Assembly: GCA_013416795.1 (NCBI GenBank)
Contig: RQSC01000019.1
Span: 211,736-275,735, forward strand
DNA: 64,000 bases
Reading direction: 5' to 3'
Origin: Prasinococcaceae sp. CCMP 1430
Lineage: Eukaryota > Plantae > Prasinodermophyta
This document shows, piece after piece, positions 1 to 64,000 of this stretch (its first letter is position 1; each line of letters opens with the position of its first letter). The translations under genes and the position numbers were made by a program. A model generated the notes under the pieces. That model did no database searches. It saw nothing but the letters and a program-made list of their open reading frames with translations, and was not told the DNA's origin.

Positions 1-1131
1 GTCGGCGACCACCTTCTTGTCCACCTCCGAACGCACGCTGGCAGCCATGCGCTCGAGTCGTCGCGCGCGCTCCTGCTCCTCCTCGCGCTTGGCGGCCTTG
101 GAGGCCGCCTTGCGCTCCACCATGCGCAGGTCGCGCTCGTGCATGCGCATGGCGTCCTCCTTGGTCAGCTTCGGGCGCGCAGCCCGAGCGGCGTCGGCCT
201 TGACTAGCTCCTCGGCCTTGCGTGCGGCAGCCGCAGCCTCGCGGCGCGCGCGGTACTCGAGCGCGGCCGCACGTCGCACGGCATTCGCCTCCTTGGAGGC
301 ACGCGCCGCCTGGGCGCGTCGAGCGTCGAGGCGCTTCTGCTCTTCCATGGCGTCGCGGTCCCTAGCGGCCTTCTCAGCCTTCCACGCGCGGACCTCCGCG
401 CGCTTCACCTCGGCCGCCAGCTCGCGCTCCTCCCGCGCCCGCAGTTCCGCCTCAGCGATGGCCGCCAGGTCGTCGCTGTCATCGCTCTCGGACACGATGT
501 TGGTCGCCATCGGGCCCAAGCCGAAGGCCCTGTCTCTGTTTCCCCGTTTGCTGCCGAGCCGCGCCATGTCGCGGCGCAGGCGCCAGCGTTGGATGGCGGC
601 GCGGCGCTCCGCGAGGAGATCCTCGTGCTCGGCGTGCCAGCGCGCGTGCGCGATGACGTCCTGCTTGGGAATGTGCGCCAGGCGCTCCGATGCGCGTGCG
701 ACCACGGCGGAGTAGTCACCGCCGGCCGCCTTGAGCTGCTTCATGAACATCTCGTGGTCAGCCTCGTCCCAGCCCCCAAGCTGTCCCTTCGTTGCGACGA
801 AGTCGTCGTACGCCTGCACCTCTGGCGGGCTCTCCTCCGCGCCACCAGCCGAGGCGCGAGCCGCCACGCGCGACACCATCGAGGGCGGCGCTGCTGGGCC
901 CCCGCGGGCTGACGTGCCCGCCGCGGCGCTCTCCGTCTCCCAGCGCGCGCGCCTCTGCTCGAACGCGCTGAGTTCGGCCTCGATGTCTGCCTCCTCCTTG
1001 AGCAGCACCTCGAACCTGGAGTGCGAGGACTCCTTGAGCGCCAGGATCTCCGCCTCGCTGTCGTCCATCTCGCGAGTGAGCCTCGCGAGCAGCGCCGCGG
1101 CGCCGTCGCCGCCCGCCGACGCTGCTTCCAT
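1..1131 (-). CDS. CCDC112: Coiled-coil domain-containing protein 112-like (centriolar satellite), 3' end runs off the window
   Basis: ATG at 1131, with the frame open to position 1. Translates MEAASAGGDG...GQLGGWDEADHEMFMK...HARWHAEHEDLLAERRAAIQRWR...RLERMAASVRSEVDKKVVAD, matching my recollection of the CCDC112 GxWDxxDH motif and coiled-coil tail. It is absent from the ORF track because it is edge-truncated; ORF 17..715 is its antisense shadow. Confidence 0.75.
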   Translation of the reverse strand, partial: MEAASAGGDGAAALLARLTREMDDSEAEILALKESSHSRFEVLLKEEADIEAELSAFEQRRARWETESAAAGTSARGGPAAPPSMVSRVAARASAGGAEESPPEVQAYDDFVATKGQLGGWDEADHEMFMKQLKAAGGDYSAVVARASERLAHIPKQDVIAHARWHAEHEDLLAERRAAIQRWRLRRDMARLGSKRGNRDRAFGLGPMATNIVSESDDSDDLAAIAEAELRAREERELAAEVKRAEVRAWKAEKAARDRDAMEEQKRLDARRAQAARASKEANAVRRAAALEYRARREAAAAARKAEELVKADAARAARPKLTKEDAMRMHERDLRMVERKAASKAAKREEEQERARRLERMAASVRSEVDKKVVAD

Positions 1132-1219
1132 GAGGTCGCCGAGCGCGGCCACGCCGCGCCGCGCAGCGTCGGCGCCGCCGTCGAGGCGCGCGCCGCACGA
1201 GCCGCGCCCGGTGGCGGGG

Positions 1220-1800
1220 ATGGACGCGGCGCAGAACGAGCTCCGCGGGCTGATCGAGGCCAAGGAGGCAGAGGTGCTCGCGCTGCGCGAGTCGCGGCGC
1301 GCGGCGCTCGAGAACGCGCTCGGGGCGAAGGCCGATGAACTCGCGCGCGCGACGGATGCGCTCGATTCGCTGCGCAAGGACTTCGCGCACAACCTGCGGC
1401 TGCTGGATGAGCGCGACGCCGAGCTGGCGCGGTACGAGCAGGGCATGGGCCGCGTGCGCGCGCTCGTTGCGGGTCTCGAGCGTGACCTCGGCGAGGAGCG
1501 CGATGCGCGCCGCGAAGCCGACGCGGCGCTCGCGTCAGAGCGCGCCGCGCACGCCGAGAGCGCGCAGCACATGGCCGAGCGCGCGGAGAGGCTGCGCGTC
1601 GAGGCGGAGGAGGTCCGCATGGAGCGCGACGAGAGGCTGCTGCGCGCCAAGGAGGCCGCGGACGCCGAGCGGCGGAGGCTCGAGCGCGCGCTAGACGCGC
1701 GCACCGCGGAGCTCGAGGCGCAGCGCCGGGAGCTTCTGACCGCCGGCGAGAACGCCCTCGGCGAGCATCAGGCCGCGGCGGCGGGTGCAGAGGCGGGGCG
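1220..1800 (+). CDS. CCDC57: Coiled-coil domain-containing protein 57-like, N-terminal part only
   Basis: ATG at 1220: MDAAQNELRGLIEAKEAEV...LRKDFAHNLRLLDERDAELARYE...LERALDARTAELEAQRRELL, resembling the CCDC57 N-terminus (DFxYNLxxLxERDxELxRY). Coding character is lost after ~1800. Confidence 0.7.
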
Positions 1801-2636
1801 CGCTCCGATGCGTTCTTTTGATGGCGTCGAATTTTTCGAAATATGTTTCCATCCTCCCTCGCCCCTCCTCGCGCGCGAGCGAGCGCCGCGTCCGGCCCGC
1901 TCGCCCCGCCCCGCCCCGCCCTGTGCGCGCGGTGGGCGCAGTGTGGCGGGCCTGAGCGCGCCGGGGGAACTCTGGAACTGAACTTCTCATTTCGTCACCG
2001 TAAAAATACGCATTGACCACAAAATAATATGTAAAACAGCGGTACATTTGCTAATTGGAGCGCGCAATCCGCGAAAGCTGTCCTGGCGGGTGCCTGCGCG
2101 CATTCAAAACCGCTCCGGCGCTCCGCGGTGAAAAAAACACTTTGGCGGTGCATTTCAGCACCAAAATGGGGCGAAAATCGGGCAAAGAAAAAGCCTCGCC
2201 CGCTAGGGCGCGGAGGCCGCCGAGGGGGGCCACACGGCGCGCGGCCAGGCGCGCCCCTTCCCCCTCCCCCCTCATTCCCCCTTCCGGGGGGCGCGTGGGA
2301 GGGGGGCGAGGGCGGGGGCTGCCGCGCGCGCTTTCGCTCCCCGCCCTGCTGCGCCGCGCGAGCGTGATCTGGCGAGGGTGCGGGTGCTGGCGAGGGTGCG
2401 GGTGCTGGCGAGGAGCCGCTGCCACCGAGGGCCGGGACCGTGCGGGTGTTGCGCCGGCGCGGGCCGAGGCAGCCGAGCGGGTGCACGAGCCGGCGCCAGT
2501 GCCTGCACCAGCGACCGCGCGCGAGGCAGCTTGTGCGGGCGAGCGCGTGCGCGTGCGCGTGGCTCTGTGTTGTGTGCGCGCGTGAGAGAGAAAGAGCCAC
2601 ACAAAGTGAGAGGGAGGGACGAGGCAAGCGCCGGGG

Positions 2637-3523
2637 GTGGCGATGGCGTCGCAGGCCGCGCCCGCTCCGGTGGTGTACCCGCACGGCCAGTACGAGTGGA
2701 ATCCCGCAAAGGGCCCAGCTGGGGAATGGGAGTGGAGGCCAAACCAGCCCGCCGCTGGTGCGCCCGTGCCAGCCATCGGTACCCACGCGGGCCAGCCGCC
2801 AGCGCAGCTCGTGCAGCAGCCCTTCGGGGCGCCTGCCCAGCCGGCGGCCCAGCCGACATGGGACTACCAGCGGGGGCAGTGGGTATACCCGCAACAACAC
2901 CAGGCCACGCAGCACGCGCAACAGCCGCACCCAGCGGCGTGGCAAATGTCGTATCAAGGCGCGCCGCCGCACGCGCCTGGTGTTCATTCCCACACGCAGC
3001 AGCAAAACCAAGCGTACATGCACCCGGGCTTTCCCCCCCAACACTCTCACCCGCCGCTCAACCACCCTACCCACCAGCAGCTGCCACTGATGCAACAACC
3101 GCCTCTGCAGCAGCAACAACAGATCCAGCCCGCGCCCCAGCCCGCACCCCAGCCGCAACCGCAGCCTCAGCAGCAGCCGCAGGCCTTTCGCCTCCAAGCA
3201 AACCAGCCGATCGTGCAGACGTACCGAGCGCCCGTGGCGGCGGTACCAGCGCCCGCGTCCGCTGCAACAGCGCAGGCCGCAGCAGCGCAGAACTCCGCGG
3301 CGGGCGCGGGCGGCCAGGCGCAGTGGCCGCCGAGCCTGCGCGCGTACGTCGAGCGCGCCTTCAAGAGCGTGCAGGGCGATGACGGCCGGCGTGCTTTGAT
3401 GCAGACCATGCTCAAGGCAAAGATCAAAGACGCCAACGAGTCTGGCAGGCTGTGGCAGCAAGACTGGGACACCGAACCCCTCCCGAGCCTCCACACGCAG
3501 CATCACATGCAGCAGCAGCACAT

Positions 3524-3559
<36 letters not shown>

Positions 3560-4946
3560 AGCGCTTGGTGGTTGGGGAGCAGTTCACAGCGTCGGCCGTT
3601 CGGATGCCCCCCCGCAGGCGAACCATGACCACCAGCAGCAGCAGCAGCAAGGGGCGGGCGGCCTCGGGGGATGGGGGGTGGTGCACCATCAGACCGAGCC
3701 ACCGAGTCCCGCAGGCAAGGCGGGCAAGGGCAAAAAGAAGACAAAGGCGCAGATGCGCAAGGAGGCAGCCGCCGCAAAGAAGGAGAAGCAAAAAATGCAG
3801 CTGCAGCAGCGCGGAAGGAAGCGCGGGCGTGGCGCAGACGATGATGATGCGCTCGCGGCCAACCCCGAGGAGATCGCGCGGCGCCAGCGCCGAGCGGCCA
3901 AGTATGGCGGCGGCGCAGCCGACGGAGCGGGTGCATCGTACCAGCCCGAGCGCCCCAAACGAATCGCTCTGCTGGGAGACGAGACGACCACGGAGGACAA
4001 GGAAGTGCAGTGGGACAAGTACACGGTTCAGGGGTCGAGCGAGGCGCTGGAGAAGCGCTACTTGCGGCTCACAAGCGCGCCCGATCCCACGACGGTGCGC
4101 CCGCCGGGCGTGCTCGAGAAGGCGCTCGCGCACGTGCTTGAGCAGCACAAGGTCCACGGGTACTTCTGGACGTGCGATCAGCTCAAGGCCATTCGTCAGG
4201 ACCTGACCGTACAACGCATCAAAAACGAGCTCACGGTGCGCGTGTATGAGGAGCACGCGCGGCTAGCGATTATCGACGGCGACGTGGTCAACTATAACCA
4301 GTGCGCCGCGCAGCTGTTGGAGCTCCACACAGCAGGCATAGCAGGATGCCACGCCGAGTTTGCGGCTTACCGAGTGCTCTATTGCCTCCTGACATCGGAA
4401 CTGAACACAGAGAGGCACCTGGACACCCTCGCTGCGTTGAAGACCGTGTGCTGCTCGAAGGACTCAGGCAAGCTGCTGTCCGATCCTGCCGTCAAGCACG
4501 CGTTGGGCGTCCGCGCTGCTGTGTACACGAACGCATACGTGACCCTCTTTCGTCTGGCCAAAGAGCGACACAACCTCAACGGCGTTTTCATCGATCAATT
4601 CATTGACAAGGCGCGCTTTGCAGCGTGCAACACAATCGTGCGCGCGTACAGGCCAAACATGGCGCTCCCTCCTGCTGCCATGATGCTCGGTTTCTGCAGC
4701 ACTGGCGACGGCGATACTGTGACCGGCAAGGCAAGTGAGGATGAGCCCGCAGGGCTTGGTGAGTGCTACGAGTGGTTGCGCGCCCACGGCGCGGTGCTTG
4801 TGGGTGACCCAAGCGCAGCCGCCGCTTGCAAGATTGATTGCAAGGAGAGCGTGGGCAAGCTCGCGGTGCCAGAGAAGGTCGAGGCAGTTGCTCACGGGGA
4901 CGTCAACATGTCCGTGGAGAATTTCCTGACCAAAGCGATTGCCTGA
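2637..4946 (+). CDS. LENG8: SAC3/GANP family protein (SAC3A/LENG8/THP3 type) with Q/P-rich N-terminus
   Basis: KRYLRLTSAPDPTTVRPPGVLEKAL, CDQLKAIRQDLTVQRIKNELTVRVYEEHAR, YNQC, EFAAYRVLY are typical of this SAC3 subfamily. Single 769-aa ORF. Confidence 0.88.
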
Positions 4947-6231
4947 TGGAGGTGTGCTGGCGGTGACTCGTTCTACTGGACGGGGAGCTCCGCTGGTGCG
5001 CGCGTCGTTGCGCGCAGATGTGTGGCGTGTGCGCTCGTGTGTGTCTGTGTGCGCGTTTTCGTGCGTGTGTGTCCAATCTCTCGCGGGGCGTGAGCCCTGC
5101 CGAGCCAAACTTGACCTACTTTGTGCTGTGCTGCTGCTTGCGTCGGAGGACGTTGTGTGTGTTGTGCGCGCGGGTGCTAGTGACACCAGTTTGCGCTCTT
5201 CGCAAGCGCGAGTGCGGTCGCGGTTGTGAGCACCGGGAGCGCCGGCGCGCGCGAGCGGCGGGGGGCTATAGGATCTATGTTGTAAACTGTCAAACTATTC
5301 TTCTTATAGAAGCCGCGTCAGAGGGAGCTTGATGCCATCCATCTGCACAGCGAACACCATCTTCCTCTTGAATCGAGCTCAGAGGTCTCTCTCGCTTTCT
5401 CTCGCAATTGCGCTGGCTATGGCACGGCAAGCCGAATGCCCCGCGAGTCAATGCGCTGCCAATAATGCCCTCGCCGCGTCGCGCAACGAGCACACGGAAG
5501 CAGTACAAAGGCGCGTCCTTCTAGCTGCTGCCATACAACATACTTTGCAGGTGAAACAAACAAAACCACTACTACCACGTCGGTGCCTCATCTATCCTCC
5601 CAAAGGGGCGGTCCCACCGCCTTCGGTGCAACATGCCCACCCGCCTCGCTGCGACGCCAGGCGGCTGCGCACGCAGCGTTGCCACGCGTGCCCTGGGCAT
5701 CATCGACGTCTGCACGCTCAACCCCGGGTGCGTCGGCAGCATCGTCGTCCGCGTCGGTGCCGCTGCTGCCGGCGGAGCACGCACGCCCTGCTCAGACCGA
5801 ATCACCAATCGAGCGATGCGGTACACAAGTGGGGAATGGCGCGCCGCGGAGCGCGCCCGCGTGGTGTTGCGGCCACCCGCGGTTGACGCACAGGCGCAGT
5901 TGGCGTGTGCGACCGCGCACGGGTGCTACAACCAGCGCACCGCTCCCCAGAACGGCGCGAGCACCTCCAGCGATCAGTTGATTACCGAATCGTTGAGGAT
6001 GATATTAATGTTGTTCTCACGCGCCTGCACGGCGGTCGAGGATGGAGAGGCGGTGGGGCGGGGCGCGTGCCGCACAGAGATGGATTCTGCGCGAGCAGCG
6101 TGCCCCACGGTCCCCTTCTTTAGTAGTAGTATTAGTTGGTGTCCACATCCTGAAGGTATTATCCCTTCCATCGAGGACTCGGTGGTGTGGCCTCTATTAT
6201 GATTATGATATGGTACTCGCGCTTAGAAGCA

Positions 6232-8511
6232 TCAGTGCCTCCGCGGCGGGCCAGGCGGGAGAGGTGGCTGCCAGTTCCCCTGCTGCGGCTGCGGCTGGCC
6301 GTACAGCTGCTGGCCGTACAGCTGCTGCTGCTGGTTCGAGTATTGCTGCTGCTGTTGTTGGTACCCGAAGCCGTAGTGCTGTTGCTGTTGCCCTTGTGGC
6401 GGCGCCGCCGGCATCTGCTGCTGCTGCGCCGGTGGCATCATCATGTACGAGCCACCATTCGGTGCCCCAGGAGGCGGCGGAGGCGGCGCCTGCTGCGTCT
6501 GCATAGGTGCAGAGGGGACGGCCATGGTGGCGCTGATAGCCTGTTGCAGTTTCATGAGAGCGGCCGAGTCAAACGCCAGTGGCGCACTCGTCGAGGCCGG
6601 CATCGAGGTCGCGCTCGGCAAGCCAGTAGATGCAGCCACGCTGTACTGCTGCTGCTGCTGCTGCTGCTGCCGCGGCGGCGGCGGCGGCGGGCGAGCCTGC
6701 TGCTGATGCATCTGCGGGGCCTGGGACGGGCGAGGGGCTGCCATCGCCTGCGGCACAGCCGACATGACCTTTTTCTGAGCAGGCAACGCGACATTCTTGA
6801 CCGCCGCACCCTCCGCATCGTTGAGCGGGATCTCTGTCGGCTCGGAGACGCCCACGAACTGCTCTGGGCCCACATCTACTGGCTCGGCAGGCGAGTCCGG
6901 CACCGCTGACAGTGCAGGGTACACCGCCGCGAGCACGCCCAGCTCACGCGATGCCTGCGCCCCCTTTTCCTTGCTCTTCTCACCTGCTGCCCAAGTATCG
7001 TCAGGCGTACTAGGCGCTGGCACGTCCCAGCTACGCGTGGCCGACATAGCCTCGAGGCGAGCGCGCCGATCGTCGAGGACTTTTTGGCGCGCCTGTCGCT
7101 CGCGCTCGTGCTCCTGCTTCGCAAGATCTGCGGTGGACATGCGCTTCTTCTGTCGCTCGTCCTCGCGCGCGTCACTGTCCTTGGTGAAATACTTCACCTT
7201 GACGAGCACGTCATCGGGAGCCCAAGATACGCTCTTCCTCTTCTTCTTCTTCGCAGGGGGTGGCGCTGCGTCGGCGTCTTTGCCGACGACAACGTCCTCA
7301 GCTCGGCGCTTCGCGGCGGGGGCGGGCGCATCCCCGGATTCCTTCCGGGTCGCCTCGGGCGCGGCTGGGGCGGCAGTGCTATCCGAGAGAAATGAGGACA
7401 GCGAGCGCCCCGCGCGCGCCGGCGGCTTAGGTGCAGCGGGGGCATCGGCCTTATCCGGCAGTTTCGCCTCCGGCTCCCCCTTGTCTTTCACAGACGGCAG
7501 CTGTGGCGGGGCCTTTGGCCCCTGCGACACCGATGGGACAGGAGGAACCTTAGTTGGCACCGGCGTGGGCGTCGGCAGCTTCGGCGCGACGGGAGCCCTG
7601 GGTGCCAGCTTCGCCTTCGGGGGCGCGGCAAACATCGAATCCATGTCGGTTGCAGTCGTCGACAAGAGCTTGGGCGCGCGCGTCTTCTCGGTGGCTGGGA
7701 CCGCCGCCGCGGGCGCCGCGGCCTTCGGGGGCTGCGCCACCTTTTGAGGCGGCGCCACCTTTGGGGGCGGCGCCACCTTTGGGGGCGGCGCCGCCCTCTG
7801 CTCAGTAGGCTTCGCGGCTGGCCTCGACACTGGCCTGGGCGAGGAGGGCGCATTCGCTGGAGGAGTGACGGTTCCCTTGCCGGTGATCGCCCGCATCCAC
7901 TCCTTCATGACCTCCTTTGCCTGCCTCTGCACCGACATGTCACCCACCTTGGTGAGCTTCTTGACGGCTTTGCCCACCTTGCTCGCTCGGAGGGACGCCT
8001 CTGAAACGGGGAGCTTCTTGCACACAGTGAGCAGCTTCCTCAGGTTCTCGGACGCGCTCGGCCCATCTTCTTCGCGCACGTCGTTCATCCAGTCCGCCAG
8101 CAAGTCGAGGCCGCCCTGCTCCACGAATGGGGCGGTCACCCGCGGCTGGATCTTCGCGAGCGCCTCCTTGATCATGAACGTGCGCAGGCCACTCTCGGCG
8201 CCGTGCTTGGCTGCCGCTGCCATGAACGGCCCGACCGCCGAGGGGGACGAGAAGTAGCCGTCATCATCTATCACGGCGCCTATGTCGCTGACGAAGTCCT
8301 GCTTCTTATCCCTCCTGGCCTGCTGGCTGGCACCACCGCCGCCCAGGGCCGCAATCTTGGCGAGGAGCTCCTCCTCTGTGTACTTGTTCCTTCCCCGCTC
8401 CGCACACTCGAGCCGCAGCCGGGGGTTCAAGCACTGGAGGCACACCCCGCAGCCGGGCGACTTGGCGGCCTTCGCCTTCGATGCGGGCAACACGACCGCG
8501 AGCTGTGGCAT
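6232..8511 (-). CDS. PPP1R10: PNUTS/PPP1R10-like PP1 regulator: TFIIS-N (TND) domain, RVxF-type motif, P/Q-rich tail
   Basis: TND-like LDLLADWM...LLTVCKKLPVSEASLRASKVGKAVKKL...AKEVMKEWM, plus KKKRKSVSWAPDDVLVKVKYF (KSVSW is a PP1-docking motif followed by the PNUTS-like L..V+YF). Confidence 0.7.
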   Translation of the reverse strand: MPQLAVVLPASKAKAAKSPGCGVCLQCLNPRLRLECAERGRNKYTEEELLAKIAALGGGGASQQARRDKKQDFVSDIGAVIDDDGYFSSPSAVGPFMAAAAKHGAESGLRTFMIKEALAKIQPRVTAPFVEQGGLDLLADWMNDVREEDGPSASENLRKLLTVCKKLPVSEASLRASKVGKAVKKLTKVGDMSVQRQAKEVMKEWMRAITGKGTVTPPANAPSSPRPVSRPAAKPTEQRAAPPPKVAPPPKVAPPQKVAQPPKAAAPAAAVPATEKTRAPKLLSTTATDMDSMFAAPPKAKLAPRAPVAPKLPTPTPVPTKVPPVPSVSQGPKAPPQLPSVKDKGEPEAKLPDKADAPAAPKPPARAGRSLSSFLSDSTAAPAAPEATRKESGDAPAPAAKRRAEDVVVGKDADAAPPPAKKKKRKSVSWAPDDVLVKVKYFTKDSDAREDERQKKRMSTADLAKQEHERERQARQKVLDDRRARLEAMSATRSWDVPAPSTPDDTWAAGEKSKEKGAQASRELGVLAAVYPALSAVPDSPAEPVDVGPEQFVGVSEPTEIPLNDAEGAAVKNVALPAQKKVMSAVPQAMAAPRPSQAPQMHQQQARPPPPPPRQQQQQQQQYSVAASTGLPSATSMPASTSAPLAFDSAALMKLQQAISATMAVPSAPMQTQQAPPPPPPGAPNGGSYMMMPPAQQQQMPAAPPQGQQQQHYGFGYQQQQQQYSNQQQQLYGQQLYGQPQPQQGNWQPPLPPGPPRRH
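7738..7797 (-). repeat. 18-bp coding tandem repeat (APPPKV x~3) in the PNUTS-like gene
   Basis: The plus strand shows cacctt(t)tgaggcggcgc/cacctttgggggcggcgc repeats; the protein reads AAPPPKVAPPPKVAPPQKVAQPPK. Confidence 0.85.
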
Positions 8512-8999
8512 GGTGGCGCGGCGGCCCGCGCCGCGGTGCGCCGTCGGCGGTCGCCGCGCGACGCGGGTTTGGCTTGCCGAGCGGTTCGCTTCGGGAAGGT
8601 GGACGGCGAGACGGGCGCGAGACGCGCGCCGCCGAGGACGCGCTGGGCACGCGGGTGGGCGGCACCGGGCGAGAGACTCGCGTGGACGGTCCGAGCGGAG
8701 CTGGCCTTTTTTTTTGGGTCGCCACCACGCACGCCAGGTGACGGCGCGGAGCTGCCGGGGGCGCGCTGCGCACGGGTGTTGGTCCGCTGGATTTTTCTGC
8801 CGCTGTTGGTGGTGCGCGCGCTCGTGCGGCGCGCAGGGGCGCGCGCGGACGGACGGCGCCTACCCCCTCGCACTCTGCTACCGTCGCGGACGTGGACGCC
8901 TACGTGTCGTTCGCCCCGCGGGAGCCTCTCGCCCCCAACCACTTGCCACTGCCGCGCGGCTCGCGACTCGCAGCCGCCGCCGCCTCGGCGCTGTCGTGC

Positions 9000-9009
9000 G
9001 TTTAGGGTT
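9000..9009 (-). promoter_or_regulatory. Telo-box-like motif (AACCCTAAA) upstream of the PNUTS-like gene
   Basis: tttagggtt at 9001-9009, ~490 bp upstream of ATG 8511. Confidence 0.4.
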
Positions 9010-9059
9010 GGTTGTGCGCGCGAGCAAGCGCGCGCGCGGGCGCGCGCGGGCCGCCGCCG

Positions 9060-9317
9060 NNNNNNNNNNNNNNNNNNNNNNNNNNNNNNNNNNNNNNNNN
9101 NNNNNNNNNNNNNNNNNNNNNNNNNNNNNNNNNNNNNNNNNNNNNNNNNNNNNNNNNNNNNNNNNNNNNNNNNNNNNNNNNNNNNNNNNNNNNNNNNNNN
9201 NNNNNNNNNNNNNNNNNNNNNNNNNNNNNNNNNNNNNNNNNNNNNNNNNNNNNNNNNNNNNNNNNNNNNNNNNNNNNNNNNNNNNNNNNNNNNNNNNNNN
9301 NNNNNNNNNNNNNNNNN
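9060..9317. other. Assembly gap (N run)
   Basis: Run of n. Further gaps lie at 13763-13771 and 24003-24719, with single n at 31420, 36694 and 59222. Confidence 1.
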
Positions 9318-9675
9318 GGGGCCCGCCGGGTCCGCGGCGGGGCCAAACAGCGCGCGCGCGCGCCAGCCTCGCGCGCGGCGCGGGTGTTGACGCCACGTGC
9401 ATGATACGTCCGCGTTGAGGGATGACGCACCCACGGGAGCGCGATTCTGATTTTGTGCCGCATCCATCCCGTCAAAACCAACCGCGGAGGCAGATGCGAA
9501 CGCCCACGACGCGCACGAGGATTGATTGATGGCAGGCTGGAATGCACGCGAATGATGAAAATGCGCGTCATGCGCCCAATCATCCATCCTTTCCGTCGGC
9601 GGGGTCCCGCCGCGCCGCGCGCGCCGCGGCCGTTTCCGGATCGGTTTTCAGCCTCGCTCGCCCCCTCCCTGGCCG

Positions 9676-11988
9676 GTGGTTGGCCCGCGCGCGCGCCCGG
9701 GCGCGCGCGCGCGCGCGAAAAGCGCGAAGCGGAAAAAAAAGGAGGGAAAGAAGTTTTCGAGCCCACAGCGCGCGCGCGCGCGCGCGCGCCCCCACAGGGT
9801 GGAGAGGGCGTTGGGCGCGGCCGTCGCTGTCGTCTGGGGGGAGGGGCGGAGGGCTGGGGGAAGCGAGTCGCGGTCGCGGTCGGTGCCGCGCGCCCGCCCG
9901 CCGGCGGCGGCGGCGCTCCCGCCGGAGCTCGTGGTCTCCTTCCCGGCGGTGCGCTCGGTGCTGTGGGATGCGACGCCCCTCGGCGAATGCTCCGAGGGGG
10001 ACGCGAGCGCGGACTCGCCCCCGTCGAGGGGCTGCAGCGACGCCGTGCCGGAGGTCGAGCTGACGCGCCGCGCCGCGCACGAGGCGCGCGAGCTGGCGGT
10101 CGCGCCGCCGCCGCAAGGCGCCGTGCTGCGAGGCGTGTGGGGCGAGCGGGAGGGGGGGCGCGCGGTGCTCGAGCTGCGAAGCGCGGAGGCGGCCAAAGGC
10201 TACGGCGCGGCAGCCGTCAGGGGCCCGCCGCCGGTCGCGGGCGAGGTCACCGTCCCGCTCGAGCTGGGGGCAGCCACCTCCGCCGACGCCGCCGCGCCGG
10301 CGTCCATCGCGCTCGAGCTCACGCGGGCGGTCGTCGAGGGCGTCGAGGCGGTCGGCGATGCCGGAAACGGCCTCATGCAGAAGATGGTCCCCGCCTCGGC
10401 ACGCCTGGACGTCGGGAGCGGCGCGCTGAGGGTAGCCGTGGGAGCGTCCACTGCACCCGTGGCGTTGACGCGCATCAACCCGCCACGCCTGTGCAGGTGC
10501 GCGCTGGCCGACGCGCTCGCGCGCGGCACCCTGCGGGGCGACGCGCGCGCGCAGAGCGGCTTCGTCACGCTCGACCAGAGCCGCAAGGCTCTCCCCCTCC
10601 TCGAGTCGGAGGCCCGCGCGTACTCGGCGCCGCTGGTCGGCGTGTGGGTGGCCGGCGTGGAGTCGGAGGCGTCGCTCCTCGTGCACGCCGCCGCCGTGCG
10701 ATTCGCGTGCACGTCGGCGCTCAAAGATAAGGCCACGCAGCAGGGGAAGTTCCTGGTCCTTGTCTTCGCCCACGGCTGCGGTGGGGCGCCGTCATGCTTT
10801 GAGTGCTCCATCGACGAGGACTGCAGCAGCCTGGTGGCGTACGTGACTGAGAGAGACGTGTCAGCCGTCGACGCGATGGCCGACGGCGAGTCGGCACTGT
10901 TGCGCCTCACGTCCTCGGCATGGGCGGCCGTGGCGTTGCAAACGCGGCTGGTCTCGAAACAGGCCGTCCTGACGCCGAAGCAGCTTGCTGCGCGGGCCGC
11001 GCGCAAGGGCGAGCAGGCGGAGGCGGCACGCGCGAGGCAGCGCGCCGCAGAGGCCGTCCGGCCGAAGTACGACCACGCGGCACAGGCCGCTCTGGAGCGC
11101 GAGTTCGAGGAGCGAGCCTCGCGCGACAGGCAGCAGCTCGACGCGCACGCGCGAGGGGAGGCAGACACAGACGCGGGGCCGCAGCCGCTCGCCCAGCCAT
11201 GGACGGAGGAGTGCGCCCCCGGCGGACCTGCGCTGCCACCGCCCCACGCCACTCCATACGTGCCTAGCAATGCCGTGCCGAGGATACCTGGTGAGGCCGA
11301 GCGCGCCGAGGTCGGTGCGCTGGCCGCGATCCTCGAGCGATTCGGCCTGCGCGATGTGGAGGACCTCAGTGCGCTTGTGTTCCGCCAGCAAGAGAGCATC
11401 GCAAAGCTCCAGGAGGAGGTCGCCGACATGCGCGTGCGGCTCACGGCCGCCACGACGAGAGCCGCTGTGGCGGCCGCTCCCTTCGTGCCGCCGGCGGCCT
11501 CCGCGGGCGTGTCGCGTCCTGCTTTGCCGCCCCCGGCGTTGCAAAGCCTCGAGGCTACGGCCTCAGTCGGCGCCGCCCGCATCCAAGATGCAGACCTGGA
11601 CGCGCTCGCCCTGAACGGAGATGAAGAGGACGAGGACATTGAGTCCGCCATGATGCTGGACCCCGACGCGATCGCCTCCGGTGATTCTGCCCTGGGCCTG
11701 CAGTCGCCTGACACGCTGCCAACCATTGTGTACCAGCCACTGTCTGACGATGACGAAAGCGACAGAAGCGACGCCGAGGACACCGAGGACGCCGACGCCC
11801 CCATAGCAGGCGAGTACGTGCTGGTTGGACATGGCTCTCCGCATGCGGACGCGGACACGGCGGCGCGCTCTGATGAGGACGCAGGCGATGTCCCGCGCAT
11901 CACCGCCGAGCTCGAAGACCTCGACGTGCCCGCCGCGACGCGCGCGGGCGAGACGGAGAGTGCGGATGAAAGTAGCGAGGATCACTAG
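9676..11988 (+). CDS. STIL: STIL (SCL-interrupting locus)/SAS-5-like protein: STIL_N domain plus short coiled coil; true start unresolved
   Basis: FPAVRSVLWDATPLGE and GFVTLDQSRKALPLLESEARAYSAPLVGVWV match the STIL N-terminal motifs (FP....LW.P.P.G; GFLTMDxTRKxxxLLESDPK..SLPLVGxW). Coiled coil LVFRQQESIAKLQEEV. The first in-frame ATG (10375) lies downstream of conserved sequence, so the 5' end is incomplete. Confidence 0.72.
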   Translation: MVGPRARPGARARAKSAKRKKKEGKKFSSPQRARARARPHRVERALGAAVAVVWGEGRRAGGSESRSRSVPRARPPAAAALPPELVVSFPAVRSVLWDATPLGECSEGDASADSPPSRGCSDAVPEVELTRRAAHEARELAVAPPPQGAVLRGVWGEREGGRAVLELRSAEAAKGYGAAAVRGPPPVAGEVTVPLELGAATSADAAAPASIALELTRAVVEGVEAVGDAGNGLMQKMVPASARLDVGSGALRVAVGASTAPVALTRINPPRLCRCALADALARGTLRGDARAQSGFVTLDQSRKALPLLESEARAYSAPLVGVWVAGVESEASLLVHAAAVRFACTSALKDKATQQGKFLVLVFAHGCGGAPSCFECSIDEDCSSLVAYVTERDVSAVDAMADGESALLRLTSSAWAAVALQTRLVSKQAVLTPKQLAARAARKGEQAEAARARQRAAEAVRPKYDHAAQAALEREFEERASRDRQQLDAHARGEADTDAGPQPLAQPWTEECAPGGPALPPPHATPYVPSNAVPRIPGEAERAEVGALAAILERFGLRDVEDLSALVFRQQESIAKLQEEVADMRVRLTAATTRAAVAAAPFVPPAASAGVSRPALPPPALQSLEATASVGAARIQDADLDALALNGDEEDEDIESAMMLDPDAIASGDSALGLQSPDTLPTIVYQPLSDDDESDRSDAEDTEDADAPIAGEYVLVGHGSPHADADTAARSDEDAGDVPRITAELEDLDVPAATRAGETESADESSEDH

Positions 11989-12338
11989 TAGGCTTCGCCA
12001 CCGCCACGCAGCCACGTGCCGTCTGCGTGGAGCCCGACGTCGACGCACTCGTCCCTCTCGACGAAGACGAAGGCCGCGTTCATGGCTTCTAGCCCAGCAG
12101 GAATCTCTCAAGCGCTGGGACGCACGCACCCGCGCCCGCGCACACAGTAATCGCAGGTAAATGACACCGTCGAATTGACTGCACAGTTCCTGCAAAGGCT
12201 GCCAACTGGGCTGCTCAATTATGCTACGTGGTACAAAGGCGCGCGTCCTCGCGGTGCGTTGGTGGAGAGTAAGGGGGCTCGTGTGTCGCCTACTTCCTGA
12301 CGCACTTCGCCCGCGACTGCGCGCGTGGCGCTCCCCGC

Positions 12339-13745
12339 TCACGCGCTCCTAGTTTGCCCCCCGAGTGGCGTGCGCGTGCTCTTGAACTGCAGCAGCGACC
12401 GAAGGTCGGCATTGATCGCCTCGAAGAACTTGGGAGCCCGCGCCTTTCCCCTCGCGACGCCCAGGTTGATGCGCGCGACGTCGAGCAGCGCCCTGTCTGA
12501 AAGCGAGCGCGCGATCTCGAAGCCCCTCTCGAAGTATGCGATCGCGCGCTCGTGCTCGCCCATGCCGTGGTGGATGACGCCGAGCGAGATGCACGCACGC
12601 GCGTGGAGCTCGGGATCGCCGTGCCTGGAGAGTTCCAGGAACTGCTCCAGGTTTGAGACCGCGCCGTCGAGGTCTCCCACGTCCTGATACGTGCGCGCTA
12701 GTGCCGCGCATGCTCTGCCCTCCCCAGCAGCGTCCCCGAGCTCATTGCACACCTCCTTGTAGGTCGCGTGGAAGCGCATGGCGTCGTGCGGCTTGCCCAG
12801 GGTTTCGTGCGCGAGACCTAGCCGATGGTGGACATCCCCTTCGGCGGCACGGTCGCCCCCCGCGCGCGCGGCGCCCAGGCACTTGTGCAGCAGTCCCACC
12901 GCGCGCTCAGTCTCTCCTGCTTGTTCCGCAGCGTGCGCGAGCGCACGGTACACGCCCACCAAGCTCAGCTGCACGGAGCGCGCCGCGTCGTCCTCAGTGC
13001 CACCCCCAGCCATCTCGAGCGCGCGTTCGTGGTATCGCGCGGCCGTGGCGTGGTCGCCGAGGTGCGAGAAGGCCTCCCCCAGAGAGGCCGTCGCCGCGAG
13101 CGCGTCGCCCTCTGCGCCGACCGCGAGCGCCGCCGCGCGTGCCTCGCTCAAGTAGCGCACCGCCGAACGGAAGTCGCGCCGCTCCTCGAAGAATCGCGCG
13201 AGGTTGGTGTACGACGACACGACCGTCGCGCCATCCGAGTAGCGCCGCGCCAGGTCAGCGGCCACCAGGTTGTCCTTTAGAAACTCCATCGCGCCGGCGG
13301 GGATGGCACCGCCGACTGCGCTCGCGCTGTCGGCGCCGAGCGCGTCGGCGGGCCCGTCGTCAGCGCCGTTGGGCCGGTTCGTCGCGCCCTGAGTCCCGCT
13401 AGCGTCGATGCCACCGAGCTCCGCGGAGATAGCGCGATCGCCGGCGTGCGTGATCCTGGCAGGGCCGTCGGGCGCGCCCGCGCCGCGTTCGCGCGCGCAG
13501 ACGCAGGGGCGGTGTGCGTCAGCGCGGTCGCGGGCGAGTGGCAGTGGCGCGAGCACGCGCGAGCGAGCGCGCGGGACGGCGCGTATCGGCGCGCGCTCGC
13601 ACCGGAAGAACTCGCAGAATGCCGCCGGATGGCCCTCCGTGAGGATCTCGACGCACAGCGCCTGACGGCCCGCCACGCCAGGTGTGGGGGCGGCGTGGGC
13701 GTCGCTGCCGCTCGCCGCGACGAGCCCGTCGTGCTCGCCGTCCAT
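12339..13745 (-). CDS. TTC29: Tetratricopeptide repeat protein 29 (flagellar); exons 13745-13603 and 13455-12339
   Basis: LCVEILTEGHPAAFCEFF, LVAADLARR...VVSSYTNLARFF, followed by TPR helices and the C-terminal ARINLGVARG. A 147-bp GTGCGA...CCAG intron occupies 13602-13456. Confidence 0.75.
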   Translation of the reverse strand: MDGEHDGLVAASGSDAHAAPTPGVAGRQALCVEILTEGHPAAFCEFFRCERAPIRAVPRARSRVLAPLPLARDRADAHRPCVCARERGAGAPDGPARITHAGDRAISAELGGIDASGTQGATNRPNGADDGPADALGADSASAVGGAIPAGAMEFLKDNLVAADLARRYSDGATVVSSYTNLARFFEERRDFRSAVRYLSEARAAALAVGAEGDALAATASLGEAFSHLGDHATAARYHERALEMAGGGTEDDAARSVQLSLVGVYRALAHAAEQAGETERAVGLLHKCLGAARAGGDRAAEGDVHHRLGLAHETLGKPHDAMRFHATYKEVCNELGDAAGEGRACAALARTYQDVGDLDGAVSNLEQFLELSRHGDPELHARACISLGVIHHGMGEHERAIAYFERGFEIARSLSDRALLDVARINLGVARGKARAPKFFEAINADLRSLLQFKSTRTPLGGQTRSA

Positions 13746-13984
13746 CGCGTCGCGCGCGCGCGNNNNNNNNNGGCCAGTCGCGCGGCGACGGGCGCGTGCG
13801 CGTCGAGCGTCAGCGGCGCCCTGTCGCGCCGTGTCGCGCGTGGGGGGCGCGATGGGCGTGATGGGCGCGGGGGGCGCCTCGCACCTGCAGCTTGGCGTGG
13901 CCCTTCTCGGTGCACTCCTTGATGCGCGCGTTGTGCAGCGCGCGCTCGAGCTCGCCCATGACGGCGGTTGCGGGAGCGCCGCGG

Positions 13985-14236
13985 ATGGTCGTGCTCGCGG
14001 TGTGGAGCGCCAACGAGCTCGTCGGCCTCGTCGCCGGCGGCGTGCTGCTCGGCACGGCGGCGGCGGCGACGCGCGTGGACGCCTTCGTCGCGGGATCGCA
14101 GCGGCGTGAGCTCGGGCTGTGTGACGTCTGCGGCGGCGTGGGGAAAGTGCGCGGCAAGGGAGGGGAGCTCGAGCGCTGTCCGAAGTGCGGCGCACGGCCG
14201 GGGGACGCGGCACGCCAACCGCCCCGTCGCCAATGA
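13985..14236 (+). CDS. Small membrane-anchored DnaJ-type zinc-finger protein (plant/algal plastid type)
   Basis: TM segment ELVGLVAGGVLLGTAAAA, then TRVDAFVAGSQRRELGLCDVCGGVG...CPKCG (CxxCxGxG motifs). An upstream in-frame ATG at ~13922 may add a transit peptide, and a 3' exon is possible. Confidence 0.6.
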   Translation: MVVLAVWSANELVGLVAGGVLLGTAAAATRVDAFVAGSQRRELGLCDVCGGVGKVRGKGGELERCPKCGARPGDAARQPPRRQ

Positions 14237-14435
14237 CAGGCGCCCCGCCCGCGCGGCCGTGAGCCCCTCGCTCTCTCGCGCGCGCTGGGCTCGAGGGCAC
14301 GCGGCTCCCGCCGACTCTGCGCTGCCTCTGCGCCCGCGCCGGGGCTGTGAGCCGCGTCGCCTATTATTACTATTATTTTGCACACATCCCGCGCCAGTGG
14401 AGGGGGGTGGGGGAAGCTCGCTGCCGCGACGGCCT

Positions 14436-15430
14436 TCACAGATCGTAGTGCTCGTACAGGCCTAGGTCGAGGTCAGACGTGCCGTCTAAGTCCGGCTCGT
14501 ACAGGTCCGAGAGGTTCGCGATGGACTGCGCCCCGTGCACGTCGCTGCCCACGCGCGCGCAGCGGTCGACGCAGCGCGACTCGCAGCGGTCGTAGCATCC
14601 GGGCGTGCTCGTCTCAATGTACTTCCCGCTCGCGTCGAAGTAGCCGCAGTCGTCTGCCGCATGCGGCGAGCGTGCGTGCGCGCGGCGCGGCACCCGCGCG
14701 TCAGCATGCGTGCAGCCGGTATTGGCGCTCCGCGGAGGCGGGCCAGGCGCGCGCGGGCGGACCTTCGCAGTCGACTTGGCAGTTGTCCTCGCAGAGCCCC
14801 TCTGCGCCCGCGTCGTCCGCGTAGGAGTCGTCCAGCAGCCCCGACAGGTGAACCTCGCGGGGCTCGACCTCGCCCGTGTCCACGTTGAACACGAACACGT
14901 GCACGACATCCACGCAGGTCTCCATGCACTCCTGTGCGCATTCGTCCGTGCAGTCGAGCAGGGCCTCGTCGGAGCTCGCGCCGCCCTCCTCGCACGTGGT
15001 CAGGCAATCGCCTGAGCACCTGAGTTCGCAGTTCGTGCAGTCCTCAGGCGGCACGATAGTCTGCGAGCGCAAGTGGTTCGCGAAGCATCGATGAAAGCAC
15101 AGCATCGCCGCATCATCCTCATCTGACGGCTCAGGCTCGGCGTAGTAGAAGTCCTCTGGCCACGGCATCCCACACTCGGCCGTGCACGCCTCAGTGCCCG
15201 CATCCATGCAGCTCTCCGCCGGCGTGGCGGGCACCCCCGCGTCGTGCTCGTCATGGCAGGCGTCCTCGCATCGCTGGAAGCACGCCGCCCCGTGCTCCAA
15301 CGGGTACTCCCACTCCGAAGCACCCGCCTCGCCGGCCATGCACGCCGGCTCGCGGCAGCACTCGGCGATGCAGCGCACGCCACAGGCGCGCACGCAGCCC
15401 GCCTCGCGTTCGCAGAGCTGCGCACCGCCG
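14436..15430 (-). CDS. Acidic cysteine-rich protein with repeated CxxxCxxxC motifs; spliced, 5' end unresolved
   Basis: ORF 14701..15591 (CFQRCEDAC, CTNCELRCSGDCLTTC, CTDECAQECMETC, CEDNCQVDC) continues after an intron into ORF 14436..14909 (CYDRCESRCVDRC...YDL*). Confidence 0.55.
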
Positions 15431-15951
15431 CCGGCGGCGCCCCTCGCGCCGCGCGGCGCTCCGCCGACGCGCCGCTCGCCGTGCGCCGTGTGCCGCGCCC
15501 CGCGCCCGCGCGCGTTGCGGCGGATCCACCTTCTGCTGATGGCACGATAACTAGCTCCTGTCCCGATCGAGAACCCTACCCAAAACACCAAAACCCAAAC
15601 ACGGACAATCTGTTTGTGGCTGGCGTGTGCGCACCCCGTGGCGCGCGCGCGTTCGGCGCGCCCTTATCGTCATTTATCGGCCTCGCGCGGGCGGGCGCGC
15701 GGGCGGGCGCTAGGCGCGCACTGCGGCGCCCCGTGGGGCCAGCCGCGCGGCTCCCGCACGAGGGCACCCTCCACCTTCGTGCCTGCAACAAGCACGGCAT
15801 CCCCCCCGCGCGCCACCGCGCGCGCATGACGTGCTGCTGTGGGAGCCAGAAAGTGGAACTTAATGGCCACCCCTTCCTATCCGAGGGGAGAAAGGGCCAG
15901 GGGGGAGAGGTGAGGCCGCCGCGCCTGTGCCGCAACTCCGAAGGTCCGCGC

Positions 15952-16540
15952 TCACAGCGAGCCCGTGACCCACGCGCCCAACAGGATAATAGTGCCGCCC
16001 ACCAGGAGCGACGTCAGGAAGGGGTTGCCGTCGCCGCCTTGCGTCCCCTGCTCGTCGTACAGGCCGCCCACCTCGCGCCGCAGCCGCTCCTGCAGGCAGC
16101 CACCCGCAGCAGCGCGTGCGGGGCAAGGGTACGCGCATATCGCGCGCGTCAGCGCACGCCCGAGCGGCGACCTGGCGGGCAGGCTGGTGGCAGAGGGGGG
16201 GGGGAGGATGAGTTCGGGGCCACTGCCGCCGCCGCGCGCGCGCCTGCCTGCGGCCGCCTGGCGCACCTTCATGGCGTCAGAGACGTTGTCCTTCTGCCGC
16301 TCCATTTCGTTGTCGTTGACGTACAGCTCGTCGTCGTCGACGTACAGGTAATCGCCTCCCTCCTGCGCCTCCTGCGCCACCTCTTCCCCCTGCTCTGCCT
16401 CCGGCGCCTCGGTGGGCTTGGAGCTGCCCGCCAGCAGCGCGTCCAGCTTCGAGATGGTGTCCTCAGCGCCCCCCTCGCTGCCGCCCGCCGCGCGCAGCGG
16501 CGCCGCGACTGGCGCCGCCGCGTGCCCGCACTCTGCCGCG
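15952..16540 (-). CDS. Hypothetical protein with acidic region and C-terminal TM helix, probably plastid; spliced
   Basis: EDTISKLDALLAG...YLYVDDDELYVNDNEMERQKDNVSDAMK, then a GTGCGC donor, then ERLRREVGGLYDEQG...NPFLTSLLVGGTIILLGAWVTGSL*. Confidence 0.45.
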
Positions 16541-16626
16541 CGGCGGCGAAACGGGGCAAAAATTGGGACGGAGGGTGCTGCTCAGTGGCTCCGCCCGTGC
16601 CACACGCCGAGCATGGGCGGGCACGC

Positions 16627-17438
16627 ATGGTCGACGGTGCCGTAAGCGCCGCCGGCGCGGCCGCTCGCGCCGCTCGAGCGCTCGCGCTTGCGCGCTCGCG
16701 CAGCGTGCTCAACGCGGCGGAGGCGGCCCCGAGCGCGGAGCTCGAGCTCGCGCTGGACTGCGTGCAGGCGCTCGTCGCCGACGAGGGGGTGCGCTGGGCC
16801 GCCGACCTGCAGCCCGCCGATGCCGACGAGCATTTCGGTGATATCCTACGCGATGCCGCGGACGTTCCGCACGATGAGGCGGCAGACTTTGCGAGCGAGC
16901 TGAGGCGCGCCTGCAGAGAGGTGTGTGCGCCGCCGCATGCGCCCCCTCTGCGTGCGCCCGCGGTGGCTTAGCTCTGGCGCGGGTGCACAGTGGTGAGCGG
17001 AGGCGTGCCTCGACAACGCGCAAGCAAGCGCGCTCTCGCTAACGTAGCACCCCATCCCCATGCGCGATGGATAAGGTCGCGCGCGAGCACGAGGCTGCTG
17101 AAGCAGAGCGAGACGCCCTCCCTGCGGGCAGCTGCGCGCTGTGCGAGCGCGTGATGCCGACCACCCGGCACCACCTACACCCGCGCGACGAGCACGCGCG
17201 GCTGCTCCGGCGTGGCGTGAAGACGCGCGCCCAGCTGAACGCGACCGTGCCTATGTGCCGCCCCTGCCACGACTGCGTGCACGAGCACATATCAAACGCC
17301 GACCTGGCTGACGTGTACAACAGTGTCGAGAAGCTGCTCGAGTGCGACAGCATCCACCGCTTCGCGAGGTGGGCGTCCACGCAACGAGCGCGGAAGATGG
17401 CTGACGGCCACGACGTGAGTCTCAAGTACGCCAAGTGA
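16627..17438 (+). CDS. YisB-like HNH-fold zinc-binding protein; probable 5' exon 16627-~16922 and main exon ~17048-17438
   Basis: CALCERVMPTTRHHLHPR...CRPCHDCVH...YNSVEKLL...FARWASTQR follows the CxxC/HH/CxxCH pattern. Acceptor ctaacgtag ends at 17047. Confidence 0.7.
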
Positions 17439-17742
17439 GCAACTGCTGAAAGGGTGAGGCAGCTGTGCGACGCGGCGAACTTAGAGAGGGAGGGGGATAG
17501 ATCGCCTTGTGAAAATTATGTACGATACCTATCAGACTGCGCCGAGCGCGACCGGCCGGCATGCCGACCTATCAGCTCCCGCGCTGGCTTTCCCGCGCTG
17601 TCAGTAGCGTGCTTTCCAGCAGCGAGGCAGAGAGTGACGAAATGCCAGAGGGCTCACAGTCATTACTCTGTCGCATTGCTGTCTCCTATAACCATCCATC
17701 TTGAAAAAATTGCGCACCGTGCGCGAGTTTTGCTAGCCGCGC

Positions 17743-20700
17743 TCACGCGCCCTGAGCCTTGAGGAACTCGAACTCGGGGAGCTCCCCGAGCGCCTGCGGT
17801 ACGACCACGTCGTCGCTCTCTCCCTGCAGGTCGCCGAATTGCTTGCTGAGCTCTTCGATGGTGAAGGGGATCTGATTGTCGTCGTCCAGCAGGAAGCTGT
17901 TGCTGTGCGTGCTCGCGTTTTCCTCCTGCATCTGCATCTTCATGTTGCCGAGCACCTCGGCCGACACGGTCTCCGTGTTGAAGCGGTCGTCCCAGTACAT
18001 GGTGGAGATGCGGTACAGCTGCTGGATGGAGAGGGTTGGGCACAGGTCGTGTGTGATCTCGTCCAGGCTCTTCTTGGGCTTCTGGTGGATGACCAGAAAG
18101 GTGACCGCCTGGCGGATGCTCTTGAGCTCGTCCCACACACCACCGCTGCCGTCGCTCGCGTCCCCCGCCTTGTGCACCCAGCTCTCCAGCTCGGCAAGGC
18201 CAGTCTTGACGTACTCGCCGTTGGAAAACGAGCAGCACTCTCGCCTGAGCAGCAGCGAGTTGAAGAGCTGCACGTTCATGAACGAGAAGACCTGCTTGAG
18301 CAGCCGATCCGTGAGGAAGGCCGGCACGTGGTTGGCCCGCAGCGTCTCCAGCAGCGTGTCGAGGTGACCCACGATGCCGCTCCACTGCGCGCCATCGGCC
18401 GCCCCAGACTTGGAAGCGCCGCGGCGGTCCGGCTTGGGCGCCTGGATGCACTGCTGCAGAAGCGGCGTCACGTCCTTCTTGACGTTGTCGCGCAGCAGGC
18501 CGTAGATCTTCTCCACGAAGGCGGTCATCTGCTGCTTGAAGAGCAGTGCGGGATACTTGGCCTCAACCACCATCTCGCCGCCGTCCTTGATGGGCGAGCC
18601 CGCGCCCGGCGCTGGTGGCGGGGCGGCCATCCCGCCCGGGCCGGTGAAGGAGTCCTTCCAGCGGCGCAGGAGGTTGATCGAGCGGGAGCGGCTCCGCGCG
18701 GCGCCGCCGCCGGCGCCGCTCGTGCGCAGCGTGCGCTGCAGCAGGTGCAGCAGCGTCGACGTGTTTGTGAGCCAGTACGCGAGCGTGCGGTTGTCGTCGG
18801 TGTGCTGGTCGACGGCCGAGCTGATCACCATGATCACACGGTCGAACACGTTGGTGCGATCCGCCTCGAAGCTGCGCCAGTGCATGAGAGACTTGAAGAC
18901 CAACACCGCGGCGACGGGGCGGCCCTCGGCGCTAAAGCCGACGTCACCGCCCACGCAGCCGAGCAGCGCCTCCACGTCGGCGGCGCGCTCCATCGCGCCG
19001 AACGTGCTCGAGCGCCGCGCGCGCAGCGCAAGCGCCTCGCCGGCGTCCGCTGCAGCTCCGCCGAGCAAGGCGCGCCTGGCCCCGCCGCCGTCGGTCCCGC
19101 CACCACCGCCTCCGCCACCCGACAGCTGCGCCTTGGCCTTGAGCATGTAGTTCTCCTCGGCCAGCCCACGGTTGTGGGCCTCGAGCTCCTTGAGGCTATC
19201 GCCGATGGAGCGCACGCGCTCGTCCGCGTCGCGCTTGCCCGCCTCGGCATTCGCAGCGCGCTCGTCGGCCTCTTTGAGCTTGCCCTCCAGCATCTCCACT
19301 CGCGCCGCGAGGTTGTCGCGATCGGCCTGGAGCACGGCGATGCGACCGTTGGCCGCCTCGCGCTCGGCCTCGGCCGCGGCCAGCGCGGCGGCATCGTTTG
19401 CTTCGGCAAGCGCCTTCGCCTCCGCCTCCGCCTTGGCCCGTGCGACCGCGCGCTCCTGCTCCTCCTTCGCGCGCGCGAGCTGCTCCTCCATGACACGATT
19501 GGCTTGCTCGACCTCCCTGGTGCGCTCCGCGATCGCCTCCTCCTTCAGCTTGCGCTGGAGCTCTATTTGGAATTGCATCTGCTCGAGGCGCGCCTCGAGA
19601 GACTTCTTCGCCCCCTCCAGCGCGCCACGCTCACGCGCCTCCGCCTTGCGCTTCTTCAACTCGTCACGCGCCTTGCGCGCACGCAAGGCGCACTGCAGTG
19701 TGATGGTCGCCTGCCGCTTGCGCTGGTACGACGCGCGCGTGGTCGACCCGCGCCAGCGCGACTGGATGCGCAGCGCAGCCAGGTCCCTGCGCTGCGCGCG
19801 CGCAGCCTTGCGCGCCATGTGGCCGCGATAGTTCGCCTGCACGCGGATGGCCGCGTCCCTGTGGACGCGCAGGTTGCGCATGGCCAGCCAGCGGCGCCAG
19901 CACGTCTGGACGTACAGGGCCGCCTTGATTGCGCGGAGGTGCGCCGCCCTCCGGCGGGCGAGCATGCCGCGCGTGTACTTCTGCATGACGAGGTTGGCCT
20001 CCTTCACCTCGTGGTAGCTCTTCTGGGCGATCTGTCGGCGCACGTTCTTCTGGATGGCCGTGGCCGCCTTGTGCATCATCTCTGACCGCAGCTTGTCCAG
20101 CACGGCCATCTGGCCCGCGCGGAGGAAGACCTTGCTCTTCCCCAGCTGGTAGCCCTCGATGTCGGTGATGCGCTCCTCGAGGTCGGCGAGGACCGCCGCT
20201 GCCGCCTTGCGGTCGTCCGACCCGGCGGCATCGGCCTTCTCCCGCGCGAGCATCTTGAAGCGCGCGACGAACTCGTGGAAGTATCGGCGCGATGGGTAGC
20301 CCGCGCAGCTGATGCGCACGGCCTCGAGCACTCCACCGCACCGCAGCTGGTGCAGCACGTTGGCAGGCTCGAAGTCTGCGGGCCTCTGCGCCATGTTGGG
20401 CTTGATGCAGCGCACGTAGTGGGGCTCGGTCGCGTGCAGCGTCTCCATGAGCGCGACGAGGCTCCTCTTGAAGTTGGTGGCCACGGAGCTGAACTTGAAT
20501 CCGCCCCTCTTGCCGCCGCGCCCGCCGGCCTTGCCCGGCTTGTGATCTGGCTCGGGCTCCGGCTTGGGGAAGAGCTCACGCACGTGGTCCGCGCTCGAGG
20601 CCTCAAGCATGGCCTGGTGCTCAGGCACCAGGTAGTCCTTGTTCTTCTCCAGGAAGTAGTCAGTGGAGTACGTCACGTCGCCGGCGTAGTGCCGGATGGT

Positions 20701-22603
20701 GAACTGCAAGTTTGAGCGCTTGGGCTTGCTGAAGCGATCGGTGGGGTCGTTGGCGCCCTTGTCCTTGCCGGTGAACCTGCTGTAGAGCGACTCGGCGAGC
20801 GTGGACGCGTCTGCCTTAGGGAAGACGCACTGCTCGTCGAGGATGGCCACGATGCCCAGCCGCTTCTCGATGAGGTCGAGCACGTCCTGGTTGTCGACGA
20901 AGTCAATGTACGACCAGTCGATCTCCTCCTTCTCGTACTCCTCCTGCTCCTTCTTGAAGACGTGGCCGTTGAAGTGCTGCTGCAGCTTCTCATTTGCGAG
21001 GTTGATGCAGAACTGCTCGAACGAGTTGGTCTCGAAGGACTCAAAGCCGTAAATATCCAGAACGCCGATGAAGCACTGGGCGGATGCGTCCTGTCCGATG
21101 GTCGTGTTGATGCGCGCCACGAGCCAGTCGAAGGTGCGCTGGTAGAGGAACTTGGCCAGCGCGTCCTTGCTCGCCGTCGCTGCGTCAGGAGCCATGGGCT
21201 TGATGATCTCCTCGCCCACGGTGACCACCTTGCGCGTCGTCACGGCGCGCACCAGCGAGTCGACGTCCGTTCCGAGGAGTCGCGCGGCCGCCTCGGCGGC
21301 GGCGGCCGCCTCCGGCGCGAGCACCGAGCCATCCTCGGTACCGTCCGCCTCGACGAACGCGACGCTCCCGAGGTGGAGCACGGTGGCGACCATGGCGAAG
21401 ACGTCCTCCTGCTGCTCCGGCGTGATCCCCACGATCTCCATGGCGCGACGCGTGTGTTCGAACTCCGCGGCGTTGGGCATGTCGTCGATGTCGGTGCAGG
21501 TCGAGTTGCGCAGGTAGCCGTAGTCGAAGGAGCCGGCCGGCAGCGCATACCTCTCCCTCTGCTCGTCGGTCGCGCCCGCGCACAGCTGGTAGAAGATGTG
21601 GTACGAGCGCTCCGGATCGTGGATGCCAATGACGCGCGAGCGCTCGAGCAGGTACGTGCGGATCGCCGCGCCCGAGATGGCGCCCCCGGCGTTGAATTGA
21701 ATCTCCATGAATTTGCCGAAGCGGCTCGAGTTGTTGTTGCGCACGGTCTTGGCGTTGCCGAAGGCCTCCAGCAGCGGGTTGGACTCGAGGATCTTCACCT
21801 CGACCGACCGCTCGCCGCCGTCGGTCGCGCCCGCCTTTTCAGAGTGGCCGCCCATGTACGCCAGGTACTTCATGATGAGCTTCGCGGTCTCCGTCTTGCC
21901 CGCTCCCGACTCGCCCGAAATGAGGATGGACTGCGAGGCGGGGCGGTCGTCGTCGCGCATGAAGCGGTACGCCTCGTCAGCGATGGCGAACACGTGCGGG
22001 CTGAGCTCGCCGAGCTCGGCGCCCCGGTATTCGTCCATCATCATCTCGCTGTACAGGTGCGGCAGCCGCTGGAAGGGGTTCACGGCGATGAGGATGCTGC
22101 CCGTGTACGTGTAAATCTCGTCGAGTGCGTAGCGCTGCTTCAGGTTGTGCAGCACGCCGGGCTCGTGCAGGTAGCTGAGCTTCACCATGTCCTCCACGGT
22201 CGCGTTGCCGAGATTCTGCAGCGGCGCATCCGCCGCGGGCAGGGTGACCTGCGGGTGCGCGCGCGGCCGGCAGCGGTCAGCGCCGCGCGCCGCGGACGCT
22301 CCCCCCCCCTCCCATCCCCTCCACCCCCACGCCCCAGGCGGAAGTCTCGCGCCTCCCCCCAGGCGCGCGCCCGCGTGCGCGCGCATCATCTCCACCGCCG
22401 CGACGGCCCGCGCGCGACCGCACCTCTTTGCCTCCGTCGAGCTTGACTGTGACCGCGCCCGCCGCATCATCGACGGTGAGCACCTCGCCGGGCACCCACG
22501 CCGCGTCGCTGTCCTTGTCCTCTATCCACACCTTGGATCCCACGGAGTGCGCCGTCACCGTGTCCTTGGCCATCTCTGCGGAGTCCTCTCCGCCGTCCGC
22601 CAT
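17743..22603 (-). CDS. Myosin class XI (SH3-like, motor, IQ repeats, coiled coil, DIL); exons 22603-22424 and 22248-17743
   Basis: GESGAGKT, NNNSSRFGKF, DIYGFE, HYVRCIKPN, several IQ motifs and the DIL tail FSNGEYVKTGLAELESW. 175-bp GTGCGG...GCAG intron. Confidence 0.97.
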
Positions 22604-24755
22604 GCCGGCCGCGGGACGGCCGCGGCCGGCGCTCCGCGGGACGGCCGCCCGGCTCATGGCGCTCTCTCGCGCGCATGGCCGCCACGCCTCGCCGCGCGGG
22701 CCATTTCGCGCACGCCGAGTCCGCGAATTCGCCCGCGCGTTTTTTGCGCGCGCGGCCCGCCGCGGTTTCCGCTCGCTGGCCCCCCTCCCCGCGGAAGCGC
22801 CGGTCGGCGCCCGCCTCCGCGCGCGAGGCCGGAAAAAAAAAAGGACCGCAGCCGGCGCGATCCCCCATCGTTTCCTCGGTGTCTCCCGCCCTTCAGGCGC
22901 GGCGCGCGAGGGGGGTTGACAGGCGAGTGGCGGGGATTTGATGGGGGCTGTTCGTCGACAGACCGATCGATCGATTGATTGATGCAACGGGCGGCAGCGA
23001 ACGAGCGCCAACCAAAAAACACCGTCGCAAAAAATGTCAAAAAAAAAGTGTGTCGTACAGTGTACAGTGTAACCTAAACATATTTCGGGTATTTTATGCG
23101 GAGGGTGTTCGTATGATAATGTGATTACATGTAATCATGGACCCTGATGGTTCCACGCCGCCGTTGGCCCGAAATCGCGGGCCGGCGCGCGCGCACCCGC
23201 GCGCGCCCCGCGGGGCCGCGGCGGCCCGCGTTCGAATTTCAATGGCCGGCGGATGGAAAATCGACGACGCGCGCGCCCGCGCGCGCGCGAAAACGCGGAA
23301 CGGGATTCGGATCCATAACCGGTCGATCGGTCGATCGCGCGCGCGCCAACCAAAAACGCGCACCGGCCGGCAGCAGCACCACAAAAAAAAAACGCATCCA
23401 ATGATGGATGTGGAATTGATTGATGAGAAAGAATTAAAAAAAAAAACTCAAAAAAAAGGGAGAGCTGCTGCTGCTGCTGTTGCCCTGTCTGTTACTACGC
23501 GCGTCTGCCGAGCAACAGCCATCCCATCCATCCCTCCATCCCAAATGCAATTTGATTGCCCAACCATCGGCCGGAGCAAAACGCCCGCACGCGCGCGTTC
23601 GGCCCCACCCCCGCGTCGTGCGCCAAGGGCGGAGGACACCGGCGAAATGATGGGGGAAAATGCCGCCGGCCGGCTGGCTGGATCGATCGAGCGGGCTTTT
23701 TTGTTGAGGGAATGCGGGGCTGTTCGCTCGATCGATCGATCGACCGGCCGGCACCGGGGTCCGCAGACTGCAGGATCGGTGGGGTGTTTCAGGTCACGTC
23801 ACTGCTGTTGCACCTTACGACGATTTTGGGTCATTTTGTAGGGTTTAGGAAGTGTGAGGAGGCCGGAGGTGCGTTGCGCGTTGCGGTTGCGTCCATCAGA
23901 GCGCAGTGCGTTTTTCGGATGCGTTTTGATGGGTTCCCCGCCGCGCGCGAGCGCACGCGCGGGGCGAGGGCGAGGGCGCGCGGCGACGCGGCGCCGGGGG
24001 TGNNNNNNNNNNNNNNNNNNNNNNNNNNNNNNNNNNNNNNNNNNNNNNNNNNNNNNNNNNNNNNNNNNNNNNNNNNNNNNNNNNNNNNNNNNNNNNNNNN
24101 NNNNNNNNNNNNNNNNNNNNNNNNNNNNNNNNNNNNNNNNNNNNNNNNNNNNNNNNNNNNNNNNNNNNNNNNNNNNNNNNNNNNNNNNNNNNNNNNNNNN
24201 NNNNNNNNNNNNNNNNNNNNNNNNNNNNNNNNNNNNNNNNNNNNNNNNNNNNNNNNNNNNNNNNNNNNNNNNNNNNNNNNNNNNNNNNNNNNNNNNNNNN
24301 NNNNNNNNNNNNNNNNNNNNNNNNNNNNNNNNNNNNNNNNNNNNNNNNNNNNNNNNNNNNNNNNNNNNNNNNNNNNNNNNNNNNNNNNNNNNNNNNNNNN
24401 NNNNNNNNNNNNNNNNNNNNNNNNNNNNNNNNNNNNNNNNNNNNNNNNNNNNNNNNNNNNNNNNNNNNNNNNNNNNNNNNNNNNNNNNNNNNNNNNNNNN
24501 NNNNNNNNNNNNNNNNNNNNNNNNNNNNNNNNNNNNNNNNNNNNNNNNNNNNNNNNNNNNNNNNNNNNNNNNNNNNNNNNNNNNNNNNNNNNNNNNNNNN
24601 NNNNNNNNNNNNNNNNNNNNNNNNNNNNNNNNNNNNNNNNNNNNNNNNNNNNNNNNNNNNNNNNNNNNNNNNNNNNNNNNNNNNNNNNNNNNNNNNNNNN
24701 NNNNNNNNNNNNNNNNNNNGACCGCTTCCCTGCGGCTGCGCCAGATCCCGCCGCG

Positions 24756-26741
24756 ATGGCGCCGGCTCCCGCCGCGCCGCGCGCTCGCGCGCCCAGAAAG
24801 GGGGCCGCGCCGTTGCCCGGCGGGGTCAAGAGGGGGCGCGGCAGACCGCGCAAGTACAACACCAAGGAGGAGGCCGCTGCCGCAGCCAGGGCGCAGCGCG
24901 CTGCCAAGAAAGCGAGGCTCGCGAAGGAGCGCGAGGAGGCGGAGAGGAAGGCGATCACGCAAGGCGGGGACGGCGTCCATGACATGGAGGCCGCCGCGAG
25001 AGCCGGCCTGGCCGGCGGCGGGGCGGGCGTCGCGGCAAACGGCGGCCCCGCCGCCAAGGACTTCGAACACGACTCGCTGAAGATGTCCAAGGCGGCCATC
25101 ATCTTCGTCCGCGATCTGCGCGCGTTCCACGAGGCCTTCGACGGCAAGCCCTTCCGATGGCCGACGATGGGCCGCAAGGACATCGACCTGCGTCTGCTGC
25201 TGGTGCTGGTGTACAAGATGGGGGGGCCGGACCGCTGCTCGAGGAAGAAGAAGTGGCGGAAGATCGGGCGGTCATTGAACCTCACCCTGAGCACGAGCTC
25301 GTCCACCGCACTCAGGATCATTTACCTGCAAATGTTGGAGCCGTTCCTCGCCCATCTGCTCATCTCGGGCAACAAAAAGTGGGCTGCGGCGCTCGGCCTG
25401 CCGGCCAGCCTCATGGAGGACGATGAAGGGGGCGACGTGAACGCCCGGCACGCCCAGGACGTGAGCGACGATGGCTTCGCGCTCATTCCAAGCGAGCCGC
25501 TGGCGCCGGCGCAGCAGCGAGAGGAGCACCGGCGTGACAGAGAAGTGGCGAATGGCACGGGGCGAGCGCCATCGGACGGCGGCGGCGGCGGCAGCGGCGG
25601 CGACGACGACGACGACGTGGAGGCGCGCGCGCTGGGGCGCGCGCGCGCCGCGCGCTCGGGCGCGGCCGCGCGGCGGGGCAGCCCGGACTTGGCGAGCGAC
25701 TTGGTCGCCGACGAGGAGGAACGAGACGCCGACAGCGACTGCGAGATATTCGAGCCCACTGGCGACAGCGTTGGCGATGCACTGAGGTGGCTGAAACTCG
25801 TCGCCGCAGGGGGGTCAATGGCAGCGGGCGGCGCGGCACAGCACGCATGCAAGGACACGCTGCTGCGCATTCGCGTGGCGAGGTCGGTGGTGCGCGCGAG
25901 CTCGCGCAGCCGGCGAACGACGTCCGCCTGGAGGGAGGCAAAGCAGACCTTGGCGATGCTCAACTCGCAGAACTTCGTGTGGCCGCGCCTCGGCCCAGAG
26001 TTCCAGGCGCTGCACCTGCCCGTGGCGGCCGAGCGTCCAGCAGTCGCCATCGCCCCTTCCGAGGATGCCATGTGGTTCGGGACGCGCCTGGGCGCCGAGG
26101 CGCCAAAGCCTCAGCACGGTGCGGGCGCTGCCGGCGCCTCGACGACGCGCGCGCGCGCCGAATCAGGGGAGCGCCAGCAGAGCGCGGGCGGCATCGCGCT
26201 CTGGGCGCCGCCAGCAATGGCGCTGGCCGTCAGGAAAGAGCAGGGCGGCGTGGACGGCCGGGGAGGCAGGTCCGCCGCTGACGTGGGCGGGCCTCCCTCG
26301 GGCGCACCCAGCGGGGCAGACGTCCAGCAGATGCCACAGCTTGAGCAACGCAAGCGGGCGTGCGAGGCCGCGAGAGCAGCCTTGCACGAGGAGCTCGGCC
26401 CGGCGGCGGCGGCCATGTGCGCCGGGCCGGACCCGGACGTGACGCTCTCGGCGGACGAGGCCGAGGCGTTCGACACGGCGCTGAGAGAACGCGGCAAGTC
26501 CTTCCATACCTTCGACGACGTGCTGCCCGAGCGCGCCATCTCGGAGGTGATCGCGCACTACTTCAACGTCTACAAAATCGACGCGTGCGTGGCCAAACGC
26601 AACAAGAAGGCCGCTGAGAAGGCCGCGGGCAAGCAGACGGCGCCCCCCGAGCTCTCGGCGTCGCAGCAGAAGCCCTACGCGCTCGAACTGGGCTCGCCCA
26701 AGCGCCTGCTCGTGGCCGTGCGCCCGACCCCGCCTGCGTGA
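24756..26741 (+). CDS. AT-hook + ARID + ELM2 + SANT/Myb chromatin protein
   Basis: KRGRGRPRKY (AT-hook), MGRKDIDLRLLLVLVYKMGG...KKWRKIGR...LRIIYLQMLEPF (ARID), PRLGPEFQALHLP (ELM2), EAEAFDTALRERGKSFH...VIAHYFNV (SANT). The 5' end abuts a gap. Confidence 0.8.
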   Translation: MAPAPAAPRARAPRKGAAPLPGGVKRGRGRPRKYNTKEEAAAAARAQRAAKKARLAKEREEAERKAITQGGDGVHDMEAAARAGLAGGGAGVAANGGPAAKDFEHDSLKMSKAAIIFVRDLRAFHEAFDGKPFRWPTMGRKDIDLRLLLVLVYKMGGPDRCSRKKKWRKIGRSLNLTLSTSSSTALRIIYLQMLEPFLAHLLISGNKKWAAALGLPASLMEDDEGGDVNARHAQDVSDDGFALIPSEPLAPAQQREEHRRDREVANGTGRAPSDGGGGGSGGDDDDDVEARALGRARAARSGAAARRGSPDLASDLVADEEERDADSDCEIFEPTGDSVGDALRWLKLVAAGGSMAAGGAAQHACKDTLLRIRVARSVVRASSRSRRTTSAWREAKQTLAMLNSQNFVWPRLGPEFQALHLPVAAERPAVAIAPSEDAMWFGTRLGAEAPKPQHGAGAAGASTTRARAESGERQQSAGGIALWAPPAMALAVRKEQGGVDGRGGRSAADVGGPPSGAPSGADVQQMPQLEQRKRACEAARAALHEELGPAAAAMCAGPDPDVTLSADEAEAFDTALRERGKSFHTFDDVLPERAISEVIAHYFNVYKIDACVAKRNKKAAEKAAGKQTAPPELSASQQKPYALELGSPKRLLVAVRPTPPA

Positions 26742-27430
26742 CGGGGGCGGTGGCCACGCCACCCGACGCGCGCACCGCGCGCGCGCGCGCGCGGGTGCAC
26801 ACGAAGACGCACGCACTCCCTCTACTCGCAGAAATACGTACACTGCGTCGGCAACAATTCCACTGAAAACAAGACACAGAACGCCCACGCATGGCCTGCA
26901 CATGCATAAGTGCACGCTCAATTCATGACCCCGCCCATTCATCTGGCTGCGCCCACAGGCCACTCGCCGCGCGAGCGAGAGCGGCGCGCCCCCGTGTGTG
27001 GCAGGCGCTGAGTGGGGCGCCGCATAGGCGCGCCGCTGCGCCGCTCGGCCCACTGGCAGAGCGCGCGCGCCCCGGGCACGACACATGCGGCGCACTCGGG
27101 TGGCGGCACGCGCGCGCGAAGCGCGCCTGCATCGTACGAATCCGCATCGCCAGAATTTTACAAACAGCCTGCAACTCGCGCCTCCCTCCAGCCACCCGCC
27201 ACCCCCGCCTGAGGGCGGGCGGGGCGACGGGGCTGGAGGGGCCGAGGGCAGGCAGCCAACAAAAATAGGGCATGCAGCGCACCGCGAAAGGAGTCGCCCC
27301 GCCCCGCCCCGCCTCGCTCACCCCGGAGGCGGCGGGGACCCAGCATCGTGCCCGCGCCTCGGCGCACGTTGCCGTCCGCCGCACTCTCCGCCCGCCGCGC
27401 CCGCCGCCCGCCGCCCGCCTGGGCGGCCGC

Positions 27431-28555
<1,125 letters not shown>

Positions 28556-29231
28556 TCAGCGCGCGCGCGCCGCATTAAGGTCAGGGTCCACCCAAATCGC
28601 ACAAGTGTATCTCTTTTGACGTACAATCCTTCTTTGAGAGGTTCAGGTTTCGTCGCCGCGCGCGCCCGCAGCCCGCGGGGGATCGGGATCTCGCTTCTCT
28701 TCTATCCGCTCCCGCCCGCGCGGGACCGCGCGACGGCGGCTTCGCGACGCGCGCGCGCGCCCGAACCGCGAAAAAGCGCGGAAATCCACCATTTCCACTC
28801 CCCACATTCCGTCGTTTATGCGGCGGGGCGACGGCGGCCAATTACTACTCTCTTCCTGTCCATCGCCGCGCGCGATCGTTCGTTTCGCGCTTTCGTTTTC
28901 GACGGAGCGGTCGGCGCGGCGCCCCGCGCGCGCCTTGAGTTTTTTGGTTGGCGTTTTTTTTTTCCATCCCCGCGAGATCTGCCCGAGCGCACTGCGGAGA
29001 TCTGCGCGCGGTGCGGTGCGGTGCGGGCCCGCGCGCCGCGTCGCGCCGCCAGATGCGAACCCTGCCACCCGCAGGCGGCCTGACGCAACCGCAAACCCAC
29101 CCGCAAAACCTTAACCGCTCTCGCGGAGTCGCCGGGCGCGCGCTCGGCCCGGTTGGGTTCGAACGCGGCGCGCGAGCCCAGGGCGGCGATCCCGCAATCC
29201 GGCGGGCGCGCTTGCAGCGACGGCCGCTGCC

Positions 29232-29515
29232 GTGCGCGCGGGCGTCGATGCATGGTCGGCGGGGAACTATGATACAGCGGTAAAATCGTGGCAGGGTCCG
29301 GCCGCCAAGGGCGATGCCGATGCGCTGTTCAACCTCGGCCAGGCCTATAAGCTCGGTCGCGGGGTCAAGGCCGATCTCAACCAGGCCGAGACCTGGTATG
29401 GCAAGGCCGCTGCCCAGGGCCATGAGCAGGCCCAGGCCAGCTATGCCCTCGCCCTGTTCGCCAATGGCAAGCGCGATGCCGCCGCGTCGTGGCTCCAGCG
29501 CGCCGCCGGCCGCGG
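29232..29515 (+). other. Bacterial (Sphingomonadales-like) SEL1-repeat gene fragment embedded upstream of/within HISN7
   Basis: VRAGVDAWSAGNYDTAVKSWQGPAAKGDADALFNLGQAYKLGRGVKADLNQAETWYGKAAAQGHEQAQASYALALFANGKRDAAASWLQRAAGRGD resembles the N-terminus of alphaproteobacterial SEL1-SPOR proteins. It lacks the host (CG)n tracts. Confidence 0.75.
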
Positions 29516-29517
29516 CG

Positions 29518-30641
29518 ATGGACGCGGCGGCGGAGGCGGTGCTGGACGCCGCGACGGAGGTGGCGCACAGGATGACCGACGCCGCGGGAGAGATCGTGCT
29601 GCCGTACTTCCGCACGCCGCTGCAGGTCGAGGACAAGCAGCTCACCGAGGAGATGTCGCCGGTGACGATCGCCGATCGCGCCGCAGAGAGCGCGATGCGC
29701 GCCATCCTCGCCGAGACGTTCCCTACGCACTCGATATTCGGCGAGGTGCGTCGAGCGATAGGCCGCGTGCGCACGCGGAGGCCCGATCGCGCGGCCGCCG
29801 GTGCCCCTCCCCCTCTTCCTCGCCCGCCCTCCCGCCCGCCCGCTCCGCCACTCATGCGCCCCTCGCTCATGTCCCCGCTGCCTCCCCGCGCGCGAGCTCT
29901 GCTCCGCCGGCGTCTGACGCCAGGGCCGTTCGCACCTTGCGCTCTGCGCGCGCGCGGCCGCACAAATTTCGCGATCGCTGCGGCCGTCTGATCACCCGCC
30001 CGCAGGAGCACGGCTTCACCGAGGGCAGCGATCCGGACTGGACGTGGGTGCTCGACCCCATCGACGGCACCAAGTCGTTCATCACCGGCAAGCCGCTGTT
30101 CGGCGTGCTGGTGTCGCTGCTGTACAAGGGGGTGCCCGTGCTCGGCATCATCGACCAGCCGGTGCTGCGCGAGCGGTGGGTGGGCGTGCAGGGGCGGAAG
30201 ACGACGCTCAACGGCAGCGAGCTCGCCGCGCGCGACTGCGGCGAGCTCTCCGAGGCGTACCTGTACGCCACGACGCCGCACATGTTCGAGGGCTGGACGG
30301 CGCCCGCGTTCGACGCGCTCCGCGGGCGCGTGCGCGTGCCGCTGTACGGCTGCGACTGCTACGCGTACGGCCTGCTCGCGGCGGGACATTGCGACCTGGT
30401 GGTCGAGGCCACCATGATGCCCTACGACTACATGGCGCTCGTGCCGGTCATCCAGGGCGCCGGCGGGGTCATCACCGACTGGCAGGGCGGGCAGCTGCGA
30501 TGGGACGGGCCCGCCGAGGCCGACGGCGCGCGCAGGCAACCGCAGGAGGTGCTCGCCGCCGGCGGGCCGCGCGTGCACGCCGCGTGCCTCGAGCAGCTCA
30601 GGCAGTACGCCGACGCGGCGCTCGGGGAGCCGGCGGCGTAG
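29518..30641 (+). CDS. HISN7: Histidinol-phosphate phosphatase/IMPase-like 2; exons 29518-29745 and 30006-30641 (transit peptide possibly from ATG 29053)
   Basis: AAGEIVLPYFRT...SPVTIADRAAESAMR...FGE | EHG...WVLDPIDGTKSFITGKPLFG...YGCDCYAYGLLAAG...PYDYMALVPVIQGAGGVITDW. 260-bp GTGCGT...GCAG intron. Confidence 0.93.
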
Positions 30642-31669
30642 GCCGGCCGGCCGCGGCCTCCGGCCCAATTTTTTTTTTGAACGGGGCGGCCTCTCATTTC
30701 CTCAATAAATTGTAAAACAAACCTTTTTTTTGCGGGGAGAGGGAATTCGCGTCGCCCCGCGCACCATCGGATTCAGATGCGCTCCAATTCCGAGGCAAAT
30801 CCACCCACGGGCGACTCATTCACGCCATCAAAAACGCATCCGACGAGTCCGACGCGCGCTGCGACGCGACGCCGGCGAGGCACGCGAAGGAACGCACTCG
30901 CCAGCCATACGGCGGACGCGACGGCCGACGCCTTCCACGCCCACACCAGCGCGTCGGCCGCGTGCGACGTTCCGCGGCTCGTGTGAGAGGTGGAGGTCGG
31001 TTGGGGGACGCGATCCCGGCCATATTGCGAGCCACGTACCGACCCGCCGGCGGACGCCCTCTGTCCTCTGGCTGGCTGGGCCTTCGTTCGTGCAGCGCGT
31101 GTGCAGTAGGCCGCTCCGCTGCATCAGCTGCAGCTGCACACAGGTTCGTTGTCGTCGCGCGCGCATGCGTGTGCGCGGTGCGCGGTGCGCCGCGGATCGC
31201 GCGCGCGCACGCTGATGTGGCGCGCGCGCTCTTTTTTGCGCAGCACGCTCTGAAGGGGCATTTCGCGGAGCGGGGCGCGCGCGGGCGCGGGGAGGTCAAT
31301 TTGGAGTGATGGCGAGTGCACGCGGGAGGAACTCCGCGAAACGGGTGCAATCGCGCGCGGGTGCGCGCGCACGCGCGCGCGCGGGCGCCGAGGGTGGAAA
31401 GGCCAAATCGGGCAGCTCGNGGGGGGCGAGGGGGGGGGGGGAAGGGGAAGGGGGGGCGTGGTGGCACGGGCGCGCACGCGCGTGGCCGTGGCCATGTGTG
31501 TACGTGCGTGCGTGTGCGTGTGTGCTTGCGTGCGTGTGCGTGCGTGCGCGCTCGACCCCGGCCATTGCGCCACAGCCCGCGTACGGCGCGCATCGCACGC
31601 ATCGCACGCCCGCACCGCGCGCGCGACACGCGTGGCGCACCCGGTCGCACGCTCCGGAGGTGTTGGTGG

Positions 31670-32292
31670 GTGAACAATCTAGGCAAGGCGGCGTTCGTGG
31701 TGGAGCTCGACGAGGCCGCGTGCGAGCGCGACGCGGCGCGCAAGGCGCAGTGCAACGCCTCGCCCACGCGTCTCGAGGTGGGGTCCGCCTCGCCCGCCGC
31801 GGGCCTGCGCGGCGCGGGCCACACCATCCACGCCGTGCGCGGCGCGCACCCGCTGGCGACGGCCGACGAGCTCTCGCGGGACGTAAACTCGGCCGCCACC
31901 ACGCTCGGTGCGTCGCGCCGACGCATCGGCGGCACACAAACACGCATGCGAGCGCACGCACGCTCGCAAACGCACGCACGCGCCCCTCTGACGCCGCCCT
32001 GCGCGCGCGCATCGCCGCAGACGGCACGCCGCGCGAGAGCGGCATCGCCTGCGCGGAGGAGCGCGTGCTCGACTGCCCGGAGGAGTACCAAGACAACGAG
32101 GGCGTGTGCTGGTTCGAAGTGGAGGAGGGCCCCAACGGCCACCCGATGCTCTTCCTGACCGACTTCGGCGCGGAGACCAAGCTCGAGGGCGCGAGGGTGG
32201 AGCCGCAGAAGCGGATCCCCCTGCACGAGGGGTCGCACCTCACCATCGCCGGCACGGACTTCATCGTCCGCAGGCACGAGGCGGCGGAGTGA
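31670..32292 (+). CDS. Hypothetical protein with C-terminal FHA-like beta-sandwich; intron 31908-32020; 5' end lost near n at 31420
   Basis: LFLTDFGAETKLEGARVEPQKRIPLHEGSHLTIAGTDFIV resembles the second half of an FHA domain. The GTGCGT/ctgac/GCAG intron joins the two frames. Confidence 0.45.
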
Positions 32293-32586
32293 GCCGGCGC
32301 GGGCACGCGTGTGTGCGTGTGTGCGCGCGCGTGCGTGCACGAGCCACGCACAGGGGGCGAAGCACGAGGGAGGACGAGAGCACGAGGCCGCCGCCGCGCG
32401 GGCGAGTCTTTCTAAGTTCGGTTCAGTCAACGCGTATCTGCACACGGGCCCCGCGCACGCGCACGCGCACGTTCGCGAGCGCGGCGGCGAGGGGTTTTCG
32501 GTCCGGTTCGGAGTTGAAGCGTATCTGTACACGGGCGAGCGAGCGCGGCCTCCTCCGCGGCGCCCCTCACCGCCCCCCGCCCCACC

Positions 32587-35500
32587 TCACGCGCTGGCGG
32601 CCTCGAGCTCGGCAATGGGGACGTAGACGAGGTCCTCCGGGACGACGGGCTCGCAGCGCGAGCACAGCGTGGGGTGCCTCTCCGACTGGCCCACGGTGGT
32701 GGAGTACGTCCAGCAGCGCTCGCACTTGCAGCCGTGCGCGTTGGTGACGCCCAGGGTGACGACGCCCAGCCCGTCCACCTCCGCCTCGGCGACGAAGGCG
32801 GGGCACTCCGCGCGCACGGCGTCGGCGTCGGCGCACATCTCCACGCCGCTCACCAGCAGCGCGTAGCGCAGCTCGTCCACGCCGTTGCCCTCGCCCTCCT
32901 CGGCGCACGCCGCTGCCAGCCGCGCGGCGCCCGCGGCGTCGGTGGCGTGCAGGCACACGCGCGCCTCGAGCGACGCGCCGATGACCTTCTCCCCGCGCGC
33001 CGACTCCATGAGCTTGTTCACCTCGTCGCGCAGCGCCGCCACGCTGTTCCACAGCGCGTTACCCTCGTCGCCGGCGCCCGCCGCCCACTCCGCCTCCGTC
33101 GCCGCGAAGCCCGCCTCGAACACCGACTGCGCGCCGCCGGCCTCCTCCCACGGAATCGCCTGGAAGGCGTCCTCGGCCATGTGCGGCGTGAGGGGCGCCA
33201 GCATGCGCACGTACGCGCGCACGGTCGCCGCGAGGACCGTCTGGCACGAGCGCCTGCGGAAATCGTCCGCGGCGGAGATGTACAGGCGGTCCTTGCCCAT
33301 GTCGAAGTAAAAGTTGGACAGCTCCACCACCGCGAACTGGTTGAGCGCCTGGTAGGCTCGGAAGAACTGGTACTGGTCGTACGCGCCCTCCACTTCCCTC
33401 ACCAGGGCGTCCAGCTTGGCCAGCATGAACTTGTCGAGGCTCGGGAGCTCGGCGTGCGGCACCGCGTGCACCTCGGGGTCGTAGTCGTCCAGCGTCCCCA
33501 GCATGAAGCGCATGGTGCCGCGCAGCTTGCGGTAGACGTCCGCCACCTGCGCGAGGATGCCCTTGCCGATGAGCACGTCCGTCGAGTAGTCGACGGACGC
33601 CACCCACAGGCGCAGCACGTCGGCGCCGTACGGGGGCTCCTGCTTCTGGTTGTTGCCCCCGTTGATCACCAGGCGGGGATCGACCACGTTGCCCAGCGAC
33701 TTGCTCATCTTGGTGCCCTTCTCGTCCAGCACGAAGCCGTGCGTGAGCACGCGCTCGTACGGCGCGCGGCCCTCGGACGCCACCGCCGTGAGCAGCGAGC
33801 TCTGGAACCAGCCGCGGTGCTGGTCGCTGCCCTCGAGGTACAGGTTGGCGGGGAACTCGAGGCCCTCGCGCGCCTGCACCACCGCCGCCCAGCTCGAGCC
33901 CGAGTCGAACCACACGTCCATCGTGTCCATGCCCTTGCGCAGGCCCGGCGCCAGGTGGCGGTGCGCCTCCGGCAGGAGCTCCTCGATGGACATGGACCAC
34001 CACGCGTCCGAGCCGTGCTCGCGGAAGACCCCCTCGATGTGCTCGAGCGTCTCCTCGTTGAGCAGCGGCTCCCCGGAGTCGGTGTCGTAGAACACGGGGA
34101 TGGGCACGCCCCAGGTGCGCTGGCGCGAGATGCACCAGTCCGAGCGCCCCTCGGTCATGGACGTGATGCGCTTCTCGCCGCTCGCGGGGAACCACTGCAC
34201 GCCGCGGATCGCGCTGAGCGCCGACTCGCGGAAGCCCTCCACGCTCGCGAACCACTGCTCCGTCGCGCGGAAGATCGTCGGCTTCTTGGTGCGCCAGTCG
34301 TAGGGGTACTTGTGGTTGTACGGCTCCTCCTTGAGCAGCGCGCCGGCCGCCACCATGCGCTGCACGATCTCCTCGTTGCCCTTGTCCAGCACGGGCAGCC
34401 CCTCGAGGCCCTCGCCGGCCTCCGCGGTGAAGCGCCCGCGATCGTCCACGGGCGACAGCAGCGGCAGGCCGTACTTCTGGCCCGTCACGTAGTCCTCCGC
34501 GCCGTGCCCGGGCGCGGTGTGCACGAGGCCCGTGCCGCTCTCGGTGGTGATGTACTCGCCGCCGATCACCACCGGGGACGTGCGCCCCGCCAGCGGGTGC
34601 ACGTAGCTGCTGCCCTCGATGTCCTTCCCCTTGAGCGACGCCACCGTGCGGAGATCGACGCCCAGCTTGGCCGCGAGGGCGTCCTTGAGCCCCTCCGCCA
34701 CCAGGAGGTACTTGGTCGGCCACGGCAGCGGCGCGCCTGCCTCGTCCTCGGCGGCGGCCGCCGCGGCGCCGTCCGCCTCCACGAGCACGTACTCGAGCCG
34801 CTCGTTGACCGCCACCGCGAGGTTGGCCGGGATCGTCCACGGCGTCGTCGTCCACACGGCGACGCCGACGTCCGACGCCGACGCCCCCGCGGGCAGGGCG
34901 CCCGAGAGCGCGTCCGACGCGGCCTCCAGCTTGAACGCCGCGTAGATAGAGCGGGACACGTGGCCCTCCGGGTACTCGAGCTCGGCCTCGGCGAGAGCCG
35001 TCTGGCTCGAGGGGCTCCAGTTGACGGGCTTCAGGCCCCTGTAGATGTGCCCATTGAGCACCATGCGGCCGAACACGCCGACCTGCGCGGCCTCGTACTC
35101 GGGCTTGAGCGTGAGGTACGGGTCGGACCAGTCGCCGAGCAGGCCGTAGCGCATGAACTGGTCGCGCTGCTTGTCCACGGTCTCCAGCGCGAAGGCCTTG
35201 GCCTTCTCGCGGAGCGTGACCGGCGTGAGCGCGGCGCGCTCGTCCTTCTTGAGCGACTGGAGCACCTTCAGCTCGATGGGCAGCCCGTGCGTGTCCCAGC
35301 CCGGCACGTAGCGCACGCGCTTGCCCTGCAGGGCCTGGTAGCGGTTGATGAAGTCCTTGAGGATCTTGTTGAGCGCGTGGCCGATGTGCAGGTCGCCGTT
35401 CGCGTACGGCGGGCCGTCGTGCAGCGTGAACGGCTCGGCGCCCTCGCGCGAGCTGATGCGCTCGTACACGCCCTCCTCCTGCCAGAACGCCTGAATCTCG

Positions 35501-35697
35501 GGCTCGCGCTTGACGCTGTTGGCGCGCAGCTCGAAGGGCGTCTTCGGCAGCCGCACGGTGTCCGAGTACACGCTCTTGGGCTTCTTGGGCTTGCGACCCT
35601 TGCCGCCGCCCTTGCCGCCGCCCTTGCCGCCGCCGTTGGCCGCGGCCGCGCACCTGCGGTGCGCCGGCGCCAGCGCGCTCGTGTGGCCGCCCGGCAC
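32587..35697 (-). CDS. ileS: Isoleucine-tRNA ligase, bacterial type 1 (organellar), with C-terminal zinc finger; start unresolved
   Basis: LHDGPPYANGDLHIGH, PGWDTHGLPIE, WTTTPWTIPAN, GTGLVHTAPGHG, DWCISRQRTWG, EGSDQHRGWF, KMSKS, CERCW. Confidence 0.97.
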   Translation of the reverse strand: MPGGHTSALAPAHRRCAAAANGGGKGGGKGGGKGRKPKKPKSVYSDTVRLPKTPFELRANSVKREPEIQAFWQEEGVYERISSREGAEPFTLHDGPPYANGDLHIGHALNKILKDFINRYQALQGKRVRYVPGWDTHGLPIELKVLQSLKKDERAALTPVTLREKAKAFALETVDKQRDQFMRYGLLGDWSDPYLTLKPEYEAAQVGVFGRMVLNGHIYRGLKPVNWSPSSQTALAEAELEYPEGHVSRSIYAAFKLEAASDALSGALPAGASASDVGVAVWTTTPWTIPANLAVAVNERLEYVLVEADGAAAAAAEDEAGAPLPWPTKYLLVAEGLKDALAAKLGVDLRTVASLKGKDIEGSSYVHPLAGRTSPVVIGGEYITTESGTGLVHTAPGHGAEDYVTGQKYGLPLLSPVDDRGRFTAEAGEGLEGLPVLDKGNEEIVQRMVAAGALLKEEPYNHKYPYDWRTKKPTIFRATEQWFASVEGFRESALSAIRGVQWFPASGEKRITSMTEGRSDWCISRQRTWGVPIPVFYDTDSGEPLLNEETLEHIEGVFREHGSDAWWSMSIEELLPEAHRHLAPGLRKGMDTMDVWFDSGSSWAAVVQAREGLEFPANLYLEGSDQHRGWFQSSLLTAVASEGRAPYERVLTHGFVLDEKGTKMSKSLGNVVDPRLVINGGNNQKQEPPYGADVLRLWVASVDYSTDVLIGKGILAQVADVYRKLRGTMRFMLGTLDDYDPEVHAVPHAELPSLDKFMLAKLDALVREVEGAYDQYQFFRAYQALNQFAVVELSNFYFDMGKDRLYISAADDFRRRSCQTVLAATVRAYVRMLAPLTPHMAEDAFQAIPWEEAGGAQSVFEAGFAATEAEWAAGAGDEGNALWNSVAALRDEVNKLMESARGEKVIGASLEARVCLHATDAAGAARLAAACAEEGEGNGVDELRYALLVSGVEMCADADAVRAECPAFVAEAEVDGLGVVTLGVTNAHGCKCERCWTYSTTVGQSERHPTLCSRCEPVVPEDLVYVPIAELEAASA

Positions 35698-36552
35698 GCG
35701 CCCACGCGCGCACGTCAGGGCTTACGCGCGCGCGCGCGCGGGGGCGAACCGAACAAACGCGCGCTTTGGCCCAACGAAAATACGTGACTCGTATCGTACG
35801 TTTGCATGCATAAACCGCGCTTATGCTCACTCGAAATCCCAATCCGCCAATATTATGGAACCTGCGTCGAATAAACCCTTAATGGTGCTTTGGGTTTGGT
35901 CCGAGCGAGAGGGCGCGGCCGCGGCGGCCGCCACGTCGCCCTTTTTTTTCCAAGGCTTTTTTTCCGCGTCGGAGCGCGCCGCGCGTTTTGGTTCGAAATG
36001 ATGGGGAAAGCCACGCGCAGGAAAAAAAAAGTGAGCCCACATCGCATTCGCGTGCAAGCGAAACACCGTCACGTCACACACGCGCGGGTCGGAGCTATTG
36101 CGGTGGACCGGGTATCACAACCGGTCAATTCACCCCGACGCCGGATTAATCCCGTTTCGGGTAAAGGTGAATCGGGTGTGTGCGCGGTATGTGGTTGAGA
36201 TGGGCGTGGTGTGTGTCGCCGGCGGGGGCGAAGCGCCTTCGTTTTGATCTTCTTTCGTTTTGACGTGCCGTCCGTCGGCGCCCCAGCCCCGCCCACCCCC
36301 GCCGGTGACTGGCGAGGCGCGTCGCGCGCGCCCCGGGTGCCGCCGCCCTGACCCCGGTCTCACTCGGATTTGACCGGGTGTGTACGACCTGTCCACCCCG
36401 GTAAATCGGAGGGACCCCCGCTTGCGTATCTGGTTCGGCCAGGGAAACGAGTGGCGTGGAGTGCACGGGCGCGCGCGCGCGCGATATCTCGCGACCGCAA
36501 CATCTTTGGGGTCAATCCAAACAATAGGGTTTATTATTAGATCCATGTTGAC

Positions 36553-37443
36553 GTGCAATCACCCGTCGTTGGGGGGTGGGGTGGGAAAACCCGAACCGGT
36601 GAGACGGCGAGAAAGAAGCGCGCGCGCGCGCGCGCGCGCGCGCGCGTGGCGCGGCCCCGGTCGAAACGCACGCGCGCGCGGCCTAGTGCGCGGNCGGCGG
36701 CGGAGCGCCTCAACACGGTGCCGCCGTGGGACGAGGCGCGCGCGCGCCTCAAGGCGGGCGCGGGGGTCGAGTCGTTGGCGCGTGGGAGCGCCGAGCGGTG
36801 CCTCCGCGACGGCGTGTGGCGCTCGTACGATAGCGCGAGGCCCAGCCGGCCGGCCGTGGTGCTCGACGTGCGCCGCGAGTCGGCGTTCGCGGCGGAGCAC
36901 CTCCCGGGCTCGGTCAACCTGCCCATCTTCACCGAGGACGTCGCGGGCGTCGTGCAGCAGTCGACGCTGTCGCCGACCGACATGATGCTGAACAACAACT
37001 ACCTGTTCCGGTACTTGAGCCTCGGGACGGTCATCAACGAAACGTTCGTCGACAAGGCACTGGAGGTCGTGGAGGGTGACCTCGACACCCCGCTGTTCGT
37101 CATGTGCGCGCGCGGCGGGAACCTCGACGCCACGAACGACGCCTTCGGGCGAGGCGTTCCGTCGCACAGCCTCGTCGCCATCGATGCCCTGCGCTCGGCG
37201 GGCTTCAGCAACGTCATGCACGTGGAGAAGGGGTACTATGGGACGCCAGACGACGCCCTCTGCGAGACCCGCACGGTGCCCGCGAACGCGCCGCACAAGG
37301 TGCTCTCCGGCGGGCTCGTCGCGCTCACCCTGGGAATCCTCTTCGCACCGACCATCTCGGGCGTGCTCACCCACTTCGTGCCTGGAGACATCGACCTCGC
37401 CGTGCTCAGCGCGTCGCAGCTGCTGAGCTCGCCGTGGGAGTGA
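36553..37443 (+). CDS. Rhodanese-like domain protein with C-terminal TM helix (plastid STR type); 5' end uncertain (n at 36694)
   Basis: VVLDVRRESAFAAEHLPGSVNLP, LFVMCARGG, SLVAIDALRSAGFSNVMHVEKGY. Confidence 0.8.
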   Translation: MQSPVVGGWGGKTRTGETARKKRARARARARVARPRSKRTRARPSARXAAERLNTVPPWDEARARLKAGAGVESLARGSAERCLRDGVWRSYDSARPSRPAVVLDVRRESAFAAEHLPGSVNLPIFTEDVAGVVQQSTLSPTDMMLNNNYLFRYLSLGTVINETFVDKALEVVEGDLDTPLFVMCARGGNLDATNDAFGRGVPSHSLVAIDALRSAGFSNVMHVEKGYYGTPDDALCETRTVPANAPHKVLSGGLVALTLGILFAPTISGVLTHFVPGDIDLAVLSASQLLSSPWE

Positions 37444-37755
37444 GCCAAACCAACACCGCACACGTGCGCACGCAACCCACCTACACCCAACCGCATCATC
37501 GACGCTCGCGCACACACGCGCGCAGCGAAGCGAAGCCAATCCCGATGGGCGCTCAACACAGGAGGGCGCCGCGCTGAAAGTGGCGGCAGGCAAGAATCTG
37601 CGCGCTCGGCCGTGCGTATGCGCGCAGCACCAACTCCGCTGGCTGGCCTGCCGAGTTGCATGTATGAGTAGGGAGAGAAAGTAGAGATCACTCTAGTAGA
37701 GAGGAAGAGCACGAGTGGTAGAAGAAGTACATTATTGTATAAGAATGTCGACACC

Positions 37756-39891
37756 TCATGCCACTCCCGCGGGCATCGCGGCATGCGCCACCTCCATGGC
37801 GCCTGTCGACGGGGCTGCCGCCACAGTGGCCTCGGAGGCGCCCACCGGCGCCGGCCCCTTCCTGCCGTTGCCAAGGAGCGAGATGGTCTCCAGACCTTTC
37901 ACCGACGCCTGGATTGGCGACAGCGGCGAGCGCGCGTCGGGACCCTCACACGCATCGAGCGCGCGCGCGGAGTGTTGCCTCAATGCGGTCGCCTGCGTGC
38001 CGTCTGCGTCGCTCTCGCGCGTCGCGAGCGTCGGGCGTCCTCCGTCGGTGTCCCCCCCGGCTGTCCACTCCTTGAGAGCGCGCAGCTCCTCGCGCTCGAG
38101 CTCCAGGCGCTCGCGCTGGCGCTTCAGGCGCTCCTCATCGGCGGCAGACTGCACCTCCAGCGCCTTGATGGTAGCGAGGAGCGACAGTGCGCGCGCGCGG
38201 CGTCGCTCGCGGGCGTCATGCGCAGCACGCTGGCGCGCGGCGAACTCGAGCGTCACGCCGCTCACGAGTTCGGGGATGCGCGCGATATCCATGCCAGCAG
38301 CGGAGAGAACCTGCGCGCCCGCGCGGGCGCCCACCGTGTGAGCGAGCGCTGCACGCGCGCGCAGGGCGTGCGCGCCGAGCTCGGATCCTGCATCGGGGTG
38401 CGCCCACGGCGCCGGGAGCGGCTGCAGGTGCACCAGCTGCAGAAGCCACAGGTCCGAGAGGGCGCGCGTGCCGTCCCAGCCACCGAAGGCAATCGCGGAT
38501 GCCGCGCCGGCGGATACCGCAGCGGCGTGCGACCGCGCGCAAGGGCCCGCCGCGCCGACGCCCACGTCAATCGGGCCGCGTGCACCACCCCCAGTAGAAT
38601 CGGCTGGCCCTTCGCCATCGCCACACGCGCACTCACTCACCAGCGCGCCTTCCCGTGTAGCCACGCCCTCGACCGCGGCCCCGCCGCCGCCCGCTCCTTC
38701 GCCCGGCAGCGTCGCGAGCATAGTGTCGATAGCCTCCGCGTAGCACCTGTGACTGCTCGGATTCATCGCGCCGTACATCGCGGCCGCGTCGGCGCTGAGC
38801 GCCGCGGTCGCGTCGGACGCGCCGGCGGCACCCACCGCCGCTTCGAGGGCGAGCACCTCCGAGTCGGGCATCGCGTGGCCGAAGAGCGCAAACAGGCGGC
38901 GCGGGCCGAAGCTGTGGGCGCCCGCGCCCGCGCCGCCTGCGCCGTCTTCGCCGCCCAACGCGACCGCACAGTGGCCCATGCGCGCGCCCACGCCCTTGCA
39001 CGGTCGCCGCCGCCAGCGCATCTCGACCAGGTCGAGCGTGAAGACCGCGTCACTCGGCCCGCGCGGGCTGGCGCCGCCCGAGAGGACGAGCTGCCAGCCA
39101 TTCGCCGTGAGCGCGTGCCCCGACACCGGTGGCAGCTCGGCGTCCCCCGCCACCGCAGGCCTCGACCAGTGCATGCGCTCGAGGTCGAGCACGTAGAGGT
39201 CGGCCAGTCGCTGCTCGCCGTCGTAGCCGCCTACCACTACCATGGCGCTCGAGGAGATCATGCAGGCCGCGTGTCCCTCGCGCGCGCAGGGCGCCTCGCC
39301 CGTGCACGCCAGCTGGCGCCACGCTCCGCCTGCCAGGTCGTACGCGCAGGGGTGCGCCAAGAGGCACCCAGAGCTGCGACCGCCGAAGACGACGACGCTG
39401 CTCTGCGCCGCCCACAGCACGGCGCTATGAAATGCGCGCCCGCTGAAAGCGCGCCAGCCCTGCGCGCCCCCCTGCGCGCCGTTCACCCGCTCCCACTTCA
39501 TCGACGTGAGGTCCAGCCACCACCCCTCCGCGCTGCCGGTAGGCTCCTCAGCCGACACGCCGCCGAGCACCAGCAGCGCGTCGCGTGGCGCGGCCGCGGC
39601 GCCGAGGGTGTCCACACATGCGCGCCTGCACGCCGTCATGGTGTGGCCGTACCTTCCCGCGGGCGCTCCGCCGCCGCCGCCGCCGCCGCCGGCGCGCACG
39701 CGCACCTGGGCGCGTCGCCCGCCGCGACCGCCATCGCCCGCCGCGACGTCGCCTCGAGCTCCAGCGCCACATCGCCCACCGCCATCGCCTCCTCGCGCCC
39801 CCTTGCCCCAGCGGCCTTGCGGCCGCCGGCTGGGGCGCTCGCCGGCTCGCGCGCCCGATGTGGCTCCCTCCCTCCCTCCCTCCCGCGCCAC
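37756..39891 (-). CDS. Kelch-repeat protein with C-terminal coiled coil
   Basis: RYGHTM...LLVLGG, AFHSAV...VVVFGG, AREGHAA...VVVGGYDG, VSGHAL...LVLSGG, RMGHCA, RSHAAA...IAFGGWDG. Internal introns are not excluded. Confidence 0.75.
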   Translation of the reverse strand: MAREGGREGATSGARAGERPSRRPQGRWGKGARGGDGGGRCGAGARGDVAAGDGGRGGRRAQVRVRAGGGGGGGGAPAGRYGHTMTACRRACVDTLGAAAAPRDALLVLGGVSAEEPTGSAEGWWLDLTSMKWERVNGAQGGAQGWRAFSGRAFHSAVLWAAQSSVVVFGGRSSGCLLAHPCAYDLAGGAWRQLACTGEAPCAREGHAACMISSSAMVVVGGYDGEQRLADLYVLDLERMHWSRPAVAGDAELPPVSGHALTANGWQLVLSGGASPRGPSDAVFTLDLVEMRWRRRPCKGVGARMGHCAVALGGEDGAGGAGAGAHSFGPRRLFALFGHAMPDSEVLALEAAVGAAGASDATAALSADAAAMYGAMNPSSHRCYAEAIDTMLATLPGEGAGGGGAAVEGVATREGALVSECACGDGEGPADSTGGGARGPIDVGVGAAGPCARSHAAAVSAGAASAIAFGGWDGTRALSDLWLLQLVHLQPLPAPWAHPDAGSELGAHALRARAALAHTVGARAGAQVLSAAGMDIARIPELVSGVTLEFAARQRAAHDARERRRARALSLLATIKALEVQSAADEERLKRQRERLELEREELRALKEWTAGGDTDGGRPTLATRESDADGTQATALRQHSARALDACEGPDARSPLSPIQASVKGLETISLLGNGRKGPAPVGASEATVAAAPSTGAMEVAHAAMPAGVA

Positions 39892-40196
39892 TGCGCCACT
39901 GCGCCACTCCCTCGGCCTGTGCCCCCTCGCAACCGTACGCGGAGCAGGGCGAATCTACGGAAAAGTCATCCGCGTACACACCATTTCAATCCATTGGAAT
40001 CAATTCAGAACTTCCATCCGAAATGCAATCCGCGGGCTGCAGGTCGTCGGTCGGAGAACGCAGGCGGGCGAAACGGGAGGGGGGGGGGGGAGGGGAGGTG
40101 CCAGTCGCCTCGCGGCGGCCCCGCGCGAGCGACGACGGCCCCCCTCGCGCGGCTGCTGGGCGTCGTCCCGATCGAGGAGGCCGGCCGAGGCGAGTG

Positions 40197-41804
40197 ATGG
40201 TGTCGTTCCGGGAGGGCGCCGCGCAGCGGCAGCTGTGCTTCGACGCGCCCGCAAGCGTCGAGGGCGCGCACGGGCGCAGGCACGCGGGCAAGGCGACGCG
40301 CAGCGGCATCGGCCCAGAGCTCGTGCCCAGGGCAGATGCGAGCCAGCGGGAGGAATTTGCGGCGGCATATGGGGAGGAGCATGTCGATAAGGACACCGCC
40401 AGCGTGCTGGGGCCTGGCATGGTGCCCACGGCTGAGGGATCGCGCAGGGAGGAGTACTTGAGCGTGTACGGGGAGCAGCACCTAGACAAAGACACCGCCA
40501 GCGTGCTGGGGCCTGGCATGGTGCCCACGGCTGAGGGATCGCGCAGGGAGGAGTACTTGAGCGTGTACGGGGAGCAGCACCTAGACAAAGACACCGCCAG
40601 CGTGCTGGGGCCTGGCATGGTGCCCCTGAGCTCCGAGGTGGTCGAGGCGAACAAGAACGTTCTAAGCAAAATGGAGGGCGGGTGTGAGATCGTGCTCGCG
40701 ATGCGCGCCAACGGCAGCTCGCCTCTGACTGACCCCATCGACAGCGCGACGGAGCGCCTGAGTGTTGCGAGCCTAGGCCGGGCCGAGGTGGGTGGCCCAA
40801 TCTCCGAGTGGGAGCCTGAGGCGGGACCTGCACGTTCGACCGCCCAAGACGCGTATGGGCACGGCTCAGCGGACGTGCGCGGCTCTGGTTTACCGCGTCG
40901 TGGGCGGCCGGCTGGCGCGCGGCCTGGCAGCCATTGCGCGCCACGGCAGCGGCTCGATCCAGCCTCGTTGCCAGCGGCAGGCCTGTCGCCGGCGGCGGCG
41001 CGTGCGCACTCGGCAGAGATGAGTGGCTATGACGTATCGCGGCAGCGCTGCCGGGACGCCGCTGAGGAGCAGGTGCAGGAGCTGCTTTCACCCGCAGCGC
41101 GCGGCGTGCTCAGCCCGGACGCCTCCGGCCGGACGACCTCGCGTGCGTCTGCCTCGCAGCGCCAGTCGTCGACTCATCAGAACCTCGACCCAGCCTCGTT
41201 GCCAGCGGCAGGCCTGTCGCCGGCGGCGGCGCGTGCGCACTCGGCAGAGATGAGTGGCTATGACGTATCGCGGCAGCGCTGCCGGGACGCCGCTGAGGAG
41301 CAGGTGCAGGAGCTGCTTTCACCCGCAGCGCGCGGCGTGCTCAGCCCGGACGCCTCCGGCCGGACGACCTCGCGTGCGTCTGCCTCGCAGCGCCAGTCGT
41401 CGACGCATCAGACGTACGGCTGGCACTCGGGATACTACGCGCGGGCGGCGCGTTCGAACATCGGTGTGTGGACTGGCGGCGACCATGTGCACGTGCTGCT
41501 GCCGCGACACGCCGCCGCGCCGTGCGAGGCAACGGCAGCCTTCGCCACTACGCGTGACAACCAGCGCGAGGTGTGCGTGGCAGTCATGCAGGGCGCCCGC
41601 CCGCGCGCCTCGGAGAATGCGCTGATGCTCAACGCGGACGTGAGGGTACCTCCCGCGCCAGCGGGCGCGCAGCACGTGGAGATCACGCTGCGCCTCGACA
41701 AAGAGGAGCGATTACACGTCAGAGCGGGGGTCGCAGGTGCCACGAGCGACGCGCTACTGTGGCGCGAGACCGCCGATGGCACGATGGTCCGGGTGCCAGG
41801 GTAG
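40197..41804 (+). CDS. Repeat-containing protein with an isolated C-terminal Hsp70 substrate-binding beta-domain
   Basis: C-terminal VLLPRHAAAPCEATAAFATTRDNQREVCVAVMQGARPRASENALM...VPPAPAGAQHVEITLRLDKEERLHVRA aligns by eye to the Hsp70 SBD (LIPRNT.P....F.T..DNQ..V...V.QGER..A.DN...IPPAP.G...IEVTF.ID..G.L.V.A). No ATPase domain is present. Confidence 0.6.
   Translation: MVSFREGAAQRQLCFDAPASVEGAHGRRHAGKATRSGIGPELVPRADASQREEFAAAYGEEHVDKDTASVLGPGMVPTAEGSRREEYLSVYGEQHLDKDTASVLGPGMVPTAEGSRREEYLSVYGEQHLDKDTASVLGPGMVPLSSEVVEANKNVLSKMEGGCEIVLAMRANGSSPLTDPIDSATERLSVASLGRAEVGGPISEWEPEAGPARSTAQDAYGHGSADVRGSGLPRRGRPAGARPGSHCAPRQRLDPASLPAAGLSPAAARAHSAEMSGYDVSRQRCRDAAEEQVQELLSPAARGVLSPDASGRTTSRASASQRQSSTHQNLDPASLPAAGLSPAAARAHSAEMSGYDVSRQRCRDAAEEQVQELLSPAARGVLSPDASGRTTSRASASQRQSSTHQTYGWHSGYYARAARSNIGVWTGGDHVHVLLPRHAAAPCEATAAFATTRDNQREVCVAVMQGARPRASENALMLNADVRVPPAPAGAQHVEITLRLDKEERLHVRAGVAGATSDALLWRETADGTMVRVPG
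40348..40626 (+). repeat. 99-bp coding tandem repeat, ~2.8 copies (33 aa)
   Basis: Units start at 40348, 40447 and 40546, encoding REEYLSVYGEQHLDKDTASVLGPGMVPTAEGSR. Copies 2 and 3 are identical over their shared length. Confidence 0.95.
40953..41411 (+). repeat. 231-bp coding tandem duplication (77 aa x2), near-identical
   Basis: Copies start at 40953 and 41184 (LDPASLPAAGLSPAAARAHS...QRQSSTHQ). The only differences I spotted are synonymous: gat/gac and act/acg. Confidence 0.95.
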
Positions 41805-41984
41805 GGGCAGTCTCGGGTGGCGGGCGCGCTCCAGTGCAGGCATGTCCGAGGTAATCCAATACAATTTATAAATGTCCTGGCGCTGTGATAACACGAATTC
41901 ATGCATGGACGCGCCCCGGCAGCTGCTGGCGTCGCGGACCTCCGTGGGTGGCGCCGGCTGGGGCGCAGGGCAGTTGCCACCGCC

Positions 41985-42755
41985 TCACGACGGCGGTGCG
42001 AACTTCGGCACAATGGCCAGGGGGCCGGTGCTGTTGTCCAGCCTGATGGGGAGGATTTCCTGGTACGCGGCCGAAGCCTTCCATTCCAGGGCCTTTTCCA
42101 CGGACGTGAAGCCCAAGATGATGCCAAGGTCGAAGTCTTCCTTCGTCGTGCGCTCGTGGTACGCGCCTCCACCCTTGGGGAAAATTGCGCGCATCACGTA
42201 GCCGCCGAAGCCGGCCAGAGTAGCGGGCAATTTGGGCGGGTATCCCATCATCGCAGGATCGGTGATCTTGATGTACCCGCAGAGGAACGCCTGTGGATCC
42301 TCGATCATCGGCAGGCCGTCCGCCTCAGAATCGGCACCCTCCGCGACGATGAGTGGCCCCGTGCTCGCGTCGAGGCGCAGGTTGACGATTTCCTGGTACG
42401 CGGCCGAACTCTTCCACTCCATGGCCTTCTCGACGGAGTCGAACTCGAGCGCCACGACGTAGGTGTAGTCGTCCGCGGTGGTGCGCTCGGCGTACGGGGC
42501 GGGACCCTGCGCGCATCGTGCAGCGGCGTCAGCAAGAGTCGGGGCAGAGGCAGTGGCAGGAGCCGTCGGCGCGGGGCGCATACGCCGCGCGCTGGCGACG
42601 GGCGAGCGCGCCGCGCGCACCTCTGGGAAGACGTGCTTGAGCAAGAGCTTGCCGCCGAAGGGGCCAAGCGTCGGCCCGAATTTGGAGACGTAGTCGCCGT
42701 GCATCTCGGGGTCGTGCACCTTGCCGAAAAGCAAGACGTACCCCTTGCGGCCCAT
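41985..42755 (-). CDS. Tandem DUF1330 (dimeric alpha-beta barrel) protein; exons 42755-42621 and 42506-41985
   Basis: Two copies of the pattern: GYVLLFGKVHDPE..DY...FGG...LEFDSVEKAMEWKSSAAYQEIVNLRLDASTG and LGFTSVEKALEWKASAAYQEILPIRLDNSTG. 114-bp GTGCGC/ctgac/GCAG intron. Confidence 0.78.
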   Translation of the reverse strand: MGRKGYVLLFGKVHDPEMHGDYVSKFGPTLGPFGGKLLLKHVFPEVRAARSPVASARRMRPAPTAPATASAPTLADAAARCAQGPAPYAERTTADDYTYVVALEFDSVEKAMEWKSSAAYQEIVNLRLDASTGPLIVAEGADSEADGLPMIEDPQAFLCGYIKITDPAMMGYPPKLPATLAGFGGYVMRAIFPKGGGAYHERTTKEDFDLGIILGFTSVEKALEWKASAAYQEILPIRLDNSTGPLAIVPKFAPPS

Positions 42756-43211
42756 GGTTGCAGGCAGGCGTGCAACGCTCTTACGTGAGGCTCTGCGAGA
42801 TCCCGCGCGCGGCGTCTGGTGTGGCGCGACCTGCAGCGCGGCGCAGCAGCACGCCCGAGAAAGCAATCTGCCCGCCATCGGCGCTCGGGCGAAGCACGTG
42901 CGTGGGCCCGCGTTTGTGCTGCCCGCCCTCTCGCGCGATCCCCCCCCCCCCCGCGTCCACGCCCGGCACGCGCCCCGTGCGTGCGCGCGCCCGCTAACAA
43001 CGGTAACCGCCGCGCGCGGCGCACCCCAACTGTAACCGATGCGCCGCCCCCTTTTCGCGCCCCGCGAAACCGCCCGCCGCACATCTCCGCGGTCGCGCGA
43101 GCCTTCGGCGCGTGCGAAATTCGGCGGTGGCGGCTGCGAAAAAAAAAGGATTCAGAAAGTCCCTATTTGACCTCAACCTAAATATCTTTGTGATTCAGAC
43201 CCTGAGAGATC

Positions 43212-43239
43212 AAACCCTATTCTGAATGTAAAACCCTAA
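43212..43239 (+). promoter_or_regulatory. Two telo-box motifs (AAACCCTA) in the DUF1330/LST8 divergent promoter
   Basis: aaacccta at 43212-43219 and aaaccctaa at 43231-43239, ~280 bp upstream of the LST8 ATG. Confidence 0.55.
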
Positions 43240-43515
43240 CATGCTCTCCCTCGCCCGGCCTCTGGCAGCGAGGCGGGCTCCACTGCGCGCGCGCGCGGCG
43301 CCCTTCTCTCCCCCACCGCCCGCACACCCACACACACGGCCCCTCGACCTGCGCCTGCCTGAGCCGCGGCGGCGGGGCCCGCCGCCGCCGCCGCCTCGCC
43401 CGTCGAACGTACCCACCCACCCCCCTCCTGTCCTTCGCCCACACGCTTGGGCCGGAATCCGTACGTCCGCGCGCCCGCGCGAACGTACGCGCGCGCGCCC
43501 GTTGCTCGCCCAGCG

Positions 43516-44916
43516 ATGGATGAGCAGCCGGGCGCCGGCGGGGGCGGAGGGGGCGCGCAGGCGCAGGCGCCGCCGCCAGCCGCCGCGGGACAAAACGGCT
43601 ACGCGCCGCACGCGCACGCGCACGCGCAGGAGCAGCACCAGGCGCAGGCGCAGGTGCAGCAGCAGCAGCAGATTCCGCCACCGCAGGTCCAGGCCGCGCA
43701 AGGCGCGCCGCCGCCCGCGCAGCCGCCGCCCACGGTGGTGCTCGCGACCGCCGGGTACGACCACACCATAAAGTTCTGGGAGGCAACAACCGGCGTGTGT
43801 TACCGGACAGTGCAGTATCCAGACTCGCAGGTGAACAAGCTCGCGATCACGCCCGACAAGACGCTGCTCGCCGCGGCGGGCAACCCACACGTGCGGCTCT
43901 TCGACGTGCTCTCGAGCGCGCCGCAGCCCGTGCGCGTGCTCGAGGGCCACACGGGCAACGTGACCAGCGTGGGCTTCGAGGCTGACGCCAGATGGATGTA
44001 CACGGGCTCTGAGGACGGCACCGTGCGCTTGTGGGACCTCCGTGCGCCTGGCTGCCAGCGCGAGTTCGTCTGCCGCGCGGCCGTCAACACCGTCGAGCTC
44101 CACCCGAGCCAGGGTGAGCTCATCTCGGGCGATGGCGCGGGCAACATCCGCGTGTGGGACCTCGCTCAGAACGCGTGTAGCTGCGAGCTCGTGCCCGAAG
44201 TTGATGTGCCCGTCTCGAGCGTCAGCGTCGCCTCGGACGGCTCGCTGGTCGTCGCGGCAAACCACAAGGGCACGTGCTACGTGTGGCAGCTCTCCAAGGG
44301 CACGGGCGCGGCGGACAACGGTCCGGGCTCGACCGCGGCATTCGACCCCCTGCACAAGCTACAGGCGCACGGGCCGGGCTCGGCAGGGTCGCCTGCCGAC
44401 GCTCCACCTGCGTACGTGCTCAAGTGCCTGCTCTCCCCTGACGTGCGCCTCCTGGCCACGGCCTCGAGCGACAAGACCGTCAAACTGTGGTCGCTGGACG
44501 GCTACTCCTTCGAGCTCGAGCGCACGCTGACGGGTCACACACGTTGGGTGTGGGACTGCGCGTTCTCGGTGGATGCATGCTACCTCGTCACGGCGAGGTG
44601 CGGGCTGCGCGAGCGCGCGCGCGCGCGCGCGAGCGCCCTCCTGCATACCCCGGGCGTGCTCGCTCGCGCGTGCTCGCGTTTGACCCAAAGAGGGGCCATG
44701 CGCCGCGCAACCGCGGTGCGATGCTCCCGAGCACGAAGGGCTCTCCTCTGACACCCTCCACCGCTCCTGCCTGCCACCCTCGCGCGCGCGCGGCCGTGCA
44801 GCTCGGACACGAGCGCGCGGCTGTGGGACCTCAGCGGCGACCCGCGCGAGGCAATCAAAGTGTACAGCGGCCACCACAAGGCCGTCACGTGCTGTGCGCT
44901 CAACGACAGCAGCTGA
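43516..44916 (+). CDS. LST8: TOR complex subunit LST8 (WD40); exons 43516-44597 and 44802-44916
   Basis: [60 protein letters not shown]|SDTSARLW...[13 protein letters not shown]. Confidence 0.95.
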
Positions 44917-45109
44917 GCGCGCAAGCGTGCGCCGCCGCAGCCATGTAAGTCCCATGTATACTCCGCCCGCCTGCCTGCGCATGCGCGCAGGGAACGTGCA
45001 GTCCGGCGCGCCCATCCCGCCCAGATGCGCACTTGCAGACGCATGTGTGCGCGCATACGTGTGTTCGTGCCACACAGCGCGCGCGGCGCAGGGCGAGCGG
45101 CGTGCCGCC

Positions 45110-46541
45110 ATGTCTACCGCATTGGCCAGAGTCGGCCTCGCACGGACTCGTGCGGCGCGTGTGCGTGCGCCCTCGCGGGCGCGCCCCCGCGCAGCCGCCA
45201 CGAGCGACGGTGTGGCCGGCGCTGCGGATGCAGACGCGGGCGCGGGCGCGGGCGCGGGCGGCGGCACCCCACCACCGCCGCTGCTCGAGCGCAGCCCCGA
45301 GGAAATTGGCGCGACGATGCTGCGCGCAGCGCTGGGAGTGACGGCTGTCGCGCGCGACGCCGTCGAGCGCCCCGCCGAACTCGAGGCGCGCGTCACTGAG
45401 GCCGCGGACAGCCTTGCCGAGGCGCTGCAGCGGCCAGGCGACCCAGCGGAACGCGCGGTCGCGGCGCTTGGTGTGGCGGCTGCGCAGGTCGACGCGCTGG
45501 CCGCGCGCGCGGATGAGGCGGAGGGTGGGTTGGCGGAGCTCGCCGCGGGTCTTCCTGGCCTGTCGGAGCTCGAAGGACTGGGGGGTGCGGTGGAGGCCGC
45601 GTTTGAGCAAGGTACGCGCACCGGCGCAAGCATGCGTGTTTTCGGCCGCCCTGGGCGAGGCGCTGTGCAGCTAGTCGGCCCTGGCTGCGTGCGAGCGCGC
45701 GCGCGCGCGCGCGCGGGCGCGCGGGCGCGCGTTGTGCAATGCAGTGCTGTCGTTGACCCCGCGTAGCCGGCGTGCCTGTGCCGCCCTCGCCCCCGTTTCC
45801 CTTCCCATCGTCACCCGGCGGGACGTCGGCGAGCACCGCCGCGGGCGGAGCCGCGGACGCAACGGCACGCGGAAATCCCAAGGCGTCGCTGACGGAGGAA
45901 GAGACGCTCGCGGCGCGACAGGCTGCGGCCGGCATCACCGCCACGCGCGAAGCCGTGGGAGCTGCGCGCAAAGCGGCCGACAACGCGGCCGGAAAGAGCG
46001 CGCCCATGCAGCGCATTGCCGTGTCGGATGCGTCGAAGCGCCTGCGCTCGAGGCTGGCTGAGCTCGGTGCGTCGCTGCCCGCGCGCGCCTGATACTGTCG
46101 TCGCTGTGCCCAGCCGCGTACCCTCCCGCGTGAGCTCGCAATTTTGGCGCGCCGCCGTGTGCAAGCGCAGGCGGTGGCAGGGCCTCGATGCATGCGTTCC
46201 TGGAGGGCGCGCGAACACCGCTGACGCCCGCGCGCGAGGGCACGCACTCCGTGGCTCTCGCACATGCACCCACACACATGCTCGCACACCTGACCACACA
46301 TGCACTTATGTGCTCGCTCCCACTCCCGCCCCGCGCGCGCGCGTTTGCACGCTCGCTTGCTCGCGTGCTCGGTCGCTCATTCGATCCCTCATTCGCAGAG
46401 GCCACAAACGTGGAGCGGGCAGGCGCGGCTGAGCTCGCGCCGGCGGTGTCTGCTGCAGTTGACGCCGGCCGCGAGCTGCTGCGCGAGCTCGAGGAGCTGC
46501 AGGACGCCCTCACGGACGCCGCGCGCCGCTCGGCTCCTTAG
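45110..46541 (+). CDS. Hypothetical alanine-rich helical protein with transit-peptide-like N-terminus; about three exons
   Basis: MSTALARVGLARTRAARVRAP... Three coding-like blocks (ORFs 44894..45766, 45772..46092, 46188..46541) are separated by GT...AG introns. Confidence 0.45.
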
Positions 46542-47151
46542 CCATTGAGCCCCGAGCAGGCGACGCAATGGCCGCGCGAGCTTTGCGTATGTAAGCACCG
46601 TGGCAACACACTCGCGTGGCCGTGCTCGCGCTCGCCCCGCGCGCTGCAGGAGAGCTCGCGGGCATGCACACGCAGCATCTGTCTGTGCCATCGCATGTTC
46701 AAAAATGTGTCAAAAATTATCGTCGAAGGCAGGCGCTTTGCGAGGCGGCCCCGCGGGGGACCCAGGGCATAAGGGCGCAGTGCCATTCCCCCCCACACCC
46801 GCCTACCCACCCACTTCCTTCGCGCGCGTCCCGAGGGGTCAGCGGCACGCGCGCTTGCGCCAGCCCGTGGCCGCGCCAAGCGCGAGCGCGCGCTCCGAGT
46901 TGCGTTTAGGGTTGGCAGCATCAAGGCGGCCTGCGAGGCAGGCACACCGTTGTCCCCCGCCCGCGACGCGCGCTGCACACGTGCGTCATCAGGTGGGTGG
47001 TGACGCCGCCTTCCATTGTAGCCTTTTCCTCCACCACGCGCCGGCACGCCGCCCTCAACCTGCCCTTCCGCGACGCTCTGCTCTGCTCGCCTTCATCGCT
47101 GCGCGCCCGCGCCCGGTCCGCCGGCTGCTGCATGGCGACTGCACGGCATGC

Positions 47152-47430
47152 CTACTTCTCGAGCGGGGCGCGCGTGCCGTGCAGTCGCTTCGCGGCGTGA
47201 TCCACGGACATGAATATCCCCGCGGTGGCCGCGAGCACCATGGCCATGTTGACGCACGGCACGCGGATGGCCTTGTTGCGGCCGCTCGCGAGCCAGCCCG
47301 CGGGCACGCCGAGGCCAAGCGCGAAGACCGCAGGGCGCGCGAGCTCGTACGCGGTCATCTCGCGCGGCACGTCGGCGATGGAGAAGTCCTCCGACCCCGC
47401 GTAGGGCTTGACGCTGCGCAGGAACACCAT
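47152..47430 (-). CDS. Small two-TM protein, divergent complex I NUXM (21-kDa subunit N-terminal) family-like
   Basis: VPREMTAYELARPAVFALGLGVPAGW...IRVPCVNMAMVLAATAGIFMSVDHAAKRLHG parallels the plant NUXM pattern ending ...GFMYAYQNSAGRLMG. Confidence 0.5.
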   Translation of the reverse strand: MVFLRSVKPYAGSEDFSIADVPREMTAYELARPAVFALGLGVPAGWLASGRNKAIRVPCVNMAMVLAATAGIFMSVDHAAKRLHGTRAPLEK

Positions 47431-48430
47431 CGCGCCGCGCGCGCGTGCGCGCGCGCCTGGGTCGTGGGAGCACGCGGGCGCCCCGCGGGCGCGCGCGCGA
47501 CACGCCCCGCGAGGCCAGGCCGCGCGACGCCCGCCCGCACGAGCGCCAAAAAAAAAACACCAAAAACAGGCGCGAATAAAAAATGAGGCGGAGGCCAGAA
47601 CGCATGCGATCGGCGCGTGCCCATATCAGAACGGCTGCGGAGGCGCGCCGCGCGCGCGCGCTGCCGGGCCGCGCGCCGTCGGCATCCGGGACGGATTTGT
47701 GCGGTAGACGTCCCCGAAATAACTCCAATTCCGTAATATGTTTTACAGTATACACTCTTTCAAAAGTTCATCCGTAATCTAACACTCAAGATATATTTAC
47801 TTTATATCATCACGTTGGGATGCATAAATTCATCGCGGTTTGTGTGGGGTCAGGCGGTCGCAGATCCGACGCGAAGCGGAGTATTTTCGCGAGCCTTGCT
47901 GTCGGCGCCACGTGCGCGCGCGTGCCGCGCGCGCCACAGCGCGCGCCTGCCCCACGCGGGCGCGGCGCGCCCTCCTCGCTCGCTCCCGCGGGAGGTTATT
48001 GGCTGAGGTGCGTGGCGGCGCGGAGGGCGTTCGGGGCTTGGTTTGAGGGGGGCGCGTCGCGTTCCGCCTCCCCCACCCACCCCCACCCCCGCGCACACAC
48101 CTGTACACGCACCACACGCAGACGGCCCCATCCCTCCCCGCGTTGTGCGTAGGCCCGCGGCGTGCGCGTGTGCCTCGTGCGGCGGACGCTCTTTGCGCGC
48201 CGTGCCGCTCCAGCGCTACGCGGTGCGGTCGAGGACGAGGGTGGGTGGCGGGAAGGGCGGAGGGAGCGGGCGCGAGCATGGTCGGCGGCGGGTGGCGCGC
48301 CTGACTCCGCCGAGGCTGACCCGAGAGCGCGTGCCGCGGCCTCGCCTGCGCCGTGCGCCCAATCATCCGCCCGTTTGCGTGCCCGCCGTGGCGCAGGCAG
48401 ACCCACGCACACGCGTGTGCTGCGGCGACA

Positions 48431-50605
48431 ATGCTGCGCCGACGCGGCGCGGCGGTCGCAGCGGCGCTCGCGAGCACGACCGTCGGGCGCCGCGCGGCGA
48501 GCGGCGTGGGAGCTGGCACTGTGGAAAGCCAATGGCAGCAATGGGGCAGGCTCCGGAGGAGAGTTGCGCAGCGACAGCTGCAGCAGCAGCAGCAGCACCA
48601 GCACCAGCAGGCGCGCCGGTCCTTCTTTCGGAGCAGCGAGGGCAGCGCTGGCGGCGGCGGCGGCGGTGGCGCGTCCGCGTCTGAGTTGCAGTGGCGCGCG
48701 TCGCGACTGGGCACCAACCCGGAGGCGCACAACGGTTTCATGAAGGAGCTCCTGCGCAGCGACGTGGCCGGTGCGATCACCGCCTACGAGAAGGGCCTCG
48801 TGCAGCAGACGCCCGAGACGCTCGCGGCGTACCTGCAGGCACTCGTTGCCGAGGGACGCCTGAATGGCAGCCGACTCGCCGAGGTGTTGCATAAGGGACA
48901 GATGGTGGAGGAGGTTGCGCGGCGGAACGCGAGCGGCGCGGCGGGCGTCGCCGGAGGGAGCGAGCTGGGCAACATCCTCGGGGGCTTCGCCGCGAGCGGC
49001 GCGCGCGGGGCGGCCGGCAGCGCGAGCCAGGCGAAGGGCGCAGCAGGGGGGCTCTTCGGTGGCGGCGCGATGGGCGCCGCGGCGGGACAGCTCGGGTCTG
49101 CGGAGGCGCCCCTGTACTTCACGCAGGCGGAGCCCTCGCTCAGGTCGTACGTCTTCCGGACGATGCGATTTGTGCTGGGCGGCTTTCTGCTGTACTCAGC
49201 GCTCGGCGCTTTCGTCGGGCTCGACGAGAAGGGCGGCGCCGGCGGCATCGCGACACGCCTTGCCGGCGGCAAGAGCGATGCGGTGACGCCTGTCACTGAC
49301 ATCAACACTCGCTTTAAGGACTGCATGGGCGTCGAGGAGGCCAAGGGCGAGCTTGAGGAGGTGGTGCACTACCTGAAGGACCCGGAGCATTTCACCAAGC
49401 TTGGCGGCAAGCTCCCCAAGGGCATCCTGCTCGTTGGCCCGCCGGGCACCGGCAAGACGCTGCTCGCGCGCGCGGTGGCTGGCGAGGCCGGAGTGCCGTT
49501 CTTCTACACGAGTGGCTCCGAATTCGAGGAAATGTTTGTGGGCGTGGGCGCGCGCCGCGTGCGCGAGCTCTTCACGGCCGCCAAGAAGAACTCGCCTTGC
49601 ATCGTCTTCATCGACGAGATCGACGCGATCGGTTCGAGCCGCAATCCAAAGGACCAGCAGTACATGCGAATGACGCTCAACCAGATGCTGGTCGAGCTCG
49701 ACGGCTTCAAGAAGAACGAGGGGATCATCGTGCTAGCCGCCACGAACGTGCCCGAGGCGCTCGACAAGGCGCTGGTGCGCCCGGGGCGCTTCGACACGCA
49801 GGTGGTGGTGCCCAACCCCGACGTCGAGGGCCGCCGCAAGATTCTCGCCGTGCACGCGAAGAAGGTGATCATCGGCAAGAACGTCGACATGCAGATCATC
49901 GCGCGCGGCACGCCGGGTTTCTCGGGCGCTGAGCTGGCCAACCTCATCAACGTTGCCGCGCTCAAGGCGGCAATGGATGGCGCAAAGGCGGTGTCCATGG
50001 CGCACCTCGAATACGCCAAGGACAAGATCCTCATGGGCGCCGAGCGCAAGAGCGCGGTGATCTCGGAGGAGAACCGCCGTCTGACTGCGTACCACGAGGG
50101 TGGCCACGCGCTGGTGGCACTCAACACCGACGGTGCGATGCCCGTGCACAAGGCGACCATTGTTCCGCGCGGTCAGGCGCTGGGTATGGTCACGCAGCTC
50201 CCCGACAAGGACCAGACCTCTGTGTCGCGGCGGCAGATGCTCGCGCGCCTTGACGTGTGCATGGGCGGGCGCGTCGCCGAGGAGATCATTTTCGGCGAGA
50301 AGGACGTCACCAGCGGCGCATCGTCGGACCTCAAGCAGGCCACCGACCTCGCGACGGCTATGGTCACGCGCTACGGCTTCTCGGACAAGGTCGGGCTTGC
50401 ATCCGCCGACCGGTCGTCGCTCTCAGGGGAGATGCGCAAGCTCGTGGATGAGGAGGTCAAGCGCATGCTCAACGAGGCCTATGAGCGCGCGCGTGGCGTG
50501 CTCATGAAGCACGAGAAGGAGCTGCATAAGCTGGCGAACGAGCTGCTTGAGAAGGAGACGCTGGACGCGAAGCAGCTCAAGGAGCTCGTCGGCTCCAAGG
50601 CGTAG
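48431..50605 (+). CDS. FTSH4: Mitochondrial i-AAA metalloprotease FtsH4/YME1
   Basis: [46 protein letters not shown], with a mitochondrial-type presequence. Confidence 0.95.
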
Positions 50606-50790
50606 TCGAGAGCGCAGCCGGCGGGATAACGAGAGGCGGCGGCTCGCACTCTTTACTCACTGCGACACGACCCGAGAGATCTTTCGTCCCGTAACGTACA
50701 ATACACTCATTTCATCAAGGGCGACCGCACTCACGCTCGCGCGCAAGTTTGCGCATGTGCACGCGCGTGTACACTCAATAGAGAAACAAG

Positions 50791-52914
50791 TTACACGACC
50801 CGCAGCTGCGGCCCGTCGTCGGCGTCGACGCCCTCCTTGCCTACGACGCACACCACCTGTTTCCCGCAGTCGCCCTCCTGGACGACCCCCGCCGCCTTCG
50901 CGAACGCAACCGCGCGCTCCACTAGCGCCTTGGTGACAAGGTCGTGCCTTCCGCCCGCCTGGCACACGAAGTCCGCCTCGTCAACTAGCAGCGGTACCTG
51001 GCCAAAGCTGCCCATAGTGGCCGCCACAGTGCGTTTGGAGGGCGTGACGACCACCTGCGGTGCGCTGGGGCGATACTTGGACACCAGCGCCGACATGTCG
51101 CCGCGCGCGGTGACTACCACTACGAGGCCCGCCTTGCCGTCGATGGCCGCCTTGGCGGCACTGCTTGCCACGCTTTCGGCCACGCTCAGCGGCTTGGGCG
51201 CTGTGAAGTCGCGCATGACGCTCATCTTGGTGTAGTAGTCGAGCGCAAGCTCCGCACTGGCGTTGATGCGCGCCATCGTGCGCACGGCGTCGGCGGGGAA
51301 GGCGCCGTTGGCCGTCTCGCCAGACAGCATGGTGGCGTCCGTGCCGTCGAACACCGCGTTCGCCACGTCGGTCATCTCCGCTCGCGTGGGCAGCGGGTTG
51401 GAGATCATGCTCTCCAGCATCTGCGTGGCCGTGATGACAAACTTCCCAGCAAGGTTGGCCTTTTGGATGAGCATCTTCTGTGCGAGCGGTACCTTCTCAG
51501 CAGGAATCTCCATTCCATCCAGCGGAGCGCGGTGGTAGTGCGGCAGGCAGAGGAGCTCCTAGAGCAGTTTCATCTGAAGCGCCTCCTCGTTCTCGATCTT
51601 GCTGATAATCTGGATGTCCGCGCCTCCGTTCTCGTCAAGCACCCTGCGAATGAAGCGCACGTCCTCGCCGCTCTGCACAAAGCTCGCCGCCACGAAGTCG
51701 ACGCGTACGAACGTCGGCTTCAACTGGTCCAGCAGCTACAGGAAGAGCCACTCGTGCCCAATGTCCACCTTGATGCCCGGCAGGTTGCAATTCTTGCGCT
51801 CGCCTAGCTTCTTGCTGACCAAGCACGTCGCGCGCAGCTCGCGATCGCTAAGAATTTCTTCCACCCGCAGGCTGATGGTGCCGTCGGCGATGAGGATGCG
51901 GTTGCCGGGTTTGACGCTCTGGCAGAGCTTGTCGTACGACAGGCCGATGCGCGTCTCCTCGTCCGTCTTGTAGCCCTCGAAGGTCGTATACGCCGCGCCC
52001 GCCGCCTCCACGATGACAGTCTCGCCCTTCTCGAGATCGATGCGCTTGTGGTCCCTGAGCATGGCCGTGCGAATCTCGGGGCCCTTGGTGTCGAGCAGCG
52101 CCGCCGCATACGGGTTCTTCGCAGCCGCAGCCTTGCGGAATCGCTGCAAGACCTCGAGGTGGCCCTCGTGCGAGCCGTGCGAGAAGTTCATGCGCGCGAC
52201 GTCCATGCCCGCATCCAGTAGCTGATGCATGGTCTCCTCGTCCCAGCACTTAGGCCCCATGGTGCATACGATCTTCGTCTTGCGCTCGGTGCGTATGTCC
52301 GACGAGAGCATCATCGGGCTCACTCGCACCAGGCCCTCGATGTTGATCGTGTCATCCTGCTGGGGCGGCACCACCGACTCTGGCGCGTATTCAGGTACCC
52401 ACCGCGTATTCTGTTTGTAATTTTCCTTGAGCTCATGCTTGGAAGACACGCGGCGCACCAGCGAGGGCCTCTCTTGGAGGTCGAGCAAGGCGCTGCTCTC
52501 GGCGCGCTGCACGGCGGCGGGAAAGGCAGGCCGCGGCGGCGAGCGGGTCGCGCATGGCGAAGCGCGCCGTCAGCCGTCGCTTCGCAGGGGCCAGGCTCGC
52601 GGCCTGCGCTTTCGCACAGGCGAGCGCCTGGGGCGCAGGCGCGGGGAAAGCGCGAGGGGCGCACGCGCAGGGCGTCGCAGCGCCATCGTGCACGGCGTGG
52701 GCAGTCGTGCGCGCGCGCGCCCACGACCACAGCGATGACGGACCTTCAGGCGACCCTTCGAGAACGTGACTTCGTTTTCAAGCAGCTCCTCGTCGAGGCC
52801 GCCGTTGAGGAACCCCATTGAGCCCACCTTCCTGATGCGCATCGAGCCCTCTGACTTGTCCACATCGGTGCTCGCGCCACTCGGAGCGCCCGCCTTCACC
52901 TGGGACGGCGCCAT
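50791..52914 (-). CDS. pyk: Pyruvate kinase; exons 52914-52744 and 52506-50791; two in-frame stops fall inside complemented patches
   Basis: TKIVCTMGP, ARMNFSHG, LLDTKGPEIRT, NCNLPG, SKIENEE, TATQMLESM, PTRAEMTDVANAVFDGTDATMLSGETA. ORFs 51736..52512 and 50791..51513 share one frame. Confidence 0.95.
51518..51572 (-). other. 55-nt complemented (not reversed) patch B in pyruvate kinase
   Basis: Reading the plus strand backwards, 51572 to 51518, gives ac ttt gac gag atc ctc gag gag acg gac ggc gtg atg gtg gcg cga ggc gac ct = (N)[17 protein letters not shown](L). Confidence 0.95.
51705..51759 (-). other. 55-nt complemented (not reversed) patch A in pyruvate kinase
   Basis: Reading the plus strand backwards, 51759 to 51705, gives ccc gtg ctc acc gag aag gac atc gac gac ctg gtc aac ttc ggc tgc aag cat g = [18 protein letters not shown](G). 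Confidence 0.95.
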
Positions 52915-53587
52915 TTTGTCGGACGCGCTCGCGCCCGCCTGCTTTGCGGCCTGGCGGGCGCCGCGCGCACAGGGTCAGCATGCGCCCTCCCTCCGGCCCA
53001 TTGCGTCTGCTGCCTCGGCATCGCCCCTTCTTCCATCTCCGCGGAGTTCCCGCGCACGCGATTGAGGGCGCGCGCGCTCGCCGGCCGGCTGTCGCTCGCG
53101 AAGCATCGCGGCCCATGCCTGCGCTCGCGGTGGCCGCCCGCGCTCGCAGCGCCGCTCCCCGCGCACCGGCCGCGCGCAACGCGCGCACCCGCGCCTAACG
53201 CGCGCACCCGCGCCCAGGCGCCGCGCCTTGCACTCACGCACACATCCACACGCGCACGCCACAGGCGATCGCGATCGCGATCGCGATCGCGCCAGGGGGG
53301 GGGGGGGAGGAGCGGGAAGCAGGCGGAAGGGGAGAAGAGAAGGCGCGCGCGCTGATGCCGCCGCCAGCCGCCGCTGCCGTGCAGGCCTGGAACGGCACGC
53401 ATTGCGCGGGGGAGGGGGGCGATCGGGGCCGGTCACGGGCGCTCACGCAGAGGAACCGGTGTCCACACCTCGCCATGAGCTCGCGCGCTGACACCCGTCG
53501 CGATTGCCTGCCACACGCGCACCACCCGCTGTGTCGTTGCCCCCCTGCTGCCCTGGCACTCCGGCGGCAACGCCTGCTGCTGAATAG

Positions 53588-53853
53588 GTCGTGTTCGGTG
53601 CGTTCGCGCGCGCGCACGAAGCGCCGCACGCGCGCCAGCTTTTCACACGCGTGGGCGCTCCCGCATGTCGACTGCCCTCCCCGGCCCTCTGCCCCGCCGC
53701 TTTCCTTCGCTCGTGATTGTGCTGACATACCTTCCCCATTTCGCCCGGCGGTACTTCTGTCGCTCTCCTTGCCACACAGGCTGCACCCTCATCGGTATCG
53801 TGCTGGGCTTCGTGCTGCTTCGCGTTGAGGCGGTTGTCGAGGGCGAGGAGTAA
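53588..53853 (+). CDS. PETM: Cytochrome b6f subunit PetM, 3' part: putative 10-nt exon 53588-53597 plus exon 53780-53853
   Basis: The spliced product VVFG|CTLIGIVLGFVLLRVEAVVEGEE* matches the PetM motif GFVLLR(V/I)E. The 53598-53779 intron has GTGCGT, ctgac and ACAG. 5' exons were not resolved. Confidence 0.72.
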
Positions 53854-54071
53854 GTGCCGTCCTCTTGTCCGCCCGTGCGTTAGGTGGCAATGGCTTTCCG
53901 TGAGTAACGCATCTAATTGAGAAGCCGAATGCTGCGGCCGGGCAGCCAAATCGTCGCTCCCTGCGTGGCGCGATTGCGGCGAGCGACGGATGCGATCTCC
54001 GCGCGCGCCTGCGCGCGACTGCCTGCGCTCCGGGACCGAGAGGACTTCTGAGCGTGTGCGTTTCGTTACAG

Positions 54072-55408
54072 TCACCGCGCCTCCCCCTCCTCAGGCGAGT
54101 CACGCCTCGGGGGGCCAGGCGGAGGGTTTTCCCTCCCATAGCCGCCGCCGCTGCCATACCTCGAGTCACGCTCGCGCTCGCGGCCGTATCCGCCGCCGCG
54201 ATCATGGCCGCCACGGGGGTCTGACCTGCCGCCGTCGTACCTGTCCTCGCGGTAACCGCGATCGCGGTCGCCTCCGCGGCCCCCGTATCTGTCATCGTAT
54301 CTGTCATCCCTCCTGTCGTACGACCGCGAGTCGTGGCGATGGTCATACCTGTCGTTGCCGCCATACCCGCTGTGTGACCTGCTGTAGCCCCCGTAGCGGT
54401 CGCGATCCCCGTAGCCCACACCGCCGCCGCCGCGCGACCCGTACCCTCCACCACCGTAGCCCCCGCTCGCTGCTTGCCTGCCCCTGTCCGCCATCGAGGA
54501 CGTATCCTTGTAGATGGTGGGACCCACGGGCTTGGTGCCCGGCGCGCGGTCCCTGCGTGTGTCTCCAAGACCGCCCCCCAGCCGGCGCGGCTTGAAGCCC
54601 TCGACGGTGCGCGCGCGTTCCACGTCCACGAGGATGCGTCGTCCCTCCATCTTCATGCCATCTGCCTCCTTGTACGCCGCCTTCATGTCGCCAGAGTGAA
54701 AGAACTCAACGAAGGCGTACCCGCGCGGCTGCTCCGTCTTGGGGTCCACGACGATGCGCACGCGCCGCACCGGGCCGAACGCCTCGAACTCGCGCCGCAG
54801 CTTGGACTCGGTGACCGTGTATGCCAGGCGAGCCACCAGCAGCGTCTTGAAGGGGTCGCCCTCGAGCTTCGGGTCGTTGGTGGGATCCCACGCCTTGCTG
54901 AGCTCCTTCAGCTCTGCCGCGTGCGCGAGGGCCTTCACGTCGCGCTGCTTCTGCTTGCGCGACGCCTTGGTCTCCAAGGGCTGCGCAGGGGGCCGGGCGG
55001 GGGCGGGCGTGGTCTCGAATTCCTTGGTGTACGCGGCGATGCCTACGGCGCGTGCGAGCGGGAGCGCGCGCGTCAGCGCTGCTGCCGGACGCGCCCGCGC
55101 TCGGCGCGGCGCCGCGCGGCGCAAAGCAGCGCCCTAAAATGCGCCGTCGGCGGGTGCACGGCGCGCGACGCACCTGTGTACGGCGGCAGCGGCCTCCCCT
55201 GCCTCTTCCTCGGCAGCGCCGCGTGCACCAGCGGCGGCGGCGGCTCAAACATCACGAGCAGGTCCGAGGAAAGCCCCGACGGGTGCGTGATCTTCTCGAC
55301 GTTCGTCAGCGGCCGCCCGCCGGGCCGCCCGCCGCCCTGCATCGCCGGCCCGCGGCCCATCTGGCCGCCGTACCCGCCGGGCGGCGGGCCGCCGTACGGC
55401 TGCGCCAT
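54072..55408 (-). CDS. SNRNP70: U1 snRNP 70K protein; exons 55408-55174 and 55042-54072
   Basis: LLVMFEPPPPL, WDPTNDPKLEGDPFKTLLVARL, RGYAFVEF, RRILVDVERARTVEGFKPRRLGGGLG, and an RD/RS-rich tail. Confidence 0.95.
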
Positions 55409-56323
55409 GGCCGCCCCTCAGTACCGCGCCTCCCTCCCCCGCTCCGGATCAAACGCACACACGCAACTCCCCCGCCCGCTCCCTCGTCCTCGCGGGGCGC
55501 CTCGCCGCCCGGCCGCCGCCGCCGCAACCTTTGGGGTTCGCCCGACGCTTTTTTCCCCTCCTTTCCGTTGTGATATTTCGGCCGCTGCCGCCGCCGCCGC
55601 GCGGCGCTCTGGTGCCCGCCGCACCCGCCGCGCCTGCGCGCTCAACGCAAACCGAAAGCGACCTCAAGATGTGGGCAGATTTTTCGCCGCCGCGCCAGAT
55701 TTTTCGCCAATGCGTTCTGATCAACTTTCGAACGGTATGCACGCGCGCGCGCCCGCGGTTCCGTCGTTTGGAGGCTGAAACCGGAAACCGACACCGAGAG
55801 CGAGAGTGACCTGACCCCGGTCGGCGCTCTAGGGCTGGGGCTCGGTTCGCTCGTGAACCTGGTCACGTCAGAAGGGACCCGGTCACACCGGATCAGACCG
55901 GGTCGATGCGGCCCCCGCCCCGGTGCGCCTGCGCGGCGCGCGCGGCGAGCCGAGACCCTCGCCGCGCGCGCGTGGCGGTGGCGGCACACACGCTTCGCGA
56001 CTCGCGGGGTGCTGCGGGAGGGCTGGGGCGAGGGCTGGGGAGGTGGCGCGTTGGGTGTCGGAGCGGGCAGGATCGCGGAGGAGAAAGGGGGCAAGGGGGG
56101 CCCGGGAGGGGCGTGGAAGAGGAGCGGCGGGGTGTGGGGTTGGAGCGGGGAGCGGGAAGAGGGGGGGGCGAGGGAAGGGGGGGAAGGCGGTGTGCTCGCG
56201 CGCGGTAGTGGCCCGCCCCCAATGCGCCCGGCGCGCGCGCGCAAAAAAGCGCGCGCGGGCGCCGGATGAGGGTCGCGGCACGAATCGAGGGTTTCAACAT
56301 GCTGTCAAAAACCATTACAATCG

Positions 56324-57207
56324 ATGCGCGTTCGGTTCGGGTTTGGGCCGCGTCGCGCCGCCGGCGACGCGGCGCGCGCGCGCGCGCCTAGGCGCACGCC
56401 GCGCGCGAACGGCGCCGGCACGGGGTCGGGCGGAGACATGGAAATGTCAACGCCGGGCGCGCCGAAGAACCAGATGAAGGTGCGCGCGCGCGCGCGCCCG
56501 AGCCCGGCGCACCGGTCGCCGCCAGCGCTGCGCCAGTGCGCCTGCGCTGACGGTGCCCCATCCATCCGCAGATCTTCGTGCCGCCTCACCCGATGATCAA
56601 GCACTGGCTCTGCGTGGCGCGCAACAAGGACACCCCCGACCCGGCCTTCAGGCAGGCGCTGGCAGAGATCGGGCGGCTGCTGATGTACGAGTGCACGCGC
56701 GATTGGCTCGACACCGTCGACTTCAAGGTCGAGTCGCCCATGGGCGTCGCTGACGCCACCGTCGTCGACCCCACCAAGCCGATCTGCCTGGTTCCCATCC
56801 TGCGCGCGGGGCTCGTGCTGCTGGAGAGCTGCGGTACGAGCTTGCCCGCGTCGCGCACCTACCATCTGGGCTTCGTGCGCGACGAGGAGACGCTCGAGGC
56901 GACCATGTACCTCAACAAATTGCCCGAGCGCTTCGAGAAGGGCAGCAAGGTCCTCCTCACCGACCCCATGATCGCCACGGGAGGCACGCTCGCCAAGGCC
57001 ATCGACTTGTGCGTGGAGCGCGGCGCCGACCCGGACGACATCCGCGTGCTCGCGGTGGTTGCCGCGCCTCCCGCCCTGCAGATGCTCTCGGAGAAGTACA
57101 CCGGCTTGCGCATCTACGCGGCGATGATCGACCCCGAGCTGAACGACGTCGGGTACATCGTGCCGGGCCTAGGCGATGCAGGCGACAGGTGCTACGGCAC
57201 CGACTGA
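56324..57207 (+). CDS. UPP: Uracil phosphoribosyltransferase, plastid type; exons 56324-56479 and 56572-57207
   Basis: IFVPPHPMIKHWL, LVPILRAGL, LLTDPMIATGGT, YIVPGLGDAGDRCYGT. 92-bp intron. Confidence 0.95.
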
Positions 57208-57324
57208 CTAACACGTGAATAAATCCGACAAAGTCGCCTTCGGCGCGCGGACGCGCAAAGACGTCGCGGAACAGCAGTATTATGAGTGGGTGTGCGGTGC
57301 GCGCGCGGAGGCACCTGAGCGCGC

Positions 57325-59221
57325 CTATCCAACCAGCGTAGGCCCGCGCTTCTTCCCGCCCCTGGCGCCCTTCTTTTTCTTTGCGAGCTCGTCCATGGCG
57401 CCCCTCACCGCGCGTAAGGACGATCCGTCCTCGAACGAGCGCTCGTTGCGCGCGGCGAGCGTCGCCGCCTTCTGGCGTGCCTTGTGCCTGGGGCCGTTTT
57501 GGTGGAACTTGTAGTCGGGGCGGCTCTTGGCTTGCTGGCGTGCGGCGGCTGCCTTGGCGTCGTTGTCCGGCAGCATCAGGTCAAAATCGTCGTCCTCCAG
57601 CAGCAGCTCGTCGAGTTCGTCCTCCACGCCGGCGCTCTCCTCGGCGTCCCTTCCGCCCTCGGCACCCGCGCCGCCGGGCGCGGCGGCTGCGGTGCCCGCA
57701 GGGTACGCGCCCCCGCCAGGGCCGCGGGCGCTCACCTCCACGCGCTCCGCCGTGCCGTTGTGTCCCGCCCAGCCCGCCCGGGCCTCGCTGTAGCCCGGCG
57801 CCGGATGGATGTACAGCAGCTTGCCGCTCATGAAGTCCTTGAGGATCATGCGGCCCGTGCGCGTCTCGTCAGGACGGCCCTGCCCGATGACGTAGCCCCT
57901 GCTGGCGGCGACGGCCTGCAGCACGTGCGTGGCGGTCGCGTGGCGCGGCAGCGCAACGTTGTAGCAACCCTCGAACGGCCTCTGCCCGAGCATCTTGAGG
58001 ATCGTGCCGATGGGCGCGCGCACGTCCGTCAGGCGGTCGATGGGGATAACGCCAGCTGCGACCATGTCGGGCTTGCTGCTCGAGAAGGACGGGAAGACCA
58101 GGCCGGGGCAGTCACACAGGGTCATGCCCGGCGTCACGTTGAGCGTCTGAAAGTGCTTCGTCTTGCCGGGCGTGCTTGACACCATCGTGCGCTTGCTGCC
58201 CACCAGCGCGTTGATGGTCGAACTCTTGCCCACGTTGGGGAAGCCCACCATGCCGACTGTCGCGCGGCGCGGCGGCGCGCCTGGCGGGGGCGGCGGCGAC
58301 GCGGCGGCGGCGGCGAGCGAGGCCTCCTCTGCGGCCTCCTCCAGCATGAAGAGCAGCTCGTCCACGCCAAGCACGCGCAGCGATTCGTCCTCCGCGCTCG
58401 CGTCGTTGCTCTCTCGCCACTGCTGCTCGCCCACGCCGTACGTGCTCTCCGCGACGGCGCCCCCTTCACCAGCGCCGCCCGCTCCGGACGCGGCACCCTC
58501 CCGCTCCTGCTCCTCTTCGATGGCCTGCAGCTCGGTGGCGGCCTTGGCCGACCAGAACACGAAGTCGATGCCCTGCGACTCGAAGTATTCGGCCCACGCG
58601 CGCCGCGCCTCCTTCGGCAGCAGGTCGCTCTTGTTGAGGAGCATTATGGGGCGCTTGTGCGGGCTGAGCTCGGCGACGTAGTTGTCCAGGTCGGGCGAAA
58701 AGTACAGCAGCGGATTGCGCGCGTCCACCACCTGCACCACCAGGTCCGAGCGCTCGCACACGCGCCAGAGCTGCCGCCACACCTCGAGGTTCTTCTCGAA
58801 CGGCGTCAGCGTCACGGCGGCGACCTCCTCGACAGCGGCGAGCTTGCGTCGCCAGTCGAGGTGGCAGGCGCGCTCGCGCGCGTCGAGCTCCTCGACGGTG
58901 TCGGTCTTAGACCACGGCGGGCGGCGCGGCACCCTGAGCGCATCTCGGTGCGTGCCCTCCGCTGCCTCGCGCTCCTCCTTTGTGAACGCGTCCGCCGGCG
59001 AGAGCACCGAGCCCGCGGCGCCGTCGCCGCCGAGCGACACGACGAACGACTCGCCGCGCTCGGCGGTCCAGTCGCGGTTCGCGAGGTCGGCAATCTCCAT
59101 GAGGCTGTCGAGGTCATTGCTCTCGAGCGTGGACGTCAGCACGGGCCGCTTGCGCTCCACGTCCACCGCGTGGCGCGCGGCGGCCGCGCGCTGCGCCGCG
59201 CCGCCCAGGCCTGCGCGCTTG
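57325..59221 (-). CDS. LSG1: Large subunit GTPase 1 (circularly permuted GTPase); 5' end lost at n 59222
   Basis: LTPFEKNLEVWRQLWRVCERSDLVVQVVDARNPL, NKSDL, GFPNVGKSSTIN, TPGKTKHFQT, DCPGLVFPSF. Confidence 0.93.
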
Positions 59222-59222
59222 N

Positions 59223-59721
59223 CAACTACGTTGAGCTGGTCCGTGCGCTGGCGGACGAACCAACGCAGGCTGCCGAGCGCGTCGAGGGCGTGGGCCACGT
59301 CGCGCGCAATCTGCACCACCTAATTAATGCACTGCGGCCCGTGCAGGCTAAGGTGAGGCTGTGCGCACGCAAATGCGGGGAGCTGGTGCGAAGGAGGCGG
59401 GGGGGAGGGCGGGGGGAGGGGGGAGGGGGTCTGGTGTTCTGCGTCACGCGCGCATATGCTTGCGCCCGACCTCTTTGAGAACTCTCGTGTTGACGCATTT
59501 GCATGCACATGTGCGCGCAGGCCACGCTGCTCTACATCCTGCGCAGCCAAATCGCCGACAAGAAAAAGGCTCTCGAAGACGTGCGTGCGCGCGCGGCTGA
59601 GATGGACGCCTTCCTGGCAGAGGAGGGCGAGCGTGGCAAGGAACTCGGCCCGGCTGAGGGCAGTCGGGGCGGCGAGGGCGCGGGGCCGGGCGGTGCACAT
59701 CAGATGGATGAGGCGGGTTGA
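59223..59721 (+). CDS. MED7: Mediator subunit 7, C-terminal part; exons 59223-59352 and 59521-59721
   Basis: YVELVRALADEPTQAAERVEGVGHVARNLHHLINALRPVQAK|ATLLYILRSQIADKKKALED matches MED7 NLHHL+NxLRPxQAR-ATL. 168-bp GTGAGG...GCAG intron. Confidence 0.85.
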
Positions 59722-59788
59722 TGCGCAAGGTAATATTAAAGAGTGGACGCTGTCAACGTTGTCTGCGGGTGTGACACGAGCCTGAGCT

Positions 59789-61096
59789 TCAGCGAGCGTT
59801 CCCCAGCCTGTTGAGGAGGTTGTTCCCAAGCCTGTTCAGTAGTTCCCCTCCGCCGCCCTCCTTGGCGGCCGCGCGCGCCTCGGCGGCCGCGCGGGCGTCA
59901 CCTAAGCGTTCGTACGCTTCTGCGCGCACCTCCGGATCTATCAGCCGGGCAATAAAGCGCTTGGTAACGCCGTCGGGCGCGCTGGCATCCACACACGCGT
60001 CCACGAAGGCACCCAGAGGGACATCGCCGGGTGGTGCGCCGCGCTTTTCCTTCGAGAGGCGGTCGAGGCCCTCCCAGTCGTTCGCAGTCACCAGCGCGGC
60101 CATGCGCAGCCACGTGAAGTGGCGCTCGCCCATACGAAAGTCGCGCTGCAGGCGCAGCGCCACCTTGAGGTTGCCAAGCGCGAGGCATGAGGCTACTGTG
60201 TCCGCGAGCGACGTCCCAACGAGACGCTCGCCGGTGGCGCCCTCGAGCTCGCGTTGCGCGCTCAGCAAGCTGGCAGCCTCGTCACACGCGCGCGCGTGAC
60301 CAACGCGCTCCTTTGAGCGGCTGTACATCTCCGACGCAGCGCTAAGCGCGCGACAGGCAGCAGTGACGCCCGCGGAGCCACCCGCACCGCGACGCGCGGC
60401 CGCAGCACCGCGCCCGGCCACTACTTCGCTCGGCGGCGGCCCGCCATCACGCGCCTCCAGCGCGTCCAGGAACGCGGCCTGCGCCGCCGCATGGGGTGCG
60501 CCCACCGTGAAGCAGAACGTCTTGAGCAGTTCGGGATCCGTCGCGCGGCAGTAGGCCACGAAGAGCTCAGAGGCTAGCGGGCGCCCAGCCACCACCCGCA
60601 CAAGTTCCTTGAAGTCGCCCTGGCGCCACACGTGGAAGAGCACGAGGTAAACCAGGTCTGTGTCGCCGCTCTCTATTGCTTTGTCTAGCGCGCGCTCCTG
60701 CTCGCCCATCTGCGTGAGTAGTGGCACCTGCTCGCCCGCGCGCGGCTCGAGATCAAGCAGCGCGGCAGCCAGCCTTTGGCGGCCCGCGCGGAAGGCACCC
60801 TCGGCTACCGACGCGTAGGACGCGCCGGGCATCGCGCTGAGCTTGCTCAGCACTGCCTCTAGCACGGCCAGGTCAGGGGCGTCCGGGTTGCTCGCGACCT
60901 TGGCCATCGCCCAGTGCTGCACCACGCGGCGGCTTGCAGCCTGAAGCTCCAGGTACTCGGCGATCTTGATGGCGAGCAGGTGCTGGCCCTGCGCGGCGAG
61001 CGTATCGACCATCGCGTCTGCTCCGAGCGCCTCGAGCTGCGGTGCGGTGATCGGCCGCCCGACTCGGTAGTCGCGCAGCGCATTGAGCACGCGCAG
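59789..61096 (-). CDS. VPS16: Vacuolar protein sorting 16, C-terminal domain only (N-terminal half absent)
   Basis: LRVLNALRDYRVGRPIT, HLLAIKIAEYL, SYASVA, LLDLEPRAGEQVPLL, ALDKAIESGDTDLVYLVLFH. Confidence 0.88.
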   Translation of the reverse strand: MRVLNALRDYRVGRPITAPQLEALGADAMVDTLAAQGQHLLAIKIAEYLELQAASRRVVQHWAMAKVASNPDAPDLAVLEAVLSKLSAMPGASYASVAEGAFRAGRQRLAAALLDLEPRAGEQVPLLTQMGEQERALDKAIESGDTDLVYLVLFHVWRQGDFKELVRVVAGRPLASELFVAYCRATDPELLKTFCFTVGAPHAAAQAAFLDALEARDGGPPPSEVVAGRGAAAARRGAGGSAGVTAACRALSAASEMYSRSKERVGHARACDEAASLLSAQRELEGATGERLVGTSLADTVASCLALGNLKVALRLQRDFRMGERHFTWLRMAALVTANDWEGLDRLSKEKRGAPPGDVPLGAFVDACVDASAPDGVTKRFIARLIDPEVRAEAYERLGDARAAAEARAAAKEGGGGELLNRLGNNLLNRLGNAR

Positions 61097-61097
61097 C

Positions 61098-61578
61098 CCC
61101 CGTCGCGGCGACGAACTGGCCGGCGGCCGCGCCCGCCGGGTCGCTGCCCTCGGCCGCGCAGGCCACGCACGACGTGGCCTTTGGACTGGGAGCCGCCGAC
61201 GAGGCCTCCGCATCGGCCGTCGAGGGCGCGTACTGCGCGGATGCGGCGCTGGCGCGGCGCGGGCCCGCCGCCAGCAACTGGCCGGGCGAGGCTCTCGACC
61301 ACGACATCGATAGCCTGTTCTGCTCGCGCGACGTGTGCTTCGGCTTCTGCGCGGCCGAGACCGACAGGTGGCGGTGCGCCTTCCATGGACGCGCGCACGC
61401 GGAGGTGCCGTACTGCGCCAAGGTGTCTCATCACGATTGGCGGCTCGCGTCGTCGGTGCTGGTTGGCATGCTCGCGCACGCACCGGTCACGACCCCTGAC
61501 GGCGACGCGGCGGCCTACGAAGCGCAGGCCTCGATGACCCGCGTCGAGTCACTGACCAGCTTGGCGGCGGCCTGCTGA
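61098..61578 (+). CDS. 3' part of an unidentified gene, with no 5' end
   Basis: The frame of ORF 61174..61578 is open from ~61087 and has host-like codon use (DIDSLFCSRDVCFGFC...YCAKVSHHDWRLAS). It abuts VPS16 head-to-head. Confidence 0.45.
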
Positions 61579-62059
61579 GGAGCGCCTGACGCGCAGGGAA
61601 CACGGTTTGCGTGGGATGACGCACCTGCACACAACGCGGCGAACTATGGCCGTACAGGCGTAATGCCCACAGTTGCGACGACGTAAAATTATCACGTCAC
61701 TCTCCCTTGACTTCGAGTCCCCATGCGCGCACCTTCGGCACGCGCGCGCACGGCCTCGCGTGTGCCCGCTCCGCTCGCTCAGAGAGCGAGCAGACGGCGC
61801 GCCCTGCAGCGACTGCTCGCGCCAGAGTCTGAGCGGTCTAGTATGTAGTAGTGTTACAACAACGCCCGGCCCAAACTCCAGCCCCGGACTGTGGACATGC
61901 GCGCTGACGCCTGCACACGCTCCTTTCAGTCGTTTGTCGTTCCGTTTCCACGTTCATGGCTCTCGTGCACCCGCCCACCCGGCCGATGACCTATCGTACG
62001 CTGAGCCGCCAGACGACAACAAAAAAACCAGAAGTGCGCTCACCCGTGGCTCAGTTCGT

Positions 62060-63748
62060 CTAGACCGGGGTGGGCGCCTTGTCCTCGCTCGTGTCGCGCA
62101 GCTCGAAGCCGCCGAGGCCGAGGCCCTGCTGGAGCTGCGCGGTGTCCTTGAGGCCGAAGCGCGTGTACGCCTCGTTCTTCCACGGCGCGCCCGCCGCGCG
62201 GCAGCCGCCCTCCCAGACGTGGACGAAGCGGTCCATGCCGGCGTAGTGCTCCTCGAAGAGCGAGCGGTAGTAGTACTCCTCCTTCGACTGCGGCGTGTTG
62301 ATCTTGAACCTGTCAGCGGCGGTGGCGAACTCCTCGTCGGAGACCGCTCCGTTGCAGAGCGCCTGGAGCTCCGCCACCCAGGTGGTGCCGACGCCCTCGC
62401 ACTGCATGGCCTTGGTGCGCCACAGCACGGGCGCGGGGATTTCGCCGTCGAAGAGCTCGCGCAGCGCGGCCTTCTCGGGGCGCTCCTGGTTCGGGCCGGG
62501 GTCCCCCTTGATGACCTTGTACTCGGGAGAGATGGACATGGCCTCGGCGATGACGTCCGGGTCGAGGAAGGGCACGCGCGCCTCCAGGCCGTGCGCCATG
62601 GTCATGCGGTCCGCGCGCTGGCAGTTGACGTTGTGCAGGTGCCAGAAGATGCGGCGCAGCTCGGTGAAGAAGGCGCCCGAGTCGGGGGCGTCGCGGAAGT
62701 ACAGGTAGCCGCCGAAGAGCTCGTCGGAGCCCTCGCCGGTGAGCACCATCTTGACCTTGGACGCCGCCAGGCGCGCGAGGAAGTAGTTGGGGATCGCCGA
62801 GCGGATGAGCTCCGGCTCGTACGTCTCCAGGTGGTAGATGATGTCGCTCAGCTTGGAGAACGCCTCCTCGGAGGTGAACTCGTGCACGTGGTGCTCGGTG
62901 CCCCAGTGGTCGGCCATCATCTGCGCGGCCGTGGCGTCGGGGGAGTCCTTCTGCCCCACCGTGAACGTCTTGAAGGGCAGGCCGCGCTTCTTGAGGATGG
63001 GCGCCAGGATCTCGCCCACCACCGCGCTGTCGAGGCCGCCCGAGAGCAGCAGGCCGAAGGGCACGTCCGACATGCACTGGTCCTCGACGGCCTTCTCGAG
63101 CGCCGCGCGGAGCTTGGAGTTGTCGTTGGTGGGGACGTAGTCGTCCGAGTCCCACTCGGGTGTGTAGTAGCGCACGATGCCCTCCTCGGGGGTCCAGTAG
63201 TGGCCCGGCGGGAACTCGATCACCTCGTGGCAGTGGTCGGAGAGCGCCTTGAGCTCGGAGGCGAACCACACGGAGTCCCCCTCGCCCTTGCCCATGTAGA
63301 GCGGCTTGATGCCCGCGTGGTCGCGCGCGGCGACCATCGTGGTGGAGCCGTCCTCGTTCTCCTGGCACACGACGAAGCCGAAGATGCCGTTGAGCTCGTT
63401 GCACATGGCGGTGCCCATCTTCTGGAAGAGCTGCAGCAGCACCTCCGAGTCGGAGCCGGTGTGCCCCGCGCCCAGGCCGTGCTTCGCCTGCAGCGCGCGG
63501 AAGTTGTAGATTTCGCCGTTGGCGCAGACGGCCGCCTTTCCGTCGTCGTAGAGGATGGGCTGCTTGCCGTGCTCGGGGTCCATGATGGCGAGGCGCTCGT
63601 GCGCGAGCGCCCACCGCTCGCGCGAGTGGTAGCCCGAGCCGTCGGGGCCGCGCGTGACCATGCGGGCGCTGTACTCGCGCATGCTGGCCTCGCGCGCCGC
63701 GAGGTCGGCGTACTCGCCGTTGGGCGCGTACATGCCCAGGATCGAGCA
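62060..63748 (-). CDS. asnB: Asparagine synthetase B (glutamine-hydrolysing); catalytic Cys1 codon at 63748-63746 is not preceded by ATG
   Basis: CSILG, RGPDGSG, LAHERLAIMD, NGEIYN, RDHAGIKPLY, LLSGGLDS, VLTGEGSDELFGGY, LEARVPFLD. Confidence 0.95.
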   Translation of the reverse strand, partial: CSILGMYAPNGEYADLAAREASMREYSARMVTRGPDGSGYHSRERWALAHERLAIMDPEHGKQPILYDDGKAAVCANGEIYNFRALQAKHGLGAGHTGSDSEVLLQLFQKMGTAMCNELNGIFGFVVCQENEDGSTTMVAARDHAGIKPLYMGKGEGDSVWFASELKALSDHCHEVIEFPPGHYWTPEEGIVRYYTPEWDSDDYVPTNDNSKLRAALEKAVEDQCMSDVPFGLLLSGGLDSAVVGEILAPILKKRGLPFKTFTVGQKDSPDATAAQMMADHWGTEHHVHEFTSEEAFSKLSDIIYHLETYEPELIRSAIPNYFLARLAASKVKMVLTGEGSDELFGGYLYFRDAPDSGAFFTELRRIFWHLHNVNCQRADRMTMAHGLEARVPFLDPDVIAEAMSISPEYKVIKGDPGPNQERPEKAALRELFDGEIPAPVLWRTKAMQCEGVGTTWVAELQALCNGAVSDEEFATAADRFKINTPQSKEEYYYRSLFEEHYAGMDRFVHVWEGGCRAAGAPWKNEAYTRFGLKDTAQLQQGLGLGGFELRDTSEDKAPTPV

Positions 63749-63807
63749 CGCGCGCGCCGCGTCGCGCCGCGCGCGCGGCTCGCTCCGCACCGCGCCGCGC
63801 CGCGCAC

Positions 63808-64000
63808 CTTCAGCTCCTTCTGCAGCAGGCTGTAGTCGACGCCAGCGTCGGACTCGAGCACGAGCCCCTCGTCGGACCACACGTCCTTCTTCTTCTCCTT
63901 CTCGAGGTTCGGCTTCGCGGCGTCCGAGGGCGTCGCCTTGCCCGCCGTCGGGCCGAGGCCCGCGCCGAACGAGGCGAGGTCGCCCGCGGCGCGCGCGGCC
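63808..64000 (-). CDS. GUN4: GUN4 (tetrapyrrole-binding) exon fragment ending at a GTGCGC donor
   Basis: ...KDVWSDEGLVLESDAGVDYSLLQKELK|gtgcgc matches the start of the GUN4 core (LxS..GVDY..LQ..L). The downstream GUN4 exons are not in the sequence. Confidence 0.6.

Follow-up and report, generated by a model that had tools for sequence, protein, structure and literature searches.

The window analysed here is a stretch of 64,000 nt from Prasinococcaceae sp. CCMP 1430 (assembly GCA_013416795.1, contig RQSC01000019.1, positions 211,736 to 275,735). It has a G+C content of 69.5%, carries compact genes and is interrupted by scaffold gaps. It also contains single N letters (Table 1); joins of this kind typically come from scaffolders that place contigs end to end when no overlap has been found. 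As such, they hint at the pipeline behind the assembly, which might also have made the anomaly that is the subject of this report. This anomaly affects a gene for pyruvate kinase (PK), which lies beside an intact gene for an FtsH-like protease. The best named relatives of both proteins are found in green algae and plants, and the sequence is present in marine metatranscriptomes, in line with a marine green alga.

Table 1. Features of the window, with positions counted from its first letter (nt).
Feature	Position	Strand	Remarks
Scaffold gap	9060-9317		258 N
Scaffold gap	13763-13771		9 N
Scaffold gap	24003-24719		717 N
Single N	31420, 36694, 59222
Intact mitochondrial FtsH4/5-like protease gene	48431..50605	+	PK neighbour; anchor for fetching independent contigs
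Unit-4-derived part of printed PK	50791..51517	-	Barrel end, PK_C, stop codon; 58-60/60 per bin to L077 unit 4
Base outside patch 1	51517	.	A in the window; C in both L077 units
242-nt segment common to PK units 1 and 4 (repeat node)	51518..51759	.	Its first and last 55 nt are the patches
Patch 1	51518..51572	.	55 nt of natural sequence, complemented in print but not reversed
Patch 2	51705..51759	.	55 nt of natural sequence, complemented in print but not reversed
Base outside patch 2	51760	.	A in the window; G in both L077 units and in the organism's DNA contig
Unit-1-derived part of printed PK	51760..52458	-	N-terminal leader, first barrel half; 58-60/60 per bin to L077 unit 1

As printed, the PK gene runs on the minus strand in a frame that closes at the stop codon at 50791, and it is broken by two in-frame TAG codons and two stretches of residues that do not belong to PK. 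Patch 1 contributes a TAG at 51559-51561 and masks 19 PK residues, patch 2 a TAG at 51736-51738 and 18 masked residues (both TAGs read on the minus strand). Accordingly, the printed gene matches the Pfam PK profile (PF00224) in three pieces, at profile positions 2-171, 189-231 and 252-328 (158, 43 and 132 bits, cut-off 30), followed by the PK_C domain (PF02887; 55 bits, cut-off 28), and the profile positions left without a match are those of the two patches. When each base of both patches is replaced by its complement in place, which we refer to as decoding in the following, both TAG codons disappear and the minus-strand ORF 50791-52512 becomes a continuous PK, as a preliminary description of this DNA had claimed. 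The active-site stretch MVARGDLG is absent in the printed reading and present after decoding. The 132 nt that separate the patches (51573-51704) are printed correctly.

Independent sequences of this locus are available. The FtsH-like protein is 100% identical to an entry in public assemblies (P0121), the contigs of which include L077 and L078. L077 is a 22.9-kb scaffold from a TARA Oceans metagenome that is 96.7% identical to positions 38416-52097 of the window and represents a close relative, a strain other than that of the window; its positions 17654-19804 match 51228-53377. We compared the patches with this scaffold without gaps, between anchors, as gapped alignment through the patches is misleading: BLAST and global aligners add gaps and return about 50% identity. 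In the ungapped comparison, both patches are the complement of L077 in register (55/55 twice), not its reverse complement, and the only further differences in the patch region are the single bases 51517 and 51760. Chance is negligible as a cause of complement-type letters at 110/110 positions against an independent sequence. The preliminary description of two 55-nt patches in PK that are complemented but not reversed is therefore exact. Its statement that no indel is involved agrees with the equal spans of L077 and the window across both patches. The length of 55 nt it gave also stands, but the tolerance of +/-1-2 nt that it attached to the boundaries does not, as the borders are exact against both L077 and the contigs of the organism's own DNA discussed below.

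More distant relatives give a similar picture. Two environmental PK genes (L012 and L013, about 74% identity) agree with the decoded patches at 43/55 and 44/55 positions, a level like that of the flanks, versus 20/55 (patch 1) and 19/55 (patch 2) for the printed letters. Likewise, the residues of the decoded patches recur almost unchanged in a 75%-identical protein from a catalogue of marine eukaryotes (P0001). A search of JGI metagenome contigs with the C-terminal piece of the gene returned no contig of the same species, only relatives at 88% or less, and a protein search with the N-terminal piece returned no model of this genome within the length range searched. A protein that is 98% identical to the N-terminal piece (P0005) ends before patch 2. 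The 240-aa ORF at the C-terminal end is without a record in public gene calls, which is uninformative about the printed form; the same applies to a 1,575-aa ORF elsewhere in the window (17746-22470), likewise without a record and uninformative.

The organism's own DNA speaks directly to the printed letters. In 14 DNA runs, all from one organism, 0.96 of the sampled 31-mers of 49500-53500 are present. The missing share of about 4% corresponds to the cost of the patches alone, because two patches of 55 nt destroy about 170 of the ~3,970 words (4.3%). The stretch 50400-52800 was compared with X1 and X5, which are two of the DNA runs, and with the marine metatranscriptomes X15 and X17, a type of data in which the sequence is also present. 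In the Logan contigs of X1 and X5, the printed letters of the patches have a depth of 0 (e.g. at 51525-51552), where it should be kept in mind that such contigs drop rare variants and hence show presence but do not prove complete absence. The Logan contigs of the organism's DNA cease to fit the window at 51517|51518, 51572|51573 and 51704|51705: a 151-nt contig matches up to 51517 and continues with 30 unlike letters, and a 221-nt contig is exact over 51573-51704 and then carries 55 and 34 unlike letters on its two sides. These overhanging letters are the in-place complement of the printed ones, at 30/30 positions for the loose end in patch 1 and at 30/30 and 29/30 for those in patch 2, the sole exception being base 51760. 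The loose end before 51573 thereby restores MVARGDLG in the organism's DNA contigs as well.

The two bases that flank the patches deserve a separate remark. At base 51517, the strain probably has a true variant, which creates a branch point of the assembly graph; a contig of the organism fits 51397-51517 with 0 other letters, at a depth below that of the single-copy flanks. Base 51760 is either a variant site that closes the graph node or a further wrong letter of the artefact; complementing gives no explanation for its A versus G.

These data bear on the most far-reaching idea of the preliminary description, a new kind of encrypted gene, in which the printed letters would be real genomic DNA that is decoded or repaired before or during expression. 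Such a model also predicts decoded RNA, and this is what we see: for an RNA contig of X15, which was aligned with gaps, the letters rebuilt from the listed differences are the complement of the first 29 nt of patch 1 at 29/29 positions. Beyond this, nothing speaks for an encrypted gene except the printed assembly itself. Against it, the decoded form is the one present in the organism's DNA contigs, with a depth of 0 on the printed letters, and in the metagenomic DNA scaffold L077. To our knowledge, no chemistry gives an un-reversed complement in duplex DNA. Known decoding systems, such as RNA editing, scrambled ciliate genes and programmed frameshifts, likewise involve genes that look broken and encode a conserved protein, but there the genomic DNA carries the cryptic form, whereas here it carries the normal one. 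We therefore set the encrypted gene aside as next to impossible, and consider it exceedingly improbable that real molecules with the printed letters exist at all. A real inversion was also considered and rejected. Biological DNA inversion, be it by site-specific invertases or by recombination between inverted repeats, similarly leaves a short internal segment with changed polarity relative to its flanks, but it yields the reverse complement; the patches are complemented in place at 55/55 positions twice, which is impossible for duplex DNA, and are absent from the organism's contigs.

What the preliminary description missed is that the whole gene is mis-assembled: an array of PK units, four in tandem as judged by L077, has been collapsed into one. 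In L077, the corresponding gene (12355-18885, minus strand) is a single ORF of 2,176 aa with four units, each of a PK barrel and PK_C, and MVARGDLG is found in 4/4 units. This architecture is a conserved trait of green algae. It is also present in Chlamydomonas, Volvox, Haematococcus, Raphidocelis, Monoraphidium, Ulva, Mesostigma and relatives from marine metagenomes, in proteins of about 2,100-2,500 residues. Like the gene of L077, that of Chlamydomonas reinhardtii (CHLRE_05g234700v5, about 2,300 aa) comprises four units in one ORF, and the L077 protein is about 50% identical to such green-algal proteins in alignments that cover 93-100% of its length; a search of the literature for the Chlamydomonas four-unit PK found nothing specific. 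Unlike these genes, the window prints a one-unit chimera with the head of unit 1, the tail of unit 4 and two false stops.

The composition of this chimera can be traced along the gene. Its unit-4-derived part, which covers Pfam PK positions 252-328 and PK_C, agrees with units 1-3 of L077 at only 22-57/60 per bin, and its unit-1-derived part, which covers Pfam PK positions 2-171, agrees with unit 4 at 37-55/60 per bin beyond 51800 (compare Table 1). Between them, the decoded segment 51518-51759 agrees with both units 1 and 4 at 59-60/60 per bin, the lone mismatch being base 51517. Overall, the left of the decoded gene is 100% unit 4, from the stop codon to about 51750, and the right is 100% unit 1, starting near 51511 and reaching the N-terminus. 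L077 contains two exact copies of window 51573-51704, at 13137 and 18000, which are 4,863 nt apart. The printed contig thus goes into the common stretch via the unit 4 side and out via the unit 1 side, so that an in-frame stretch of 4,863 nt (1,621 codons) is lost. The missing PK units were not found elsewhere within the window. In L077, units 1 and 4 share about 290 nt of identical sequence but are different in the rest, a sequence pattern that hints at gene conversion between the units.

Given that the omitted stretch is a whole number of codons, it could be argued that the strain truly has a single-unit PK that arose by natural recombination of units 1 and 4, and that only the patches are artefactual. 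The chimera is indeed in frame and, once decoded, would encode a complete PK, just as unequal recombination would give. Such an event would, however, have deleted the continuation of unit 4, and this continuation is present in the organism: for 51766-51892 and 51980-52098, its DNA runs hold another version beside that of the window, comparable to it in depth, and this other version is identical to unit 4 of L077 at 21/21 diagnostic sites. As the skipped part of unit 4 exists in the organism, the collapse is an assembly error, too. Furthermore, the conserved parts of PK have a summed depth 3-6 times as high as the single-copy flanks, and green algae at large have kept the four-unit gene. With this, a natural single-unit gene appears very unlikely. 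We also observed a 7,589-nt contig in X1 that matches only pieces of the PK gene (51284-51432), at about 84% identity, and that seems to skip 342 and 360 nt in between. Probably, this contig holds PK units 2 and 3, or else another PK paralog.

Considering all this, we interpret the patches as assembly errors that arose at the collapse of a tandem repeat by the assembler, and assign a probability of roughly 0.94 to this reading. Its core is that the printed letters are absent from the contigs of the organism, that the sensible, decoded letters are present and that the site coincides with the ends of a repeat node, which together mark an assembly artefact. As regards the assembler, its k and the actual fault, we infer the following. 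The segment 51518-51759 would be one node of a de Bruijn-type graph, common to two paths and bounded by branch points, and the neighbouring pieces of the graph would overlap this node by 55 nt (k=55, or k=56 with overlaps of k-1). At the repeat node, the stored reverse-complement twin may have supplied the overlap strings, which would then have been reversed but not complemented. Plain complement would then stand in the patches because reversing a reverse complement without complementing it yields just that.

Ordinary repeat collapse in de Bruijn graphs has much in common with this case: it likewise enters a repeat from one copy and exits into another, with the loss of what lies between (here 4,863 nt), and its breakpoints coincide with branch points, as they do here with those of an independent k=31 graph, in which a contig built from the same reads starts exactly at 51518. 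The difference is that ordinary collapse leaves correct letters, whereas here the 55-nt ends of the node were also written as un-reversed complement. We found no description of such a signature in the literature searched. The preliminary description had itself favoured an assembler or scaffolder that wrote k-mer-length overlaps in the wrong polarity, and had named reads with the decoded sequence as the mark of an artefact. Both points are borne out, by the Logan DNA contigs, which carry the decoded and never the printed form, by the RNA contig and L077, and by the position of the patches at a repeat-collapse junction; the encrypted gene that it had offered as the alternative is refuted by the same contigs.

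An in silico change made after assembly and unrelated to the graph, for instance by a file-processing error, by a polishing or gap-closing script or as a deliberate perturbation, would equally explain a purely textual effect, complement in place, and the lack of read support for the printed letters. It does not account for the location. The patches are the exact 55-nt ends of the 242-nt segment shared by units 1 and 4, right at the collapse junction, and a Logan contig begins exactly at 51518; changes made without regard to the graph would not fall on this site. Such a change is accordingly improbable, and we maintain assembly error at the collapsed repeat as the preferred explanation.

The search for further patches covered the window's coding regions and two stretches for which independent sequence is available. 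No further patches are present in 38416-53377 (against L077) or in 5280-9056 (against L079), nor did two statistical scans reveal any in the coding regions; as these were the parts covered, patches may still lie in non-coding DNA beyond them. In a scan of codon statistics and in one for stops in coding frames, the sites of the two patches rank 1st and 4th in the whole window. With coding context taken into account, the codon scan yields nothing in the window that decodes sensibly besides the PK patches. A codon log-likelihood scan without coding context was discarded as too noisy: AT-rich intergenic sequence, for instance at 6103-6235 and 37649-37702, outscored the true patches. A BLAST comparison of the complemented window with itself returned low-complexity matches only, and no paralog within the window exposes more patches.

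Several other observations were made along the window. The AT-rich islands at 6103-6235, 37649-37735 and 5923-5976, situated between GC-rich genes, owe their high complement-versus-printed codon score to composition only, and probably represent promoters or UTRs rather than patches. Apart from the patch region, the window differs markedly from L077 at only three spots, 43600-43665, 45690-45720 and 47771-47808, none of which is a complement block; they are length differences (95 vs 65, 60 vs 48 and 67 vs 68 nt) in apparently low-complexity stretches. Tandem duplications were noted at 40368-40625 and 40953-41412, with off-diagonal matches at 99 nt and 231 nt and 94-98% identity; they sit within a gene that is called HSP70-like in the gene table of L077, and are candidates for further assembly trouble. 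Lastly, L079 (JGI 3300016765, Ga0186520_100370) covers all 3,777 nt of 5280-9056 at 100% identity and stops 3 nt short of the gap at 9060-9317; it probably derives from the same strain, either as a transcript or as a contig, and may be a source of more same-strain sequence against which to check the assembly.

It is an even bet whether a single software fault, triggered each time a path passes through a repeat or variant node, has left its signature in the un-reversed complements. If so, each block of this kind, perhaps also in other public assemblies from the same pipeline, would mark a repeat collapse or mis-join, and the blocks would provide a cheap, read-free detector of mis-assemblies and falsely broken genes. 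A systematic fault would affect many genes of this genome that contain repeats, and mirror blocks should in that case be taken as flags of mis-assembly, not as discoveries. The practical value of the patches thus lies in a quality-control warning on this assembly and, possibly, in a read-free marker of its mis-joins.

For the biology of the organism, the patches hold no novelty. The real gene is an ordinary, intact PK, of four units as judged by L077, that requires no cellular decoding, while the assembly shows this conserved glycolytic enzyme of 2,176 aa as a one-unit gene with two false stops, which annotation based on the printed sequence would call a pseudogene, a set of fragments or a gene with false introns.
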